Positions 1 to 64,000 of a stretch of DNA of 64,000 bases are shown in pieces. The stretch lies in IMG/VR virus record IMGVR_UViG_3300020474_000001, positions 124,001 to 188,000 of that record. One strand, given 5' to 3'. Both the position numbers and the translations under genes were made by a program. How positions within the stretch are numbered: position 1 is the stretch's first letter; every line of letters starts with the position of its first letter. The notes under the pieces were generated by a model, which saw nothing but the letters and a program-made list of their open reading frames with translations, was not told where the DNA came from and made no database searches.

Positions 1-481
1 TACTGTGTCTCAGGTTTTCCTTGTAGTATTCATAAGGGACACCCACAGATAGACGATCTACATCTATACTACCATCTTTAGTAAAGTGGAAAAGATGTTC
101 CCATGTTGGAGATAAAAATCTTTTACTGTTAATTGGTTTTGCATGACCACTAGTCTTACCATTTACATGAATAGACTTGACCCAATTAATATGATTTTGC
201 AATATCCAATCCTGCCTAAGAGCAAGACCCACTTCCATGCCAATCCATGGATCAACATTAGAGTATCCCATATTGACAAATAAATGCCCATCATCTTTAA
301 GAACTCGTTTTCCTTCTCGGAAGATTTCTACCAACCAGTCAAGATACTCCTGACGTGGTTTATTGTCATCATACTTACCGTATTTAATTTTAAGATTATA
401 CGGAGGAGACGTAACGATAGCATCAATACTACTATCCTCCAGTTTTTTCATACCCTCTAAACAATCAAGCAAATAAAGCAT
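1..481 (-). CDS. DNA methyltransferase, beta-class N4-C/N6-A type (3' end runs off window)
   Basis: Manual translation from ATG at 481: MLYLLDCLEGMKKLEDSSIDAIVTSPPYNLKIKYGKY...W; the DC...IDAIVTSPPY catalytic motif IV is typical of beta-class amino-MTases. Not in ORF track because truncated. Confidence 0.85.
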   Translation of the reverse strand, partial: MLYLLDCLEGMKKLEDSSIDAIVTSPPYNLKIKYGKYDDNKPRQEYLDWLVEIFREGKRVLKDDGHLFVNMGYSNVDPWIGMEVGLALRQDWILQNHINWVKSIHVNGKTSGHAKPINSKRFLSPTWEHLFHFTKDGSIDVDRLSVGVPYEYYKENLRHS

Positions 482-902
482 CACGATCTTTGAATGGAAT
501 GGAACCTTTGACGTATTTGGTGAGATCAGATCCGCGTTTGAATACAACGCTAACCTTAGGAAATTCAACAACGTCACAAAAAATATAAATCATGCCAGTA
601 GCATGTTCCCAAAGTTTTTCTTCATCCACATATCGACCAGCACCTTGCATCACACTAGGAGAGAACTTAGAACCACCCTTAGTAAAACACTTAGCATCAA
701 ACAACTCTTTCATGTATTTGTAACGATGATCATACCCCCTACCATCTTCAAAGACAAGACCTTCAAACCACTCTTCAAGTTGCAATTCAAGAAACCTAGA
801 TGCACAGCGACCATCAGTGAACAATCTATTCACACGTTCTTGAGATAAAGTGCCAAAAGATGCAGGGCACTCAAAATCATATACTTTATTGAGTTGTAGC
901 AT
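465..902 (-). CDS. Small PD-(D/E)XK restriction-endonuclease-like protein
   Basis: Motif E..(RFLE)...GYD-x9-FDAK fits PD-(D/E)XK spacing; overlaps the MTase start by 17 nt. Confidence 0.5.
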   Translation of the reverse strand: MLQLNKVYDFECPASFGTLSQERVNRLFTDGRCASRFLELQLEEWFEGLVFEDGRGYDHRYKYMKELFDAKCFTKGGSKFSPSVMQGAGRYVDEEKLWEHATGMIYIFCDVVEFPKVSVVFKRGSDLTKYVKGSIPFKDRDALFA

Positions 903-925
903 AAATTAAATCTCTTTACAAATTT

Positions 926-964
926 ATTGTAGCAAAAAAAGACCTCCCAGTCAAGGGAGGTCTT
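926..964 (-). promoter_or_regulatory. Intrinsic terminator (downstream of regA) fused with a sigma70-type promoter
   Basis: Hairpin AAGACCTCCC-loop6-GGGAGGTCTT with a T-run on the minus strand; the same bases read TTGACT-17nt-TACAAT. Confidence 0.75.
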
Positions 965-1010
965 CGGGTTTCCGACATTCGTAGAGTCTGCACGAAAGAC
1001 TCAAAAATAT

Positions 1011-1442
1011 TTATACACTTTCTTCCTGAGGTTTGGTTTTTTTCCCAATATTATATTTCTGCTCAAGCACCCAATCTGGTTTGTCTTTATAAGCTAAAAC
1101 TTTAATCTGATTCAAAGGTGCAATGTCAGCGATTGCATCTTCACTTGATACTTGAACAAGACCCCAATCAGAAATAAGTTTAATGATTCTATTACGTCTT
1201 TGCACATCGTTAATAGTAAGGTTTGTATTCTTACCGTCAAGAGCAAACAACTCTTTAAAGTGAACGATAAAATACCTTCCCTGCTTATGAAGGATATGAC
1301 AAGATTGATATAACTTCTTTTCTTTTCTCGAAGCAACACCTATTCTCGTCAAGGTCTCTCTAACTTTCAAAAAGTCATCAGGTTCACTGAGAAAGATTTC
1401 AACCATCTTATCTTGTGACCAATCATATATTGGTTCAGTCAT
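1011..1442 (-). CDS. regA: Translational repressor RegA
   Basis: DFLKVRETLTRIGVASRKEKKLYQSCHILHKQGRYFIVHFKELFALDG signature. Confidence 0.97.
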   Translation of the reverse strand: MTEPIYDWSQDKMVEIFLSEPDDFLKVRETLTRIGVASRKEKKLYQSCHILHKQGRYFIVHFKELFALDGKNTNLTINDVQRRNRIIKLISDWGLVQVSSEDAIADIAPLNQIKVLAYKDKPDWVLEQKYNIGKKTKPQEESV

Positions 1443-1822
1443 TTCATTCCTCCAATTTCAAGTTTTTTCTTTATATAACTAAGTTGTTCTTTGGTGAGGA
1501 TCTTCAACGCTTGAAATGCTTTCTCATTACTATAACCATAGTATTCTTTTACACATTCTAAGTCTTGAATGGAATCCTTTCGGATCCAAGGAGAGAATCT
1601 CTTCCTTTTCCTCAAACTATTTAGATAAAAAGAATATTGCATATCTTTCTGTAAAAATGAATACTTATTCATTTCATTGGCAAACATGACACAATCAATG
1701 TGGCCAGACAAACAACGATTAACGATATATGGAGGGTAAGAGCTAATGTTTTCACTTAAGTCAGTTTTCGTAAAATTGATCGATTGTAACCAGTCTTTCA
1801 GTTCTGGATTTATTTGGTTCAT
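1439..1822 (-). CDS. g62: Clamp loader small subunit gp62
   Basis: ELKDWLQSIN..., YPPYIVNRCLS, RKRKRFSPW, KEYYGYSNEKA; start at 1822 preferred over 1876; position just upstream of regA. Confidence 0.92.
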   Translation of the reverse strand: MNQINPELKDWLQSINFTKTDLSENISSYPPYIVNRCLSGHIDCVMFANEMNKYSFLQKDMQYSFYLNSLRKRKRFSPWIRKDSIQDLECVKEYYGYSNEKAFQALKILTKEQLSYIKKKLEIGGMK

Positions 1823-2687
1823 AGTTAAAAAGTAGAAGTTCTTTACGTTCTTTTTGATCTCGCATATATTCTCCAACAGACCTCATTGTATATGTGAGGT
1901 CGAACTCTCCTGTTTTGTATCCTTTAAATCGTTCTTTAATAAGTTGAGACGAATTGTAAGAAATAAGTTGAGGACCAGCAGAGCTAGAGCAAGAGGAAGC
2001 AAAATCATCGTGGTTGAACCCGCTATGCATACCCCCTCGTTTCCCATATAAATTAGATCCAATTTCGTAGGGTGGGTCAAGGTAGGTAAAGGAGTCATTG
2101 TTGTCAATGAGTAGTTGTTCATAACTAAGATTGGTAATTTTCCAATTGACAATTAATTTTGAATATTCTCTAATTTTCTCAATTCCTCGCATTGAGAAGT
2201 TGGAGACACTTGCTTGTTTGCTGAACGAGGAGGACTCAGTGAGACCAGAAAAAGAGCACTTGTTAATAATGTAGAAAGCACAAGCGCGATGTATATTGGA
2301 TACGGTAAGGTCATTTACCAACTCCTTCGATTTCAAAAATAAACTCTTTGCTGGAATTTCATAACCATTTTCTTGTGGTCCATAAACTGGATCTGGATGA
2401 GAAGATTTCTGAGACCTTAGTTCCTCATAAAGATCATCTCCATTTTCTTTAAGAACTACCCAAAAATTATATAAAGGTTCATATAAATCATTTACCCATA
2501 CTTTTATGTCTGGGTATTTCTGAGTAACGTATATAGCTACACTTCCACCACCCAAAAAAGGTTCTCGATACTCATCATAGTCACTAAGATCCGGAAAGAA
2601 AGGATCCATTTTCTTACAAGCACGAGACTTCCCTCCAGGATAGCGGAGAGGAGTTTTCAAAGAACTTGTAGTCATATCAATCATCAA
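1761..2687 (-). CDS. dam: Dam-like N6-adenine DNA methyltransferase (D12 class)
   Basis: LRYPGGKSR, EPFLGGGSV (motif I), YLDPPY (motif IV). Confidence 0.9.
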   Translation of the reverse strand: MMIDMTTSSLKTPLRYPGGKSRACKKMDPFFPDLSDYDEYREPFLGGGSVAIYVTQKYPDIKVWVNDLYEPLYNFWVVLKENGDDLYEELRSQKSSHPDPVYGPQENGYEIPAKSLFLKSKELVNDLTVSNIHRACAFYIINKCSFSGLTESSSFSKQASVSNFSMRGIEKIREYSKLIVNWKITNLSYEQLLIDNNDSFTYLDPPYEIGSNLYGKRGGMHSGFNHDDFASSCSSSAGPQLISYNSSQLIKERFKGYKTGEFDLTYTMRSVGEYMRDQKERKELLLFNYEPNKSRTERLVTIDQFYEN

Positions 2688-3208
2688 ATAGAATTTATAA
2701 AAGATAAATCAAAATCATCAGATTCTGCAAAATAGTCTCTAGGTTCTTCTCTTCCTTCAATTAAATTGTAACCAGTAAGAAAGAAATCAGAAGGTTCGGG
2801 ATTAGCACTTGCAGTCATCACAGCACCAGTATCTTTAAAATTATAAAGTTGTGATGATGGAATGCAACACGCTTTCCCTTTTTTCACATCAGCAATAATG
2901 AAATAATCAGCAAGTTTGTCATCATGGTCTCCAGCAGAACGGCGATTTTTGACGATCAAAGACCTAACAGCAATTTGCGATTTATTCTTAAACTGCGTAA
3001 CCTTAGATTCATAAGTTGTCCCGTTTGGACCAATGAGATCAACTCCTGGAAGATTTACTCTAGTTAGCAGTCCATTACTGTAAACATCGAGTGCTTTCTC
3101 AACCAACTCCCCTGCTTTAGGATACCTGAGGTTGTTCTGAGTATAACCACCAATTGTTCTTAAAAGTTTAGAAAAACGATTAAGGTCAAAAGATTCAAAA
3201 TCAATCAT
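2684..3208 (-). CDS. PD-(D/E)XK nuclease-like protein
   Basis: GELVEKAL...PGVD-x8-YESK pattern; 4-nt overlap with dam. Confidence 0.5.
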   Translation of the reverse strand: MIDFESFDLNRFSKLLRTIGGYTQNNLRYPKAGELVEKALDVYSNGLLTRVNLPGVDLIGPNGTTYESKVTQFKNKSQIAVRSLIVKNRRSAGDHDDKLADYFIIADVKKGKACCIPSSQLYNFKDTGAVMTASANPEPSDFFLTGYNLIEGREEPRDYFAESDDFDLSFINSI

Positions 3209-3223
3209 AATAAAAAATAATAA

Positions 3224-3469
3224 TTAATGAAACTGAACAGCACATGTATTAGATGATTCTACTACTTTTGAAAGTTGAGAACCAATGTAGAATTGCCCCG
3301 CCACCACTGAGATTATTGCGATACCCCAGAAAACGTTGTGTTTTTTTAACTTATAATGTGACTCTTCTATTATACACTGTTTTTTCTTGATTGCATCCAG
3401 TTCCCTATGAATATCTCGATGATGAAATCTTAGAGACTTGTCAATCAATTTAGAAATACGATTTTTCAT
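3224..3469 (-). CDS. Hypothetical protein with one predicted TM helix
   Basis: ORF track; hydrophobic VFWGIAIISVVAGQFYIG; in-operon spacing. Confidence 0.6.
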   Translation of the reverse strand: MKNRISKLIDKSLRFHHRDIHRELDAIKKKQCIIEESHYKLKKHNVFWGIAIISVVAGQFYIGSQLSKVVESSNTCAVQFH

Positions 3470-3474
3470 AGTAG

Positions 3475-3648
3475 TTAATCAACTCTGTCAAATCCCTCGA
3501 TCATATTTACAGGGACACTGTATTTATCGGCAATACGATACCAATGAGTTCCTTCTCCTTCACCAATATACTTGATTTCAGTTTCAGGAATGTTATGCTC
3601 TCGCATTGCTGCTTGAATTTTTAGATGCATCAAGTCGTCTTTGTTCAT
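3475..3648 (-). CDS. Small hypothetical cyanophage protein
   Basis: MNKDDLMHLKIQAAMREHNIPE...; start at 3648 follows stop of preceding small ORF. Confidence 0.65.
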   Translation of the reverse strand: MNKDDLMHLKIQAAMREHNIPETEIKYIGEGEGTHWYRIADKYSVPVNMIEGFDRVD

Positions 3649-3649
3649 G

Positions 3650-3784
3650 TTAAAAAGTCCACCCTTTGAGAATTGAGACAATGTTTAAGTAAGCCCAGGC
3701 AGTAAATACCTGGGGGACTATGAAGGCAATCATAGCCACGATCCAGAACCAGTAGTAATAGTTTTCTTTGTTTTGTGTTCTCAT
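3650..3784 (-). CDS. 44-aa membrane peptide (not in ORF track)
   Basis: Manual translation MRTQNKENYYYWFWIVAMIAFIVPQVFTAWAYLNIVSILKGGLF; 4-nt overlap with the g44 stop. Confidence 0.6.
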   Translation of the reverse strand: MRTQNKENYYYWFWIVAMIAFIVPQVFTAWAYLNIVSILKGWTF

Positions 3785-4728
3785 TTGAATTCACACTCCA
3801 CCATAATTTCAGTTAAACAAGCAAGCATATTTATTTCTTGATCCGCCACGAACGCCATCTGATACTGATACTTAGCAATAATAAGGACAGCAGAAGGAAT
3901 GCTATTCGGAACCAAGGAAATATTAAGAGCATCGTAAATACGACGCAAAAGTAAATTAGTATCATTGTCCAGGTTATTGACAACCCACTTACGGCACTCA
4001 CCGTAATCCTTGTTTTTAAGTTTCTTAACCAGTTCATCTGCATTTACATCACTGAACGTTGCAAGAATTCCCGTATCAATCTTACCAGAAGAAGAGTATC
4101 GTTGACATTCGTTGAGGACTCTTCTCCAGTCGGGGAAGTGCTTGTTGATGAGTTCATAGATGACTTTTGTGTCATATTCGACTCGCTCTGCATTAAGTAT
4201 TTCTTGAATTCGTTTGGAGAAGGACACAGCGATTGCTGGTTTTTGTTTTCCGCCAATTCCGAATTCAACCACAGCGCAACGGGAATGAAGTGGTTCGATG
4301 ATTTTGTTTTTGAAGTTGCAGGTGAGGATGAACCTGCAGTTGCCAGAAAACTCCTCTGTAAACGCCCTAAGTAAGAGTTGTACGTCGTTTGTTGTGTTAT
4401 CCGCCTCATCGATGATGATGACTTTGTGTCGAGCATCTGACGAAAGCGATACAGTGGAAGCGAAATTTTTTGCAGTATTTCTGACCGTATCAAGGAAGCG
4501 TCCCTCATCGGATCCGTTAATGACATAATAATCTGCTCCTAATTCATGACATAGTGCTTTTGCTACTGTTGTTTTTCCACATCCAGCAGGTCCAGAAAGG
4601 AGAAGATTTGGTACTTCTCCTTTACTTAAGAATCCCCGAAAGGTTTTTTTGATATCCTCTGGAAGGATGCATTCTTCAATTGTTTTGGGACGATACTTCT
4701 CGACCCAAAGAAACTCATCACGACTCAT
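3781..4728 (-). CDS. g44: Clamp loader large subunit gp44
   Basis: FLWVEKYRP, Walker A GPAGCGKTT, IIIDEAD, SRC motif. Confidence 0.97.
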   Translation of the reverse strand: MSRDEFLWVEKYRPKTIEECILPEDIKKTFRGFLSKGEVPNLLLSGPAGCGKTTVAKALCHELGADYYVINGSDEGRFLDTVRNTAKNFASTVSLSSDARHKVIIIDEADNTTNDVQLLLRAFTEEFSGNCRFILTCNFKNKIIEPLHSRCAVVEFGIGGKQKPAIAVSFSKRIQEILNAERVEYDTKVIYELINKHFPDWRRVLNECQRYSSSGKIDTGILATFSDVNADELVKKLKNKDYGECRKWVVNNLDNDTNLLLRRIYDALNISLVPNSIPSAVLIIAKYQYQMAFVADQEINMLACLTEIMVECEFK

Positions 4729-4735
4729 AATTTAG

Positions 4736-5209
4736 TTACTCACCAATGTTGTGGATTACTGGTTTCTCATGAGCCAGTATATCATAAAGTTCGGAGTTTT
4801 GCCCAGAGGAGACCTCCGAGAACTCTTTTTCTGGATCAAACTCATCATCACGAATTGCTTGATTGATAACTATTGATCCATCCTCTCCTGAGACACTCCT
4901 ATGAAATGTTTGGGGAGGAATGATCAATGCACCACTCTGACGATTCAAGTGAACAATATGATATGGAAACTTCCAACTCAAATTTACAAGTTCAAATGTG
5001 CGAGTCCCAGATAAAACTCGATTGTGATCAGTTTGGTGATAATGAATATAAAATTGCTTTGCCCCAACAATATCATCTGGAGGAGAAATAGCAGGTCCCG
5101 TATGAACCACTAGATCAGACGCATTGGAATCTTCTACTGAAATATCATAGAAGATTACAGATTCAGTTTCTCGAAAGACACGATGTTTTTTAAATTGAAC
5201 GAAACTCAT
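4736..5209 (-). CDS. Cupin-fold (RmlC-like) hypothetical protein
   Basis: HYHQTDHNRVLSG and IPPQTFHRS resemble the two cupin metal-binding motifs. Confidence 0.6.
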   Translation of the reverse strand: MSFVQFKKHRVFRETESVIFYDISVEDSNASDLVVHTGPAISPPDDIVGAKQFYIHYHQTDHNRVLSGTRTFELVNLSWKFPYHIVHLNRQSGALIIPPQTFHRSVSGEDGSIVINQAIRDDEFDPEKEFSEVSSGQNSELYDILAHEKPVIHNIGE

Positions 5210-5751
5210 TATTCTACCCAATCAGGTTTACGACTAGGAATACGCCTGTAATTACTCTTTACCCACGCCTTAGAAGAAATATACATTTTATATGCAGTGA
5301 ACGTATCTATTGATTCGTCATTCTTAAACTCATCTGGCATTGCACGAACAAAGGATTGTGGACCTTTACCAGATCTACCAGCAGGATCTGGAACCGGAAA
5401 GATTTGATTTGCGTATGCAAGAGTATGCAGGCAAGAATGAACCTTTCCATACCGATTAGAGTATTCTTCACAGAGTGCAAGTCCATGACGAATGACCCAA
5501 CGCCAATTATGAACAAATGATCCAGTCCATACTGTACATGGATGGTTCCTGAATGCCCCCTTCTCGGTGCTGTAAGGTGTTCCATCTGCCTTAGGTAGGG
5601 AACCATACCCACGACCCCATTTTTCCGAAGCAACAACAGAAAGCATCTGACAGCACTCCAGAGGCATCTTGACAATATGCTTGTCAGGAAGAACATACGC
5701 AGACTTGATTGGACATGGGTCTGTGACAAAGATGTTCAAGGGTTTCTCCAT
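5209..5751 (-). CDS. Pyrimidine-dimer DNA glycosylase-like (DenV-related) protein
   Basis: NIFVTDPCP...DKHIVKMPLECCQMLS, NHPCTVW, EY..RYGKVH motifs. Confidence 0.7.
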   Translation of the reverse strand: MEKPLNIFVTDPCPIKSAYVLPDKHIVKMPLECCQMLSVVASEKWGRGYGSLPKADGTPYSTEKGAFRNHPCTVWTGSFVHNWRWVIRHGLALCEEYSNRYGKVHSCLHTLAYANQIFPVPDPAGRSGKGPQSFVRAMPDEFKNDESIDTFTAYKMYISSKAWVKSNYRRIPSRKPDWVE

Positions 5752-5999
5752 AAGATGGTTGAGTCTCCAAATGAATCAACTGATCCACTCTCTCTTGAGT
5801 ATACAACTGCAAGAGTGATCCAGCAAACAAGCCAAATGAAATTAAACATTAAATTCTGCTTCCACATGAATTTACGGAACGATACAAACTCCGGTTTCTG
5901 AATAGTAACTTCGAGGATTAGTGATAAAACAAATCCAAAAATAAGCGGAATAAAAAGTATATCTGAGAAACTCAGAAGAAACAATAAAAATTCTTTCAT
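5736..5999 (-). CDS. Hypothetical membrane protein
   Basis: Two hydrophobic stretches; overlapping operon arrangement. Confidence 0.6.
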   Translation of the reverse strand: MKEFLLFLLSFSDILFIPLIFGFVLSLILEVTIQKPEFVSFRKFMWKQNLMFNFIWLVCWITLAVVYSRESGSVDSFGDSTILWRNP

Positions 6000-6319
6000 A
6001 ATATTTCCTTAGGTATAAACCAATATGATACTGACTGCCATCTCTTTCCTAGCAAATATGCCTCATAAAAATCCTTTACATCTTTCCATGTGTTGCGATA
6101 ATTCTTAGGATATATCGTCAAACTCATCAAAGCAAAGATAATCACATGGAAGAAGTGACCTGCGGGATGGTGACCCAATTGAAAACCAAGCAATCTTGCT
6201 TCATCATTAACACTAAAACCCAAATCAAAGTGCTTATGCAAATGATCATGAAGTTCGGTGCTTTCACCAATTCCAGGTATCCAATTCTCTAAAAACTGGA
6301 CGTAAGGATCGGGTTCCAT
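5996..6319 (-). CDS. Hypothetical protein
   Basis: ORF track; overlapping neighbours in the same orientation. Confidence 0.6.
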   Translation of the reverse strand: MEPDPYVQFLENWIPGIGESTELHDHLHKHFDLGFSVNDEARLLGFQLGHHPAGHFFHVIIFALMSLTIYPKNYRNTWKDVKDFYEAYLLGKRWQSVSYWFIPKEIL

Positions 6320-6525
6320 AGTTTAGATACTCCGATTACAATAAGAAAACTGAGCATAATCACCATATCCCATATTTTAAATTTTACAAAGTATGGGATA
6401 CAAATGAGGTCAGCAATCAAGTGAATAATTGTTCCTGACATTACACTCACGTATACCATGGCGAAATGTGCAGAGACAATGAGGGAGCACCCAAGCACCC
6501 TCATGTATGTTAAGACTTTGTTCAT
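6289..6525 (-). CDS. Small hypothetical multi-pass membrane protein
   Basis: Hydrophobic throughout; 4-nt overlap with the g45 stop. Confidence 0.6.
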   Translation of the reverse strand: MNKVLTYMRVLGCSLIVSAHFAMVYVSVMSGTIIHLIADLICIPYFVKFKIWDMVIMLSFLIVIGVSKLWNPILTSSF

Positions 6526-7211
6526 CCAAAAGTAGAATCAGGTTCCATAGCAATATAATATGTCAGATCACTATTCTTTGCTGTGAATCTAGAGAGAAGT
6601 TTTTGTGAAACAACCACTTCATAAGTTCCAGGAAGAATCTTGATATTTTCAACTTTAAAGTTGAAACAAAATACCGAATCAGTTTCACCAACAACTACTG
6701 AATAATCGTTTGAGGTATCATTCTTCTTGTCACGAACAACAAGTTTAATAACTCCATTATCACCAATAGCAGATAAATCTGGAGTCTGATATACAGCTGA
6801 TGCTTTTAGCAACTTATCCAGTTGCTCGGTGCTTACCTCAAAACAGACATCTTCTGTAGGAAGAGAAATCTCTTTATCTGGAGGAGAGACAATCACATTT
6901 GGATCTGCAAAGAAATACTTTGAACGAGACTTCCCCTCTTTAATGACAACATAACTGTCATCTTCAAAGTTAAGTTCTGGATTTTGATACAAACTCAATC
7001 CATTCAAGAATTGATTCAAATCATAGACACCAAAGTCTTTTGGGAAATCTTCTCGAACAGTAACCTCAGCAAGAATATTCTTCATAATGCTGATTGTACG
7101 CAACTTGCTTCCTTCTTTAATCAAGATAGATTGATTAATAGAAGAAAAGTTCTTCAAAAGAGAGATTGTTTTTTCAGAGAGTTTCATGCGATCTAAAGTT
7201 TTCATTATCAA
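6522..7211 (-). CDS. g45: Sliding clamp gp45
   Basis: MKLSEKTISLLKNFSSINQSILIK, FGVYDLNQFL, ENIKILPG, YYIAMEPDS. Confidence 0.96.
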   Translation of the reverse strand: MIMKTLDRMKLSEKTISLLKNFSSINQSILIKEGSKLRTISIMKNILAEVTVREDFPKDFGVYDLNQFLNGLSLYQNPELNFEDDSYVVIKEGKSRSKYFFADPNVIVSPPDKEISLPTEDVCFEVSTEQLDKLLKASAVYQTPDLSAIGDNGVIKLVVRDKKNDTSNDYSVVVGETDSVFCFNFKVENIKILPGTYEVVVSQKLLSRFTAKNSDLTYYIAMEPDSTFG

Positions 7212-7858
7212 TAGGGGAAATCGGATTTGGTTACTTTGTAGTGGTTATCAAAATGCAATAGCAGCATAGCATAATGAATGACTTTCAACAAGTCTTTCTT
7301 ATTTTGACCATCTTTATCACCATATCGTGTCCCATACTTTATGATATTTGATTGGCAGAATGCAGATGCAAGTCCTTTAGCTGCCATCAAATCAATAGTT
7401 TGAATATCTTTAAATCCACTATTCTTTCCAGTGTAGTGACTACGATAGGTGCCACTAACATACTCATGAATGTCCTTTAGGATAACATCCTCATCATACT
7501 TCCAACGTCCATTATTGTTATCTGGAGATCGTGGAAGATCTGGGACATCGATCTGTAGATCATAACCTTCAAGTTTTGTGTAGTCCATATCTCCTGTTGA
7601 GGTGTAACCTTGCCAAAAATCACCATAATCTTTCTGAGTTGCTTCACTGATGTTAAAAGAAACAGAATCAGTTCCTTCAGCACCAATGATTCCATCAGCA
7701 GTCTTTTCATAAAGACGATTTAGGCGATCTGGATCATTACGATTGTAATCGTAATAATACGTAGAATGTTCAGTCATTTTGTTGTTTGAATAAAGTTCAT
7801 CATACAGGAAACTCCAGGAGTTTGTCATCATTCTACCATTAGAAGTTGTGCTCGTCAA
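7208..7858 (-). CDS. DUF3310-like phage protein (C-terminal domain)
   Basis: KYDEDVIL...HY...FCQSNIIKYGTRYGDKDG..KDLLKVIHYA; true start probably about 7832. Confidence 0.65.
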   Translation of the reverse strand: MTSTTSNGRMMTNSWSFLYDELYSNNKMTEHSTYYYDYNRNDPDRLNRLYEKTADGIIGAEGTDSVSFNISEATQKDYGDFWQGYTSTGDMDYTKLEGYDLQIDVPDLPRSPDNNNGRWKYDEDVILKDIHEYVSGTYRSHYTGKNSGFKDIQTIDLMAAKGLASAFCQSNIIKYGTRYGDKDGQNKKDLLKVIHYAMLLLHFDNHYKVTKSDFPY

Positions 7859-8930
7859 GACACTGCTCTTGATGATCCTCTTCAGTAGGCATCACAAAGT
7901 CAGCATCAACTTTGTCATAAAGTTCCATAAAAGCTTGCTTAGTATCATCATCAAAACGATTTACACAAACTTCAATTGCTTTTGCCTTATCACCGAAGAT
8001 ATTATATGCCTGAACGATATGAACCAGACGACGGGTGCTAATGATCTCCTCAATACCACCATCGTAGAAAGTCTTGCGGATGATATCTGCCCAGTCAGCT
8101 AGACGCTTACAGAAGTTCGTATCGCCACACAATTTATTGAGGATCTTGGTTTCAATTGCAGCACTTGGATACTCCTGCTCAAAGGTAACAGGAAACCTCT
8201 CCAGGAACGCTTCGTTGAGCACGTTAGTTCCAATAAACCGACCATCATCAGATCCCTTACCCTTTGTATTGGCAGTGGCAAATACATTAAACCCTTTTGA
8301 CGGATTAATGTACTGACCTACCTTCTTCAGGAAGACACCTTTCCCTTCGAGGATTGATTGAAGGCAAAGAATCTTGTTGGAAGCCAGGTCAATCTCGTCA
8401 AGCAGTAGAATCGCACCGCGTTGCAACGCTTCGATGACCGGACCATTGTGCCAAACGGTTTCGCCATTGACAAGGCGGAATCCACCAATGAGATCATCTT
8501 CATCAGTTTCAATAGTAATGTTTACTCGAATCAATTCACGACCCAGTTGAGCACACGCTTGCTCAACCGAGAACGTCTTGCCATTACCAGATAGACCCGT
8601 AATGAACGTTGGATAGAATAGACCGGAAGAAATAATTTTCTTAACATCATTGAAATTGCCAAACTTGATGAAGGAATCATTTTTATTAGGAATCAGGGTT
8701 TGCTTTTCGACTGAAGGAACATTATAACTCTCTTCGAGATCCTGAATTGTCTCAGAAGTTACTTCAAGATTCCACTTACCGCGACCGACCTTATACTCTT
8801 CAAGTTTCTTGGTCACAGTAGCGTAAGTGGTTCCGTTCATGGCACACCATGCGCGGAGATCTCCAGCAGTCACAGACTCACCATAAAGACTTTGAAGTGA
8901 AGTGCGAATGTAATCGGCAGAAAGTGCCAT
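7839..8930 (-). CDS. cobS: CobS-like (MoxR family) AAA+ ATPase
   Basis: Walker A GLSGNGKT, Walker B LLLDEID, ATANTKGKG, NEAFLERF. Confidence 0.9.
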   Translation of the reverse strand: MALSADYIRTSLQSLYGESVTAGDLRAWCAMNGTTYATVTKKLEEYKVGRGKWNLEVTSETIQDLEESYNVPSVEKQTLIPNKNDSFIKFGNFNDVKKIISSGLFYPTFITGLSGNGKTFSVEQACAQLGRELIRVNITIETDEDDLIGGFRLVNGETVWHNGPVIEALQRGAILLLDEIDLASNKILCLQSILEGKGVFLKKVGQYINPSKGFNVFATANTKGKGSDDGRFIGTNVLNEAFLERFPVTFEQEYPSAAIETKILNKLCGDTNFCKRLADWADIIRKTFYDGGIEEIISTRRLVHIVQAYNIFGDKAKAIEVCVNRFDDDTKQAFMELYDKVDADFVMPTEEDHQEQCLDEHNF

Positions 8931-8952
8931 TGCCTTTGTTTGAACTACAACT

Positions 8953-8998
8953 AGTATACATGAAAAAAGGGGACCGTGTGGTCCCCCAGTGGACAGTT
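8953..8998 (-). promoter_or_regulatory. Promoter/terminator cassette upstream of cobS
   Basis: Half-site AACTGTCCAC, perfect hairpin GGGGACC-N4-GGTCCCC plus T-run, then -10 TATACT. Confidence 0.65.
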
Positions 8999-9155
8999 AT
9001 TCAAGTGTCCTCTGTTCGTAGTAATTCTCAGATATTATTTTGGCAGTGTATCCAGGATAATACCTTTGAACCCATGCGTTGATCCCCATAGCAGTAATTG
9101 CACTACTACAAACAACTAAAACTTCTTTAGTATCTTCCAATACAATGTGCTTCAT
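8997..9155 (-). CDS. 52-aa hypothetical protein (not in ORF track)
   Basis: Manual translation MKHIVLEDTKEVLVVCSSAITAMGINAWVQRYYPGYTAKIISENYYEQRTLE; 4-nt overlap with the upstream stop. Confidence 0.65.
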   Translation of the reverse strand: MKHIVLEDTKEVLVVCSSAITAMGINAWVQRYYPGYTAKIISENYYEQRTLE

Positions 9156-11281
9156 ACTACTAAAGAAATAAACTCTCCTAGAACTTTTTTATTTAGTTTC
9201 TTTGTTTTAAGAGACTTAATGAAAGCGGATTTAATCTGACCCTTTGTTGCACCATCATTAATGTCAAAATCAGAGTTCTGAGAAAGTGTGGTTGATGACA
9301 TTCCAAAGTAAGCATGATAACCGGACCTAGTGATGCAGAAGCTTCTATTCTTTTTCCAGTCAGAAAAGATCTTATCATAAGAATCGCTACCATAACTATG
9401 GTATTGCCTGATAAAACCATTTGCTTCGCGAGGTGGCAATACTCGGATACCAATAAAGTTTACGTTTGGAAAACTTCCTTTAAGATCCTTCAATAAGGTA
9501 TCTGTAAATTCGTGGAAATATACACCAAAATTCAAAGTAGTTCCGGTCTTCCTATTACGAAGATACCCACGATCACTAGGAATTTTACGTTGACCCAGGT
9601 AAGGTTCATCTTCCCAAGGACGATCTACTAGTACGTGTCTCGCAAGTGGTCCAGCCTCACCGTCTGTAAGAACTATACACTGAACTTTTTGAACACCGGT
9701 TTCTTTACTAAATTTTGGAAGTATATTATGTAGAGTAATCAGAGCCTCATTCAAAGGAGTCCCAGATAAAGAAAGTTTGTCAGGAATACTGTAATTAGAT
9801 TGCCTTAAAGTAAAGTAAGAAGCAATCCTCCAAATGTTAATCATCTGAGTTTGTAAATCCTTACCACTCACTTTACTGGTTAATAAATTCAACATACTAA
9901 AGCAATCATCTACACAGATTAACCCATTTTCTCTTTCATAGTGTGGAGACATATCAACTGCAACATAACGTCCATATTCAGAAGAATATTCCATCTTGTT
10001 CCACTCATTTGTAAAAGCATAAACCTCAAAGGGAATTGATACTTTCTTACAGAACCAAATCAAATTATATAATTGCTTGATCGTATCCAAGAGAACATTA
10101 GACATTGAACCCGACCAATCGAGAACAAACACCAGTCCATGATTCTTTCCATCAGAAAGAGTGGTTACTTTCTTAAAAAGATCTTCACTATACTTATACG
10201 TATGAAGTTTAGAGCAGTCCAAAACACCAGTTCTAGAAGTACTAGCACGGGCATAGGAGTCTGCAGCTTTCTTGCACTCAAACTCCTTTACTAGATAATT
10301 GACTTCTTTTTGTGCTGATTTTTTGAAAGACATGAATTCTGAATCAACAGATTCATAAATGTTCCATGGGGAGACATCATATTCTTTACAATGATCAATC
10401 ATTCTCTGTTTCGATGCATTCTCATATCGGAGACACTCTTTATGAATATCAGAATTGGAAACAATAACTGTATCTAGATTAACATCAGGTATTTCCACAT
10501 ACACATTATCTGAAGAATTATCTCTATTAAGATCTTTAAGTTTTTCCTCAAGACTGTCTACAGTATGTGTGGATGTCTCACTAAATCCACCACCTTTCTT
10601 AGGAGCATCATTCGAATTATTACCATCAGCATCTTCAGATGCCGGATTAATTCCATTTTCTTTTGTTTTTGTACTATCAGATTCTTCTGAAGATTCGGAT
10701 GATTTATTGTGAGAGGCAGGAACAGAAGATTTTTCTTGATCCTTAGATTCACAAAACTCATACAGTTTTCTTGTAGCAGCAATAGCATCTTCAAAGGTTT
10801 CACACTCTGCAATCATTTGAACAATAGGTTTTTCACTATTCTCAAAGGATATATCACCATGACTACCAATCTTAAAATAAAGATTGACTCGATCAGGTAA
10901 GCTCATTTTAGAAATATCTTCTCCAGAAATGCAAAAGAAATCTCTATCAGATAGCTCTTTGTATCCCTTAAAGAAACTTTTTGAAAGACCAGGATACCTA
11001 CGCTTCATCAACTTTTCAATACGAGCATCCTCTACAATATTGAACACAGAGTGAGGAACTTCTTTTGGTGGATCCACATTTGGAGTGAACAGAGCATGTC
11101 CAACTTCATGACCAACCAACAAATCATAAACAGAATTGCTGGCACGATCCCAGAGAGGAAGGGTCAAAACTCTGGTTTCTACATTGAACTGTGCTGTCTC
11201 AACACTTCGGTTCTCTACAATGATATCTTCCGTAGCGAGCAACTTTGCCAGTTGAGACTTGATTTCGTGTGAAATGGGCAT
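9152..11281 (-). CDS. CobT-like protein: N-terminal HExxH metallopeptidase-like domain plus vWA domain
   Basis: LVGHEVGHAL, NIVEDARIEK, MIDAS LDWSGSM, SGTPLNEAL, VLTDGE. Confidence 0.85.
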   Translation of the reverse strand: MPISHEIKSQLAKLLATEDIIVENRSVETAQFNVETRVLTLPLWDRASNSVYDLLVGHEVGHALFTPNVDPPKEVPHSVFNIVEDARIEKLMKRRYPGLSKSFFKGYKELSDRDFFCISGEDISKMSLPDRVNLYFKIGSHGDISFENSEKPIVQMIAECETFEDAIAATRKLYEFCESKDQEKSSVPASHNKSSESSEESDSTKTKENGINPASEDADGNNSNDAPKKGGGFSETSTHTVDSLEEKLKDLNRDNSSDNVYVEIPDVNLDTVIVSNSDIHKECLRYENASKQRMIDHCKEYDVSPWNIYESVDSEFMSFKKSAQKEVNYLVKEFECKKAADSYARASTSRTGVLDCSKLHTYKYSEDLFKKVTTLSDGKNHGLVFVLDWSGSMSNVLLDTIKQLYNLIWFCKKVSIPFEVYAFTNEWNKMEYSSEYGRYVAVDMSPHYERENGLICVDDCFSMLNLLTSKVSGKDLQTQMINIWRIASYFTLRQSNYSIPDKLSLSGTPLNEALITLHNILPKFSKETGVQKVQCIVLTDGEAGPLARHVLVDRPWEDEPYLGQRKIPSDRGYLRNRKTGTTLNFGVYFHEFTDTLLKDLKGSFPNVNFIGIRVLPPREANGFIRQYHSYGSDSYDKIFSDWKKNRSFCITRSGYHAYFGMSSTTLSQNSDFDINDGATKGQIKSAFIKSLKTKKLNKKVLGEFISLVV

Positions 11282-11302
11282 CGTCGTTTTGCGTATGCAT
11301 CA

Positions 11303-11360
11303 ATTATAGGGAAGGTGGGGCAGGTTCTGGGGCAGAGTAGACAGTTTTTCAACTGGTCAC
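11303..11360 (-). promoter_or_regulatory. Palindrome-associated promoter of the vWA gene
   Basis: GTAGACAGTT-tttc-AACTGGTCAC (11337-11360), 28 nt, then -10 TATAAT (11303-11308). Confidence 0.65.
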
Positions 11361-13064
11361 CATGCGACTAAATCCCTTAATCTTCTCAAACTTAATGGTA
11401 TCCTGAAACTTATCAAATAAACTTTCTTTGTGTGAGATGACAAAGACATTGGCATCACTCACAACATAATTGATAATTTTTAGAAACTCTTCTGTTCCAA
11501 ATGCATCGAGAGAACTATCAAATACTTCATCCATGATTAGTAGATTAGTATTTACAGAATTTTTCATTCTTGCAACTTCTCTCCAGGTAAACAAAAGAGC
11601 CAAATCTATTCTCATCTTTTCACCTTCACTAAAAGAAGAGTAAGAGAAATTATCATGTATAGCAGATTGTATTGTCTCATTAAACTCACCATCAAGACTA
11701 AAGTTGATGTAGATATCCATCATTTGAAGATATCGATTTACCTGCTGATTGATTAGAGGAAGATACTTACTAACAATCTTAGATTTAACCCCACCATCCT
11801 TTAGTAGCGAGTATGAAAACTCATAGTGACAAACTTTTTCACGTATCTCTGCTATTTGTTCAAGAGATTCTCCCAATCTTTTTTCATACTCTTGCAGTTT
11901 TTCGACTTCAGTATTTTTGTCTGCAATCTGGGAGGTAATTCCTTGAATTTCCGATTCCAAACTCTTGATTTGTTTGCGAATCTCAGAGATCGTAGTATTG
12001 TTTGTAGATATGCCATGCGTTAGAGATGTTATCTCCTTTGTGAGTTTATTGAGTTGATGCTCTCTCTCTTCTTCATTTTTAATTGCCTGTTCAAGTTCTG
12101 TAAACCCGGATTGCAACTCTACTATTTTATTTTGAGCATCGTTAATTTTATTTATTCTGAAGTCTTCGTCAATGGACTGCGTGCATGTCGGGCAAACCGT
12201 ATTGCTAGTAAAAAACTTATGATCTTTAGATACCGACTCGATGCGATGAGATATCTTCCCTCTAAGTTGATTCAACTTTTTTAACTTAGTTTTTCCATCA
12301 GACCAATCATCAAATTCAATCTGCTTCTCAACAATACTATCTTCATACTTCTCATTCTTCTTCATATGATCCAACATCTCATCTTCCAGTTTATCAATTC
12401 GATTGTGCTTTGATTCAATCATGAACTCAGCATCACGCTCAACCTTTTCGATAAACTCCTTTTGCATATTATACTTATCTGTAAGGGAAGTTTTTTTAAG
12501 ATCAGATATCTTAAGATTTTCTTTTAACTCTCTTATCCTTTCCTTAATCAACAAATTCATATTAGAAAATACTCTAATGTCCAACAAATCTTCAATCACT
12601 TCACGACGATTTGCTGGTGATAATTGCATGAATGGGACAAAACTACTACTTCCCAAAATTACAAGTTGTGTAAATGACTTATAATTCATCTTCAAAACAT
12701 TTTGTTCAAACCACTTCTGCTGATCTACAGCTGAAGCATGTTGATCTAGCAAACTATTATTTCTCCATATTTCAAATACATTCGGTTTTATCCCCCGAAC
12801 AACTTTCCACTTAACAGAAGAGATTTCAAACTCTATCACCACCAAGCAATCCTTTTCATTTACCGAATTTGGAAGCTGTGGTTTATTGATTTTACGAAAA
12901 GGTTTAGCAAACAAAGAAAATGTCAATGCATCCAAAATAGTGCTTTTGCCAGCACCATTTGTGCCAATAATCAACGTAGTTGATTTACCGGTTAAATTCA
13001 CTTCTGTAAATTGGTTGCCAGTAGAAAGAAAATTCTTCCAACTAATCTTCTCAAATAAAATCAT
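11349..13064 (-). CDS. g46: Recombination endonuclease ATPase subunit gp46 (Rad50/SbcC-like)
   Basis: GTNGAGKST, zinc hook CPTC, SFSEGEK, LIMDEVFDSSLD. Confidence 0.97.
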   Translation of the reverse strand: MILFEKISWKNFLSTGNQFTEVNLTGKSTTLIIGTNGAGKSTILDALTFSLFAKPFRKINKPQLPNSVNEKDCLVVIEFEISSVKWKVVRGIKPNVFEIWRNNSLLDQHASAVDQQKWFEQNVLKMNYKSFTQLVILGSSSFVPFMQLSPANRREVIEDLLDIRVFSNMNLLIKERIRELKENLKISDLKKTSLTDKYNMQKEFIEKVERDAEFMIESKHNRIDKLEDEMLDHMKKNEKYEDSIVEKQIEFDDWSDGKTKLKKLNQLRGKISHRIESVSKDHKFFTSNTVCPTCTQSIDEDFRINKINDAQNKIVELQSGFTELEQAIKNEEEREHQLNKLTKEITSLTHGISTNNTTISEIRKQIKSLESEIQGITSQIADKNTEVEKLQEYEKRLGESLEQIAEIREKVCHYEFSYSLLKDGGVKSKIVSKYLPLINQQVNRYLQMMDIYINFSLDGEFNETIQSAIHDNFSYSSFSEGEKMRIDLALLFTWREVARMKNSVNTNLLIMDEVFDSSLDAFGTEEFLKIINYVVSDANVFVISHKESLFDKFQDTIKFEKIKGFSRMVTS

Positions 13065-13323
13065 TGTTTCCTTCCTGAGGTACTACAAAATCGTTTTTCG
13101 TAATAATTGCATACTTACAGTCATTAACTTCACAACTACTAATAGCTACATCCGTATCAACTTCGATTACATGCATCTCTGGAGATCCATCTTCTTCAAG
13201 CATTAGACTAAATCTAATAGCATCATCTTCTTCTTCAAAAAAATATATTACTTCCTCCTTTTTCTCATTGATAGCATAGTAAATGGTTTCTGCTTCTCTG
13301 CCCAAAATAGTAATTACAAACAT
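13051..13323 (-). CDS. Hypothetical protein between g47 and g46
   Basis: ORF track; YFFEEEDDAIRFSLMLEE; operon spacing. Confidence 0.75.
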   Translation of the reverse strand: MFVITILGREAETIYYAINEKKEEVIYFFEEEDDAIRFSLMLEEDGSPEMHVIEVDTDVAISSCEVNDCKYAIITKNDFVVPQEGNNDFI

Positions 13324-13324
13324 A

Positions 13325-14368
13325 TTATATCATCTCACATGCTTCTTGGTAAACTTGCTTCATAATCATCTGTATCTTGGATTTGTCAATATCAACTTCG
13401 GACTCTTCAATATACCTATTCAAAATGGACAAAGTATCTTCAGTTTCAAAAGCCTCAAACTCTTCATTCTCATGTATATCAAAGTTCTCAACAATTTTAA
13501 GATCAGCAACTCCAGCTGAATATAACTTATCGATTACCTTTTCAAATTCTTTAGGTCTAGGTTTATTGCGAACAATTACCTTGACAATTTTATCTTTATA
13601 TGGTCTTGAATCAAGAAGAGATGCTGGTTCATCATCATAATACAACTTTGTAAATAACTTGTAAGGATTATCGATCGGTGTAAGTTCTAAAGTATCGGTG
13701 TCAAATATATGAAATCCTCTAGGATCATCCACATCATTCCAGTAAATTTCATAAGGATTTCCCAGATAAGTTATTTTCCCATCAGTTGATCGAGTGTGAT
13801 AATGACCACTGAATACCTTATCAAACTTATTAAATGATTCGCGATCAAAACCATGCTGCATGAAGACGTGCTTATTAGCTGCAAATCCTGCTAGTTCAAG
13901 GTGTCCCATTGACACTCTACAATCTGTCTTATCAATAAGTTTAAAAGTTTTTTTCTCGTTTTGAGAATTGATCCAAGGAATGAATAAAATCTTGAGTTTG
14001 TCTACCAATACCTCTTTTGCTTCTGAATATACACTCACATTATCATACTCACGAAGTAACAAATCTACTGCATTTACATCGTTTGTATTCTTATGATATG
14101 CATCATGATTGCCAACAATCAAATGAACTTTGATTCCACGTTCTTTGATTGGGTCAAAAATATTATTCTTTGCCCAAGACAAGGCACCAAAATTTACCCC
14201 AGTCCGATTATCAAAGGCATCTCCAAGATGTAAGATAGTACTAATACCTTCTTTGTCTATTGTAGGGAAGAAAACGTCATTATAAAATTTCAAAAAATAA
14301 TCATGAAATAGTTTAGAGTTTTTACGGGCACCGTAGTGTGTGTCCGTAATAATTGCAACTTTCATCAA
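13325..14368 (-). CDS. g47: Recombination endonuclease nuclease subunit gp47 (Mre11/SbcD-like)
   Basis: ITDTHYG, HLGDAFD, VGNHD, SGHYH phosphoesterase motifs. Confidence 0.97.
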   Translation of the reverse strand: MMKVAIITDTHYGARKNSKLFHDYFLKFYNDVFFPTIDKEGISTILHLGDAFDNRTGVNFGALSWAKNNIFDPIKERGIKVHLIVGNHDAYHKNTNDVNAVDLLLREYDNVSVYSEAKEVLVDKLKILFIPWINSQNEKKTFKLIDKTDCRVSMGHLELAGFAANKHVFMQHGFDRESFNKFDKVFSGHYHTRSTDGKITYLGNPYEIYWNDVDDPRGFHIFDTDTLELTPIDNPYKLFTKLYYDDEPASLLDSRPYKDKIVKVIVRNKPRPKEFEKVIDKLYSAGVADLKIVENFDIHENEEFEAFETEDTLSILNRYIEESEVDIDKSKIQMIMKQVYQEACEMI

Positions 14369-14901
14369 TACCGAAGTTTGGAGTGTACCTGGTCCTTAAT
14401 TTGATTATAGTCAGAATAGTTCGATCCGTCAAGTGTGTTGCTATCATCAAACACTTCGTTATAACCTGACCTCTCAATAATTTTATTTTTAATATCTAAC
14501 TGACGCTTCTCTCTTTGGATACGACGAAGGAATGCGTAGTGAATGATTTGTGTGAAGTATGCAAAAGGATTCTGAGATTTCTGTGGATCAAAATTATGAA
14601 TGTACTGAACACAGTTTTCAATCCCATCAGATATCATATCCTCCTTGAACATATAGTTCACAAAGTTTGGTTTGAATGACAAGTGATTCGCAATCTTTAA
14701 AAAACACTCACCAATGTAATTTGGTATTGGTGGTTTTGTATCCCATCTAGTTGCTCTATCTGCCTTCTCTGGCTCTCTGCCGTACTTCTTAATAAATGTT
14801 CTCTCAACCTCTGCTCTGTATGCAGAAAGTGCTGCTAAAAACTCTTTATTATTAACATAGTGCTCTGATCTTTTTCTTTTTGCCACAGTATTTCCCAACA
14901 T
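14365..14901 (-). CDS. g55: Late-transcription sigma factor gp55
   Basis: HYVNNKEFL, YIGECFLKIA, EDMISDGIENC, NPFAYFTQI. Confidence 0.97.
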   Translation of the reverse strand: MLGNTVAKRKRSEHYVNNKEFLAALSAYRAEVERTFIKKYGREPEKADRATRWDTKPPIPNYIGECFLKIANHLSFKPNFVNYMFKEDMISDGIENCVQYIHNFDPQKSQNPFAYFTQIIHYAFLRRIQREKRQLDIKNKIIERSGYNEVFDDSNTLDGSNYSDYNQIKDQVHSKLRY

Positions 14902-14926
14902 AAGATACTCTAATAATTATGTAGTA

Positions 14927-14977
14927 ATTATATCACTGAAACGTGGTATTGACAAATCCTCAAAATACCTCTAGAAT
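14927..14977. promoter_or_regulatory. Back-to-back sigma70-type promoters sharing a -35 region
   Basis: Minus: TTGTCA-17-TATAAT towards g55; plus: TTGACA(14949)-17-TAGAAT(14972), antisense to the upstream genes. Confidence 0.7.
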
Positions 14978-15018
14978 AACTATGTCAGGGTTGATAAGAA
15001 ATACTATAGATATAGATA

Positions 15019-15432
15019 TTACTCAGTATCAGTTTCAGTTTCTTTGTTAAAGAGTCTTTCTAAAATCTCTTTGGCATCATTAATATTGGAGATATATCCC
15101 ATTTCTTTAGTAATGTTTCCAGATCCACCCTTGTTCTTTTTTTTATTCTGATGAATAAACTCTTGATGCATTTTAATTACATCTATATCAGAAGATTCTG
15201 ATATTGTTAGTACATCGTCTAAACTTATTATATACATGTCATCTTTAGACATTTTGATCCAAGGTTCAACTTTATATCCAATCACATCTCCTTTAATGTG
15301 AACCTCTCCAATTATAACAGGATTTGATAGTATAAGGAATATTTTGTCACCTTCTTCTGAAGCAGCTACTTTTGCAAATATTTCTTCACTATTCTTCAGT
15401 TTTATGACTGCGTAAAAATCCTCTTCTATCAC
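15019..15432 (-). CDS. Hypothetical protein between uvsW and g55
   Basis: ORF track; FYAVIKLKNSEEIFAKV...KVEPW; operon spacing. Confidence 0.8.
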   Translation of the reverse strand: MIEEDFYAVIKLKNSEEIFAKVAASEEGDKIFLILSNPVIIGEVHIKGDVIGYKVEPWIKMSKDDMYIISLDDVLTISESSDIDVIKMHQEFIHQNKKKNKGGSGNITKEMGYISNINDAKEILERLFNKETETDTE

Positions 15433-16916
15433 ATTGAATCTCCTTTTCTAATTTGAATTGTGATTATCTCATAATTAAATTTTTCTTCATTATAGATTTT
15501 AATTCTTTCAATTAAATGGTTAAGTGTGTAGTTATTTCTGGACCCCTTTCGGATATCATCACCAATATCATATAGAACTGCTTTTGATTTAGTGCTACTT
15601 CTTCGCAATACCCTGCCAATAGACTGGAGATTCCTAATTCTAGACTTGGAAGGAGAAGCAAAAATGACATTATGCAAATTCTTTATATTAATACCTGTAG
15701 AGAATGTGCCATAAGAAGCTACAATGATTGCATGATTTTCTCTCTCAGTAATCTCACGAATCAATTCTCTTTGTTCAGTGTCAACTCCACCATGGACAAA
15801 GAATACTTTATGGTCATCTCGCTTATCACTATTTATCTTTTCATATAGTATAGCTCCATGACTTTCAACTCTTTGAAAGAGAACCAAAGTATTTCCTTTG
15901 AGATCTAGTGCTAAATTTTTAATGAAGTTGTTTCTTTGATCGTGTGTTATTAGATATTGAATTTCATCTTCATAAGTTTCAAATGTATTCTCGGGATGTT
16001 TTAATACAAGACACTGAATATCTAATTGAGCAAGATGTCCTTGTCTCATCAATTCTTCTGTTTTTGTTACTTTGTATGAAGGTCCAAACAATCCCTCTAA
16101 GACCCACTTATGCGTCTGTGTGCCGTCTAAAGTGCCTGTAAACCCAAATCTATACTTTGCATGGTGTAATTTGGTCATGATTTGAATCAATGACTTGCTC
16201 TTGAATAAATGAGCTTCATCACCTATAATGACGTTGTAATCTTCAAAGAAAGATCTATCTAACTTGTAAATAGATTGCCATGTAGTAATTGTAACTGGCA
16301 TTTCATTACTTTTCTCTCTACCAGAATAAATTTTGTGACAATATGACTGAGAATCCCAACCATAATCTTCAAAGTCCTTATACAACTGCTCTACTAAAGA
16401 TGTCGTTGGAAGAACTAGTAATATTTTTTCGCCTTGAGAATGATAGTATCTCACGATTGAGTAAATCATCAGAGATTTTCCAGAAGCAGTTGGACTTATC
16501 AATAGCTTCCTGTTATGTCTTAACGCACCATAAACTCCTTCAACCTGATACTTTCTAGGTCTGTGTCTACTGATTGCCTCCATGTATCCCTGGACACCCT
16601 CATAAGTAATATCGTCGTTCTCCTCATATGGAGTGCCATAGAACTTATTGTCTTCAAATTTGTAGGTATAATTATAATTATTACAAAACTGCACAATTTT
16701 ATCTAACAGACCAACATATATCTGCTTAGATCTGATATCAAATAAGTGTATCTCTCCATTCCAGTTTCTACCACGATACTGTGGCATAAACTTTGCATTT
16801 GGTACTTCAAACGTGAAGTGGTCTCTTAACTCATACTCAATATGAGGTTCTGTTTTTACTTTTAAAAATACTTCGTTTGACTTTGAAATAATAAGATTTC
16901 CTTTTGCTTCAATCAC
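15429..16916 (-). CDS. uvsW: UvsW RNA-DNA/DNA-DNA helicase
   Basis: SPTASGKS, GDEAH, TGT, QSIGRVLR SF2 motifs. Confidence 0.96.
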   Translation of the reverse strand: MIEAKGNLIISKSNEVFLKVKTEPHIEYELRDHFTFEVPNAKFMPQYRGRNWNGEIHLFDIRSKQIYVGLLDKIVQFCNNYNYTYKFEDNKFYGTPYEENDDITYEGVQGYMEAISRHRPRKYQVEGVYGALRHNRKLLISPTASGKSLMIYSIVRYYHSQGEKILLVLPTTSLVEQLYKDFEDYGWDSQSYCHKIYSGREKSNEMPVTITTWQSIYKLDRSFFEDYNVIIGDEAHLFKSKSLIQIMTKLHHAKYRFGFTGTLDGTQTHKWVLEGLFGPSYKVTKTEELMRQGHLAQLDIQCLVLKHPENTFETYEDEIQYLITHDQRNNFIKNLALDLKGNTLVLFQRVESHGAILYEKINSDKRDDHKVFFVHGGVDTEQRELIREITERENHAIIVASYGTFSTGINIKNLHNVIFASPSKSRIRNLQSIGRVLRRSSTKSKAVLYDIGDDIRKGSRNNYTLNHLIERIKIYNEEKFNYEIITIQIRKGDSM

Positions 16917-16943
16917 AAATGTTCATCCATCTGTGAGTATTTA

Positions 16944-17144
16944 TCACATCTCGTGGAACTTATGATCCAATATACAACGATACAAATTATCTCTCAATTC
17001 CCACAACTGCTCTTGCTCTTCAACTGGTCTAGCAGGAGATCCTGGCCAATTTTTGATTGTTTCTTGAACACAATGATACATTAAGTATATATCTTCTATA
17101 CTTGCATCTAGTTGATAGTACCCATCACCGAACTCTTCTTCCAT
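16944..17144 (-). CDS. Hypothetical protein
   Basis: ORF track; start abuts the uvsY stop. Confidence 0.7.
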   Translation of the reverse strand: MEEEFGDGYYQLDASIEDIYLMYHCVQETIKNWPGSPARPVEEQEQLWELRDNLYRCILDHKFHEM

Positions 17145-17581
17145 TATCCTAGACCTGCATTAAATTTCATGAACTCAAGAGATGCATTTATTTGATATGA
17201 TCGATTGGCAATCATTTTAAGTATACTCATTATATATTCTAAAGTAACATCATAATATTTAATTTTCATCGAAAGTCCTGAGAGTTTATCATCTGCATCC
17301 AAATACTTTTGCATAGTTTCCTTATCTCTAATCTTTTTGGGAAATGGATTCTCTTGATAGACCTCTGGGTCTGCTTTCCCTGAATAGAATTCGTATCTTT
17401 CATGCCTTATATTTTTTCTCTGCTGTTCTGCTCTAGATTTAAGTAACATTATATTATTATACAAATCATGATATTTTGCATGAAGAACTGGAATGTTAAT
17501 TGCTTCAGTGTGAAGATTGTCCATATCCATCTTTGAATCCTTCTCCCACATTTTCTGAATCACTTCAAGATCAATGCTCAT
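17144..17581 (-). CDS. uvsY: Recombination mediator UvsY
   Basis: IQKMWEKDSKMD, LHAKY, RYEFYSGKA, YLDAD, RSYQIN. Confidence 0.93.
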   Translation of the reverse strand: MSIDLEVIQKMWEKDSKMDMDNLHTEAINIPVLHAKYHDLYNNIMLLKSRAEQQRKNIRHERYEFYSGKADPEVYQENPFPKKIRDKETMQKYLDADDKLSGLSMKIKYYDVTLEYIMSILKMIANRSYQINASLEFMKFNAGLG

Positions 17582-18159
17582 AAGGGTCGCCCTTCTTTAT
17601 CGAGTATACTGTACATAGTATACTTGAAACCTACCTCTGCTGTAAAGTACTCGATATCTGTGTCAGTGGCATCAAACTCAAGTGTAGTTAATGTGTATGG
17701 AAATAGATCTTTGAAGTTTATTTCGAACTTTGGTGTAAAATTACTACCAAGAACTTGCAGAGTCCCATCAGAGTAAATGTTATGTCCAGATCCCCACTTT
17801 ACCTTAGTTTTTTTATATTCTTGTGTAAACATTAGAGATTCTCCTTCTTCATGGAGCTTTGAAAATTGTGTAGAATCTTCTGGGAATCCTAGTCCTCTTA
17901 TCCAGTTTTGTATCTCCAAATAATTCTCCAGATCTTCATCTACCATAAATCTAATATTTAAGTCACCAAACTCTACAATCTCACCTGGTTGTGGAATAGG
18001 TCTATAGTAATTTGGTTGCACTGTCGTGCCGAGTGATATATCTGGAATATTTGCTTTGTTGCAAAAGAATGCAACTTTAGGACTACGATTCAAAGAGAAT
18101 TTAAATCCTACTGGAGACAAAAAATTTCTATTTTCAATTTGTCTTGCAAAATTTGACAT
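17578..18159 (-). CDS. g3: Tail tube terminator / head-proximal tip gp3
   Basis: NFLSPVGFKF, ANIPDISLG, FMVDEDLENYLEIQNW, FKDLFPYTLTTLEFD. Confidence 0.88.
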   Translation of the reverse strand: MSNFARQIENRNFLSPVGFKFSLNRSPKVAFFCNKANIPDISLGTTVQPNYYRPIPQPGEIVEFGDLNIRFMVDEDLENYLEIQNWIRGLGFPEDSTQFSKLHEEGESLMFTQEYKKTKVKWGSGHNIYSDGTLQVLGSNFTPKFEINFKDLFPYTLTTLEFDATDTDIEYFTAEVGFKYTMYSILDKEGRPL

Positions 18160-18179
18160 TTTATTGAATATTTATGGAT

Positions 18180-18206
18180 AAAAAAAGAGGGTCTCGAAAG
18201 ACCCTC
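18180..18206 (-). terminator. Intrinsic terminator after g23
   Basis: GAGGGTCT-N4-AGACCCTC with a T-run on the minus strand. Confidence 0.85.
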
Positions 18207-18238
18207 AAACACTTCCTTCACACGGAAATTATATTATA

Positions 18239-19705
18239 TCACATAAGGTTCTTAACCATTACACGTCTGTAGTAACGGTTGGAGTTCATTGTCAGTCTTC
18301 CAAGACCTTGTGCGCCGTTAGCGGTATCTGGACCTTCAGCGAATGGGTTTGCTACCAGACCGTAACGGGTCTTGAAGCCAATCTTAGGCTGGAAGGTGTT
18401 CTCTCCAACTGCACGTACCATCTGCAGAGGTACATATGGGCAGTAGAACATGCCAGCGTCATAAGGTGAAGAACCCTTATAACCCATGACATAATACTGA
18501 GAACCATTTGCTCCAGGGTTTGAACCACCTGAATAAGGATCGATATATACGCGATACTTGCCTTGCAGAGTTCCTGCGAAGGTGCTACCGGTATCATCAA
18601 CGTTCAGGTTTGCGTTGAGTGCAGGTGTGTAATCGAGAACACCAGCCATGGTCAGTGCAGAAGCAACGTCTGCTGAGCACATGACGATGTTGCCCTTTCC
18701 GCGACGTGTTCTTTGTGCGATTGCGTTTGCATCACGCTCCATCTGGAACAGAAGACCCTTGAACTTCTCAACAGACCAACGACCGTTGGAGTCAACATCG
18801 AGGTCAAACAGACCAGCAGTTGCAACGTTGTGCTGTGCGCCAGGTTCAGCAACCTTATACAGAGTTCTGATGACTTCACGGTTGATTTCAGAAAGAATCT
18901 CAGTTGACAGAATGTTTGCCAACTCAGCTTCTGCATTCAAACCATGAATCGCCTTCAGATCCTGTGCAAGCTCAAGGCTGTATTCTGCCTTCAGTGCTCT
19001 GGACTTAGCAGTTACAGTGACCTTCTCGATTGAGAATGCCATCTGATTGAAGTGATCACCAGCTGCGCTTCCGAGTGCCTCAGAATCTGCAGTTCCCATG
19101 CCCTGACCAGCGTTATACTGAATTTGCTGTGCTCTTTGTGCAGCAGCATCAGCACCAACTGGGTTCAGAACGTTGGGGTTGGATCCGGACTGTGCAGTTG
19201 TGCCGAATCCAGCATTTGCTCCATCGGAACCTGCAACATATCCACCCTGGGTGATATCAAATCCTGCATCCTGACCAGAGAATGCTGAATCAACTTCATC
19301 GAAGAATGTCTCTCTTCCGGATTGATCTTCATAGCGTGAACGCATTGCGAAGATAAGTCCAGTAGGACCGTTCATAGGCTGAACGCCTGCCAGGTCATAA
19401 GCGACCAGGTTAGGCATTGAACGTCTGATCAGTGAGATCAGAACGGGGTCGAAACCTGCAACAGGACCTGCTGCAGCAGCATCACCAGAGAAACCAGCGG
19501 ATGCTCCGCTGTTGGTGTGCATGTTTGGTGTTTCTGTGAGCATTGAAGTGCCGCCTTCAAATGCAGCTTGCTCACGGAGGAATTTTTCTTGGTTTTCGAG
19601 CAGGACGGCAGTAACTGCCTTACGGTGGGAATCCTGGATAGGATCAAGACCCTCATGATTGAGGAGAGGTGCCCACTTTTCCTGCAGATGCTCTGAATGG
19701 AACAT
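18239..19705 (-). CDS. g23: Major capsid protein gp23
   Basis: VAGFDPVLISLIRR, GVQPMNGPTGLIFAMR, KSRALKAEYSLELAQDLKAIHGL, FQPKIGFKTRYG. Confidence 0.99.
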   Translation of the reverse strand: MFHSEHLQEKWAPLLNHEGLDPIQDSHRKAVTAVLLENQEKFLREQAAFEGGTSMLTETPNMHTNSGASAGFSGDAAAAGPVAGFDPVLISLIRRSMPNLVAYDLAGVQPMNGPTGLIFAMRSRYEDQSGRETFFDEVDSAFSGQDAGFDITQGGYVAGSDGANAGFGTTAQSGSNPNVLNPVGADAAAQRAQQIQYNAGQGMGTADSEALGSAAGDHFNQMAFSIEKVTVTAKSRALKAEYSLELAQDLKAIHGLNAEAELANILSTEILSEINREVIRTLYKVAEPGAQHNVATAGLFDLDVDSNGRWSVEKFKGLLFQMERDANAIAQRTRRGKGNIVMCSADVASALTMAGVLDYTPALNANLNVDDTGSTFAGTLQGKYRVYIDPYSGGSNPGANGSQYYVMGYKGSSPYDAGMFYCPYVPLQMVRAVGENTFQPKIGFKTRYGLVANPFAEGPDTANGAQGLGRLTMNSNRYYRRVMVKNLM

Positions 19706-19754
19706 TTGCGTTTACCTTTGTGTGACGTTTACGGTTTGATTTAATAAATCAGTT

Positions 19755-20954
19755 TCAGTTTCTTACTGTACTTCCCAGTGCTCTGACATATGCATTCATC
19801 GAACCAGTATATTGCTGGTGATCGTTGCTTACACCTTCAGAAAGGGTTTCAGTTGTTGTTGATGCAGACTGTTTCTTAGGGGCAAAATATGCTTCCTTTA
19901 AAGTCTCCAACTTTTCACGATATTGGGTTTCACTTTCAAACTCTACACTTTCGGCAAGTGAGGCGAGCTTCTCTTTCTGTGTCTGTGCAAGACCTTCAGA
20001 GACTTGATCTACTATTCCATCAGCAACAGACTCGGAGAGACGTTGGTTGAGGGAAACATTTTTCTCAATCTGCTCGTTGAGTTTATTCTCCATTTCATCA
20101 AGTTTATTTACCATGCTATTGAGAACATCATATTTATCTTCAGGGATTTCTACATAATGTGCTTCAAAAAGATCCTTCATGCCTGAGAGGAAACTCTCAG
20201 TCATGTCAATCTTCAGACCTTTTTCGATGCTGATCATGTTCTCAGTGAACCACTCATCAGCAACATACTCAAGGTAAGAATCCACTCTTTCAGTGAGTGA
20301 ACTCTTCATAACTGCAACTTCTTCTTCAAATGCTGCCTCATACTTCTGAGTCAGCTTCTCGTTCAATTGATCGATCTTAGAATTGATTGCAGCTTCAAAA
20401 ATTGTTTTTGCTTTATCTTGGAATTCTTCTGAGAGTTCCTCACCTTCAAACAATGCATTGACATCTTCTTCAATGCTGTATTCAACAGTGATTTCTTCTT
20501 CAGAAACTTCTTCGCCTTCTTCTTCAGTTTCTTCGTAAGTAGCTTTCTTCTTCTTTGGCTTGCTACCGCATGATCCTTCTTCAAGTTCATCTTCGGCAAC
20601 TACTTCGCCTTCGACCTGAGTCTCTTCAGATTCCACTTCAGATTCTTCAGATTCTACTTCTTCTGGAAGAGCGTTTTTCTTATCCAAGGTTGGCATTGGG
20701 TCAGCAGCCTTTGCTCCCTTTGTGATAATATCTTTGACTTGCTTAAGGGTTGCTGAAGCATCTTTGAACTTTGCAGAGTCATCGTCTGGCTTATAGTTCT
20801 CAGGTGTTGGACCACCAAGATCTTCAATAGCCCCCAGTTGTGTTCCGGGATCTGCCATTTTTGGCATTGGTTCAGCAGGTTTTGCACCAGCATTTACAGC
20901 AGTCTTGGACTGCTTTGTGCTTACTTCCATTTCTTGTAAATCTCCACTGGACAT
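19755..20954 (-). CDS. g22: Prohead core scaffold protein gp22
   Basis: EDLGGPTPEN, FQDKAKTIFEAA, VDSYLEYVADEW; between g21 and g23. Confidence 0.93.
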   Translation of the reverse strand: MSSGDLQEMEVSTKQSKTAVNAGAKPAEPMPKMADPGTQLGAIEDLGGPTPENYKPDDDSAKFKDASATLKQVKDIITKGAKAADPMPTLDKKNALPEEVESEESEVESEETQVEGEVVAEDELEEGSCGSKPKKKKATYEETEEEGEEVSEEEITVEYSIEEDVNALFEGEELSEEFQDKAKTIFEAAINSKIDQLNEKLTQKYEAAFEEEVAVMKSSLTERVDSYLEYVADEWFTENMISIEKGLKIDMTESFLSGMKDLFEAHYVEIPEDKYDVLNSMVNKLDEMENKLNEQIEKNVSLNQRLSESVADGIVDQVSEGLAQTQKEKLASLAESVEFESETQYREKLETLKEAYFAPKKQSASTTTETLSEGVSNDHQQYTGSMNAYVRALGSTVRN

Positions 20955-21003
20955 GTTTATTCTCCCAATTTAACCTTTGGATAATCTATATTTATTTAGT
21001 AAT

Positions 21004-21654
21004 TTAAAGTTTTGATATAAAATCTTCAAAGAGACCTAACTTATATTCGTCAAGCAATCTTTGATCAACTAATGTATTTATTTTCTTTTTAGTATTCTGT
21101 GCCAATTGTTCACGAAGAATACCACCATCCCAAACCCACTCTCTTCCTTCCATAATTCCATTAACAAATGCATCTGGAGCAGATGGGTCTGCAACAATAT
21201 CAGCAGCAGTTGCTAACTGAAAATCTTCACCAACCTCTTTATATCCATCTTTTGTCTCTCTTAATGAACCAATACCACGAGAAGAGACGCCAAGAGTTAC
21301 ACCCTCTTTTAACAGAGATTCTGCAATTTTACCCATAGGTGTTGAAAGAATTTGTGCCTTTCCAATAAAATTGTTACCCTCTCTATGAAGACCTACAATT
21401 TTATGAGAAACTCTATCAAGATTGATTGTTGGTCCATCTGGATGACCAAGCTCACCTAGAGCACGACCTTTATTAATGTAAGATTCTGTGTAACGTCCTA
21501 CCTCAGGTTCCATTACATTCATTCTATACATTCTTCCATTTCTATTCTTCATTTCTGTTTGAAGAAATGGTCCTTGAATAAAGAGTGTTTTTTTGCCATT
21601 TACATTTTCAGTAATGACTTCTATGTTCTCTATCTCTTCTCTAATTAGTTTCAT
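21004..21654 (-). CDS. g21: Prohead protease gp21
   Basis: NRNGRMY, ALGELGHP, GVSSRGIGS, DIVADPSAPDAFV. Confidence 0.97.
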   Translation of the reverse strand: MKLIREEIENIEVITENVNGKKTLFIQGPFLQTEMKNRNGRMYRMNVMEPEVGRYTESYINKGRALGELGHPDGPTINLDRVSHKIVGLHREGNNFIGKAQILSTPMGKIAESLLKEGVTLGVSSRGIGSLRETKDGYKEVGEDFQLATAADIVADPSAPDAFVNGIMEGREWVWDGGILREQLAQNTKKKINTLVDQRLLDEYKLGLFEDFISKL

Positions 21655-21658
21655 TTTT

Positions 21659-21919
21659 TTAGTTTGTAAATCCTACTTTTGCTCCTTTCAATGATGCACT
21701 GCACCAAATGGAGTATGTTGGTTTCTTTTCAATAAATTCAACTGAATTTGCCATTATGGTAATAGATACAGATTCTGCATCATCATTAATCATGGTCAAA
21801 GTTTCTGAAGAAGATGTAGAATTTACTACTCTAACTACAGTTGCAGAATCAAAAGTGCTTGCAGAATTACTTGCTGTTGGGACTGTTATTTCGTCCCCAA
21901 TCATCAATGTTCTATTCAT
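21659..21919 (-). CDS. Hypothetical protein
   Basis: Start MNRTLMIGDE at 21919 overlaps the upstream small ORF stop. Confidence 0.7.
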   Translation of the reverse strand: MNRTLMIGDEITVPTASNSASTFDSATVVRVVNSTSSSETLTMINDDAESVSITIMANSVEFIEKKPTYSIWCSASLKGAKVGFTN

Positions 21920-22085
21920 CTCCAGTTTCCTCCTGTTCTGCTCCCACTTCAAAAGTAGTTTTTGCTACCATTGGTTGAAATGCATCAACCCTTTGAGTTG
22001 CTTTTTGGAATAAAAGCTCTTTAATAGAATCGCTCACTTGGGAGGGTGACTCATCCCGTGAAATCATATCTAATAGCTCATCCAT
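21912..22085 (-). CDS. 57-aa small prohead-core-region protein (not in ORF track)
   Basis: Manual translation MDELLDMISRDESPSQVSDSIKELLFQKATQRVDAFQPMVAKTTFEVGAEQEETGDE; follows a late promoter. Confidence 0.7.
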   Translation of the reverse strand: MDELLDMISRDESPSQVSDSIKELLFQKATQRVDAFQPMVAKTTFEVGAEQEETGDE

Positions 22086-22115
22086 AGTTATAAAATATTA
22101 AAGTTTACTAACAGT

Positions 22116-22123
22116 TATTTATA
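22116..22123 (-). promoter_or_regulatory. T4-type late promoter TATAAATA (overlaps g20 stop)
   Basis: Perfect match; NATAAATA also seen in intergenic gaps near 1008, 16938, 18169, 20992, 26638, 29824, 31271, 33568, 42790, 43527, 57851. Confidence 0.8.
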
Positions 22124-23825
22124 TCTCACCGCCCTTGGGCATTTCTGGTGCTTTTGTTGCTCTTGCTTGTTGTTCTAAATCTGGTTCTGCCGGGACTTCA
22201 CCCAACTGCCCACCATCTCCGGCAGCTGCTGGATCTGCTGACATCGATGCATCTAAAGGCATTCCAGTTTCTGGATCTACTGGTTGATTTGGATCAGGAA
22301 TAACACCATCTCTAATTTCTTTCTCGATAATCTTATCCTGCTCATAAATTTCCTCATCAGTCTGACGAAGAATCTTTCTACGCACATAATCCTGAGAAAA
22401 ATATTTCCCAACATATGGTTGAGCAGTTTCAAGAAGACCAAACCTATCTTGCATTAGTTCAGATTCTTTCAGTTCTGAGAAGTGATTATCATATAAGAAG
22501 TCAAATTGAATATGCTCCTTCATTCTTTCCCAGTCTTCTGGAGTAACTACATTTTTAAGAATTAACTGAGTTCTCAAAATGTCATGAAACATATTAGAGA
22601 ATCTCTTTCTTAGACGACCAACAAATTTTGTAAATTTTAACTCATCCCTAAGGATTTCAGATGATCTACCCAAATTAAATCCACCTTCTCCGTCCATACG
22701 CGACGGCGGAACATTAAGGGACCTGTAAAGTTTTTTCTTAAAGTACTCAATATCTGTGATTTCTCCGAGGTTTTGACCTCCAGGCAGAGTAGTAATTTCA
22801 GTTCCACGTCCTCCCTCTCTTCTAGGAAGCCAGAAGTCCTCAAGCATAGACATGAACTTTTTATCATCTCTGATCTCTCCTGTTGATGCATCATATACTA
22901 ATTTATTACGATATCTCATCATAACGTCGCGCAGATATTGTTCTGCTTTTACTTTAGGAAGATTGCCTACATCAATGTAAAAAATACGACGCTCTGGTGC
23001 TCTTGATAATCTGTAAATTACAAGACTATCTTCAATCATTCGAAGTTGATTGAGTGCCTTGATTGACTTATGAATATAAGATAATGTAGTTCCTTTATTT
23101 CTATCTACAAGACCTGATGTGCAATATGCAATAGAATCCTTTGCAATCCGTATGCCACGGGTTGTATTTGTTTGCATCGGATTTCCAGTTCCAGTTGTCT
23201 TTGGATTGTAGATGAAATATTCTTCAATCTCTGGAAAATTATATGCCATTGGATCTTCATCCATTAGCATATTTTTAGTTACTAATTGATCATACTTATC
23301 TTTTTCTTTCTTCTTTTGCTGCCTGACATATCGCATTTTCATTGGATCGATATATCTAAGCTCTTGAATTCCTTCTTCTGGTTTCTTTAAATCGATGATT
23401 TTATGATAATAAAGTCTTCCATCGACGTACCAGTTTCTATAAATTTCATGAGATTTTTTTTGAAAATCAAGCATATCTAAAATGTGCTTGAACTCTTCTC
23501 TAATTGTCTTTTTTATGCCATCACTTACATTTAAATTTGATAGTTCAATTTCAATTGGACTATTATTTTGGTCAGATACAATAGCTTCATTTACAATGTC
23601 TTCAATTGCAGTATCTACTTCTGGATGAAGAGACATCTCACGATATCTCTTAATTAGATCAAATTCGGTTTTATATACACCCTCAATATCAACATAAGAT
23701 CCAAAAAATCCACTGCTCATATAGTGGTCAACCCCGTCCTCATTATTTGGAGGAACGGGGGAAACCGCTGACTTACTCAGCTTGTCTTCATTATTATCAA
23801 TTGAAAAACCAAAAAGCCTTGCCAT
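22119..23825 (-). CDS. g20: Portal protein gp20
   Basis: WYVDGRLYYHKI, QLRMIEDSLVIYR, RRIFYIDVGNLPK, EDFWLPRREGGRGTEI. Confidence 0.99.
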   Translation of the reverse strand: MARLFGFSIDNNEDKLSKSAVSPVPPNNEDGVDHYMSSGFFGSYVDIEGVYKTEFDLIKRYREMSLHPEVDTAIEDIVNEAIVSDQNNSPIEIELSNLNVSDGIKKTIREEFKHILDMLDFQKKSHEIYRNWYVDGRLYYHKIIDLKKPEEGIQELRYIDPMKMRYVRQQKKKEKDKYDQLVTKNMLMDEDPMAYNFPEIEEYFIYNPKTTGTGNPMQTNTTRGIRIAKDSIAYCTSGLVDRNKGTTLSYIHKSIKALNQLRMIEDSLVIYRLSRAPERRIFYIDVGNLPKVKAEQYLRDVMMRYRNKLVYDASTGEIRDDKKFMSMLEDFWLPRREGGRGTEITTLPGGQNLGEITDIEYFKKKLYRSLNVPPSRMDGEGGFNLGRSSEILRDELKFTKFVGRLRKRFSNMFHDILRTQLILKNVVTPEDWERMKEHIQFDFLYDNHFSELKESELMQDRFGLLETAQPYVGKYFSQDYVRRKILRQTDEEIYEQDKIIEKEIRDGVIPDPNQPVDPETGMPLDASMSADPAAAGDGGQLGEVPAEPDLEQQARATKAPEMPKGGEI

Positions 23826-23848
23826 TATTTAAATAATTTGTTTTCTAC

Positions 23849-23856
23849 TATTTATA
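23849..23856 (-). promoter_or_regulatory. Late promoter TATAAATA upstream of g20
   Basis: Perfect consensus in the g19-g20 gap. Confidence 0.8.
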
Positions 23857-23866
23857 GTATCAAAAA

Positions 23867-24442
23867 TCAGGTAGATTCAGCTTTTGTAACATCCTCTGGA
23901 GTCCAGTAGTTGACTTGCATCTCTACCTGGAATTCTTCGATCGCATTTGTGCTTTCATAATTTAACTGAATTGCACCCAGACTAATTGGGAATATATCAT
24001 GGAAAGTATATGTTGCAAGAACTTTAAGACCTGATCCCTCTGCTGCAGTTTCTGTAGTTTCTTTTCTTCCAAGTTGCTTCACTTTTGCAGTTTCCATATA
24101 ACTTCCTGGTTTTGATAGACCAGAAGCATCTGCATATTGTGCAATTCTCTGCATCCATCCTTCAAAATATTTTCTAATTTTATAATCCTCATCATTAATG
24201 ACTGTTATAGTCCAAGTCTCAAATGTTCTGTCACCAGCAACTTTGAGAATTCTGCCTCTAAATGGAACATCGATAGATGCTACTGTAGATGCAGGGATTT
24301 GAGCAGCTTTGCACAAATATTGAAAATCTGCTTTGGTTTCCGCATCATCAATTGAAGTCATTTCTACTTGGAATAGATTGGGGCGAGCTCCCCCACCCTT
24401 TAATCTCGACTTAAAATCTACGATAGAATGTTTTGATGCCAT
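23867..24442 (-). CDS. g19: Tail tube protein gp19
   Basis: GGGARPNLFQV, FRGRILKVAGDRTFETWTITV, IEEFQVEMQVNYW. Confidence 0.96.
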   Translation of the reverse strand: MASKHSIVDFKSRLKGGGARPNLFQVEMTSIDDAETKADFQYLCKAAQIPASTVASIDVPFRGRILKVAGDRTFETWTITVINDEDYKIRKYFEGWMQRIAQYADASGLSKPGSYMETAKVKQLGRKETTETAAEGSGLKVLATYTFHDIFPISLGAIQLNYESTNAIEEFQVEMQVNYWTPEDVTKAEST

Positions 24443-24477
24443 GGTTCTTTTCTCCTTTGTTAGTTTTTAATTTATGA

Positions 24478-26604
24478 TCAAGCTCTACCAGTCACTTCTT
24501 CAAAACTTACACCAGTTCGTGTAGCAACAAAGGTTAGAGTTATATAATTGATTGATTTAAGTGGTTTCAGGAAAATGTCAGCTCTAAACTCATTATTATC
24601 AATTACATCTGGAGTATTGTTTGTAGAGTCACAAACAACTACGAAATCAGATAATCCTCTATTTGATTGAACATCACGAAGATATGGTTCAACAATATTC
24701 AAGAATGAAGATCTTGTGAGTTCATCATTGAGTTCAAATAATTGAGCTTGTGCTGCACTTTCAAGTGCTTGCTCGATCGTTAAGAATAAACGGCGAACAT
24801 TGATTCTGTCAAAGGCAGAGGGGTAAGAAAGGGCAGTCTTATCTCCAAATAAGAATGTTCCTTTTCCAGATTGTGTTACAAAAGAATTAATTCTCTGTGG
24901 ATAAAGTCTATCTCTCTGTGACTTAGATGGATTATATGCAAGTTTGATTGCATTGTTGAGAACACCTCTATTTTCTCCAGCAGGAGAGAACCATGGGAAC
25001 GACTCTAAATTTGTGCGAGCCATAATACCAGCTACATCGGCATTACATGCAATATAACGGAATTTATTATTAAATCTATCATAGGTGTACTTATATCCAC
25101 TATCAAATACTGCATAAGATGATGATGCAATAGATCCAAAATATGAGATTAGATTATCGGTTTGTACCTCTGGGTTTGATTGACCAACCAAATCGGAGTA
25201 GTGTGGTCCAACAACTGCCATACAATCTTTTCTTTGCTCAGCAATTGAAATTATATAATTTGCTTTTGCCTGAGATTCAAATCTATCAATAAGACCTGGT
25301 CCCATGATGACAAAGTCTAGTGAGATTGCTTCATCGAGGAAAAGACTATATGAATTCATCAAATCTGATAGTGTGGCATCCATACCACCATCTGATGAAT
25401 AATCTTCTCCACCACTAAATGTGAATGTCAAATTACCTGCAGATTTAAATACACTACCTTGTGCATTTTCTCCCCATTCTGCAGAAGTTGGAGTATATCC
25501 AGTAGAAAATGATGTGGCAACTTTATTGATACTCTTGCCACCACAGTAGATATTTTCTGAAAAATCAGCTAAGTATGTTTTAAAGTAATTTTTCTGAGGA
25601 GCATTTGAAGAAGAAGTAGAATCCTTTGCTTTAGAAAGACCGAGGTGCTTCTCCAAAATAGACCCACGAACACCAGTTACAGTTCCCAAATCATCAACAA
25701 CTACGACGTGCATACTATCGCTCTTTCCTTGTCTGGAAAGAACATAGTTGTTTGATGTTGGTTTTGGTGCTATTGATTTCCAGTATATTGTATTGTTAGT
25801 CAAACTTAAAGTTTGATTATCATACCAGTCAGAGACAGATTCTACACTTGAAGAACCTGCAGTTGATCCAGAATTATCTACAAATGTTACATTTGCACTG
25901 GAGGAGAATGCTGCATAGTTGCTCATTGGAATATAATCCATGGCAGTTTCTTCTCCAGAGCTGGATACTCTAGATACAACTTTTACTGTGATCGTAGAAT
26001 CAGATGATGCAGAATCATTCACCGAGGTAATAATACCTTTGATGTGACCACTAAATGGTGTTGTTGATCCTGAACCAGGAATAACTGCATTGCTTATTGG
26101 TGCAGTAACTCCATATCCAACAGCAGCTCCAGCAGATCCAAGATCATCTGTATTGATTCCAATGATTTGATCTGCAAAATCATCAACAACACAGACCTTC
26201 ATTCCATTTGCCCAGGTTCCTGGATTTTTTGCAATGAAACTGTAATCACTAGCATCTGTGTGATACAACTGATAATCATCATAGTTTTTAATAGTCGATG
26301 ACACACCAGCATCATTTGCATTCTTAAGGTTGCTTCCTGATGTTCTAATAATCGACATATTTCCCCCGTAAGAGAGATATGTTGATGCACTCATCCAATA
26401 TTCAAATTGACTATCATTTTCACTTGGTTTTCCAAAAACTGAAATCAGATCTTTCTCACTTGAAATATTGATAGGTTCGTCTACTGGTCCAATTGAAAAT
26501 GGTCCAGCAAATGCTCCTGTGATATCAACTACATTATCAACTCTACCAACCGTTAGATCAATTTCTCTTGAAACTAATCCTGGAGATAATTGTGGAGTTG
26601 CCAT
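24478..26604 (-). CDS. g18: Tail sheath protein gp18
   Basis: QLSPGLVSREID, PWFSPAG, FGDKT, FDRINVRRLF, FELND. Confidence 0.97.
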   Translation of the reverse strand: MATPQLSPGLVSREIDLTVGRVDNVVDITGAFAGPFSIGPVDEPINISSEKDLISVFGKPSENDSQFEYWMSASTYLSYGGNMSIIRTSGSNLKNANDAGVSSTIKNYDDYQLYHTDASDYSFIAKNPGTWANGMKVCVVDDFADQIIGINTDDLGSAGAAVGYGVTAPISNAVIPGSGSTTPFSGHIKGIITSVNDSASSDSTITVKVVSRVSSSGEETAMDYIPMSNYAAFSSSANVTFVDNSGSTAGSSSVESVSDWYDNQTLSLTNNTIYWKSIAPKPTSNNYVLSRQGKSDSMHVVVVDDLGTVTGVRGSILEKHLGLSKAKDSTSSSNAPQKNYFKTYLADFSENIYCGGKSINKVATSFSTGYTPTSAEWGENAQGSVFKSAGNLTFTFSGGEDYSSDGGMDATLSDLMNSYSLFLDEAISLDFVIMGPGLIDRFESQAKANYIISIAEQRKDCMAVVGPHYSDLVGQSNPEVQTDNLISYFGSIASSSYAVFDSGYKYTYDRFNNKFRYIACNADVAGIMARTNLESFPWFSPAGENRGVLNNAIKLAYNPSKSQRDRLYPQRINSFVTQSGKGTFLFGDKTALSYPSAFDRINVRRLFLTIEQALESAAQAQLFELNDELTRSSFLNIVEPYLRDVQSNRGLSDFVVVCDSTNNTPDVIDNNEFRADIFLKPLKSINYITLTFVATRTGVSFEEVTGRA

Positions 26605-26681
26605 TTGTTTCTCCGTTAACTATATTAAACTAAAAATTATTTATTAAAAGGACAAGTTTCAACGGGGAAACTAGACGTGAA

Positions 26682-26918
26682 CTACCAATCTGGATAGATA
26701 TCTTCTGAGTATTCTTTACTTGATCTCCTTTTTATAACTCTTTTCTTAGTACATTCCTTACACTCATATGAATACGAAGATGCTGCTGGACCTCTATCTT
26801 TACGTGTTCTATAAAATCCATCTACTAGATCCTTTACCTCACCACACTTCCGACACTTCCTATCGGTGAGTAATAAATGACCTAGTTTAATTTGATTGTC
26901 ATCAAATCCTTCTATCAT
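26682..26918 (-). CDS. Small Cys-rich (zinc-binding) hypothetical protein
   Basis: CRKC...ECKEC. Confidence 0.7.
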   Translation of the reverse strand: MIEGFDDNQIKLGHLLLTDRKCRKCGEVKDLVDGFYRTRKDRGPAASSYSYECKECTKKRVIKRRSSKEYSEDIYPDW

Positions 26919-27136
26919 TTCTCTGCCGCATACAATGCAAATGTAGAGGTAGTTATAACAGTCATCATATTAGCAATATGTTGTTTGTCCGCTTCTGCAC
27001 ATTTATTGGACTTAGCAATAAAGCAACCGAATATGGTTACTCCTACTATTATTAATTGAACAAAAATAACAAAGCGTATTAGATCAATAACTTTTTCTTT
27101 GGTGGTTTTTCTGTTGATCATGACAGATAATCCCAC
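26915..27136 (-). CDS. Small membrane protein
   Basis: Two hydrophobic segments. Confidence 0.6.
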   Translation of the reverse strand: MGLSVMINRKTTKEKVIDLIRFVIFVQLIIVGVTIFGCFIAKSNKCAEADKQHIANMMTVITTSTFALYAAEK

Positions 27137-28767
27137 ATGTAAGCACTATCTCCATATTCATCAACATGCCAGCGATCACCATTTTTATCTACAAAACTTT
27201 CTGTATCTTCTAACCCATCAGACATAAATCCGAAAGGTGCCATATCTTGTTCAATTTGATTTTTCTGTTCCTCATACAATCTCTTCCTTACATCCTGATC
27301 TGTTAGCTCCTTGAAATAATCCTGTGCAACTAACCAAGCGTAAATGACAAGACACATTGCTAGGTCATCATTACATCCATCTTCTGCTTCAAAGGAATTT
27401 TTTTTCGAAATGAAAGTTGTAAGTTCTGAAATAATTTCATAGTCAGAGAAAAGAAGCTTATCTTCTTCTATTAATGTCTTCAAGTTGAGAGACCCAACTT
27501 TTTTTACAGTCTTTGACATCTTTAGTCCAAGTTGAGTTTTCTTTCCAGAAAATCCTTGACCAACTATTTGACCAGCTCTACCTCTCATAGAGCACATAAG
27601 AAGATTTTGATACTCTAAATCATATTGAATAATTGAAGCTACTTGATCTCCAACATCATTAACTTCGCATAAAATATATGCACTATTAAAACTTCTTGCG
27701 ACCTCCCAAATAATATTGGGGAATAGCATTGGTTTTATCTCATTATTTCTATACTTTGCTACTACTTTGTGTGGGAATTCTGTAATATCTACAACTATGA
27801 ACGCTGAATAATCTTCTCCAACTCCACGAGCAACATCAACTGTAATTACATAGTCATGATTCTCTATGGGGTCCTGATATACATCAAGACCGGCATTCAT
27901 AGTCTTTGGATTCTCATATATTAAAGACTTCAGTTTGCTGGGTGCGATTAAAGTATCAACAGATCCTAAGAATTCACACTCAAACTCAACCTTGAACTGA
28001 GATTCAGATGTGTTTGAAATTGTTTGTTTTTTCCACTTATCGTCTCTGCCTGGAACTTCTGACCAGTGAACTTCAGTTGGTACATATTCGCTAACTGATT
28101 TCTCAGCATCATGCCACATTCGGTAGAAATGATTCATACCATGTGGCGTAGAAACAATAATTACTTTGGTGCTTTTACCAGAAGTAATAGTAGGATAAAC
28201 AGATGCAAAGAATTGATCAGCAACGTGATTTGGGACGAACGCGAACTCGTCGAGAAAGAGGATGTTAAACGACATACCTCGCACAGCACTTGCAGACGTA
28301 GAAGCTGCCAATATTTTACTGCCATTTTCTAATTCAATATTACCCTTGTTCCAGTTTATCACACCTTGCTGCATCCACTTTGGAATGTTTTCATATGCAG
28401 TTGCAAGTCTACTTAAAAGTTCTCTAGATGTTGATGCTTTGTTTGCTAGAATACCAATACTTACATTTGCATTAAATAGCATGAAGTGTAGGAGATATGA
28501 TATAACTGTTGTAGATTTGCCAGTTTGTCGTGGCATCTTACAAATATTAAATCTATTCTCATGGAAGTTATTAATTAATTTCTCCTGAAAATCATATGGT
28601 CTAAATTGAGTTAAACCTTCGTCAAGTGAAACAATTTTAATATAATTATTAGCAAAGTAAACTGGATCATTCTGGGACTTTACTATTTCTATAATTTGTT
28701 CTTCTGTAAATTCATGTGTTGTCCCATACTTCTTAAGTAGGGGATTGCCAAGATAAGAATCAGTCAT
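27118..28767 (-). CDS. g17: Terminase large subunit gp17
   Basis: MPRQTGKST, LFLDEFAF, VSTPHG, VDVARGVG, DDLAM. Confidence 0.98.
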   Translation of the reverse strand: MTDSYLGNPLLKKYGTTHEFTEEQIIEIVKSQNDPVYFANNYIKIVSLDEGLTQFRPYDFQEKLINNFHENRFNICKMPRQTGKSTTVISYLLHFMLFNANVSIGILANKASTSRELLSRLATAYENIPKWMQQGVINWNKGNIELENGSKILAASTSASAVRGMSFNILFLDEFAFVPNHVADQFFASVYPTITSGKSTKVIIVSTPHGMNHFYRMWHDAEKSVSEYVPTEVHWSEVPGRDDKWKKQTISNTSESQFKVEFECEFLGSVDTLIAPSKLKSLIYENPKTMNAGLDVYQDPIENHDYVITVDVARGVGEDYSAFIVVDITEFPHKVVAKYRNNEIKPMLFPNIIWEVARSFNSAYILCEVNDVGDQVASIIQYDLEYQNLLMCSMRGRAGQIVGQGFSGKKTQLGLKMSKTVKKVGSLNLKTLIEEDKLLFSDYEIISELTTFISKKNSFEAEDGCNDDLAMCLVIYAWLVAQDYFKELTDQDVRKRLYEEQKNQIEQDMAPFGFMSDGLEDTESFVDKNGDRWHVDEYGDSAYMWDYLS

Positions 28768-28776
28768 AATTTAAAT

Positions 28777-29112
28777 TCACTTCTGTTTATTTTTTCCTGC
28801 ACAGTGTGCTTTTTGAGAAAACCCTTTTGGGTTGTTACAGTCAATAGATTTCTTATATTTTTTGCTCCAAGATTCTGTGGCATAATTGCCTTCTCTTTTT
28901 GCTTGATCTCTGAGTGCTTTAATCAACTTACTATCACCAGGAGCGTCTCCAGGTTTTTTCTTTAAGTTCTCTCTTCTCTGCTTTTCAAATTCATGTCGCT
29001 TTGCAGCAGACATTTGTTTCTTAGGCACCAATTGTCCAGTATGAGCACCAATTTCGGTCTCATCCTTTGCCTCTATCATAAATTCTCTTAATGTTTTCAT
29101 CAGCAATTCCAA
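28777..29112 (-). CDS. Hypothetical basic modular protein
   Basis: C-terminal WSKKYKKSIDCNNPKGFSQKAHCAGK module. Confidence 0.7.
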   Translation of the reverse strand: MELLMKTLREFMIEAKDETEIGAHTGQLVPKKQMSAAKRHEFEKQRRENLKKKPGDAPGDSKLIKALRDQAKREGNYATESWSKKYKKSIDCNNPKGFSQKAHCAGKNKQK

Positions 29113-29801
29113 CGACGACGTGCTGCTCTACCTCTTTCACCATTCCAACTCTTCGAACGAGCACAGAAACTCTTTCTGCGTTTTGCTGCTTTAGATCCTG
29201 GATTTAGTTTAGATGGGGGTGTAGTCACGGCAGTCTTCAAATTGCCACCAGTGCGTCTATTATATTTTGCGACACCCTTTGCAGTCATACCTGCACCACT
29301 CTTAGTGCTTCTCTTGTCACCAGATCTCTGAGACATTCCTGACATATCTTCAACTTGCAGGAATGGTTGTCCGGGAACTACCTGTGATGCTTTGTAAGTT
29401 ACAACACGAGCTCCTGGATATGCTTTTATGATTTCGTCTTGAATTTCTCCCTTATTTGGCATTTTCAGATTTGGGAAAAACATTTTCATTGAAATATATT
29501 TTCCTCTCCAATTCAAATACACATCAACCATATGTCCAGTTTTTGCTGGAATTCTTACTGCTTCAGAGATATTATAGTAATCTCTTATATTCTTGCTTCT
29601 GATAATATCCACTACATTTGCAAATGCTTTTCCATTTGCATCATTTATAACAACAGATTCTCCTACTCCACCTGATTCTCCAGCATCTCCCTCATCTGGA
29701 TCTTCTCCTGTAGTAAATCTATCCCAAGAAGAACCGCCATATCTGCAGTTAGATCTTAATTCTTTACGGTTGCATCTTCTACAATACTTTTCTTCTACCA
29801 T
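29100..29801 (-). CDS. Hypothetical modular protein with a basic C-terminal module
   Basis: CRRC..NC N-terminus; C-terminal GMTAKGV...AKRRKSFCARS...RRRWNC. Confidence 0.75.
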   Translation of the reverse strand: MVEEKYCRRCNRKELRSNCRYGGSSWDRFTTGEDPDEGDAGESGGVGESVVINDANGKAFANVVDIIRSKNIRDYYNISEAVRIPAKTGHMVDVYLNWRGKYISMKMFFPNLKMPNKGEIQDEIIKAYPGARVVTYKASQVVPGQPFLQVEDMSGMSQRSGDKRSTKSGAGMTAKGVAKYNRRTGGNLKTAVTTPPSKLNPGSKAAKRRKSFCARSKSWNGERGRAARRRWNC

Positions 29802-29822
29802 TGAAAAAAATATATTCTTGTT

Positions 29823-30245
29823 TTATTTATCAAGATCCTTAAGACCATTCTTTAACAACTTTGATAGTTCTGCAGTTGATCCAACAAATAATGCATTATT
29901 TACTGTTGATGGACCTTTTGTTTTTACACTTTCCTCTTCAACATCTTTTAATTTTTTCTGAAGCTCCATCAACTTGTCTGTAGTGTCTGAAACATTCTTG
30001 ATCAACTGTCCTAGAACTTCGTATGCTCTTGGTTGTTCTGTTTCTTGTGCCAATTCAAGAACACTATCTATTGCTTCCTGACCTTTTTCTATAATTGAGT
30101 ATAAGTTTCCACGAGTGTATTCATAATCTTTTTTAATATCTTCGACAGATGAGCTAATATCTTCTATCTTTTTTATCTTCTTACTTTCGACTTCCTTTGG
30201 TTCGATGTCGAAAGTTTCATTCAATTTATCAAATTTATCAGTCAT
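29823..30245 (-). CDS. g16: Terminase small subunit gp16
   Basis: KDYEYTRGNLYSIIEKGQEA, PRAYEV, TVNNALFVGSTAEL. Confidence 0.9.
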   Translation of the reverse strand: MTDKFDKLNETFDIEPKEVESKKIKKIEDISSSVEDIKKDYEYTRGNLYSIIEKGQEAIDSVLELAQETEQPRAYEVLGQLIKNVSDTTDKLMELQKKLKDVEEESVKTKGPSTVNNALFVGSTAELSKLLKNGLKDLDK

Positions 30246-30247
30246 AT

Positions 30248-31249
30248 TCAGAATATATCTCCATTAAATCCAAAATCATCACCTTCTTCAACCAATACAT
30301 CATCCTGTTGATTGATGATCTTAACTGCTGCTCCTCTCAAGTGAGAAGTGACTACAGTTTTGTCTCTACCACGATCTACCAAAACTTTTGAATCGGAAAT
30401 TGTTTTAATATATATCTGCTCTCCCTCAATATCAATATAAGAATCTTCTGTCAACACACTAGAGTCATCAACTTCAATAATAGTGGTTGATGCGTCAATA
30501 TCCTTAGATACTATTGTCACAACATCTCCATTATAATCTTTAATTGCTCTAGGAGATACTGAATAACTAAGTCCTCTAACCGCTGAGGTGCTAGATCGAC
30601 CTTCCAGATAATTGATAGTAGCTTTCTTGATAATATCTTTCGATGCCGATGTAACTGGACCAAATAAGTATGTCTTTGCGTTAAATTTTAAAGTATAAAG
30701 TAATACTCTTCTACTGGTAAAATCTCCAGTGTAATCATCTTGCATTGTGATATTATCAAGAACAATCGGAATATCTCTTTTTTCTTTTATCCCATCAACT
30801 AACTCAATGGAAATATTATACGCAGGTTGAAAGTATGGAAGTATTTGCTCAATTATTTGGAGCATATCATCATTGACCTTAGCCATTATACTAAGCTCAA
30901 ATTGCATAGTGTATGGAACAGGCATATATGTCTTTTTGCACTCAGACCCATCTTCAGAGTCTATTGATACAAACTGCTGTGTTGTAGTTACCTTTCTAGA
31001 TGAATCGTATGTTAATCCATTGAATTCGAATGACATTCTTGGGAGAGTGATTGCAGTTGATTTGTTTAAATCTGGAGACTGCTCTAATCTTGCAAGAAAT
31101 TTTTGTGTTGGTCCATACGCAAGAGGAACTTTTACAACATCAAGCACATTGTTACTACTATCAAAGTGCTTGATAGAAATATTGTTAAACATCGTGCCAA
31201 AGGCGATGATGGTTTTTCTTAATATTTCGTTATAAAAATACTCAAACAT
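30248..31249 (-). CDS. g15: Tail sheath stabiliser / completion protein gp15
   Basis: FYNEILRKTIIAFG, KVPLAYGP, LPRMSFE, IEQILPYFQP. Confidence 0.95.
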   Translation of the reverse strand: MFEYFYNEILRKTIIAFGTMFNNISIKHFDSSNNVLDVVKVPLAYGPTQKFLARLEQSPDLNKSTAITLPRMSFEFNGLTYDSSRKVTTTQQFVSIDSEDGSECKKTYMPVPYTMQFELSIMAKVNDDMLQIIEQILPYFQPAYNISIELVDGIKEKRDIPIVLDNITMQDDYTGDFTSRRVLLYTLKFNAKTYLFGPVTSASKDIIKKATINYLEGRSSTSAVRGLSYSVSPRAIKDYNGDVVTIVSKDIDASTTIIEVDDSSVLTEDSYIDIEGEQIYIKTISDSKVLVDRGRDKTVVTSHLRGAAVKIINQQDDVLVEEGDDFGFNGDIF

Positions 31250-31273
31250 GACTATTGCTTTTATATAAAATAT

Positions 31274-32701
31274 TTATGGGGTTCCAAATGGATTTATTTC
31301 AGAGAAATCAATGATATCATCTGACTCTGCTTCAATATTATAATTATCGGCAAAACCATCATCAGTTGGAAATTTATCGACAAATAAAATCCTATGTGTT
31401 GCTTTTGATTCTGAACCAGTCAATATTTCTCCAATTTTGAACTCTCCAGATATATGAGACAATTCTAGAACATTTGTATAATTCCAAGTTCTAACTCTTG
31501 CTGTAGTTCCACTCTCAGAACCAGTTACAGTTTCATTGAAAATGAAGTTTCCTTGAGATTCCAAATATGGATTGGATATGGTTATCGCAGGAGCCTCTGT
31601 ATACCCAACACCAGCATTAATTAGGTTGATTGTGGTGATTTGTCCATCAACACCTATTACAGCGGTTGCAGACGCTCCTACGGTCGAATTACCGGCAATG
31701 GTGATGGTAGGTTGATCTATATATCCAAGACCAGGATTTGTAATCTCAAATGAACCAACAACACCATCTGCAATTTGAGTTACAGCTTCCGCTCCATCTC
31801 CGCTACCAAAGAACTTTATACCAGGCGCTTCTGTGTATCCTGCACCAGTATTAACAATATCAACATTCTGAACCAACCTAGAACGAGTTCCAAGAGTTGC
31901 ATTATGTACATTTATGCCACCAATTAATCTTGTGGTCGCTATACCAGTAACTCCACCACTAGGTGCAGATGAAAAACCAACCGTTGGATTATCAAAGTAT
32001 CCACTTCCTCTATTTGTTATAGTTACCAATTGAATTCCACCATCAGCAATTGTAGCTGTTGCAGTAGCAGTAATACCAATACCTGTAACAAGAAGTGTCT
32101 GAGTTGGTCCAAGAATAACTGGAGTTCCGTCAGCATTTCTACCATCAATTTCATTTCCGATTAAATTGTCATCAATTTCATGAATATCGGTATCTATAAT
32201 TTCATTTTCGTAGCGGAACAACTCACATCTCAACTCATACACATAGTTCTTCTGGAGTTGATAGAATGGTTTTTCATGTTCGACATATTTAATTTCATAC
32301 AATCTATCACCTAAAGGAAGATATACTAAATCCCCTTCTTTTGGTCTAGATGATAACTTAATATTTGGTTTATCCTTTATCAGAGGTTCGATATAGTTTT
32401 CCCATCTTTCTTTGGATATTACAAATGTAATTTCCTGAGTTTGCTCGATACCAAACTTTGAGAGTAATACTGGATTTTCGGCATACCCGTCATAGTTTTG
32501 AATATATGCTTCTATTGGATATGAGTTTGTAAATGCAGACTGAGTAACTTCTCTTACTATATCATTTTCACTTACGAATGATCTTGGCATGTAGTGAACC
32601 TCTATGCCATACATTCTTAACTGTTCGTTAATGATATCTTGAATTAAATTCTGCTCACCGGATGTTCCTTGAGTAAAAAATGGATTTAGCATATCAACCA
32701 A
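31274..32701 (-). CDS. g14: Neck protein gp14 with an inserted GxGY repeat region
   Basis: LNPFFTQG, RPKEGDLVY, EHEKPFYQL, C-terminal FSEINPFG. Confidence 0.92.
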   Translation of the reverse strand: MVDMLNPFFTQGTSGEQNLIQDIINEQLRMYGIEVHYMPRSFVSENDIVREVTQSAFTNSYPIEAYIQNYDGYAENPVLLSKFGIEQTQEITFVISKERWENYIEPLIKDKPNIKLSSRPKEGDLVYLPLGDRLYEIKYVEHEKPFYQLQKNYVYELRCELFRYENEIIDTDIHEIDDNLIGNEIDGRNADGTPVILGPTQTLLVTGIGITATATATIADGGIQLVTITNRGSGYFDNPTVGFSSAPSGGVTGIATTRLIGGINVHNATLGTRSRLVQNVDIVNTGAGYTEAPGIKFFGSGDGAEAVTQIADGVVGSFEITNPGLGYIDQPTITIAGNSTVGASATAVIGVDGQITTINLINAGVGYTEAPAITISNPYLESQGNFIFNETVTGSESGTTARVRTWNYTNVLELSHISGEFKIGEILTGSESKATHRILFVDKFPTDDGFADNYNIEAESDDIIDFSEINPFGTP

Positions 32702-33542
32702 TCATATCTAGTGGTGGTAATTCGTATGTATTTGACATATCATCAAGGATGAATTCAATTTCTCTCTGCGCATCTTCATAGATCATTCTTCCATTTAACT
32801 CAACTCCTCCTGGGAGTTTTACTCCTTGGAATTTGATCAGATTCTGCCCCCACTGTCTCTTAACCAATGCTGTCAAATATCTCTTCAAGAAGGAATCGTT
32901 CCATACTCCAGTATATTCGTTTGGGTCTATGAGACGATAGCAATCAATAATCAAGTGCTCTCCTGCCTTTACAGCAGACCAATCGATATCAATATATAAG
33001 CGATCCATTCTCTGGTTAAATCTGATTTGCTTCTCAGTAGTTAACAAAAAGTTAAGATCTTCTAAGTATGTCTTAGTCATTGCATACTGAAGTATTTCCA
33101 TAGAACCCCAGTAATACAAATCATTCAGGAACATTTGGTACTTCAAACTGAACATATTATTTGTAGTAGTATTTGCACCATCAAAGTGATATATCTTTGT
33201 GATTCCAATCACTGCTGGAGGAATTTGTAAATAGTTTCCTGCCTCATTATATGAGAATGTGACTGTACCTATACCAGAAACATTCGAGCTTGCAGTTGTA
33301 GTTGTTACACCAATATTCCCGTTTTCTTCTTTTGCTCTACCTCTATCAATATCGTCTTGAGTTACTTTATATTTCAAGAAAGTTTGCATTACACCGTCAA
33401 AGTGTCTTTCATGAAAATACTGCAAGGCATCATCGACCAAATCATCAAGTTGCTCATCAGCGACATTAATTTCTAATACTGGAGCTCCTAGTTGCCTTTT
33501 ACAATAGTTTATTAACTCAGACCTACTTGATGGTTGTGACAT
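32694..33542 (-). CDS. g13: Neck protein gp13
   Basis: YCKRQLGAPVLEINV, QWGQNLIKF, LPGGVELNG, LPPLDMIG. Confidence 0.95.
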   Translation of the reverse strand: MSQPSSRSELINYCKRQLGAPVLEINVADEQLDDLVDDALQYFHERHFDGVMQTFLKYKVTQDDIDRGRAKEENGNIGVTTTTASSNVSGIGTVTFSYNEAGNYLQIPPAVIGITKIYHFDGANTTTNNMFSLKYQMFLNDLYYWGSMEILQYAMTKTYLEDLNFLLTTEKQIRFNQRMDRLYIDIDWSAVKAGEHLIIDCYRLIDPNEYTGVWNDSFLKRYLTALVKRQWGQNLIKFQGVKLPGGVELNGRMIYEDAQREIEFILDDMSNTYELPPLDMIG

Positions 33543-33580
33543 TTACTTAAAATAGACCTATTAATAGTATTTATCATGAT

Positions 33581-33841
33581 TTATATATCGCAGTCACCCC
33601 AGATACCAGTCTCTTGATATTTCAGTTCTTCATACATTTCTCTTCTAGAATCTTCTTGATGAAATACAGACCAACACCAAGACAATGCCATTTTCCGCAA
33701 TTCCTCAATGTCATCACATTCTTCAATCATTGGGATCATATGCTTAAATTGTGGATGCCGAGGTGGATTTTTAAAACACTCTTCTTTTAATTGCTCAAAA
33801 TTTAACATATTTCCATTTAAGATAAGTTCATCATAATCCAT
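33581..33841 (-). CDS. Small helical protein, possibly NblA-like
   Basis: IEECDDIEELRKMA-x9-Q helix-loop-helix pattern; family assignment is an inference. Confidence 0.4.
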   Translation of the reverse strand: MDYDELILNGNMLNFEQLKEECFKNPPRHPQFKHMIPMIEECDDIEELRKMALSWCWSVFHQEDSRREMYEELKYQETGIWGDCDI

Positions 33842-34031
33842 CTGTCAACTTTTTTAACATCTCTTTAATATCGTTTATTTCTTCACGTATATTGTCAAGA
33901 TCTATTTTGAATCTGTCTAATTTTTTGTCCTCTTTGATTTTGGAATTTCTTTTTGAAATGTATTCTTTATATTTTTCCGCATTTCTATTTGAAATAGAAT
34001 TTGTTGCACCATCTCTTTCAAAATCGCTCAT
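33831..34031 (-). CDS. Small coiled-coil hypothetical protein
   Basis: Heptad-rich C-terminus; directly follows the giant structural gene. Confidence 0.75.
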   Translation of the reverse strand: MSDFERDGATNSISNRNAEKYKEYISKRNSKIKEDKKLDRFKIDLDNIREEINDIKEMLKKLTDGL

Positions 34032-34032
34032 A

Positions 34033-37000
34033 TCATGCTAAAGCTATTACTTTTAAATTCTTAATTTTTGGAACTTGTACTTGATTCTTAGAAGTCATAA
34101 TAATTTTTACTCTATATGAAATGAAAGAGGACAAACTGTCAGCAGTGAATGTATATTCGGAATATTCCGATGACTTACTAATAATCTCATCAGATTTACC
34201 GCCATTCAAATCATCATATCCCGAGAATGGAACAAACGTTGGTTCAAATCCTTCAGAATCGCTGATTGCATAGAATGCTCTAATATCATTTTCTTCCATC
34301 AAGTCCGCATCTAGAATAATTTTTAATCCAGTGGCAGGATTATCAATATTCATCTCTTTCGAGATATATTGGCATGCAGTTGGATCTGTAAATATTTTAT
34401 TAACTCTTCCATCCTCAGCATAATCTTCAATTATGTTATTAATACGGTTGGATGTAAGTATCATACTTACTCTTTCAGAATCAATGATTGGTGTAAGTTT
34501 TGAATTTGTTGTACTCAAGAATAATCTAAGGTTTGAAGACTTATTTCCTATATTTGCAGATAGTTTATTATCCTCATTTACTTTTGAACATATGATTCTT
34601 GGAGATTTGAGATAGTTTGGTTTATTGATTGAAATCTCTTCAAATCCAGTATTTATAAATGGAACTTCATCTCCACTTTGTGACTGTCCGGTTGTAGTTC
34701 TCAATTGTGCTGATATGCTCGTTCCCTCAATGCTCAAATTATGAATGTTGGGAGTTACAATCTCGAATGGAATATTTTGAGTTGCTTTTGATAAATATCC
34801 TCCACATGTTTTTGTTTTATTTGCATGCAATTTCTGGAATCCAGCATCATTGCTTCTATCATCGTTATTTTGGTTGAAAACTTCTTCAGTATTCAACTTA
34901 ATATGATATGAATCAAATGTTATTGGATCATCAACCTCAACATCTGAGAAGTTGTGAATTTTATTAACTCTTAGCAAGTTTACCCCATTAATCTCATACT
35001 TATAAACAGGTGTTCCCGATGGGTATGATTTGGAGAGAGTATTGTTAACACCTCTCAAGATTCCGCCAACTTGAGTGTCAGATACCTGATTATATTCAAT
35101 GATTTCATCTTCAATCAACAGGAATCCTATATTTGTGGTTCCAACTCCAACGTTTTCAAAAGTTGAAAACTCTGAAGTATCATCTATTGATATTGGAGAA
35201 GTTGATTCTGAATCATATGCTAATGTCAGCTTGGTTGGTCTAACATCAGAAGAAACTCCGAATATCTCTACCCTATTGTCACTTGAGTGCATACCGTGAT
35301 TCTGGTGATTTATCTTGATGTGCAATCCATCAGAGTCAGTTACAATATTGTTGATATAAACTGGACCTTCACTATTATCTTTCATATCCGAAGACACTCC
35401 AGTGAGTCTCTTATATTGAAGTTTATTGTCTGATTGGTTGATTACGAAATCTCCTTGAACATTATCAAAAATCAACTCACTAGTCTCTCCAACAGTAGCA
35501 ATAGTAAGTCTTGCACCAGATCCAGAACCAGTAGTAGTTATTCCCAACACATCACCAACATTATATCCAGATCCACCGTCAGAAATTGTTGCACCAGTGA
35601 TTTCTCCTGCAGAAAGTGTCACGTCTGCTTTTGCACCTCTACCATTACCAGTAATTGTAGTCAAATTAATATCATCAAATGCAGTTGCACTTGCATCATA
35701 CCCGGATCCAGCATCTGTTATACTCAATGTACCAGTAGCTGTTGCCGCCGTACCTACTAGTGTTGCTGCTGCATTGGTTTTGTCTTGATAATAGACAACT
35801 CCAGGTGACAAAGCATAACTATCCATATCTGCAGAAGAACCCACTGCAGTTGACAATCCAGCTCTTATTTTCTTTGCTTTGAATGATAAAGAATCTGGCA
35901 TCAACTTAGCAATCTGACAATTTTGTGCAGAAAGTTGAGAATTGTAAAATTCAACTGTCCCAGAATCTAAGAAATCTGCTCTATACATCGTAAACTTCAA
36001 ATTCTCTGAAGAATTTGCTTCCCAGTCAGAAGTATTTTGTGATTTGAAAAGTGGTCCGAGATACGAATGATTTGATATATACGAATCTGAAATTATATCA
36101 AACTCACCAATTTTAGAAACAAATACACTATACTTTGTTGAATTTGATTTCAAACAGATTGCATACTCAGAGTTTCCTCCTTCCAAATATACTGGAGATT
36201 TAAATTCAAATGAAGTTGCTATAGATCCATCTGCAGAAGTTTGAACATCTTCTGGATTTATTGCAACTCTAGTTCCAGGTATAATCTTTTCTGATGGGAC
36301 ACCACTCTTCATGGGTCTTATTTGCATTTCAACAGGAATGCTATTTGCATCTTTTGTTCTAAAGAAAATATCGCATCGAGTTATAAAAATACCCGTTTCA
36401 TCTTCCACTTTAAATGATTGTGCAAGTGGATCGTACCATGCAATAGTTTTTTCTTGAGATGAACTTGTTGATGATCCTGATACAAGTTCAGTATCAATAG
36501 CATCTCTAACAGAAGATAATTCAAATTCTGGTCTTTCTTGAACAAGTGGTGATCGAACAGATACTATGTTATCATTAACGGTTTCAATTATGCCAGAAGA
36601 TGTAAATGTTCTCTCTGCTCTTGATATTACATCATTTGTATCGTTGCTTTCACTACTGGTCAAAGTAAATGTTTTTTCTCCAGATTCAAAGTTTGGATTT
36701 GAAACTCTTGTAGAATCTGGAATATAAAAACTACCGAGTAAACAGGATGCTGAATCTGATAATAATCTTATATTAGTTACAACTGCCTGTGCCCCACTAT
36801 CCCTACCTGAAAGTGTCATTCCAACTTCCACTAATCCATAGTAAGAAGATTCAGATTCACTTGACAGTGATAATGTATCTACATTTAATACTGTTGAAGT
36901 TGCTGAATATATTTCAGGTAGCTGTGTGTTATTGTATGGATTTTCATCATATACTTTTACTGGAGAGTTGTATGGACCTTCTTTATGGTTCAATTGCGCC

Positions 37001-40000
37001 AATCTGAAAATTATACATGAAGTTTCTCTAGTCTTTTGATCTAAACCATTGGCAATCACTTTTCCTTCTACCGTTTCACCAGACTGAAAAACTCCTTCAA
37101 TCATAGAAATTTCAAGTAACTTTGGTATGCAGTAATTTGTTACTTCTTTTCCATCAAAGAATGCATACATTCTTGTGTTTGGTTTTACATTTTTAGATTC
37201 AAAGTGAATATTTGTTGATTTTGATTTCAAATCAATCTTATTTAAAACCTTTCCTTGAATTGATATCCCATCAATATTGGAATTATCCATACCAATCCAA
37301 TTCTTTTGCCATGAATTCCAAACAGTTGGCTCAAAACCAACCTGCATGTCCACTTCTTTATCTTTTCTAACATCAATCCAGTCATCAGATCTTGGTTTGA
37401 GATCCAACATGCCTTGCCAAAAACTAACAGTGAATGGAGTGACATTTTCAGTTCTTGTCGCAAAGGTTTGAGATAAACACTCGATTTCCGAATAATCTAG
37501 GGTTATCAAGTTATCACTTCTTTGTATATTCACACCTTCTGCATTTGAAAAGTATAAATCATCTCCTGGAGCAATCTGATCCACTGGTCCTAGAATCATT
37601 CCTATAGACGTAGTATAGTGTTTTGGTCTCAATTCATTGTTTGACTCATCTATACTATTATTGATATAGACAGAAGTATCTTGTGATTTTGTTGTTGCAA
37701 AATCATCTACAAAGAATCCAGATTTAAATCTATCACTAGAATTTTGATCTCCTATAAACATATTTGCAGTAGATGTTTCAAGAAGTGATAACTTTGTTTC
37801 CTTCTCCAATTTTGACAATCTATCACTAATATGCTTAACATCTTTCATAGTATATCTCTTATTTTCCGATGTTAAGATGCTTGCGTCTTTAGTATCGTAG
37901 AGATATGGTGGAAGATTAATAGTTGCTATTTCTAAAGTTCCATCTACTTGATCTGGTTTTTCAGGAATATCTGATGGAACACCATATTTAACTTGAAATC
38001 TTCCAGATTTAGTTAAGAATATGCTATCAATTCTTCCTCTGTGATAAGAAAAATCTAAATCTATTGGTTCACCTGAAGCCAAAATATTTTTAGATGTGTT
38101 TCCTTGCTGCAAAAATCTCCTTCCCATAAACTCTAGCGGAGAGCGATCTTCTACTTGAGTAAAATTGGAAACTCTTGGTCGGATATCGATAATATCAGTA
38201 TTTCTGATTTCACCAATAGATGAAATCTCACTACTATAATCAAAATTTGAATATGAATTTACTGTTGTTATATCTCCACCATCAGTAGAATCATAAGATG
38301 CATGTGAAAAGTAAACTTTTAATTTTCTTGTCGGCTCTTCTACATCACTTTTTCTAGTTATTGTCGAATAATCATAAAATGTATTTTTTTGTCCACTAGA
38401 GAATGTATAATTTGACGTAATATCAAAACTTGGCGATTCTATTGAAATTATACTTGCTGAGTGCTCAGATTGCTCTAGTACAATAGATTCTCCAACCTTA
38501 AATTTATTCTCGTTTTTATATAAGATTGAGATTTCTTCTGCAGCATTTTTTTCAGATAATATTGCAACAGCACCACTTATCTGTCCAACGATTCTTTCTC
38601 CAATAATAAACTCAGATGTTGTTGATGAACTAGAATTAATTGTAGATAGAAATAGTTTTGGTGAACTAGGATCTTCTACATCTGTCGATTCAAATATGCC
38701 ATGAATAGAGATAACATCTGGTGTATTCAATGAAATGATTTCATCTTGAACTCTGGTTCCGAATGCATATCCATTAGTGCCGTAGTCCAATCCATCATTT
38801 AATGTTGTACTACCAACTCCAGATGATAATAACTTTGAATTGTTGATAATTATTGAACTTACTTTATTGTTTATTTTTTCTTTTGCTGATGGTGAAGATT
38901 TTTTCAGAGAAGCCATTAATGTGGCTCCAGTATCATCTGCACCTAAATTGACTATGGTTAGTGATTTTGAATCAATAGCTAATTGAACTTTGCTAAAATC
39001 CAACTCTTCAATACTACCATCAGATCTAATTAATGAGTATCTTGATGGAGAAAACTGCATAAACTCTTCCCCAATATCAGCATTCGGAGTAGTATTTGTT
39101 GTTATTCTATTATTTGCTATATTAACAATAAATTTCTTTCTAATAGAAATATTAGAATTATTTAAATTTATATTTGATATATTTGTTTTGGGTAGTTTTG
39201 TAAATAGAGATTTGTCAGATGATTTGTCTAGATTTGTCTTTAGAATAGATAAATCAACTACATCAATATTTGATGTCGGTAGAGATCCATCAAAAACTCC
39301 AGTTACAGATGTAATTGAAGAAATTTCAATTGAATTTTCTAATACTTGTGTAACTTTGGCTGCTCTCTTTTGAGAAGATATCGTATATTGAAGCAAATCA
39401 TTTACGTATATATTTTTGGGGAATCCTTCCTCTGAACTAGTAATAGTGCTTGTTCCTGAAGATTCTGCTGTTATAGATGCTTTACCTATCACTTTGGGGG
39501 ACTGAATTGTATCGCAACTGAAATCAACATCTCCATTCTCATCTGTTGAGAATATTGACTTCACATTAGATACGCCAAAATTGTCGATAGATACTATTTC
39601 CCTACTAGATTCTAATCCATCAAATGACAGCGTCTCATTTTCTACAAAGGTTCCTTTTTTATCATAAACTGTAATAGAAGTACTATCTGTTACACTATTT
39701 TTTAGGAATGCTGTTGCCCCGCTATTTTTTCCCTTTATAAATGTTGGTGTACTTAAGGTTACTGCAGAATTAAGGGTAAGAGTGGAGAATATATTTAAAT
39801 CATATAGTGATATTGACCACTCATTTATGTCTTTGTTAGAATTGTAGTTTGATTTTAGTTTAAAATCATAAACTCTGGCAACTCCGATCTCATCTCCAGA
39901 TAAAGTTGTGGATGCTGCGCCAACCCTATCAGATCTAAGACTAACATAGTAAGATGTTCCAATACCAATATTTGGTGCCCCATAAAGTCTATTTACTGAT

Positions 40001-41214
40001 AGCGTACTACCGGTGTTAAATGATAAAGACTGATTTTCTAAACTTTTTGTTACCCTTGGTTTTTGCACATCAATCATTACTGGAGATGTTGTCTCCACTT
40101 CATACCCACGAACATATGCCTTTCCTGTGGATATCTTATATACAGATAAATTATCAGAAGGTATTCCTCCACTAGGAGTGAATTGTGATTCTGTGAATAG
40201 TCCTTTATTTCCTACTCTATCATTTAATGAATTTTCTAAAGAAACCTCAAATGGTTTTATATAATAACTTCCCGAATCAGAAAAACTTCTATCGGATAAA
40301 CTATCAGATATATTCTTTTTTAAATTTGAGTTGGAAGAAGAACTTTTATTTGCCTTTAGAACTCCATCTTCAATTATTGCTAACTCAATAAAATTTGTAT
40401 CGTCTAGATCACTTAATGGTTTCTTAAACAAACTTACAGATAATTTTAATCTATCTGCACCAGGTGCAGAATAGTTATTATATCCCTGAGAATTATCGTT
40501 TAGAGATTCGTCTATATCTGCCGTTATAACTTCCTCACTAATAAACAATCCAACTCTATAGTTTGGAGTGTTTGTATATTGGTCTAGAATTAAATATTCT
40601 TTTTCAACTTCAACAAAGTTTCCTCTTATAAAATATACTCCACTATCAATTTGAAATACAGAACCAGTTGCAGCAGAATCCTCAGAAAAAGTTGTTGCAA
40701 ATGGAGTTCCTTCTTGAATAAATGGATTGCCAATAAGAGTTGATGCAATCAGTTTATTGCAAACCAATTCCTCACCATCTAAAAAGGTTTGCGTCGTATT
40801 GTTTTGAGTGCTTGAGCTGAGATAATTTATATAAAGAGTTATATTGCCCACCTCTGATTCTTCTTGAGGAAGAACAAAATCCACATAAGCAGATACTCCA
40901 GATGTTTGACCAGTAATTTTCGTACCAACAAGTTGGTCTGCATATGCAGAAACTGGTATCCCCAAGTGAGTATTATTTAATTGCACACAGTAATATAATT
41001 GAGAATATCCTGTATTCCCCGGAATTACTTTAGATCCCTCTTTGAAAAAATGTTGGCCAAATTTTTCAATCTGATCTTGAAGTATTGTTTGTAGAGTTGT
41101 TAACTCTCTAGCCTGTACCGGATAACCCGGTTTAAATAATACTCGATGATAATCATTATTTGAATCAAAATCATCAAAGTACGGCTCTACGTTTAGATTA
41201 GTTTGCTGTGGCAT
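34033..41214 (-). CDS. Large virion structural protein (DUF4815/VrlC-like)
   Basis: N-terminal PYFDDFD...YHRVLFKPGYPVQARELTTLQ, RFKSGFFVDDF, DPLAQSF, C-terminal PKIKNLKVIALA. Confidence 0.88.
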   Translation of the reverse strand: MPQQTNLNVEPYFDDFDSNNDYHRVLFKPGYPVQARELTTLQTILQDQIEKFGQHFFKEGSKVIPGNTGYSQLYYCVQLNNTHLGIPVSAYADQLVGTKITGQTSGVSAYVDFVLPQEESEVGNITLYINYLSSSTQNNTTQTFLDGEELVCNKLIASTLIGNPFIQEGTPFATTFSEDSAATGSVFQIDSGVYFIRGNFVEVEKEYLILDQYTNTPNYRVGLFISEEVITADIDESLNDNSQGYNNYSAPGADRLKLSVSLFKKPLSDLDDTNFIELAIIEDGVLKANKSSSSNSNLKKNISDSLSDRSFSDSGSYYIKPFEVSLENSLNDRVGNKGLFTESQFTPSGGIPSDNLSVYKISTGKAYVRGYEVETTSPVMIDVQKPRVTKSLENQSLSFNTGSTLSVNRLYGAPNIGIGTSYYVSLRSDRVGAASTTLSGDEIGVARVYDFKLKSNYNSNKDINEWSISLYDLNIFSTLTLNSAVTLSTPTFIKGKNSGATAFLKNSVTDSTSITVYDKKGTFVENETLSFDGLESSREIVSIDNFGVSNVKSIFSTDENGDVDFSCDTIQSPKVIGKASITAESSGTSTITSSEEGFPKNIYVNDLLQYTISSQKRAAKVTQVLENSIEISSITSVTGVFDGSLPTSNIDVVDLSILKTNLDKSSDKSLFTKLPKTNISNINLNNSNISIRKKFIVNIANNRITTNTTPNADIGEEFMQFSPSRYSLIRSDGSIEELDFSKVQLAIDSKSLTIVNLGADDTGATLMASLKKSSPSAKEKINNKVSSIIINNSKLLSSGVGSTTLNDGLDYGTNGYAFGTRVQDEIISLNTPDVISIHGIFESTDVEDPSSPKLFLSTINSSSSTTSEFIIGERIVGQISGAVAILSEKNAAEEISILYKNENKFKVGESIVLEQSEHSASIISIESPSFDITSNYTFSSGQKNTFYDYSTITRKSDVEEPTRKLKVYFSHASYDSTDGGDITTVNSYSNFDYSSEISSIGEIRNTDIIDIRPRVSNFTQVEDRSPLEFMGRRFLQQGNTSKNILASGEPIDLDFSYHRGRIDSIFLTKSGRFQVKYGVPSDIPEKPDQVDGTLEIATINLPPYLYDTKDASILTSENKRYTMKDVKHISDRLSKLEKETKLSLLETSTANMFIGDQNSSDRFKSGFFVDDFATTKSQDTSVYINNSIDESNNELRPKHYTTSIGMILGPVDQIAPGDDLYFSNAEGVNIQRSDNLITLDYSEIECLSQTFATRTENVTPFTVSFWQGMLDLKPRSDDWIDVRKDKEVDMQVGFEPTVWNSWQKNWIGMDNSNIDGISIQGKVLNKIDLKSKSTNIHFESKNVKPNTRMYAFFDGKEVTNYCIPKLLEISMIEGVFQSGETVEGKVIANGLDQKTRETSCIIFRLAQLNHKEGPYNSPVKVYDENPYNNTQLPEIYSATSTVLNVDTLSLSSESESSYYGLVEVGMTLSGRDSGAQAVVTNIRLLSDSASCLLGSFYIPDSTRVSNPNFESGEKTFTLTSSESNDTNDVISRAERTFTSSGIIETVNDNIVSVRSPLVQERPEFELSSVRDAIDTELVSGSSTSSSQEKTIAWYDPLAQSFKVEDETGIFITRCDIFFRTKDANSIPVEMQIRPMKSGVPSEKIIPGTRVAINPEDVQTSADGSIATSFEFKSPVYLEGGNSEYAICLKSNSTKYSVFVSKIGEFDIISDSYISNHSYLGPLFKSQNTSDWEANSSENLKFTMYRADFLDSGTVEFYNSQLSAQNCQIAKLMPDSLSFKAKKIRAGLSTAVGSSADMDSYALSPGVVYYQDKTNAAATLVGTAATATGTLSITDAGSGYDASATAFDDINLTTITGNGRGAKADVTLSAGEITGATISDGGSGYNVGDVLGITTTGSGSGARLTIATVGETSELIFDNVQGDFVINQSDNKLQYKRLTGVSSDMKDNSEGPVYINNIVTDSDGLHIKINHQNHGMHSSDNRVEIFGVSSDVRPTKLTLAYDSESTSPISIDDTSEFSTFENVGVGTTNIGFLLIEDEIIEYNQVSDTQVGGILRGVNNTLSKSYPSGTPVYKYEINGVNLLRVNKIHNFSDVEVDDPITFDSYHIKLNTEEVFNQNNDDRSNDAGFQKLHANKTKTCGGYLSKATQNIPFEIVTPNIHNLSIEGTSISAQLRTTTGQSQSGDEVPFINTGFEEISINKPNYLKSPRIICSKVNEDNKLSANIGNKSSNLRLFLSTTNSKLTPIIDSERVSMILTSNRINNIIEDYAEDGRVNKIFTDPTACQYISKEMNIDNPATGLKIILDADLMEENDIRAFYAISDSEGFEPTFVPFSGYDDLNGGKSDEIISKSSEYSEYTFTADSLSSFISYRVKIIMTSKNQVQVPKIKNLKVIALA

Positions 41215-41220
41215 AACTCT

Positions 41221-42774
41221 TTAGAATTGCAAAATTACCTTTATGTCTTCTTTTTGATTTTGTGATCTAGTAATAGATGGTCGATTATCTACATAGATGA
41301 TATTTCCAGAATATTTTTTCACCTCTGGAGATGACAAACCATTAAAAAATTCTTGGCCAAGGTAATAGGTTCTATTATTTATTGACGTTGAAACACCGGA
41401 AAAACTGGGATCTATTTCCAAATTCTGACCAGAAGATGGAGTAATAGTTAAACTTCCACCAGACTCTGGAAGACTTGTGAACTCTAATGACTCAAACCCA
41501 AATTCTGGATTTACTACAGGATCTCCAGATGTAGTAAATCCAGAGGATGTTCTATCCTGCCAATATTTTAAAACTCCAGTAACTTGATCATAATTAATTA
41601 CTTTACCAACAGCGGTTAAACCAGTCCCAACTGTTTGAGTTACAATAGAATCTGATGCAAAAGATGCAGAACTATAACCAATACCTGTAAGCTTAAGTGC
41701 ATATACAGCACTTGCCTTATCCAAACTCAATATAGAATTATCAGTCTGCTTTGGATTTTCTACAATTCCTACTCTAGCTATTTGATTTCCAGTTACAAAA
41801 TCTGGGTTTGACGAATCATTATCAATTCTAGAATATAAGAGTACATTATACGCTCCAAGTTCTCTGTAAATATCTGCACCATGTCCTCCTTGTGGAGACA
41901 TGATTACATCAAACTCTGGATTGACTGTTCCCTCAGGTACTAGTCCTGCAGTTAAATCAACAGTTCCAAAAGTATAATTTGATCCCTGATTTGAAATAGT
42001 TATAGATTCTACCCTTCTATCATTATTTGTAATGATAGTACACTCAGCACCTTCTCCGTCACCTTTAATTGGAACTCTAGTATACTCCGTTCCACCTATA
42101 GGACCAACACCTTCTCCACGATTTAAAATAACAGATGTTTTTATTGAACCATCAATGGCGTTATCTCTAACGGATGCATTATCTGTACTCGTACTCCAAT
42201 CATCAGGAACTGGGATAAAATCTGTAGACTCGAATTTAATAATATCATTTGGTTTAATACTATAAAGATATTTCCAAATATAACCATCACCACTACTTCC
42301 AGCAGCTCTTGGTTCTAAATCCTTAAACAATGGTTCATCTAATGATGGTTTTCCATTTAGATTGTCTGGACTTGTTCCATTTTGCAAACAAATATAAACA
42401 CTATATTCACTGTTTATAATATAAAAAGATGATGTGTATAAGTTAGTTGCACCAGAAATTTTAGCAGTATTTGATCTACTATAATCATGCCTGTACATGT
42501 CATAAGTTGTTCCAGAATTCCACAGTCTTCTTATAACAACCTGCCTCACATCTGAAGAGTTTATTTTCTTCAAAGCAATCATAGTATCCCAATAATTGTT
42601 TTCTTCATCAAAACTATCTTTTGGTGAAGGTGGGCTTACATTCCAGTCTGACTGAAAATCAGTAGCATTTGGAAGACCAATAAATGAATAATATGAATTA
42701 TCTGAAGACTTTACTTCGTTTACAAAATTCTTTGCATTTAAAATTCTAATTTGATCTGTAATTATTGCAGCCAT
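41221..42774 (-). CDS. g8: Baseplate wedge subunit gp8
   Basis: VYICLQNG, DGYIWKYLYSI, GHGADIYRELG, YSGNIIYVDNR...QKEDIKVILQF. Confidence 0.9.
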   Translation of the reverse strand: MAAIITDQIRILNAKNFVNEVKSSDNSYYSFIGLPNATDFQSDWNVSPPSPKDSFDEENNYWDTMIALKKINSSDVRQVVIRRLWNSGTTYDMYRHDYSRSNTAKISGATNLYTSSFYIINSEYSVYICLQNGTSPDNLNGKPSLDEPLFKDLEPRAAGSSGDGYIWKYLYSIKPNDIIKFESTDFIPVPDDWSTSTDNASVRDNAIDGSIKTSVILNRGEGVGPIGGTEYTRVPIKGDGEGAECTIITNNDRRVESITISNQGSNYTFGTVDLTAGLVPEGTVNPEFDVIMSPQGGHGADIYRELGAYNVLLYSRIDNDSSNPDFVTGNQIARVGIVENPKQTDNSILSLDKASAVYALKLTGIGYSSASFASDSIVTQTVGTGLTAVGKVINYDQVTGVLKYWQDRTSSGFTTSGDPVVNPEFGFESLEFTSLPESGGSLTITPSSGQNLEIDPSFSGVSTSINNRTYYLGQEFFNGLSSPEVKKYSGNIIYVDNRPSITRSQNQKEDIKVILQF

Positions 42775-42820
42775 TAGACAAAGTTTTTTATTTATTTATT
42801 ATACTAATCGACTGGTTTTT

Positions 42821-43519
42821 TTAGAAGGTATACTTAAAGTAGTCGATGTCTTTTTCAAAAAGTTTTGCCACAACTTTTTTATTGTAGTCAGAGTAAACTT
42901 CTTTGTATTTATCTGCCTTGTTTACTCTATTCAAATACTGGTTTTTAATACATATCTTCCCGTCAGTCTCTTCCTTAATTCTGGTTATAGCCCTATCTAT
43001 CTCTTCTACCTTATAAATGTAATCGGCAATTATATTGCCTTCACGATCCTCAAACCAATCTAACTGACACTTTGTTTTCAATGGATGTATGCAAGTATCA
43101 CTAGAAAAACTGAGTCTATCTATGAACATAGAAAATGTCATTTCATCCCGACAACCTACTCCTTCTCTGCGAGTGTATAAAGAATATACTCTTGCCCAAG
43201 GATTTCTCACTGATCCAAATTTATACATCTCGTCGAATATTTTCTGCGAAGCTATCCGAAGGTCTTCATCTGATGGGTGAAAATCTGATGTTGGGTGACT
43301 TGAATTTGTACCAAGATTGCATCTAAGGAGATATGGATATATTATATCCCTGAGTTGATTTAAAGTTAGATGTGGATTTGGTATAAAATTTTTGCCATTA
43401 CTTGCCAATTGGTCTCTAATTGATGTTGTACCTGTTTTAGGGATCGCTACAAAAATACAATTCAAGTGTATATTGATTGCTTCATTTATACTATTGAATT
43501 CTTTACAAAAAAACTTCAT
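42821..43519 (-). CDS. PAPS-dependent sulfotransferase family protein
   Basis: 5'-PSB loop FVAIPKTGTTSIR and 3'-PB motif SVRNPWARVYSLY. Confidence 0.85.
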   Translation of the reverse strand: MKFFCKEFNSINEAINIHLNCIFVAIPKTGTTSIRDQLASNGKNFIPNPHLTLNQLRDIIYPYLLRCNLGTNSSHPTSDFHPSDEDLRIASQKIFDEMYKFGSVRNPWARVYSLYTRREGVGCRDEMTFSMFIDRLSFSSDTCIHPLKTKCQLDWFEDREGNIIADYIYKVEEIDRAITRIKEETDGKICIKNQYLNRVNKADKYKEVYSDYNKKVVAKLFEKDIDYFKYTF

Positions 43520-43539
43520 AATACAATATTTATTAATAT

Positions 43540-46500
43540 TTATTGCAAATAATTAATATATTGTAGAGGGATAGATCTTCTTATTACTGTAGATGAAGAT
43601 ATGCCAACATATCCATTTAAGGATGATGGATCATATGTGTTCTGTTTTGTTCTTTCTTTCAAAATAATTTTACCCCAACTAAAAGACCCCAGATATCCTG
43701 AAGAAACTAAATCACCTGAATATACTGTTGGTGCCGTAGTACTATCAAAGCGATTTATTCTGCAAGAAACTCTTTTAAGTGTAGTTTGGACACCATCAAT
43801 ATTTCTAGAAATTATTTCAGCATCTTCTACAAAAAATGTAGAATCGATAAAGCTTGTAGTCATACCAACTATATTAAAGTTAGTATCATATGAGATCAAA
43901 GGAACTAAACTTGATTCTGGAGTTATTAATGATGAACTTATTGTAAAATAATCCCCCGAAGATAATTGACTGACAGTAACTGCTGTTCCAACTAAAGACT
44001 CATCTCTCATAATAGAATCATCCGGTATCTGTAAATCAAATATCATTCTATTATGGGGATCAGTTGTTACGGCGAACCCAACAACAACACCAAAATCTCC
44101 AGAATATTGTTCAACCTTACAATTCTCAGTTTTTACTTCAGTTTGTGACAGAAGAGTTATTTCATTTTGGAACGATGTGTCTTTATCATTCTCACTGACG
44201 TTGTCAAATGCAGGTCTCAGCGTATCAGCATAAATTATAGTTTGACCAACACCAACAGGATTTATTAAATATGATACTGGGTTTATAGAAGGTTCATAAA
44301 GTTCTCTATCTTTACCAACCTCTTGATCATTAATTATTTTATCTTCAGTTTGTTTGGTCCATATTACTGGTCTTAATAAATCTTCATTACTGACGTTTCC
44401 TGGTCCAAAATATGCATTGGTGTTAATAATATTTGTTGACTCTACACTTTCAGCAATTCTTGTATCTTCCTTTAGGTGAGAATTTTGACCAACAGATGGA
44501 TCGTTTATTATTTGAATCTCATCTCCTCTTTTAACCGTTTCAATAATATTTCTCTTTATAACATCAATATTCCCACTTCCTCTGTAGAATAAAATCTCTA
44601 CAGTATCTCCAAGTTCTAGAGGCTCTGTAAATGTTATGAGACTTCCTCCAGAGAATATATATCCTTCTCCAGGTATTTGCAGGATATTATTTACAAATAC
44701 AATCAATACATTCTGAACATCAACACTCGATCCTTCACCAGATATAATTGATTGTGATATATTGGATTTTGTTAATGGGAAAATTTTTCTAGTTCCGTCA
44801 ATAAACTTTTCAATATTATCCAACAATACCAATTCCCCCAATGACCATGCACTAAACTTATCTGTGACAGTTCTATCTACTGTTATGATAAATTCTTGGA
44901 ATCCTGTTGTAGTAGGTATGCCAACAGAAGATCCAGATGGCAATGTCAATACTTCACCAATTTCATATCCATATCCAGAATTTGTTAAAGTAAAATCAAT
45001 TACCTTAGAATCATTTCCAACAATAATATCAGCAACTGCACCTGTCCCTATACCAGATCCAGAAGATGTTGAAGAGTATACTAATGGAATATTGTTATAA
45101 CTCAATGGAGCATCTACAATAATTTTTGGTGGAGTTGTGGAAGTGTAACCACTACCTGGATTAGTAACAACATAATCAGTTACATGTCCATCTAATACGT
45201 TTGCACTTCCAACTACTTCAATATCATTAAAGTCATTATATACAGATACATTGACTGTTTGTATTCCAGATCTGTAACCAGATCCAGTATTTCCAACAGA
45301 AATAGATTCTATTGTTCCATCAGAAGCAATTCCAGCAGAACCTCCAGCAGTAACTAATGGTTGATAACCAAATCCCTGTGATGAACCAACAGAAATTATA
45401 GATCCACCTCTTGGAATTGATATCGTATTGTCTCCAGAATCGTCAAATGTGATCGTAGATATTCCCAAATTTTGATCGAGACTGTAGTTTACAGAATCTG
45501 GATATTGGAATATATCATTAATTAGAAGAATTGGATTGGGAATATCACTTACATTAGACGAATCATGTTTTAAAGTGAACTGGTTGTTTATAGTATTGAA
45601 TTGATGTGAGATATCATCAAATACATAATTCTTATTATATGTTTCCTCAGAGGTATTTGGAATTCCAGATCTTAAGAATACTCTACCATTGAAATTTGAA
45701 CTTGTAGATATTCCTGTCCAATCTCTATCTTCTGGATCATTTGTTGGAGAACCTATGGGAACTCTTCCATATGGAGCTTCGGCAAAGTTAATCTTATTAT
45801 CAACAATATTATAATTTCCACCCACTTTCCTTATATCTGCACCAGATGTATGTGAATAAATTCCAGTACCTAATTGAGATCTTCTAACGCGAATAGCATT
45901 TGTTGTTCCGACCCCAATACTGTCAACCAACATAACCTCATCATTTATTTGAATCAATTCTCCTCCAAATAATCCACTTACATCATTTACAAGGACTTTA
46001 TCATCAGTTATAAGTATATCTCTTACACTAGTTTTATTCAATGTTGTTGAGAATATTGGCGATTGAATAACGTTATCAATTGTAACTAAAACTTTAGAAT
46101 TTTGGTTATTAGATGTTAATTTATGGTCAGAACCAATACCCACGTTTGCGAATCTAATAAACTCTGGAGTTCCTTTTAACGCATTCTCTGGGGTAGAAGC
46201 TAATTTTATAACATTATTTGTGACTTTAATTGCAAATACACTAGATGGCAATCTATTAGTCACACCAATACCAACAAAATCTGTTGGTTCAATTTCTATA
46301 GACTCAAATACACTATTACTTTCTCCTGAAGCATTTGAATTATATGTTAGTGATTCTCCAGTAACAAAGAAATGATTTTGCAAGTTTATACTGTGATTAG
46401 ATACATCGACTACAGATGAATCTTCCCCACTGAATATATTCTCAAAAATAGGAGATCCTCCATTTGTCATATCAAATGATTTTTTGATGTCAGCGTGAGT

Positions 46501-49500
46501 TCCTTCATAAGATCCAGAAAAACTGCTAACCAATCCATCAATTGCATCCAAGTTAGTTTTGCTCTCATCTGAGATGTTTATCGCAGTCATGAAAACATTT
46601 GCATGAACATCAATATTTTGAATTGGTGTAAAAATTAATTGAGTTTTGTAAGAAGTGTCAAATATTATTCTAGAACTTATTGTCCCAACAGTTTCTCCAT
46701 TAGATATGATTCCATATTGAGTTTGATATGTGTCATATGTTGGTACTTCCTCTTGATAGGTATCAACTAGTATTATTTCGGAAAATTCTACAGTATTATT
46801 TGTAGTATCTGAAATCTGAACTATGAAATATGCCGCATCATATCCATCTGAAGATTGATACTCAGCAATAACTTCTGGTTGTGGAGATGCAGATGCTGCT
46901 ATTGATGTTGTTTTTGATTCTACTCTACCGAACTTCAAATCTGAAAATCCATTATCAGTTGAGCTAAAATCTTTTAATGCAATTACAAGAGAATTGGCAA
47001 CACCAGAATTTATAGTAATATTTTGATTTGGTGTAAAATCTATTTTTATTTTAGAATCTTCAGTATACGCACGATATGTCCCAAATCCAACAGAACTAGT
47101 TACCTGAAGATCTGTTGATATCTTTGTGCTTTCTAAAATATGAATATCTGAACCTATCTTGACGATATTCATTTCAGTAACTTCAAATTCTTGATTTTCG
47201 CTTGGATCTGGATCAATTTCCACAAGAATTTTAAATGAAGTATAGGTGTCATCTATTTCAAAGATGGTAGTTGTTTCTTCTTCTTCAATACTCTCTGTAG
47301 AAGTCGTCAATAATGCTCCACCTATCTCACCAGTACCTGTTGATTGAAGTGTTTCATCTAAATTGAAAGAAACTGCTGTTATATCGTAATTGTTTATCTC
47401 AGTTTTGTTTGGATAAAATAGCAAAAGTCCCCTATCACCGAAAACTGAATAATCAAAAGATCCCAAATCGTATGCGGTTTCAACTCTTGCATATTGATTC
47501 ATATATGCATCGGAACCATCATGCAAAAGGTCTACGACCATCAATTGCCTCTGCTGTGTGAATCTTTTATCTTTTACATATGTTAAATATTTTCCAAATC
47601 TTCTTTCTGAAAATACAAATGGTGCTATCTCACTAAACTCATCTGCTCTTGGATTGCTATTAAATTCTTCAGATATATTGTCAATTTCTAATACTCTATT
47701 TCCAACTGATTCAAAATAATCTCCTAAGATTTTACTATTAAATACTATCTTCGTAGAAGCACCGTCTATATTATTTTCAGATGCCAAATCAAAGTCAAAT
47801 ACAGAATTCAAATTACATTTGCCAATTAAATTATTAATTTGCTCAAATGTTCCTGTAGATAGACCGACAATCATAGAGTTTGGGTTTTCTACAAAAGACT
47901 CCAATTGATAATCTGAGAATTTCTTAAATCCTGTCGTATGTGCTAGAGGAGATACATCATCATTCCAAGTATCATAATCTACTCTTGATCTAACAGAGTA
48001 TGAAAACTTTTGGTAGTAGTCACTATCTTGAATTTTTTGCAGATTATTGTTTAAAAATCCAGATTCCGTTTTCGAGCTTGTTTTAACACTTAAAGAAGAG
48101 TTTAAAGGCAAATATGGACTTATTCTAATAGACTCTGTAACTATCCCTTCAGCTTTGGATGAAATTCCTTTAACTGAAGATCCAACCTCATAATCATCAC
48201 TTGATGATATGTGCATAACACCAGTTTCCGAGTCCCAATACTCAATAGTTCCAGAGTGATCTTTTCCTCTTATATTTTCATGTAATTTATAGGTTTCTTT
48301 TGTTAAAAAATCACTTTTCCTAAGTGTAGTTGAAAATACTGGAAAATATGACTCTGGTATTAATTTTCCAAAAGATCTAGTATCATCAAATTGTCCAATA
48401 GTATCGCCAATTTCTATAAGATCGGATATATTGTATGTTACTGATCCGTATAAACTAGATCCAATATTTTCTACTGTAGATATTGCTTCAAATAAAGTAT
48501 AATTGTAATCTTTGGAATTGAATCCACGTCCAGAAGTTTTATTGATTACATTTTCTATTAAAAATCTATCTCCAACTTTTACTGGAAAAGATTCGGTGTC
48601 ACTATACTGAACATTTAAAGAAACTGTAACATCATTAGTTGCTTCATTATATGATATTGTACTAATTCCGACTCCATTGCTATTTTGGGTGGGAATTATT
48701 ATTGGTTCAGAATTGCTAAGTCTGGTTGTATTTTTTAATACCTCTATAGAAGAATTTTCCAAGTCATAATTTAAATCTAAGTCATCAATAACTTCATTTC
48801 TGGTGGAATCTTTAACGATCAACTTAGGGGCAACTAAATAAGGTTTTCCATTTGATGAAATTGATATTGAGTCGATAGTGTATAGTGGATCAACCTTTAA
48901 TATTTGAGTTAAACATGCAGTTGGTCTAAGAGTCTCGTCAGAAGGATAACTTTTCTTTACACTTGAAATCCTTACACTATTAACTTTTCCTATAGAATTA
49001 CTTAATGGTTCTAAAACAGCATTTTCACCAAGCTGACTATCTATTGATGAAATTTTAGGAAGTTTTCTATAATTTTTCCCTTTGTTAGATACAAAAATTT
49101 TAGAAATTGGTCCAGAAGCTGTTAATGACGTTGTCGCATAGTTTATATCAGAAATATCTGGATCATAACTTTCACTTTCTACAATTTTTTTAGTATTAAA
49201 TTTAAATGATTTTTCTGACAATACCTCTATATTATAAACTCCATTATAATTACTATCCTTAACAATTATCGAAGAAGAATCTAATAATTCGTCGTCTACA
49301 AAAAGTTCAAGTTTGGATTCTGGAGGAATATTCTCAATTATTGGGTCAAGTCTATAATATAAAAATTTAGGTGTTTCATCGCTTATTGACAATGTCACTT
49401 TGGCATCAGAATCTATTCCTGGTCTTCCTACTCTATTTGCATTCAAAATAGATTCTTGCCAAATCATTTCATAATCCCTATCAAGATAGAAATTCAGTTC

Positions 49501-52500
49501 AAATGCAGAATATCTTACAGATTGTCTTAAATATGAAAGAGATGGATCTGACATATCAAATATTAATGTAGAATCTTTGTAAATACTTAATTTTGGATTT
49601 ACAGATCCAATCTCGCCAGAAGAAGATGTTAAAATACTTACGATTTTGTGAGATAGTGAATTGTTGTAAGTATCTGATAATTTTATAGTATCACTATCAA
49701 CAAATACTACATAATAAATCTGGTTATTCAACAATCCATCAGAAGGATTTGATGAAGTGTATATGATCTTATCCCCTGTGAATAATCCATGATTTGAAAT
49801 TGTAATCGAACTCATCTGAGTGTCTACATCTCCTTGATCGAATGACTTTTTATCTAAGATCATTCTTCTAGTATCATCATTATATGAAATAATATGTGTA
49901 AATGATTCTTTTGGATTTACAGAAAGAACAATCCCATCTTCTGCTGATAACTCGTGATTTTCTACAGTATTAATATAGATTTCATTTTTTGAGATATTTC
50001 CGATCAAATTATCATATGTTGTCTCAAAACTGTGGTAAATCCCAGTCCCAACATCATTGAAAAATAGCGTTCTAGACGCTTCAGAATCGCTTGTAATGCC
50101 CACAAAAGAACCTTCAGATCCTATCCCTACCTTAACGGTAGATATGCCGATTAGATCCTCAGAAATTCTAGCAACATAGAGATTTTGGTTGTTGCTTAAA
50201 GTAAATCCAATACCGACATTTTCTTCTGATACGATAATACCTGTACCAGAATTTATTTTATACTTAACTAGATCTCCAGTTCTTAATCCATGATCTTTAA
50301 GATATATTGATTTAGTTGGGATATACAAAGAACCATCATCAGTGCTAATCGTCGTGCCGATTCCAATACCAGAAATAGTTCCAATTCCAATCGATTGAAC
50401 TGGATTGAAATATATTTCTTTATTCTGCTGGCTTATATAATTTTCCTTAGATTTGATTTTTAATCTTCTGGGAATTTCAGATAATCTGGAAAATATTGTA
50501 TGGGAATCTCCAGATGTCCCATCAAATTCTCTTAAGACCCTAATATAAGATTGAGTCTTATTGATATTCAATACCTTTACTTTTTCCGAGTCAATTTGGT
50601 AAATATCATTTTCTTTCACTTCAGATAATGCATTGTTTCCCAATACTTTAAAGATTGTGACAATACCAGTCTGACCAGAATCTTGAATAGATTCAGATAT
50701 TCTTAAATTTATTGGATTTACACTTGCAATATATGTTCCTTCAAGATTAAAATTTGAAGAAATTCCAGAAATATTAATTATATCATTATTTCCCAAATCA
50801 TGTGGTGTATTGGAAGTTATGAGGTATGTATCTTTTTGATTTAAAGATGATACTTCAACATTATCGGATTGAACTGTTTCAAATCTTATGGATTCTACAG
50901 ATTTTCCTTTAACATGAGAAACTCTTCCTGATGCATTTGATCCACCACTATCAACATCATTAAATAATACTCTATCATTAACCTTATAATAGTCTCCAGG
51001 ATTTTTTACAATAATAGAATCGAGTTCTCCCGGTTTAATAGATTCTATTACCAGTCTTTGTGAATTATCACTTGGTACATCAAGATAATCGTAATTCTTT
51101 CCAGAATTACTTAAATTGTACGGTTTTGTATTTCTAGCCCAACTCTTATTAAAATTGAAATGGTTCTGATTTGAATTTCTTTCGAAGTTGAATTTTATTG
51201 GACTACTTTGATAGAAGTTTCCAATCAAATATGGGAATTCTGGTTTTTTGTATTTAATAAATGGTCCAGAAGATTCTACCGTAGTTGGATTTAGTGTTGC
51301 AAAGTAGGCATAAGTCCCATTTGGGAAATCTGGAGTTATACAAAATCTTCCATTATTTGGATCTAGAATATCTTCGCTACTTGAGTTTACATAATCATAG
51401 TCTTCTACAAAAAATCCTTCTGGAAATATAGATGTTGGTGGTCTCCCCTGTTTTATATTCAGTTTATATCCAGATTTCATTTGAGTGATACTACCTCTAC
51501 CATCTTTTTTGGAATATGCATATGGTCCATAAATTGGATTGCCATCATATGCCCAACCAATGATTGGAGAGTGATTTATTGAAGATACTTCAATATTATT
51601 TGATTTCCTTAAATCTTTTTTCCCATATAATTTTTCTCCGTTAGAATCTATAGAATGTATAGTCTCCCTCAGACCTCTTGGAGCATATATGTAAGAAGAT
51701 TGCAGACCTTTACTGGAATCAACTCCATTAGAAAGAACAGTATCGTCAAATTCTACATTTGATATATTTTTTTCAAAAAGGTTGACACTCCAGGATTTTA
51801 CTATTGGATTTAAATTTGCATCCTGTCCCGAAGGTTCAATATTTACAAAAGTTTCTTGAGTAAATCCAAATCCACCACTTATTACATTAATATCTCGTAA
51901 AAATCCGTTCTCAATTATAGGAGTTAAAACTGCACCTGTACCATTACCTATAATTATCAAATCTGGTGGAGAGGTATACCCACTACCCTGATTCAATATG
52001 ACTACATCTACAATTTCTCCGTTGTTTACTACTGTTTTTGCTTGAGCATTGACACCAAAGTTAAATTCAACAATTGGATCTCTATTATAATTGATTATCT
52101 CAGAAGATCCATATCCAACACCTCCAGAAGATACATGTACTCCTGAAATTTCTCCTCTGAAAATAGGTTGAACAACAACTTCAAATGTTTCTCCACCAAT
52201 AGAAGAAATACCAACTTTACTTATGATGTCTACTCTAATTTTTTGGTAATTAAATATGCTAATGCCACTGCCTTTTGAACTCAGATTTACATACTTTCCT
52301 TCAATGTAGTTTTTCTGTTCATCATCACTTTCACTAACTTCAGATAACTTAAACTCGTCATCATTTAACTTTTTCACGTAATATTCTTTACTTAATTCCA
52401 ATCCACCAATAGTACTTCCAGTTGATGAAACATATTCTACTATTTCCCCAGATTCATATCCATGATTTTGGAGGGTAATGCATTTTTTCTGTAAATTTAC

Positions 52501-55290
52501 ATTATTTTCTCTTATTGCTCTTCTCTTATTTTGGTAATTTTGACCCGAATTAAGAATATTGAAAGATTCGACTGTAAATTTCTTCTCTATAGATTCGATA
52601 ATGTGATCACCAACACCCAATGCAGTTAAATTTACTGGATTTGAACCTGAAATAGAGTCATCTCTTGTATTGTATAGAGAAATTGTATATTCATCTTTGG
52701 ATTCCACAAAATAATTTGAACCATTAGATAATCCACCGACAGACTGCTGGTCATTTGTTATATAAACAACTTGTTCTCCTGTTTTAAATTTGTGATATCC
52801 GGAGAATATAATTTTATTGTCTGTAGTTGAAATTCCCACAGAATTGAATTTTTCAAAATGTCTAGATCTCACCATATTTGGAGATACTAATGCCCCAGAA
52901 CCATTTCCACCAGTAATTGTTACGATTGGTGATTCTTGGTAATCAAATCCAGGATTTATAATTCTAAGCTCACTTAAAGATCCTGATACATCTAAAAGTG
53001 CTTCAGCACCAGTTCCAAATTTATCAGAAATTGTCAAATCTGGCGGATTTATAACATCAAAGTCAAATCCAGGAGAAAGTACGTCAATTTTCTCAATTTC
53101 TCCAAATTTTATACAATCAAAAGATTTGTAATTTAAAATTTCTACACCATTTATCATTATTCCAGTAAAACCTGGACTTGTTTCCACTTTTTTTGAAATT
53201 TTTTCTGGATTTTTTAATTTTCTAAGTAAATTTTGGTTATCTAAAGACTTTTCTCTTAATTCATATGGTTCAAGTGTATTATTATTAACAATTTTATCAG
53301 AATCTAAAGAAATAAATATAGAATTTTCAATATTTGAGAGACTGAGTGCAAATTTTACTTCAGTTGAAGAAATTCTTTTGATAAAATATTGCCCAGGATC
53401 AAATAAAGATGATAATGTTCTCTCAACAACAGTAAATCCATCTAAAGATGCATCAGAATCTTCAATTCTTTGCACTTCTACCTCTGGTTTATAGAAAACT
53501 GAGTCTCCAGTGTAAAATCCATGATCATTTATGTCTGAAATTGCGAAAATTTCTTCTCCTTCTTGAAAATTTCCAGAAAAATACAATTTTCTCTCGGCAT
53601 TTTCTCTTAAATTTGAAGGAATTGATGATGATGCTATCAAATATTCCTCTTCTTCATTATGTTTGTATAAATTTTGAACATTTGTGATATAATTATCATC
53701 ATATTTAAGAATATTTCTCTTAATTTTTACATAATTTGCATCTAGTGAGGAATTGCAGCGTACTGAAATCACTTTTTCTGATATAATATCAGTTATTTTG
53801 CCCGAAACAATTTCTTGAGATGTGGAAATTACCTCAAATTGGTCATTCACTATGAAATCGTGAGAATTTTTTAGAATTATTTGGTAACTATTATCAAACT
53901 CAGCAATTAAATCAATATTTTTAATATCAAACGATGGAGAAGTGTTGTAAATCCAGTTATCATTCTTAAAATCTTCTTCATAATATCCCAAGTGCTTGAA
54001 TTTGACTGAAAGATTTTTATGATAACCATAGGTATCATCAGGAAATTCTACTTTTTCTGGTATTGAGTGAATTCTTACCTTAATAGTATCGTCACCAGAC
54101 TTTGCATATGCAAATGTATTGATACTAACTGGAGTCGCATCTAAAATTTTTGATGAAACATTTCTACAACCAAAGAATTGATTGAGAGATTTCATCTTAT
54201 AAGACACCACACCGTTACTTAAATTGTCATAAGTTACATATATCTCACCCTTTTCTGGGAAACCTATAGTAGAATCTACAGTAATTGTTGTTGCGCCACT
54301 CTCTATATTGCCAATAACTCTTGTTTGTGGATGTACTTTAAAGTCTCCATAGATAGAACTCTTTAAACCACTATCTCTGTTAGAACCAAGACCAGAGTCT
54401 AACTTTGCTTTATAATATATTTCTCCAGTATTTGAGTCATCTATTTTTTCAACACCTGTAATTGGTGCAAATGCTTCTCCTATTATATCTTTGTATGGAT
54501 CTTGACATAGTGTAGATAGGCTTAGCTTATCGGGATTTCCAGAAATAACTTCCAAAATTATTTCATCGAATGTCTCATAGTTGGAATTTGATGGGGTAAG
54601 GAGAAAATCTTTAGGAGTTAGGATTTCAACTTTCTCTCCATATAATAGTTTGAATAGTAATTCAAATCCAACTTCAGTTCCTTTTGATGAATAAAAATCT
54701 CTACTATTTTGAATAAAGATATTTTCATCAACTGAGTAGTCAAATTTTTTATTTTCTAGTCCAGGTAAAAGCTGATGTTTTAATTTAAGTAATAGTTCTT
54801 TTAAAAATAATGAACTGAGATTATGAATAGTTGCACCGGATGCATGCTTACTGATATTTGTAGATTCAAATGTAAGATCTCCCATCTTATCTTGATCTCT
54901 GTATCCAGAAATACCACTAAATCCTCTCACACATCCAGTAAACGAGAAACGAGTTTTTCCCGTATATGTGATAATTTCATCATCTATCTTGAGAAGTCCA
55001 TAGGCATCTGGAAATCCATTTGTTCCAGTATAGGAAGTGGATGGATTGATTCTTATCGTTCTGTCACCAAACCCAATATCTCCCTGTAAAATTGCAGATT
55101 CTGTGCAATTGGTCAGTTCGTCTAACTTTACATACTTGTCTATGTTCTGAATTAAATCATATGGACCACCAGGATACTCTTGACCAGTGTAATACTGCTG
55201 CAAGAACTCTTCAAAAAGAGGATATTCTTCACGAACATATGTTGGAATCTGGCTCTTTAAAACCTGACTGATTTTAATTCTTTGAGACAT
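43540..55290 (-). CDS. g7: Baseplate wedge initiator gp7-like giant protein
   Basis: QIPTYVREEYPLFEEFL, FYSSKGT, IIGWAYDGNPIYGP, FPNGTYAYF, IQDSDYYQKFSY; between g6 and g8. Confidence 0.85.
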   Translation of the reverse strand: MSQRIKISQVLKSQIPTYVREEYPLFEEFLQQYYTGQEYPGGPYDLIQNIDKYVKLDELTNCTESAILQGDIGFGDRTIRINPSTSYTGTNGFPDAYGLLKIDDEIITYTGKTRFSFTGCVRGFSGISGYRDQDKMGDLTFESTNISKHASGATIHNLSSLFLKELLLKLKHQLLPGLENKKFDYSVDENIFIQNSRDFYSSKGTEVGFELLFKLLYGEKVEILTPKDFLLTPSNSNYETFDEIILEVISGNPDKLSLSTLCQDPYKDIIGEAFAPITGVEKIDDSNTGEIYYKAKLDSGLGSNRDSGLKSSIYGDFKVHPQTRVIGNIESGATTITVDSTIGFPEKGEIYVTYDNLSNGVVSYKMKSLNQFFGCRNVSSKILDATPVSINTFAYAKSGDDTIKVRIHSIPEKVEFPDDTYGYHKNLSVKFKHLGYYEEDFKNDNWIYNTSPSFDIKNIDLIAEFDNSYQIILKNSHDFIVNDQFEVISTSQEIVSGKITDIISEKVISVRCNSSLDANYVKIKRNILKYDDNYITNVQNLYKHNEEEEYLIASSSIPSNLRENAERKLYFSGNFQEGEEIFAISDINDHGFYTGDSVFYKPEVEVQRIEDSDASLDGFTVVERTLSSLFDPGQYFIKRISSTEVKFALSLSNIENSIFISLDSDKIVNNNTLEPYELREKSLDNQNLLRKLKNPEKISKKVETSPGFTGIMINGVEILNYKSFDCIKFGEIEKIDVLSPGFDFDVINPPDLTISDKFGTGAEALLDVSGSLSELRIINPGFDYQESPIVTITGGNGSGALVSPNMVRSRHFEKFNSVGISTTDNKIIFSGYHKFKTGEQVVYITNDQQSVGGLSNGSNYFVESKDEYTISLYNTRDDSISGSNPVNLTALGVGDHIIESIEKKFTVESFNILNSGQNYQNKRRAIRENNVNLQKKCITLQNHGYESGEIVEYVSSTGSTIGGLELSKEYYVKKLNDDEFKLSEVSESDDEQKNYIEGKYVNLSSKGSGISIFNYQKIRVDIISKVGISSIGGETFEVVVQPIFRGEISGVHVSSGGVGYGSSEIINYNRDPIVEFNFGVNAQAKTVVNNGEIVDVVILNQGSGYTSPPDLIIIGNGTGAVLTPIIENGFLRDINVISGGFGFTQETFVNIEPSGQDANLNPIVKSWSVNLFEKNISNVEFDDTVLSNGVDSSKGLQSSYIYAPRGLRETIHSIDSNGEKLYGKKDLRKSNNIEVSSINHSPIIGWAYDGNPIYGPYAYSKKDGRGSITQMKSGYKLNIKQGRPPTSIFPEGFFVEDYDYVNSSSEDILDPNNGRFCITPDFPNGTYAYFATLNPTTVESSGPFIKYKKPEFPYLIGNFYQSSPIKFNFERNSNQNHFNFNKSWARNTKPYNLSNSGKNYDYLDVPSDNSQRLVIESIKPGELDSIIVKNPGDYYKVNDRVLFNDVDSGGSNASGRVSHVKGKSVESIRFETVQSDNVEVSSLNQKDTYLITSNTPHDLGNNDIINISGISSNFNLEGTYIASVNPINLRISESIQDSGQTGIVTIFKVLGNNALSEVKENDIYQIDSEKVKVLNINKTQSYIRVLREFDGTSGDSHTIFSRLSEIPRRLKIKSKENYISQQNKEIYFNPVQSIGIGTISGIGIGTTISTDDGSLYIPTKSIYLKDHGLRTGDLVKYKINSGTGIIVSEENVGIGFTLSNNQNLYVARISEDLIGISTVKVGIGSEGSFVGITSDSEASRTLFFNDVGTGIYHSFETTYDNLIGNISKNEIYINTVENHELSAEDGIVLSVNPKESFTHIISYNDDTRRMILDKKSFDQGDVDTQMSSITISNHGLFTGDKIIYTSSNPSDGLLNNQIYYVVFVDSDTIKLSDTYNNSLSHKIVSILTSSSGEIGSVNPKLSIYKDSTLIFDMSDPSLSYLRQSVRYSAFELNFYLDRDYEMIWQESILNANRVGRPGIDSDAKVTLSISDETPKFLYYRLDPIIENIPPESKLELFVDDELLDSSSIIVKDSNYNGVYNIEVLSEKSFKFNTKKIVESESYDPDISDINYATTSLTASGPISKIFVSNKGKNYRKLPKISSIDSQLGENAVLEPLSNSIGKVNSVRISSVKKSYPSDETLRPTACLTQILKVDPLYTIDSISISSNGKPYLVAPKLIVKDSTRNEVIDDLDLNYDLENSSIEVLKNTTRLSNSEPIIIPTQNSNGVGISTISYNEATNDVTVSLNVQYSDTESFPVKVGDRFLIENVINKTSGRGFNSKDYNYTLFEAISTVENIGSSLYGSVTYNISDLIEIGDTIGQFDDTRSFGKLIPESYFPVFSTTLRKSDFLTKETYKLHENIRGKDHSGTIEYWDSETGVMHISSSDDYEVGSSVKGISSKAEGIVTESIRISPYLPLNSSLSVKTSSKTESGFLNNNLQKIQDSDYYQKFSYSVRSRVDYDTWNDDVSPLAHTTGFKKFSDYQLESFVENPNSMIVGLSTGTFEQINNLIGKCNLNSVFDFDLASENNIDGASTKIVFNSKILGDYFESVGNRVLEIDNISEEFNSNPRADEFSEIAPFVFSERRFGKYLTYVKDKRFTQQRQLMVVDLLHDGSDAYMNQYARVETAYDLGSFDYSVFGDRGLLLFYPNKTEINNYDITAVSFNLDETLQSTGTGEIGGALLTTSTESIEEEETTTIFEIDDTYTSFKILVEIDPDPSENQEFEVTEMNIVKIGSDIHILESTKISTDLQVTSSVGFGTYRAYTEDSKIKIDFTPNQNITINSGVANSLVIALKDFSSTDNGFSDLKFGRVESKTTSIAASASPQPEVIAEYQSSDGYDAAYFIVQISDTTNNTVEFSEIILVDTYQEEVPTYDTYQTQYGIISNGETVGTISSRIIFDTSYKTQLIFTPIQNIDVHANVFMTAINISDESKTNLDAIDGLVSSFSGSYEGTHADIKKSFDMTNGGSPIFENIFSGEDSSVVDVSNHSINLQNHFFVTGESLTYNSNASGESNSVFESIEIEPTDFVGIGVTNRLPSSVFAIKVTNNVIKLASTPENALKGTPEFIRFANVGIGSDHKLTSNNQNSKVLVTIDNVIQSPIFSTTLNKTSVRDILITDDKVLVNDVSGLFGGELIQINDEVMLVDSIGVGTTNAIRVRRSQLGTGIYSHTSGADIRKVGGNYNIVDNKINFAEAPYGRVPIGSPTNDPEDRDWTGISTSSNFNGRVFLRSGIPNTSEETYNKNYVFDDISHQFNTINNQFTLKHDSSNVSDIPNPILLINDIFQYPDSVNYSLDQNLGISTITFDDSGDNTISIPRGGSIISVGSSQGFGYQPLVTAGGSAGIASDGTIESISVGNTGSGYRSGIQTVNVSVYNDFNDIEVVGSANVLDGHVTDYVVTNPGSGYTSTTPPKIIVDAPLSYNNIPLVYSSTSSGSGIGTGAVADIIVGNDSKVIDFTLTNSGYGYEIGEVLTLPSGSSVGIPTTTGFQEFIITVDRTVTDKFSAWSLGELVLLDNIEKFIDGTRKIFPLTKSNISQSIISGEGSSVDVQNVLIVFVNNILQIPGEGYIFSGGSLITFTEPLELGDTVEILFYRGSGNIDVIKRNIIETVKRGDEIQIINDPSVGQNSHLKEDTRIAESVESTNIINTNAYFGPGNVSNEDLLRPVIWTKQTEDKIINDQEVGKDRELYEPSINPVSYLINPVGVGQTIIYADTLRPAFDNVSENDKDTSFQNEITLLSQTEVKTENCKVEQYSGDFGVVVGFAVTTDPHNRMIFDLQIPDDSIMRDESLVGTAVTVSQLSSGDYFTISSSLITPESSLVPLISYDTNFNIVGMTTSFIDSTFFVEDAEIISRNIDGVQTTLKRVSCRINRFDSTTAPTVYSGDLVSSGYLGSFSWGKIILKERTKQNTYDPSSLNGYVGISSSTVIRRSIPLQYINYLQ

Positions 55291-55298
55291 GTTTCTAA

Positions 55299-57230
55299 TT
55301 ATACTCTACTTGGACGAACTAAAGAATATGAACCGTAGCTTGATGATACGATATAGTTTGATGCTGATGGATCTAATCCAGATGATATATTATCAATGAT
55401 AGTTTCAAATATACTATTACTAGTATCTAGTTGCAAATAAAGATCTTGCAAACCAATTACGTCGTTTGAGCTTGGGCACAGTGACATTTCAATTATAGAT
55501 TGCCCATTCTTTAACATAGCTCCTGTTATATTGATCGGATTGAGAATAATAATTCCATTACCATAATTTATGGTACCAACATTCCTTTTTACAATTGTTG
55601 GTGTCAAAGAATTCTCTGATGGTAGTGTGAACAAAAATAGAGATCCTGTCTCTAAGTCAGCATTTGGTAAATCACTTAGGTATACATCTGAGTTTATACC
55701 ATCAACTTTAAATGCTGTTGTTTTAAGATTATACCCATCAGTAGATTTTATATGAAAACTATTTCCAAATCCAATAGCATACTCTGCAAAACTATTTAAA
55801 ACTGGTCTTAAATCTCTTCTAATAGAAATTGATGTAATATTAGATGTAATACCTTGATGACTATCGTCGATAATCTTTAGGAATTTACTATACTTAAATC
55901 TAGATCCATAACGATTCAATTCAGATGAATTTGCATACTTACTTGCATTATTTTGAACAATAGTAGATACATCTAAATCAGTTACTTGATTTGAGTTATA
56001 ATAAATTTTTGAATCAACTTCAATGTAGAGATATTTGAGGTCAAGTATCTCAGGAACAATTCCTGTGACAGCATATTTCTTTAACCTAAGCTTAATTTCT
56101 TGCTTTGCTAAGTTTGATAGGAAATCTCCAGTTTTTGGTTTAATGCTGATAAACACCTTTCCATATTGTGGAGGAACTAACTCTTCTCCACCAAATACAG
56201 ATATTGACTCAGTTTCTGGGTATATTTTACTTGGTATTAATACCTCATAATCTTGTGCAGTAACAGCTCTATTTTGTGTGCCGTATATTCTTGGCGCATA
56301 CTTTCGAATTGACTCTACAGATTCGATAGATGTTCCACCATATGATGGGGAAATAGTTGATATTGCAGATATGCCTTGTGTAGCATTATATTCTGCACCA
56401 TTTCGTATATAATACAAACTACCAGTAAATGCAAATCCACTTATACCATTTGCAGCTTCTCCATGAGATGTGATATACTCTGCGGTAATATAGTTACTAT
56501 CATCTAATTTATCACCAAAAATTCCATCACCAAAGAAGATTTCATATCTCTCATCTGATGACTCTTGAATATAAAAAACCTTTGAGTTATTTTGTAAGTT
56601 TAGAATATCAGTATATAGATTATATGTTGTTGAAGTAGTTGATTGCTCACTATTCTTTACAGATACATTGATTAAATCAGTATCGATACCGACATTTGGT
56701 AATAGAAATTTCTGCCTTGGATTTCTTGTAGAAAATGTAAAAGAAGAACTTAAGAAAGTTCCTTCATATATTTTTATGCTATCAAATAATGCAATACCGT
56801 TTACGACAGGAACAGTGATATCATTTAATATTGAATACACATAAGATTGATTTCCAATACCAGCACTGGATATTGCAACAGGTCCTTTTCTTAAGGTGAT
56901 CGTTGAAGGTGCAGGTACAATATTAGTTGCATCAACATTAAAACTTATATTTGCAGATGAAGCTTTTCTTGACTTTGGCAGATATCCAATATTCTTTGCC
57001 AATGATACTACATTCTCTCTTAATGTTGCACTATCAATAAAAACTTCATTTGTTACCATATTTGCATTATACGATGTGATATACGTATTGTATGCAAGTA
57101 AATTAATGATAGTCGATAAGTTTGAACCTTCAAAATCATAATCCGTAAAGTCCGAATTTGATTTTAAATAATCTTTTAATAATTCCTTAATTTGTTCAAA
57201 ATCTAAACTTGTAAAATTGATAAGTGACAT
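55299..57230 (-). CDS. g6: Baseplate wedge subunit gp6
   Basis: LDFEQIK, DYDFEGSNL, LRENVVSLAKNIGY, QNRAVTAQDY, PQYGKVFISIKP. Confidence 0.95.
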   Translation of the reverse strand: MSLINFTSLDFEQIKELLKDYLKSNSDFTDYDFEGSNLSTIINLLAYNTYITSYNANMVTNEVFIDSATLRENVVSLAKNIGYLPKSRKASSANISFNVDATNIVPAPSTITLRKGPVAISSAGIGNQSYVYSILNDITVPVVNGIALFDSIKIYEGTFLSSSFTFSTRNPRQKFLLPNVGIDTDLINVSVKNSEQSTTSTTYNLYTDILNLQNNSKVFYIQESSDERYEIFFGDGIFGDKLDDSNYITAEYITSHGEAANGISGFAFTGSLYYIRNGAEYNATQGISAISTISPSYGGTSIESVESIRKYAPRIYGTQNRAVTAQDYEVLIPSKIYPETESISVFGGEELVPPQYGKVFISIKPKTGDFLSNLAKQEIKLRLKKYAVTGIVPEILDLKYLYIEVDSKIYYNSNQVTDLDVSTIVQNNASKYANSSELNRYGSRFKYSKFLKIIDDSHQGITSNITSISIRRDLRPVLNSFAEYAIGFGNSFHIKSTDGYNLKTTAFKVDGINSDVYLSDLPNADLETGSLFLFTLPSENSLTPTIVKRNVGTINYGNGIIILNPINITGAMLKNGQSIIEMSLCPSSNDVIGLQDLYLQLDTSNSIFETIIDNISSGLDPSASNYIVSSSYGSYSLVRPSRV

Positions 57231-57235
57231 CTTCT

Positions 57236-57643
57236 TTATCTAGTTGGCTGTAAAACAAATTCTAACTGCTGGATTTGTGAATTAATATCAATCCCAATGA
57301 TTTCATATACAATTGATACATTAAATTCACCATTGTCATAATCTGAACCTACATCAACTTCGATTAATTTCACTCTTGGTTCATAATTTATAATGGAATT
57401 CTCAATTTTATCTTTGAGGATGTTTGCACTAAAGGTATCTATGTTCTCAAACAATGATGCGGTAACATCCGTACCAAAATCATAGTCAAAAAATTTCTCA
57501 CCAAATTGGGTATACACAATATTCCGAACACTTCGGGCAATTGCAGTCTCATTCTTTACTGGAAATATATCATCAGTTAATGGGTTCTTCTTAAATGATA
57601 AACTAATATCCTTAAACCCCTTACTGACCCTTTCTAGTGGCAT
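57236..57643 (-). CDS. g25: Baseplate wedge subunit gp25
   Basis: FKDISLSF, AIARSVRNIV, NYEPRV. Confidence 0.93.
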   Translation of the reverse strand: MPLERVSKGFKDISLSFKKNPLTDDIFPVKNETAIARSVRNIVYTQFGEKFFDYDFGTDVTASLFENIDTFSANILKDKIENSIINYEPRVKLIEVDVGSDYDNGEFNVSIVYEIIGIDINSQIQQLEFVLQPTR

Positions 57644-57649
57644 TTAAAT

Positions 57650-57787
57650 TTATAAATCTTCTTTTTTATTTATTCCCTTTTTTTCAGATTTTTTCTGCTT
57701 CAAGTACTTATCACTACTTACTTCCGTAATTAGTGTCATTCCTGATTCAATAAAATTTTTGCTTTTGTCAACTGGTGAATTGCCCAT
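57650..57787 (-). CDS. 45-aa hypothetical protein (not in ORF track)
   Basis: Manual translation MGNSPVDKSKNFIESGMTLITEVSSDKYLKQKKSEKKGINKKEDL with GGAG RBS. Confidence 0.65.
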   Translation of the reverse strand: MGNSPVDKSKNFIESGMTLITEVSSDKYLKQKKSEKKGINKKEDL

Positions 57788-57892
57788 AATAGTCTCCGAG
57801 ATACTACTGTAAGAACTTTTGTATGGGGTTTCTATCCCGCTGCTCAGATGTATTTATCAAAGAGCTACGTCGCGCCGTATAAACCCCTATAT

Positions 57893-57927
57893 AAAAAAAT
57901 GAGAGCGCCCCATTGAGACACTCTCAT
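57893..57927 (-). terminator. Intrinsic terminator
   Basis: ATGAGAGTG/CGCTCTCAT stem plus T-run on the minus strand. Confidence 0.7.
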
Positions 57928-57933
57928 AAACAC

Positions 57934-58074
57934 TTAACCTTTCCCTTGTCCTCGATAACGCTTTCGAGCTTTGTTACGTGAACTGGCAGCATACTTTGTA
58001 TGTTTCCCAGCACCTTGTCTTGTGTTCTTGGGAGTTGGTACAATTAAATCGCCAGTCTTACTTCGCATTGCCAT
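57934..58074 (-). CDS. 46-aa highly basic hypothetical protein (not in ORF track)
   Basis: Manual translation MAMRSKTGDLIVPTPKNTRQGAGKHTKYAASSRNKARKRYRGQGKG with GAGG RBS. Confidence 0.7.
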   Translation of the reverse strand: MAMRSKTGDLIVPTPKNTRQGAGKHTKYAASSRNKARKRYRGQGKG

Positions 58075-58085
58075 AATTCTTTACC

Positions 58086-58865
58086 TCAAATAATACGAGT
58101 CTTTTCATGTCCGACACGAATGCGTGGATCACAGAGAATACTAAAACCAGCTTTCTTTGCATCTAAACAAAAACTGACATCCTCGCCACACATGTCCTGC
58201 ACTTCACCACTCTCAAATACTTGCATCTTAGGTGCAAACCATGGATATGGTAATCCCTTATCCTCAAATACTCCCTTCCGAATTAACATCCACCCAAATC
58301 CTGCATAATCTACAGTGAATGGTTCGGTACGACCACTTAGACTTGTTAATGTCTCGTGATTCATTACCCCACCGTTATCCTTGAATCCATTCTCATCCAT
58401 CCAATGTGCAACACTCGATGACTTGCCATCTTCTGTACAATACCATCCAGTCGTAATTGCATTCTTCTTTCCTTCCTCAGGTTCTGCTAATGCACATAAC
58501 TGCCAGAATTTCTCCGTGTTGAATACAATATCACTATCAATCCATAATTGATAATCATACTCTAACTTACCGTCCCATGGCTCTTGGTCGGGTCCCCTCA
58601 ATACATTGGCACCCAAACATTTGCAACGGGCGAAATTTACCATTGAACTGTAATCTTGACTAATCTGTATAGCCATTCCATTCTGTACTAAGTCAAAACA
58701 TAATTGCACAAAATTTTTGAGAAATGTATACGATACTCCCCTGCCTGGAAGGCAAAATACAATCGTCTTCCCTCTCATACTCTCTTTGATACTCTCGTAA
58801 TCCCACTCAGGCTCTGATACACTCACAGCAGCGGCATCCTCCTTGATACTGAATCCTTTAGACAT
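58086..58865 (-). CDS. GT-A fold glycosyltransferase-like protein
   Basis: DxD motif WIDSDIVF, AGFGWMLI, CGEDVSFC, RVGHEK. Confidence 0.7.
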   Translation of the reverse strand: MSKGFSIKEDAAAVSVSEPEWDYESIKESMRGKTIVFCLPGRGVSYTFLKNFVQLCFDLVQNGMAIQISQDYSSMVNFARCKCLGANVLRGPDQEPWDGKLEYDYQLWIDSDIVFNTEKFWQLCALAEPEEGKKNAITTGWYCTEDGKSSSVAHWMDENGFKDNGGVMNHETLTSLSGRTEPFTVDYAGFGWMLIRKGVFEDKGLPYPWFAPKMQVFESGEVQDMCGEDVSFCLDAKKAGFSILCDPRIRVGHEKTRII

Positions 58866-58888
58866 AATCTTTCAATGACTACTCCGTA

Positions 58889-58917
58889 ATTATAACAAAT
58901 TTATATATACCTGTCAA
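58889..58917 (-). promoter_or_regulatory. Consensus sigma70 promoter
   Basis: TTGACA-17nt-TATAAT on the minus strand upstream of the GT-like gene. Confidence 0.85.
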
Positions 58918-59111
58918 TATTGTTACCCTTGACCACCCTTTTATATCCCACGGATTTTTTTCTGAAACCTTATACAAAAACCCTTTTTGGGTGGCAAAAA
59001 TTTTTGGCGTTTTTTTATATACATCGCGTTTTGTCACCTCTGTAGGTTAGGGATGTTTGCTTTTTTTAATACGCGCAAATATAAACAATTAACAATAAAT
59101 CGTAATTACTG

Positions 59112-59239
59112 TGTATTACTAATAGATAGTGATTTGCTATGTATTACTAATAGATAGTGATTTGTTATTTGATAATTAGCAGATTACTATTTGATAATTA
59201 AGCGATTGCTATGTAATAAGAATAGATAGCAATCGCTTA
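59112..59239. repeat. AT-rich direct repeats and a perfect inverted repeat
   Basis: 25-bp TGTATTACTAATAGATAGTGATTTG at 59112 and 59140; TATTTGATAATTA twice; 14-bp IR 59199-59212 / 59226-59239. Confidence 0.9.
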
Positions 59240-59267
59240 TATATTACTATATTGTGGATAGTCAATA

Positions 59268-59510
59268 TTAATAGTCTGCCCATTCTGCTAGCATTTCATT
59301 CAATCGCGCAACGTCCAAATCAGCATGCTTCCAATACACACCATCAGGAGTAACTGCACCGTAAAGTTCAACTAATTGGTGCGAGAGTGACTTATAACCG
59401 TGCTCCGCAAACATACGAGCAAGGTTATACATTCCCTCATCATTACCCAACCAGAGAGCAACATTCCAGGTTTCGTAGTTTGCCCAACCGTTGCAAGTTT
59501 GAGTGCTCAT
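59268..59510 (-). CDS. Putative early hypothetical protein (NGWANYETW motif)
   Basis: CNGWANYETWNVALWLGNDEGMY...TPDGV motif typical of small phage early proteins. Confidence 0.8.
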   Translation of the reverse strand: MSTQTCNGWANYETWNVALWLGNDEGMYNLARMFAEHGYKSLSHQLVELYGAVTPDGVYWKHADLDVARLNEMLAEWADY

Positions 59511-59547
59511 AATTCAGGGGGAAGATGTAAAGAATGGGGAGCGTTGC

Positions 59548-59739
59548 CTAGTCAAGGAGAACAGCAGCGTGATCGTTAGCGAAGCGGCGAGCGTTACAGG
59601 CAGCGATCTGCCATGCGGGACGCCCTGCTGAGGGTTCAGGGAACGCTGCGGAAATGGCAGCATCGACGCCCTGGTGGATGGAGCGTTCAACCCATACGTG
59701 GGAACGATCAGAGAGGGAGCAAGCGGGAGAGAAGGGCAT
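59548..59739 (-). CDS. Small GC-rich putative early hypothetical protein
   Basis: ORF track; same strand and spacing as neighbours; pyrimidine-rich leader. Confidence 0.45.
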   Translation of the reverse strand: MPFSPACSLSDRSHVWVERSIHQGVDAAISAAFPEPSAGRPAWQIAACNARRFANDHAAVLLD

Positions 59740-59797
59740 TGGAAGAACGGGGGGAGAGATACATGGGGGCGACGATGCCCCCGCTGTGTTGTGGTGC

Positions 59798-60016
59798 TTA
59801 GGGGAACATCAAGTCGGTAAAGCGCTCGGAGTGCCATGCCCGCAACTCGCCTAGGTCGATTCGCTCGCCCATCAGGCGTCCGTAGTCGATGGCGAACTGC
59901 TGTAGAAGGCAAAGTTCAGGATTAACAGGGTCCCAGACATAGCGAACTGCCTCTGGAAAGGAGATGGTGCCATTGGCATCAGCGGTGGGCATTGGTTTCG
60001 TTTGAACTAAACCCAT
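59798..60016 (-). CDS. Small putative early hypothetical protein
   Basis: Preceded by the palindrome/leader cassette at 60017-60070. Confidence 0.55.
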   Translation of the reverse strand: MGLVQTKPMPTADANGTISFPEAVRYVWDPVNPELCLLQQFAIDYGRLMGERIDLGELRAWHSERFTDLMFP

Positions 60017-60132
60017 AATCGCCGAGATCTCAGGAGAAATCTATAGGCACTGTGCCAGTTTGCCAACTGGTTTTGACTGGTTTTGAAATGTTAAGAGTTG
60101 TGAAATATTCGCGATTCTGCCTCTCGGTGCGC

Positions 60133-60218
60133 TACACTATGGGAGACAACCAAAGGAGGGGTGAGGTAGCCCTGATGACGCCAACGGTCGCCACTCCCCC
60201 TGCAATCAATTAAGTATA
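60133..60218 (+). other. Repeated element copy 1 between convergent -10 boxes; contains 12-codon ORF 60175-60213 (MTPTVATPPAIN)
   Basis: TACACT(+) ... GAGGTAGCCCTGATGACG...CGCCACTCCCCCTGC ... TATACT(-). Confidence 0.7.
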
Positions 60219-60270
60219 TCATTTTGTTACAAAATCCCTGTCAATGGGTTGTGTGCCACTATGGCGGGTG

Positions 60271-61011
60271 TCACACCCCGGCATGCTGTTGCTTATATGG
60301 TTTCAAAAATGCGGCGTTAAGTTTTACTTTAGCGTTAAGATTCGACTCCTTTGACTGACCGCCGTGCAGCAACAGTGCAAAGGGACCATCCATGAAACAG
60401 CGTTCTTCGTGGCGGTACTCGACACCGTCAATTGGCAGATTCAGTTCTGCCGCTTCTGCAATATCCTGCACGACCTTTACATAGCGAGGGAACCTGCCAG
60501 CATCAATTAATGCATCATATCTGCCGCCATAAGATGCTGTCATATAGAAATTATCAGGCAAAATAACACTGCGGAACAAGTGCAACGACTTAGAGTAGCA
60601 ATAGAATTTAAGACCTGGCATTCTCTTGGCGACCTTAATCCATGCTTTTAAATACTCAATATTGAAAAAATCACCAGACTCATGTATACGAATGCGAGTA
60701 TACTTACGGCGGCGCTTCTTTAACTCTACCTGAATCGATTGATAGATTAACTCCTCAATATTGTCACTAGCATTAATTAAATCAAAATTATGCTTTCGTG
60801 CATCATAAACTGCAGGATATTGTGCTTCAGCACGGGCAGCGAAACAAGTGAATTCAGTGTTATCACCACGCACTAGATTGCGCTTGCCGCTGTTAACAAC
60901 TGCCCATGCCCTACACTTATCAGCACCGGGACAGGTTCTACCCGCAGGCAGGTTGAAAATCAAGGTGTCGGGGTGCAGTTTAGCGTTGCCAGCGGAGAAC
61001 TTAAGAAGCAT
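60271..61011 (-). CDS. GP88-like (radical-SAM-related, Cys-containing) phage protein
   Basis: FSAGNAKL, FNLPAGRTCPGADKC...CFAA, RIRIHESGDFF, FYCYSKS; start MLLK at 61011. Confidence 0.75.
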   Translation of the reverse strand: MLLKFSAGNAKLHPDTLIFNLPAGRTCPGADKCRAWAVVNSGKRNLVRGDNTEFTCFAARAEAQYPAVYDARKHNFDLINASDNIEELIYQSIQVELKKRRRKYTRIRIHESGDFFNIEYLKAWIKVAKRMPGLKFYCYSKSLHLFRSVILPDNFYMTASYGGRYDALIDAGRFPRYVKVVQDIAEAAELNLPIDGVEYRHEERCFMDGPFALLLHGGQSKESNLNAKVKLNAAFLKPYKQQHAGV

Positions 61012-61150
61012 GGATCTGAGGTCGATTGATACCAGTATTGCCGGGATTCGCATGCATGCTGGGGTCATTGTGCCACTATGCCAACTGGTTTGAAACGTTA
61101 CAAGATGTTAAAGGTTCGTGAATCTGCCGCACTTCCCCCATCCGATACGC

Positions 61151-61235
61151 TATGATGTGGGAACAACAGAAGGAGGGGCAGGGCAGCCCTGATGACGAAA
61201 AAAGGCGACACTCACCCTGCAACGAAATAATCATA
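61151..61235 (+). other. Repeated element copy 2; contains 12-codon ORF 61192-61230 (MTKKGDTHPATK)
   Basis: TATGAT(+) ... GGGCAGCCCTGATGACG...CGACACTCACCCTGC ... TATGAT(-). Confidence 0.7.
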
Positions 61236-61291
61236 AGATATGTGACACTTTATGAACTGTCACAGTGCCACTTTTATATGTGGTTTTATTA

Positions 61292-61358
61292 CATAATTGT
61301 ATTTTATGGCAGGGTAAGTGGCGATCGTTGTCGTCTTCGGTGCTACCTCACACCTCAA
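61292..61358 (-). other. Repeated element copy 4 (inverted; AAG in place of ATG, no in-register stop)
   Basis: Minus strand reads GAGGTGTGAGGTAGCACCGAAGACGACAACGATCGCCACTTACCCTGCCATAAAA. Confidence 0.65.
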
Positions 61359-61489
61359 TAAATTGTAACAATCAGAGCATAATGGTGTTTCCCAACTGAT
61401 CGTATCTTAGCACAGCAGGAGCAGATCCGTGACCCACTCCGTAACATAATGAAATATTATCACTTTGCCAGCATAGAGTTTGAGTGATA

Positions 61490-61714
61490 TTATTCTTCCT
61501 CCTCCTCTACTTTTACGACCTTGAGTTTACCTGCGGCAATAAGATCCAACAGCATACCAGTCGATCCCTTCAAAATACCGTCTCCGTCAATACGCAGACA
61601 CTGAAATTCTTTGGCAATGTCATCTACAATGTCCGGCGTTATTTCCCCACAACGGATGGCATATACTCGTCTTGTATGCTCGTCGTTGATGTCAAGACCC
61701 AAATAGTTTCTCAT
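61490..61714 (-). CDS. Putative early hypothetical protein
   Basis: ORF track; plausible composition; acidic tail. Confidence 0.6.
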   Translation of the reverse strand: MRNYLGLDINDEHTRRVYAIRCGEITPDIVDDIAKEFQCLRIDGDGILKGSTGMLLDLIAAGKLKVVKVEEEEE

Positions 61715-61765
61715 GATGATGAAGATGAAGATGATGTTAGCGAAGGTGATGATTGTGAAGGTGAT

Positions 61766-62002
61766 TCAATACTGTGGATCAATGAACATAACAGTGCAGG
61801 ATCCACGCGGACGAAGAATAATGGTTTCGCCACATTCTTCTCGGTCACATTTCACTCCAGATAATCCTATTGCTTCCTTACATGCTAGGACAATCTGTCG
61901 ATCAGTGGCACAATCTGAGAGACTAATTGTCTCCCGATCACACCAACTGTAGTTTGCTTCACCACCGAATGTGTCAGTGTACTCAACCTTAAAGTTCTGC
62001 AT
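61766..62002 (-). CDS. Putative early hypothetical protein (YTDTFGGEANYSW motif)
   Basis: VEYTDTFGGEANYSWC...AIGLSGVKC...LRPRGSCTVMFI. Confidence 0.8.
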   Translation of the reverse strand: MQNFKVEYTDTFGGEANYSWCDRETISLSDCATDRQIVLACKEAIGLSGVKCDREECGETIILRPRGSCTVMFIDPQY

Positions 62003-62040
62003 GATTCAAAAAAAGAATAAAGTTTGCGGGTAAAATCTTA

Positions 62041-62304
62041 TCAGGTGTGAGTGCTACCATCAGGTAACATGCAACCGTGAAGACCACAATTTGGCAAAAT
62101 ACCTTCGATGATGACACTGTAGGTGCCATTATGATGGTTTCCTTGCACATCTTCCTCCACCATTAACCCCTGCATAAGTTCAACAACACTCTTGCCTGTT
62201 TGTATGCTCCACATAGAAAACTTTGCGAGTTGCTGATAAGTCAGAACCTGGAAGTGATCACCCAGGGTTCCATCAGATTCGAGAAGTGGTGCTCTGTAAC
62301 GCAT
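62041..62304 (-). CDS. Putative early hypothetical protein
   Basis: ORF track; preceded by palindromic sites at 62340-62385. Confidence 0.65.
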   Translation of the reverse strand: MRYRAPLLESDGTLGDHFQVLTYQQLAKFSMWSIQTGKSVVELMQGLMVEEDVQGNHHNGTYSVIIEGILPNCGLHGCMLPDGSTHT

Positions 62305-62393
62305 TTGGTTGGTTGCGATTGATATAAGTATGGGTCAGAGTGGACAACTTATCAACCTCAGAGTGACAGTTTGCCAAGTGTCCACTAATGTTA

Positions 62394-62759
62394 TCAAGCG
62401 ATTGCCCTTTCTATCATTTTAATAATAAGTTCACTTGGCGCTACAATATCATTAACTACGCTTTCTTCCCCCGTTGCTTCTAAGGGAACACAAGTTAAGT
62501 GCATCTTCCAATCATATTTTCTATTGTTGAAGAACAACATAGAATAATCTACAGCATCGACAATATCAGCACCGATAACAGCAAGGGATTTTGTATTCTT
62601 TTCTTTGCTAACTTTCCATTCTTTGACAGGTTCCATACCTTCGCCGTCGAGAACATCAAACGCAACAAGATTCCAACCTGCATCATCAAGTTTGCGAATA
62701 ATCTTCCGGGCGTTGCTGCATGTCTTGGAGATTGCCATGGGGTTGATGTAACTGAACAT
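62394..62759 (-). CDS. Putative early hypothetical protein
   Basis: ORF track; preceded by the leader cassette and a palindrome at 62762-62819. Confidence 0.65.
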   Translation of the reverse strand: MFSYINPMAISKTCSNARKIIRKLDDAGWNLVAFDVLDGEGMEPVKEWKVSKEKNTKSLAVIGADIVDAVDYSMLFFNNRKYDWKMHLTCVPLEATGEESVVNDIVAPSELIIKMIERAIA

Positions 62760-62848
62760 ATAATCATCGAGATCTCAGGACCAATCAATACCAGCTGTGA
62801 CAGTTCACCAAGTGTCCACCGATGCCCTCAGAGGCACCTAGGAGGCGC

Positions 62849-62932
62849 TATAATATAAACAAATCAGAAGAGAGGTGGGGTAACCTCGATGACAACAAAT
62901 ATCGACACTACTCCTGCCATAAAATAATTATA
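62849..62932 (+). other. Repeated element copy 3; contains 12-codon ORF 62889-62927 (MTTNIDTTPAIK)
   Basis: TATAAT(+) ... GGGGTAACCTCGATGACA...CGACACTACTCCTGCC ... TATAAT(-). Confidence 0.7.
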
Positions 62933-62947
62933 TCAAAATGTAACAAT

Positions 62948-63136
62948 GTGCCAGTTTGCCAAGTGTCACAGTGCCAGTTCATAAACTGTCCACTCGGTCC
63001 TACTGCCTCCCTCCCGTGCTCCACCCTTCCACTGTAGGGGCTGCTGCCCGCTGCTGCTGTATAAACCACTACGATTTTATAAATTGTCACAAAGACACAT
63101 AAAGCACTGGCACTGGACAGTTCTCGAAGTGTCCAC
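62948..63136. promoter_or_regulatory. Cluster of palindromic operator-like sites
   Basis: GTGCCAGTT-tgcc-AAGTGTCAC (62948), GTGCCAGTT-cata-AACTGTCCAC (62971), TGGACAGTT-ctcg-AAGTGTCCAC (63114). Confidence 0.75.
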
Positions 63137-63179
63137 TGTGTGAAAATCGCGACCTTATGAATTTTTATGGCGGGGGTGC

Positions 63180-63208
63180 TTGACAAAACGGCGATCGTGT
63201 GATAACAT
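63180..63208 (+). promoter_or_regulatory. Sigma70-type promoter with no obvious downstream ORF
   Basis: TTGACA-17nt-TAACAT. Confidence 0.6.
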
Positions 63209-63240
63209 GCTGCCCAAGATCACAAGGTCTCAGAGGGTTT

Positions 63241-63280
63241 CATAAGACTTTACATAAGACTTTACATAAGACTTTACATA
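63241..63280. repeat. 12-bp tandem repeat CATAAGACTTTA x3 plus a partial unit
   Basis: Units at 63241, 63253, 63265, partial at 63277. Confidence 0.95.
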
Positions 63281-63720
63281 ACAATTCAAAATATAAACAC
63301 TACTTATATTAGATATAAGAAAAACAAATACATCATCCCTTAGCAGACAAATACATACATGTCAAGAGATAAGTTACAAAATTTAAGATAATTTTTGTTA
63401 CATATTATTTTCCACAATTCCACAGAGTTATTCCACAAGATGATGATTATGAAGATGATGATGATAATGAAGATGATATGTATGCCCGTGAAGATGATAC
63501 TCTAGATGCTTCGTAGATACTCTGTAGCACCTTCCTAGACACTACTGAGTGCATTTGAATAAAAAACGAAAGTATATTTATTTAACCATTTTTTATATGT
63601 TTTTGCACTATTTTGTAGGTAATAATGCTCAAATATATGACTGAAGATGACATTTAGTCTTTTCTCCATCACGGGACTGTCATAAATGCCCTGGTGGTCA
63701 TGCTGCTGCTGAAGATGACA

Positions 63721-63749
63721 TAAAAAAAGGAGAGTATTAACTACTCTCC
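63721..63749 (-). terminator. Intrinsic terminator after the His-rich gene
   Basis: GGAGAGTA-N5-TACTCTCC perfect stem plus T-run on the minus strand. Confidence 0.85.
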
Positions 63750-63767
63750 ATATATTATGCTTAATCA

Positions 63768-63998
63768 TCAATGAAAGTGAGTTTTTATTGTATAGTGATA
63801 AGATCTAATACCATGATGTTTGTGACCATCTCCGTGCTTATGTTTGTGCTTATGAGTAATACCTGATTTGAAATGAGTATGCCAATGATTGTGCTTAATT
63901 ACATGAACATGATAATGTTTATGATGTCCATGTCCATGATGTTTAGTATGAGCAAATGCTGGGGCAGTTGTAATCAGCAGACCAGCAGTGAGAAAGAG
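63768..63998 (-). CDS. Secreted histidine-rich peptide (5' end outside window)
   Basis: Manual translation ...LFLTAGLLITTAPAFA|HTKHHGHGHHKHYHVHVIKHNHWHTHFKSGITHKHKHKHGDGHKHHGIRSYHYTIKTHFH*; AxA signal-peptidase site. Confidence 0.8.
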   Translation of the reverse strand, partial: LFLTAGLLITTAPAFAHTKHHGHGHHKHYHVHVIKHNHWHTHFKSGITHKHKHKHGDGHKHHGIRSYHYTIKTHFH

Positions 63999-64000
63999 AA

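What the first reader, a model, noticed from the sequence alone, without database searches (positions are those of the whole stretch)
61165..61420. Fourth, inverted copy faces copy 2 across a palindromic operator
Seen in sequence: the minus strand at 61300-61358 reads GAGGTGTGAGGTAGCACCGAAGACGACAACGATCGCCACTTACCCTGCCATAAAA. This is the same element, with AAG for ATG and TAC for TAA. It points towards copy 2, with a near-perfect palindrome GTGACACTT-tatg-AACTGTCAC (61242-61263) between them. It has its own upstream TGC-TAAGAT -10 box and a two-codon ORF (ATG CTC TGA). A partial fifth copy (TTTTATGGCGGGGG...GGCGATCGT) overlaps the promoter at 63164-63200. Inference: loss of the ATG argues either for a non-coding function or for a decayed copy. 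The head-to-head layout could form a long hairpin, a cruciform or a recombination hotspot.
Basis: partly seen in the sequence, partly recalled or inferred. Interest (0 to 1): 0.6.

Follow-up and report, generated by a model that had tools for sequence, protein, structure and literature searches.

The report
Convergent small-RNA cassettes in a cyanophage
The inverted "fourth copy" is real: it and copy 2 are two convergent members of a large, apparently undescribed family of promoter-driven, hairpin-bearing non-coding RNA elements in T4-like cyanophages, and the palindrome between them belongs to a second repeated DNA motif that normally sits at a fixed distance upstream of such promoters.

Summary
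The minus strand at 61297-61372 is a fourth copy of the element: covariance model 84 bits, E about 1e-17. It converges on copy 2 (61163-61235, plus strand), so their 3' ends face each other across a 24-bp quasi-palindrome at 61241-64.

The element is not a 12-codon gene. Among 155 distinct copies from about 170 viral contigs, only 55 have ATG at that place and 37 keep a 12-codon frame. One subfamily carries a 1-nt indel that breaks the frame.

The conserved features are:
- a -10 box (TAnnnT) with an A six bases downstream;
- a 5-bp hairpin with strong compensatory change (99.8% paired; G-U pairs fix the strand);
- an unpaired GAC...UCGNCAC stretch;
- a tail that comes in two forms.

Rfam has no match, sampled cyanobacteria have none, and one cultured phage (DSL-LC03) has one copy.

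The arms of the palindrome vary independently, and it has no T-run beside it. In 69% of oriented instances it lies 31-33 nt upstream of a -10 box. I therefore read it as a protein-binding promoter element, not a terminator hairpin. This particular instance has no such promoter, and one relative has deleted it.

Relatives and an independent metagenome keep the same orientation, so no inversion is seen. Transcription is inferred, not shown.

The parts
61151..61156 (+). -10 box (TATGAT) of copy 2
   Evidence: Read. 154 of 155 family members have a TAnnnT-type box at this position.
61163..61235 (+). Copy 2 of the RNA element. Hairpin P1 pairs 61175-61179 with 61186-61190.
   Evidence: Model match 83.7 bits. 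P1 covariation.
61241..61264 (.). 24-bp quasi-palindrome (TGTGACACTT-TATG-AACTGTCACA). It is a member of the motif family TGTGMCASTT-N4-AASTGKCACA, here in minus-strand orientation.
   Evidence: Deleted in relative L027. No TAnnnT box at the canonical 31-33 nt on either side (read).
61267..61291 (+). Small hairpin (CCAC...GTGG) followed by a T-run. It is terminator-like for copy 2.
   Evidence: Terminator scan. RNA fold of 61236-61296: -13.8 kcal/mol, z -1.9.
61297..61372 (-). Copy 4 of the RNA element, the one in the finding. P1 pairs 61350-61354 with 61339-61343. AAG stands at the place of ATG.
   Evidence: Model match 84.2 bits, E about 1e-17. Orthologous copies are present in L008, L023 and L027.
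61377..61382 (-). TATGCT, the -10-like box of copy 4 at the family position.
   Evidence: Alignment of the family upstream regions. Identical in L008 and L027.
61404..61412 (-). It is a possible alternative promoter 22 nt further upstream.
   Evidence: Read. Conserved in L008; TAGGAT in L027. Not tested.
60133..60218 (+). Copy 1 with its -10 box (TACACT, 60133-60138). The RNA runs from about 60146.
   Evidence: 86.7 bits.
62797..62932 (+). Copy 3 cassette: 24-bp motif (62797-62820), -10 TATAAT (62849-62854), RNA from about 62861.
   Evidence: 91.1 bits. The motif-to-box spacing matches the family.
62362..62387 (+). 24-bp motif copy. It is one of the two direct repeats that flank the ORF 62394-62759, which is missing in L008/L023.
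62948..62995 (+). Two adjacent motif copies downstream of copy 3. They are homologous to the 3' flank of copy 4.
   Evidence: (I6, D19).
63113..63136 (+). A further motif copy.
63164..63200 (-). Possible truncated remnant of an inverted copy (tail word plus GGCGATCG only).
   Evidence: Read. The model does not detect it.

Best explanation
The locus holds two convergent genes of one family of small non-coding RNAs. This family is carried, often in several copies, in the variable gene regions of T4-like cyanophages (Kyanoviridae). Each unit has four parts: a host-type -10 box; a start at a conserved A; a leader ending in GAGG that runs into a 5-bp hairpin with a G-rich loop; and then an unpaired conserved stretch with a variable C-rich or G-rich tail and an A/U-rich end. 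Most units point against the flanking protein genes. They sit between the end of one gene and the start of the next, so together with the 24-bp motif they form repeated regulatory cassettes. Genes are swapped between these cassettes in related phages. The 24-bp quasi-palindrome is most likely the binding site of a dimeric DNA-binding protein centred about 53 bp upstream of the transcription start. The copy between copies 2 and 4 has no promoter at that distance and can be lost, so it is probably a leftover of the cassette that brought in copy 4, or at most a roadblock between the two converging units. SHOWN: family membership, hairpin covariation and its strand, lack of a conserved reading frame, promoter-box conservation, motif statistics and spacing, conserved orientation in relatives, and gene replacement between conserved cassettes. 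INFERRED: that the units are transcribed, that the RNA acts as a regulator (I favour an early, trans- or cis-antisense-acting RNA read through its unpaired tail), and that a protein binds the motif.
For: Family size: nhmmer gives 223 hits in 173 loci and 155 distinct cores. The model gives 131 hits at E<=1e-5 in 100 sources. Hairpin: 99.8% of 650 cells are paired, with 105 double changes against 20.6 in shuffles; partners slid by 1-3 columns give 43-69%. Pair 22-33 reads GC 89, UA 42, AU 11, CG 6. Pair 20-35 is G-U in 122 of 155, which would be a mismatch on the other strand. No ORF: ATG in 55/155, TAG in 26, no ATG/GTG/TTG in 90. Orthologous copies read ATG, CTG or TAG. Promoter: 154/155 have a TAnnnT-type box, with A in 132/139 six bases after it. 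Orientation: about three quarters lie opposite to both neighbouring ORFs. Motif: 194 hits in 1.66 Mb against 0 in a shuffle. The inner variable pair is G/G or C/C in 84 of 139 and the outer pair is complementary in only 64 of 139. T-runs beside it occur in 3 and 2 of 91. A TAnnnT box starts 31-33 nt downstream in 66 of 96 instances. Seven sites are clustered in 3.2 kb of a 208-kb genome. Cassettes are conserved at 77-85% identity while the genes between them are replaced or missing in L008. Orientation and copy number are the same in L008, L023 and L027. A contig from another study spans 61134-62629 unchanged.
Against: There is no direct evidence of transcription. Three metatranscriptome runs from the source samples gave no contig on the region, although contigs cannot show absence. 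Only one helix is supported; three candidate second helices and two tail pairings fail. The tail does not pair preferentially with its own flanks. No shared mRNA target stands out in the phage genome. No DNA-binding protein was found among the neighbours. The motif at 61241-64 lacks the promoter partner that defines most of its family. Part of the apparent sequence conservation reflects the search patterns used to collect the family.
Confidence: 0.6

Rival explanations
1. The element is a family of 12-codon micro-genes (SD, ATG, MTxx[VI][AD]TxPA.., TAA), and copy 4 is a dead copy that lost its start and stop.
For: Copies 1-3 and several relatives have GAGG, ATG and a stop at codon 13. 37 of 155 distinct copies keep a 12-codon frame.
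Against: ATG is present in only 55 of 155 copies, and a stop codon (TAG) occupies that place in 26. Orthologous copies in close relatives switch between ATG, CTG and TAG. Subfamily B has a 1-nt deletion that shifts the frame yet keeps the nucleotide motif. Copy 4 and its orthologues score as well as the copies with ATG. Selection is visible on base pairing, not on codons.
Confidence: 0.05
2. The palindrome at 61241-64, with the neighbouring small hairpin, is simply a bidirectional intrinsic terminator shared by the two converging RNA genes.
For: It lies exactly between the two 3' ends. Many relatives have a GC-rich hairpin with an A-run before it and T's after it at the same place. The hairpin at 61267-84 is followed by a T-run. 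The two-hairpin fold gives z -1.9 and -2.7. In two cyanobacterial genomes the same motif is followed by a T-run after a gene end.
Against: Family-wide, the motif's arms do not keep complementarity. T-runs beside it are rare, 3 and 2 of 91. Other window instances fold no better than shuffles, z -0.45 and +0.55. Most instances sit at a fixed distance upstream of a -10 box. L027 has lost it.
Confidence: 0.2
3. The inverted pair is a DNA-level switch or hotspot: a cruciform, or an inversion of the segment between or including the copies.
For: The two units are inverted repeats about 60 nt long. Single-stranded DNA of 61160-61360 folds to -31.4 kcal/mol against -19.5 +/- 3.2 for shuffles.
Against: The arms are only 39/59 identical. 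The same order and orientation are seen in L008, L023, L027 and an independent metagenome contig, with no joints. The favourable fold follows trivially from the inverted repeat.
Confidence: 0.05
4. The unit works at the DNA level: a promoter whose short transcript primes replication through an R-loop, as at the phage T4 origins oriF and oriG (recalled from the T4 literature), or a pure recombination cassette with no RNA function.
For: A conserved promoter is followed about 60 nt later by an A/T-rich stretch. There are several copies in the variable regions. Gene swaps are bounded by the cassettes.
Against: The hairpin keeps G-U pairs on one strand, and there is a 30-nt conserved unpaired stretch that a primer or a mere homology patch would not need. 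No origin data are available.
Confidence: 0.1

Closest known systems
PeSL cassettes (promoter-early stem-loop motifs) of T4-like phages (PMC2839356, PMC4122927)
   Same: Both are repeated composite intergenic motifs in the variable regions of T4-like genomes. Both combine a palindrome or stem-loop with a host-type promoter. Both sit at the borders of genes that are inserted, deleted or replaced between close relatives.
   Different: Here the best-conserved promoter points against the genes and drives a conserved, structured transcribed segment of about 60 nt. The palindrome is conserved in sequence but not in complementarity, and it sits about 31 nt upstream of the -10 box rather than acting as a terminator stem. 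PeSLs were not described with an embedded RNA.
Short bacterial regulatory RNAs with an unpaired C-rich seed, such as the UCCC motif of the S. aureus Rsa RNAs (PMC2790875) and cyanobacterial Yfr1 (recalled from memory, not tested)
   Same: Both have their own promoter, are about 100 nt or shorter, carry a hairpin plus a conserved unpaired C-rich stretch that could pair with G-rich ribosome-binding sites, and have no conserved ORF.
   Different: There is no Rfam match. The element was not found in 151 sampled cyanobacterial genomes. It is multi-copy in phage. A quarter of the copies carry a G-rich tail instead. No target was identified.
Known cyanophage RNA motifs (CfrI, PhotoRC-II, wcaG, manA, glnA; listed in PMC9964418)
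   Same: These are non-coding RNA elements carried by T4-like cyanophages.
   Different: None matches. Scans against 4227 Rfam families of the window region and of six relatives' loci gave nothing at the element. Those motifs are cis leaders of protein genes, whereas this unit mostly stands alone and antisense.

Membership tests
Small non-coding RNA gene | Own promoter | tested here: met
   TAnnnT-type box in 154/155 copies, with A six bases downstream in 132/139. Copy 4 has TATGCT at 61377-61382. This is sequence evidence only.
Small non-coding RNA gene | Conserved secondary structure with compensatory changes | tested here: met
   One 5-bp helix: 99.8% paired, 105 double changes against 20.6 in shuffles, and slid controls at 43-69%. 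No second helix is supported.
Small non-coding RNA gene | No conserved reading frame | tested here: met
   ATG in 55/155 copies, a 12-codon frame in 37/155, and a frame-shifting indel in subfamily B.
Small non-coding RNA gene | A transcript of defined ends is made | tested here: inconclusive
   Three metatranscriptome runs from the source samples gave no contig on 59900-63400. Contigs cannot show absence, and no raw reads were on hand.
PeSL cassette | Repeated intergenic motif in a variable region of a T4-like phage | tested here: met
   The window holds a gp25-type baseplate gene and Kyanoviridae families beside it. There are four element copies and seven motif copies in 3.2 kb.
PeSL cassette | Terminator stem-loop directly followed by an early promoter that reads into the next gene | tested here: not met
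   The conserved promoter reads opposite to both neighbouring ORFs in about three quarters of cases. The palindrome does not keep pairing and has no T-run.
PeSL cassette | Marks the borders of gene indels or replacements between close relatives | tested here: met
   Window against L008: cassettes are 77-85% identical, the genes between them are unrelated, and one ORF is lost with its junction inside the motif.
Operator / transcription-factor site | Dyad-symmetric sequence conserved as sequence, with half-sites varying independently | tested here: met
   139 distinct instances have invariant TG.CA..T / A..TG.CA cores. The variable positions are not kept complementary.
Operator / transcription-factor site | Fixed position relative to a promoter | tested here: met
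   For the family, a -10 box starts 31-33 nt from the motif in 66/96 instances, and in 35/96 on the other side too. This is NOT met for the instance at 61241-64.
Operator / transcription-factor site | A cognate DNA-binding protein | not testable with these tools
   No DNA-binding family was found among the neighbouring ORFs. The motif also occurs in 21 of 401 sampled cyanobacterial genomes against 0 for the reversed control, so a host protein is possible.
Micro-ORF / leader peptide | Conserved start codon and frame | tested here: not met

The most novel reading that the evidence does not exclude
Kyanoviridae carry a previously undescribed, multi-copy class of early small RNAs. The class is defined by one hairpin plus a conserved single-stranded reader, with two alternative tails. 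It is expressed from a new promoter architecture governed by a 24-bp dyad site centred near -53, a site that cyanobacterial chromosomes also use. Under this reading the RNA reprograms host or phage translation or RNA decay: its GAGG-rich 5' part and C-rich tail resemble a ribosome-binding site and its complement. The cassettes would double as the recombination joints that shuffle accessory genes.
Probability: 0.15. Interest if true: 0.8.

Novelty: new variant of a known kind. Interest (0 to 1): 0.6.

Why it matters
If these units are transcribed, they are an abundant regulatory RNA family of ocean and freshwater cyanophages that current RNA catalogues do not list. They come with a matching promoter element, and together they give the variable regions of these phages a readable grammar: motif, promoter, small RNA, gene. 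That grammar would make three things testable: how cyanophages time accessory-gene expression without the T4 middle-mode factors, who binds the 24-bp site, and how gene cassettes are exchanged. One cultured phage (DSL-LC03) carries a copy, so experiments are possible. For annotation, the result warns against calling the 12-codon frames genes.

Tried and rejected
- Rfam: scans of 57-64 kb and of six relatives' loci found no family at the element.
- Bacterial genomes: exact-pattern hits (10) lack the hairpin and look like chance. The model found nothing in 151 sampled cyanobacteria, though only some candidates per genome were scored.
- Cultured phages: BLAST found only DSL-LC03.
- RNA evidence: three metatranscriptomes gave no contigs.
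- Second helix: three registers between GAC and UCGNCAC, a loop-tail pseudoknot and a 5'-arm/tail pairing were tested. None shows covariation.
- Tail as anti-terminator: the tail pairs with its own downstream region no better than with other copies' regions (-8.97 against -8.81 +/- 0.16). The same holds for its own 5' part.
- Targets: duplex scan against 259 start regions of the phage genome gave a best mean z of -2.65, with nothing shared convincingly.
- Fifth copy: the model does not detect it.
- L015/L017/L024 pattern hits are the start of a real gene without the hairpin. I treated them as chance.
- Hammerhead, preQ1 and tRNA-like readings were considered from memory. I dropped them because the needed core positions vary and Rfam is silent.
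- Flanking-gene clustering gave only Kyanoviridae families of unknown function.
- Genes next to the motif in cyanobacteria have nothing in common.

Full report
SETTING. The window is bases 124001-188000 of a 207,655-bp virus record. It carries a gp25-type baseplate wedge gene at 57236-57643 and, beside the finding, small minus-strand genes of Kyanoviridae-typical families (GP88, DUF7249, phrog_1574). It is therefore a T4-like cyanophage. The stretch 58-62 kb is 43-45% G+C against 30-36% elsewhere. It behaves as a variable region.

THE OBSERVATION. Repeat finding and alignment show three plus-strand copies (60146-60218, 61163-61235, 62860-62932) and one minus-strand copy (61300-61356). A covariance model built from these copies and ten relatives scores the four copies at 84-91 bits, E about 1e-17 to 1e-19. 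It finds no fifth copy in the whole genome. Copy 2 runs left to right and copy 4 right to left, so they converge, with 3' ends at about 61235 and 61297. The proposed partial fifth copy at 63164-63200 is not recognised on either strand with filters off. It shares only the tail word and GGCGATCG.

A LARGE FAMILY. Three degenerate patterns, each fixing a different part of the element, returned 20, more than 119 and 55 viral contigs. A profile search of all fetched loci gave 223 matches in 173 loci, with 155 distinct 90-nt cores. Many loci hold two to four copies that the patterns had not forced. Flanking genes are Kyano_Gp96, DUF6267, DUF7249 and GP88, all of unknown function. Among cultured phages only Synechococcus phage DSL-LC03 has a copy (68.7 bits), in an unannotated gap and opposite to its neighbours. 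Ten exact-pattern hits in bacterial genomes lack the hairpin. The model found nothing in 151 sampled cyanobacterial genomes. Rfam has no match for the window region or for six relatives' loci. The cyanophage RNA motifs listed in PMC9964418 are all Rfam families, so this is none of them.

NOT A PEPTIDE GENE. Copies 1-3 can be read as 12 codons. Family-wide, however, the triplet at the 'start' is ATG in 55 of 155, TAG in 26, CTG in 20 and AAG in 16. Ninety copies have no ATG, GTG or TTG there, and 37 keep a 12-codon frame. Orthologous copies differ: copy 1 is ATG in the window, CTG in L008 and TAG in L027. Copy 2 is ATG in the window but TAG in both relatives. A subfamily has a one-base deletion that shifts the frame yet keeps the ACACU...CCCUGC...AAAUAA nucleotides.

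WHAT IS CONSERVED.
- A -10 box of TAnnnT type is present in 154 of 155 copies, followed six bases later by an A in 132 of 139 and then by CAA.
- A 5-bp helix is present. Pair 22-33 reads GC 89, UA 42, AU 11, CG 6. Pair 24-31 reads CG 90, AU 28, UG 13, UA 13, GU 5, GC 4. Pair 20-35 is G-U in 122 and G-C in 28.
- On the model-fitted alignment of 130 distinct sequences, 99.8% of cells pair, with 105 double changes against 20.6 in shuffles. Partners slid by one to three columns give 43-69%. That alignment leans toward the structure, but an independent MAFFT alignment gives the same picture.
- The G-U pairs would be A-C on the other strand, so the helix belongs to the strand that carries GAGG.
- No other helix passes: three registers for a second stem, a loop-tail pseudoknot and a 5'-arm/tail pairing all lack covariation.
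- The loop (RGGGUA/C), G-NN-GAC, UCG-N-CAC and a U in AAAUAA are near-invariant. Part of this reflects the search patterns.
- The tail comes in two forms, CCCCUGC (about 115) and GGGGCAGC (about 40), with no compensating change in the core. There is no preference for a copy's own flanks.

CONTEXT. About three quarters of the units lie opposite to both neighbouring ORFs. They diverge from the start of one gene and converge on the end of the next. Downstream, many relatives have a GC-rich hairpin flanked by A's and T's. Others, like the window, have the 24-bp motif.

THE PALINDROME. A regex for the motif finds 194 instances in 1.66 Mb of fetched loci and none in a shuffle. In the phage genome, seven sites cluster at window 60.0-63.2 kb. 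Among 139 distinct instances with a 4-nt spacer, the cores TG.CA..T and A..TG.CA are invariant and flanked by TG and CA. The variable positions are not kept complementary: the inner pair is G/G or C/C in 84, G/C in 26 and C/G in 2, and the outer pair is complementary in 64 of 139. As RNA hairpins the window instances are weak (z -0.45, +0.55, -1.35), and T-runs next to the motif are rare. I oriented the motif by its asymmetric inner pair. On the downstream side a TAnnnT box starts 31-33 nt away in 66 of 96 instances. On the other side it starts at 31-32 nt in 35 of 96. The family promoter logo shows the motif's proximal half at -38 to -31 from the -10 box, with no strong -35. The motif is thus centred about 53 bp upstream of the start. 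It looks like the site of a dimeric DNA-binding protein that often serves divergent promoters. It also occurs in 21 of 401 sampled cyanobacterial genomes (8 exact sites), against none for the reversed control. There it lies in unrelated intergenic places, two of them before a T-run.

THIS INSTANCE. The site at 61241-64 is in minus-strand orientation and belongs to the 3' flank of copy 4. That flank is homologous to the flank of copy 3 (I6). No TAnnnT box lies at the canonical distance on either side. In L027 a 48-nt deletion removes the site and the neighbouring hairpin, so that copies 2 and 4 abut. Both L027 copies have also lost the CCCUGC tail and score about 14 bits lower. The small hairpin at 61267-84 with its T-run is a plausible terminator for copy 2.

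REARRANGEMENT. L008/L023 and L027 keep the same four copies in the order plus, plus, minus, plus. A contig from a different study spans 61134-62629 with three base differences and no joint. The DNA fold of 61160-61360 is favourable (z -3.7), as any inverted repeat would be. Between the window and L008 the cassettes align at 77-85% identity, while 59250-60018, 60278-61061 and 61492-61715 have no counterpart. The segment 62386-62806 (a 121-aa ORF) is absent from L008, and the junction falls inside the motif that flanks the ORF on both sides in the window. That is the behaviour described for PeSL cassettes (PMC2839356, PMC4122927). The difference here is that the conserved promoter is antisense and drives a structured RNA.

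FUNCTION. A duplex scan of the four unpaired regions against 259 start regions of the phage genome gave no shared target. I therefore commit only to this: an early small RNA that acts through its conserved unpaired stretch and variable tail. Transcription itself remains to be shown.

Noticed in passing
window 62386-62806: A 121-aa ORF (62394-62759) with one flanking 24-bp motif is absent from relatives L008/L023. The junction lies inside the motif, as expected for recombination between the two direct motif copies.
   Followed up: yes
window 59250-60018, 60278-61061, 61492-61715: Genes between the conserved intergenic cassettes, including the GP88-like gene, have no counterpart in L008. The cassettes themselves stay 77-85% identical, so this is gene replacement between fixed joints.
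   Followed up: partly
cyanobacterial loci L200-L205: The phage's 24-bp motif occurs in 21 of 401 sampled cyanobacterial genomes, against 0 for the reversed control. All hits are in genomes of 3.3-7.8 Mb, not the small ones, in unrelated intergenic places. Two sites lie in near-identical contexts next to a GCGATCGC word and a T-run.
   Followed up: partly
window 58000-62000: This stretch has 43-45% G+C, against 30-36% in the rest of the window. The variable region may have come from a higher-GC source.
   Followed up: no
window 59106-59240: Three 35-nt direct repeats (77-100% identical), plus an inverted partner, lie in the gap upstream of the DUF7249 gene. A weak chance-level microRNA match falls here.
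   Followed up: no
window 63239-63275: A 12-nt unit, CATAAGACTTTA, is repeated about three times in tandem, downstream of a promoter-like TTGACA-17-TAACAT.
   Followed up: no
window 59514-59912 and 59798-60016: Two overlapping minus-strand frames occur in a very GC-rich patch. The 72-aa frame shares its start region and upstream 65 nt with the 121-aa ORF at 62759 (repeat D8). The 132-aa TTG frame looks non-coding.
   Followed up: no
window 34033-41214 and 43540-55290: Two giant minus-strand ORFs of 2393 and 3916 aa lie next to the baseplate genes.
   Followed up: no
L027:7886-8065: In this relative the two converging copies abut after a 48-nt deletion. Both have mutated tails (CUCUGAC, GAUGCUGC), which may be decay after loss of the spacer.
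   Followed up: partly

What the first reader, a model, noticed from the sequence alone, without database searches (positions are those of the whole stretch)
63768..63998. Secreted, extremely histidine-rich phage peptide
Seen in sequence: an unlisted minus-strand ORF with a hydrophobic signal peptide ending APAFA. The 60-aa mature peptide has 23 His (38%), mostly in HxH patterns, and no Cys. It is followed by a strong terminator. Established: His-rich peptides such as Hpn and HRP-type proteins bind Ni, Zn, Cu or haem. Inference: a putative early-region product exported to the periplasm or lumen to scavenge or buffer trace metals, or to alter the cell surface, in a metal-limited marine host.
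Basis: partly seen in the sequence, partly recalled or inferred. Interest (0 to 1): 0.7.

Follow-up and report, generated by a model that had tools for sequence, protein, structure and literature searches.

The report
Exported histidine-ladder mini-protein of marine cyanophages
A virus of marine Synechococcus encodes a small exported protein with nine invariant histidines, one of an unnamed family seen so far only in T4-like cyanophages, and it most likely binds trace metals in the envelope of the infected cell.

Summary
The minus-strand ORF is a complete 80-codon gene: ATG 10 bases beyond the window end, stop at 63768-63770. It has a Sec-type signal peptide (MKSFLFLTAGLLITTAPAFA). The mature part is 60 aa with 23 His, 9 Lys and no Cys. 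A strong intrinsic terminator follows at 63722-63749.

The gene is not an orphan. At least 61 distinct relatives exist, all metagenomic and unnamed. Every relative whose context I read lies on a T4-like cyanophage contig, mostly between clamp-loader genes gp44 and gp62. No Pfam, NCBIfam, PHROG or PDB family matches. No member was found in 401 host-order genomes, nor by DNA search in deposited phage genomes.

The family core is a beta-hairpin, H-x-H-x-H-x-H, turn, H-x-H-x-H-x-H, plus a GHHG loop. The hairpin is stapled by a cross-strand Cys pair in 52 of 61 members. In the window's clade, W/K or similar pairs replace both Cys. AlphaFold predicts the same hairpin.

Shown: a real, conserved gene, an export signal, and the inferred hairpin ladder. 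Inferred: the protein binds divalent transition metals in the periplasm or thylakoid lumen. Which metal, the oligomeric state, the physiological role and the "early" timing are untested.

The parts
63771..64000 (-). Coding sequence of the 80-aa His-rich pre-protein. This is the in-window part, codons 4 (last two bases) to 80. The ATG lies at window-equivalent 64010 (G000 188010), 10 bases beyond the window end.
   Evidence: homologues; dN/dS
63768..63770 (-). TGA stop codon, followed at once by a second in-frame TGA and a TAA
63951..64000 (-). Signal peptide, residues 1-20 (MKSFLFLTAGLLITTAPAFA; in-window part). The predicted SPase I cut is after A-F-A, which leaves His as the first mature residue.
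   Evidence: Sequence rules: K2, a hydrophobic core, P at -4 and A at -3/-1. These are conserved in 59 of 61 family members. SignalP was not available.
63771..63950 (-). Mature 60-aa peptide: 23 His, 9 Lys, 0 Cys, net K+R-D-E = +9
63834..63899 (-). Beta-hairpin core, residues 38-59 (IKHNHWHTH-FKSG-ITHKHKHKH). His 40, 42, 44 and 46 on strand 1 and His 53, 55, 57 and 59 on strand 2 lie on one face. W43 and K54 occupy the position of the family's Cys-Cys staple on the other face.
   Evidence: AlphaFold2 predicts strands 38-46 and 51-59 with pLDDT 74-82.
63810..63818 (-). H65-H66-G67 of the conserved G-x-G-H-H-G loop
   Evidence: H66 in 61/61, H65 in 59/61, G67 in 58/61
63722..63749 (-). Intrinsic terminator: 8-bp stem GGAGAGTA/TACTCTCC, loop GTTAA, then T7

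Best explanation
The gene encodes a small pre-protein. The Sec pathway exports it and signal peptidase I cuts it, which releases a 60-residue, strongly basic peptide that starts with His. Its conserved core is a two-stranded beta-hairpin. Alternate residues on both strands are histidines (40, 42, 44, 46 and 53, 55, 57, 59), so one face of the hairpin is a 2 x 4 histidine ladder. A nearby G-x-G-H-H-G loop adds two more invariant His. The opposite face is polar and variable, and in most relatives it is pinned by a cross-strand disulfide. In the window's clade a W/K pair replaces that disulfide. The most likely activity is reversible binding of several divalent transition-metal ions (Zn, Ni, Cu or Co) by the imidazole ladder, in the periplasm or thylakoid lumen of the infected marine Synechococcus. 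There it would capture, buffer or hand over metal for the benefit of the phage. Binding may depend on self-association, which would complete the coordination spheres. Shown: the gene, its conservation, its export signal, its restriction to phages so far, and the hairpin register. Inferred: metal binding. Speculative: which metal, the compartment, the stoichiometry and the physiological pay-off.
For: The ORF is complete with a start, and a terminator follows. Purifying selection acts on this frame. The profile searches returned 50 family members at 90% clustering and 12 representatives at 50% clustering, and 61 distinct sequences were aligned here. All are 78-155 aa with the same signal peptide. 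His 40, 44, 46, 55, 57 and 66 are invariant in 61/61, and His 42, 53 and 65 in 59-60/61, whereas the interleaved positions vary. Pair 43/54 is C/C in 52 members and non-Cys/non-Cys in 9, never single. In P0009 the Cys pair has moved to 45/52, which keeps the register i+j=97. AlphaFold2 independently predicts strands 38-46 and 51-59 with a 47-50 turn. The first mature residue is His in 42/61 members. From general knowledge, a free N-terminal His is a known Cu(II) ligand arrangement, as in CopC and LPMOs. HxH motifs on beta-strands of phage fibre proteins coordinate Fe or Zn (PMC11705849, read). Periplasmic zinc chaperones use His-rich loops (PA4063, PMC8561739, abstract listed; weak compositional PDB hit). 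The phage also encodes exported or metal-dependent proteins such as plastocyanin.
Against: There is no experimental or computational measure of metal binding, because the complex job was not folded. No metal-transport or metalloenzyme gene is a conserved neighbour. The usual neighbours are the clamp loader, Dam and regA. No cellular homologue ties the family to a metal regulon. Outside the hairpin the AlphaFold model has low confidence, with a mean pLDDT of 61. No RNA contig covers the gene. The high positive charge would equally suit binding of polyanions or membranes.
Confidence: 0.5

Rival explanations
1. The protein is a periplasmic superinfection-exclusion or envelope-protection factor. 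It would be made during infection and act on an incoming phage's spike or fibre, or on a host envelope protein, as the small exported T4 proteins Sp and Imm do. The histidines would then serve structure or recognition, or strip metal from the HxH sites of a rival phage's tail.
For: The protein is small and exported, is encoded by a T4-like phage, has no conserved partner gene, and usually sits in the replication module, so it is probably made well before lysis. In T4, Sp is likewise a roughly 100-aa protein with a signal peptide (own knowledge). Tail fibres and spikes of T4-like and marine phages carry HxH metal sites (PMC11705849).
Against: There is no similarity to Sp or Imm, or to any PHROG. 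There is no local similarity to this phage's own structural proteins. Nothing links the family to receptor or lysozyme inhibition.
Confidence: 0.15
2. The protein is a metal-zipped oligomer. Three hairpins (or two) would pack with their His faces inward around a line of metal ions, like the HxH iron needle of T4 gp37 or the Zn site of gp12. This would give a rigid secreted mini-fibre whose role is structural or adhesive rather than metal supply.
For: HxHxHxH lies on both strands of a predicted hairpin, the His face is invariant and the outer face is polar and variable. That is the pattern expected if the His face is buried. HxH-metal cores are a recurrent phage motif. The conserved C-terminal amphipathic strand (for example QIYLDF, LQFQF, QIIIR) could mediate assembly.
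Against: The oligomeric state could not be tested. Known HxH needles are parts of long virion proteins assembled in the cytoplasm, not 60-aa exported peptides. Foldseek found nothing.
Confidence: 0.12
3. The protein is a cationic, His-rich peptide that acts on membranes or polyanions, as histatins do. It would bind LPS, peptidoglycan-associated polymers or the outer membrane, and alter the cell surface or help lysis.
For: The net charge is +9 in the window protein, and the family median is +5. The protein is exported. The C-terminal strand alternates hydrophobic residues and ends in F, H or R, which loosely resembles outer-membrane-protein C-termini.
Against: Invariance of nine specific His in a fixed register argues for a defined site rather than bulk charge. 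The gene is not located near lysis genes in any context read. Some members have a net charge as low as -3.
Confidence: 0.1
4. The protein is a thylakoid-lumen factor. The signal peptide would send it to the lumen, where it delivers Cu to phage or host plastocyanin, or buffers protons near pH 6.
For: Cyanobacterial Sec signals serve both compartments (own knowledge). The phage encodes plastocyanin and psbA. His is the first mature residue in 42/61 members.
Against: There is no linkage to petE in any locus. In G000, petE lies about 94 kb away. Many cyanophages with petE lack this family, since it was not found in deposited genomes. Proton buffering would need very high copy numbers.
Confidence: 0.08

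Closest known systems
HxH metal sites of phage fibre and spike proteins (T4 gp37 needle with seven Fe; gp12 Zn; the 'Ferrojan horse' motifs of marine phage tails)
   Same: Both are phage-encoded, with His-x-His repeats on beta-strands and the imidazoles on one face. Both belong to a marine, trace-metal setting (PMC11705849).
   Different: The known sites lie in long trimeric virion proteins assembled in the cytoplasm. This protein is an 80-aa pre-protein with a cleavable signal peptide, it has no sequence similarity to this phage's structural proteins, and its oligomeric state is unknown.
Periplasmic His-rich zinc chaperones (ZinT, PA4063/DUF2796, ZrgA)
   Same: They are exported proteins of Gram-negative cells that use His-rich segments to bind Zn with micromolar affinity and pass it on (PMC8561739).
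   Different: They are larger folded domains of 150-220 aa with disordered His loops, they are Zur-regulated, and they sit next to transporters. The only match here is E 0.023, confined to a His-rich loop. The fold, size and context all differ.
SmbP of Nitrosomonas europaea and CopH/CopM-type periplasmic His-rich copper binders (own knowledge)
   Same: They are small periplasmic proteins, His-rich and without Cys ligands, that bind several Cu, Ni or Zn ions and are thought to buffer metal.
   Different: They are helical repeat proteins of cellular origin. No sequence match appeared in the PDB profile search at E <= 10. A host CopM-like DUF305 protein matched only through its His run.
Hpn and Hpn-like proteins of Helicobacter, HRP2, histatin-5
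   Same: They have a very high His content, bind Ni, Zn, Cu or haem, or act as cationic peptides.
   Different: Hpn is cytoplasmic, has poly-His runs and Cys pairs, and has no signal peptide. HRP2 and the histatins are eukaryotic. No homology was found. In this protein the His residues sit in a fixed, structured register.
T4 Sp (spackle) and Imm
   Same: They are small exported proteins of a T4-like phage that act in the envelope during infection (own knowledge).
   Different: There is no sequence or PHROG relation. Sp is helical and is not His-rich.

Membership tests
Sec/SPase I-exported proteins | N-terminal positive residue, a hydrophobic core of 10 or more residues, and small residues at -3 and -1 before the cut | tested here: met
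   The window protein has MK-SFLFLTAGLLITT-APAFA|H. Across 61 relatives, K2 is present in at least 90%, P at -4 in 59, and A at -1 in 59. This was judged by sequence rules only. SignalP was not available and there is no export assay.
New cyanophage His-ladder family (unnamed; defined here) | Core H-x-H-x-H-x-H, a 4-residue turn ending in G, then (Y/F/I)-x-H-x-H-x-H-x-H and G-x-G-H-H-G, after a signal peptide, in a protein of 78-155 aa | tested here: met
   The window protein scores 88 bits (E 5e-26) against the family profile and has every invariant His.
New cyanophage His-ladder family (unnamed; defined here) | Cross-strand Cys pair at positions 43/54 | tested here: not met
   The window protein has W43/K54. 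The 8 Cys-less members form one well-supported group (98/87) among Cys-containing ones. This is a clade-specific replacement, not grounds for exclusion.
Phage HxH metal-binding fibre or spike domains (gp37, gp12, gp5-type) | HxH motifs on beta-strands | tested here: met
   There are 13 HxH motifs and 7 HxHxH motifs, with strands 38-46 and 51-59 predicted.
Phage HxH metal-binding fibre or spike domains (gp37, gp12, gp5-type) | Part of a trimeric virion fibre or spike protein, with each metal bound by His from three chains | tested here: not met
   This is an 80-aa pre-protein with a signal peptide and no similarity to G000 structural ORFs. Trimer formation itself is not testable here, because the complex job was not folded.
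ZinT / PA4063 (DUF2796) / ZrgA zinc chaperones | Sequence or profile membership of the folded domain | tested here: not met
   Pfam gave no hit. The PDB profile hit to 7ahw has E 0.023 over 32 residues of a His-rich loop only.
Hpn / Hpn-like nickel storage proteins | Cytoplasmic location, poly-His and Cys-containing repeats, sequence similarity | tested here: not met
   A signal peptide is present and there is no Cys. There is no hit in Pfam, NCBIfam or PDB.
Pfam BRANT (PF28279, 'putative His-rich protein') | Match to the family HMM | not testable with these tools
   The ESM Atlas listed this family only at rank 56 with score 0.78, below the level at which shuffled sequences also hit. The Pfam copy held here lacks this model.
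Any curated family (Pfam-A, NCBIfam, PHROGs v4, PDB) | Hit above the curated cut-off | tested here: not met
   The best hit was DUF2946 at 13.6 bits against a cut-off of 23.7.

The most novel reading that the evidence does not exclude
T4-like cyanophages export a self-assembling, metal-zipped histidine-ladder mini-protein. This would be a soluble, secreted counterpart of the HxH iron needle of their own tail fibres. In the periplasm of the infected cell it would act either as a virus-made metallophore, capturing scarce Zn, Ni, Cu or Fe for phage metalloproteins, or as a metal-stripping or decoy factor that blocks superinfection. Either role would be a new class of viral auxiliary function in ocean trace-metal cycling.
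Probability: 0.15. Interest if true: 0.85.

Novelty: new variant of a known kind. Interest (0 to 1): 0.6.

Why it matters
Cyanophage auxiliary genes are known for light harvesting, carbon, phosphate and nitrogen, but not for trace metals in the envelope. An exported, virus-specific metal-binding protein would add a molecular handle to the debate on how viruses take part in trace-metal cycling, and this one recurs in Tara Oceans and other marine metagenomes. The family also gives structural biology an unusually small, densely packed all-histidine site on a disulfide-stapled hairpin. The Cys-less variant in this window offers a natural experiment on how that staple can be replaced. Even if the role proves to be superinfection exclusion, it would be the first such factor described for cyanomyoviruses.

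Tried and rejected
1. tblastn of the window protein, P0011 and P0003 against 50,697 deposited phage genomes gave no match even at E 10. The low-complexity filter almost certainly masks these queries, so I do not count this as absence.
2. blastn in 'distant' mode with the window gene and two relatives, with and without flanks, found only the neighbouring gp62 and Dam genes. S-B43 and S-CAM8 carry an unrelated 96-97-aa gene at that spot.
3. A pattern scan of GTDB genome contigs found 31 pattern matches, none confirmed. The alignment A2 was too diverse to use for that scan.
4. A search of 401 genomes of the host's order gave a best hit of 24 bits. The two hits I inspected are a CopM-like DUF305 protein and a 110-aa exported His-rich protein. 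For the 110-aa protein, hhalign aligns only the signal peptide.
5. Complex prediction with three copies plus four Zn was not folded by the tool, so it is no evidence either way.
6. Foldseek of the AlphaFold model against the PDB gave nothing below E 3, as expected for a model with pLDDT 61.
7. The ESM Atlas feature search gave scores of 0.84 or less, which is within the range of shuffled controls.
8. Rfam gave no hit in the whole window, and no tRNA was found in 58000-64000.
9. RNA evidence is weak. One 204-nt contig from an RNA-type library covers the upstream 74-aa ORF and none covers this gene.
10. The weak hits to DUF2946, VPA0510, PepSY_2, GRP and others are all far below their cut-offs, and I rejected them.
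11. I considered an outer-membrane beta-barrel or spanin and rejected both. The non-His face of the hairpin is polar, there is no lipobox, and there are no lysis neighbours.
12. I considered a decoy of the phage's own fibre and found no similarity.
13. Literature searches found no paper describing such a cyanophage protein.

Full report
**Observation.** The window is bases 124001-188000 of a 207,655-bp virus record that CheckV rates complete. Its GC content is 37.3%. On the minus strand, window 63766-63998 translates to LFLTAGLLITTAPAFA followed by a 60-residue His-rich peptide and a stop. Reading the genome past the window end shows that the ORF is complete. The ATG is at window-equivalent 64010, the ORF has 80 codons, and the TGA stop is at 63768-63770. 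The mature part after A-F-A has 23 His in 60 residues, 9 Lys, no Cys and 13 overlapping HxH motifs. It holds 7 overlapping HxHxH motifs, against at most 2 in any other ORF of the genome. An 8-bp GC-rich stem with a 5-nt loop and a T7 run follows at 63722-63749, with dG -17.4 kcal/mol and z -4.1.

**A real gene.** The ATG lies 5 nt after the TAA of an upstream 74-codon ORF and has no Shine-Dalgarno sequence. Relatives carry either GGAG 7-10 nt upstream or an overlapping ATGA with the preceding gene. Two syntenic copies exist: L002 on an IMG/VR contig and L023 on a Tara scaffold. Against the window gene they give dN/dS of 0.24-0.37, their length differences align as whole-codon gaps, and most replacements fall in the C-terminal tail. 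A 5.7-kb contig from a marine metagenome of another study matches the gene with zero differences. No RNA contig covers the gene, so transcription is not shown.

**The phage and its host.** DNA matches and gene content identify a T4-like cyanomyovirus with gp6, gp44, gp45, gp62, regA, hsp20 and psbA. Its psbA product is 96-97% identical to those of marine Synechococcus strains MIT S1220, MIT S9507 and WH7803. The gene closes a run of small minus-strand ORFs, two of which are DUF7717. That run begins after terminator-like sites near G000 191.1-191.6 kb.

**A family, not an orphan.**
- A word-indexed search found four relatives.
- A profile search of 1.84 billion representatives found 12.
- A profile search of 5.8 billion clusters found 50.
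- A DNA pattern for the Cys-type core found 13 IMG/VR contigs.

All members are 78-155 aa, all come from metagenomes, and none carries a name. One variant, P0009, is listed in 69 blocks of the collection, including Tara Oceans assemblies.

In 15 of the loci I read, the gene lies in the stretch between gp44 and gp62. There it sits just upstream of gp62 or of a Dam methylase, on contigs that also carry gp45, regA, hsp20, cobS-like, speD and DNA polymerase genes. The window clade (window, L002, L023 and probably P0005) sits elsewhere, in a DUF7717-rich block of small ORFs. Three further loci have other contexts: L011, L015 and L020/L021. No neighbour is conserved across these contexts.

**Not found outside uncultured phages.** The evidence is as follows.
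- Curated libraries: no hit above any cut-off in Pfam, NCBIfam, PHROGs or PDB sequences.
- Deposited phage genomes: blastn found only the flanking genes, and S-B43 and S-CAM8 hold an unrelated gene at that site. tblastn returned nothing at all, which I attribute to low-complexity masking and do not count.
- Cellular genomes: a pattern scan of GTDB contigs confirmed nothing.
- Host-order genomes: a profile search of 401 genomes gave at most 24 bits. The two hits I inspected were a His run in a CopM-like DUF305 protein and the signal peptide of a 110-aa exported protein.

I therefore write 'not found in those searched' rather than 'absent'.

**Architecture.** In an alignment of 61 distinct members, P at -4 and A at -1 of the signal-peptide cut occur in 59. 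The first mature residue is His in 42 members. In the other 19 it is Ile, which starts a conserved ITWxEFWEPF extension. His 40, 44, 46, 55, 57 and 66 (window numbering) are invariant. His 42, 53 and 65 are present in 59-60 of the 61. G50, G62 and G67 are conserved, and the interleaved positions vary.

Positions 43 and 54 are Cys/Cys in 52 members. They are W/K, Y/I, Y/F or Q/R in the eight Cys-less members, and no member has a single Cys there. In P0009 the pair has moved to 45/52, which keeps the same register, i + j = 97. This is the behaviour of a cross-strand disulfide in a beta-hairpin whose turn is residues 47-50.

AlphaFold2 was run with 26 and then 61 sequences. It predicts strands 38-46 and 51-59 at pLDDT 74-82, plus a short C-terminal strand, and the rest is of low confidence. 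It follows by inference that the eight hairpin His residues share one face, with cross-strand pairs 44/53, 42/55 and 40/57, and that the other face is polar and exposed.

The eight Cys-less sequences form one group with 98/87 support among Cys-containing ones. The window protein is also near the His-rich extreme of the family, at 38% against a median of 27%.

**Mechanism.** An exported peptide with nine invariant imidazoles in a fixed array and no acidic or thiol ligands is best explained as a multi-site binder of borderline divalent metals. There are precedents for each element.
- HxH on beta-strands binds Fe or Zn in phage fibres (PMC11705849).
- His-rich loops bind Zn in periplasmic chaperones (PMC8561739).
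- A free N-terminal His is a Cu(II) ligand (own knowledge).

I therefore favour metal capture, buffering or hand-over in the periplasm or lumen of the infected cell, with confidence about 0.5. Binding itself is more likely than any particular physiological role. The rivals are superinfection exclusion, a metal-zipped oligomer, a cationic envelope-active peptide, and a lumenal copper or proton role. The phage does encode plastocyanin.

**Comparison and novelty.** The protein works most like small periplasmic His-rich metal binders and shares the HxH chemistry of phage fibres. It is not a member of any of those families: no sequence relation was detected, and its fold, size and context differ. 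I rate it a new variant of a known kind, namely exported His-rich metal-binding proteins. It is carried by a previously undescribed family, found so far only in phages, with a distinctive stapled histidine-ladder hairpin. I score interest at 0.6. The family is real, widespread in the sea and unannotated, but its function remains inferred.

Noticed in passing
window 63250-63730: About 480 nt downstream of the terminator have no convincing ORF. They hold five copies of TGAAGATGA(T/C) at 63450, 63468, 63489, 63642 and 63710; the whole window has 12 copies against 2.0 expected. A 12-nt tandem TTACATAAGACT x3 lies at 63250-63286. In the syntenic contig L002 a 66-aa ORF lies downstream of the gene instead. 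Rfam finds nothing.
   Followed up: partly
G000 94660-95337 (-), outside the window: A 225-aa ORF has a signal peptide (MIKYILAGLLFGAAHGMTVPVKA) nearly identical to that of some His-ladder family members, such as L013. This is a second exported phage protein, and it lies close to the phage's plastocyanin gene (G000 93527-93781).
   Followed up: partly
G000 196090-196626 (-), outside the window; also the long contig carrying P0005: A 533-codon open frame matches Pfam VCPO_2nd (vanadium chloroperoxidase-like) at 38 bits. A similar 493-aa gene lies 3 kb from the His-ladder gene on P0005's contig. This is an unusual enzyme for a cyanophage.
   Followed up: no
L117 1492-1824 (-), a genome of the host's order: A 110-aa exported protein has an N-terminal His run and a C-terminus, PGFGIQIRF, that resembles the family's C-terminal strand (for example PGSVQLQFRF in P0052). 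It lacks the hairpin core, and hhalign aligns only the signal peptide.
   Followed up: partly
L001 2020-3498 (window-equivalent 64019-65497) and the syntenic part of L002: The genes upstream in the same operon are two DUF7717 proteins (146 and 112 aa), an 80-aa phrog_6036 protein, and 48- and 74-aa ORFs without any family. L002 carries an extra 96-aa and an extra 64-aa ORF in this block.
   Followed up: partly
L028 3248-3820: On Tara contigs that carry the P0009 variant, a 190-aa Peptidase_M10 (a zinc metalloprotease) lies between gp44 and the His-ladder gene.
   Followed up: no
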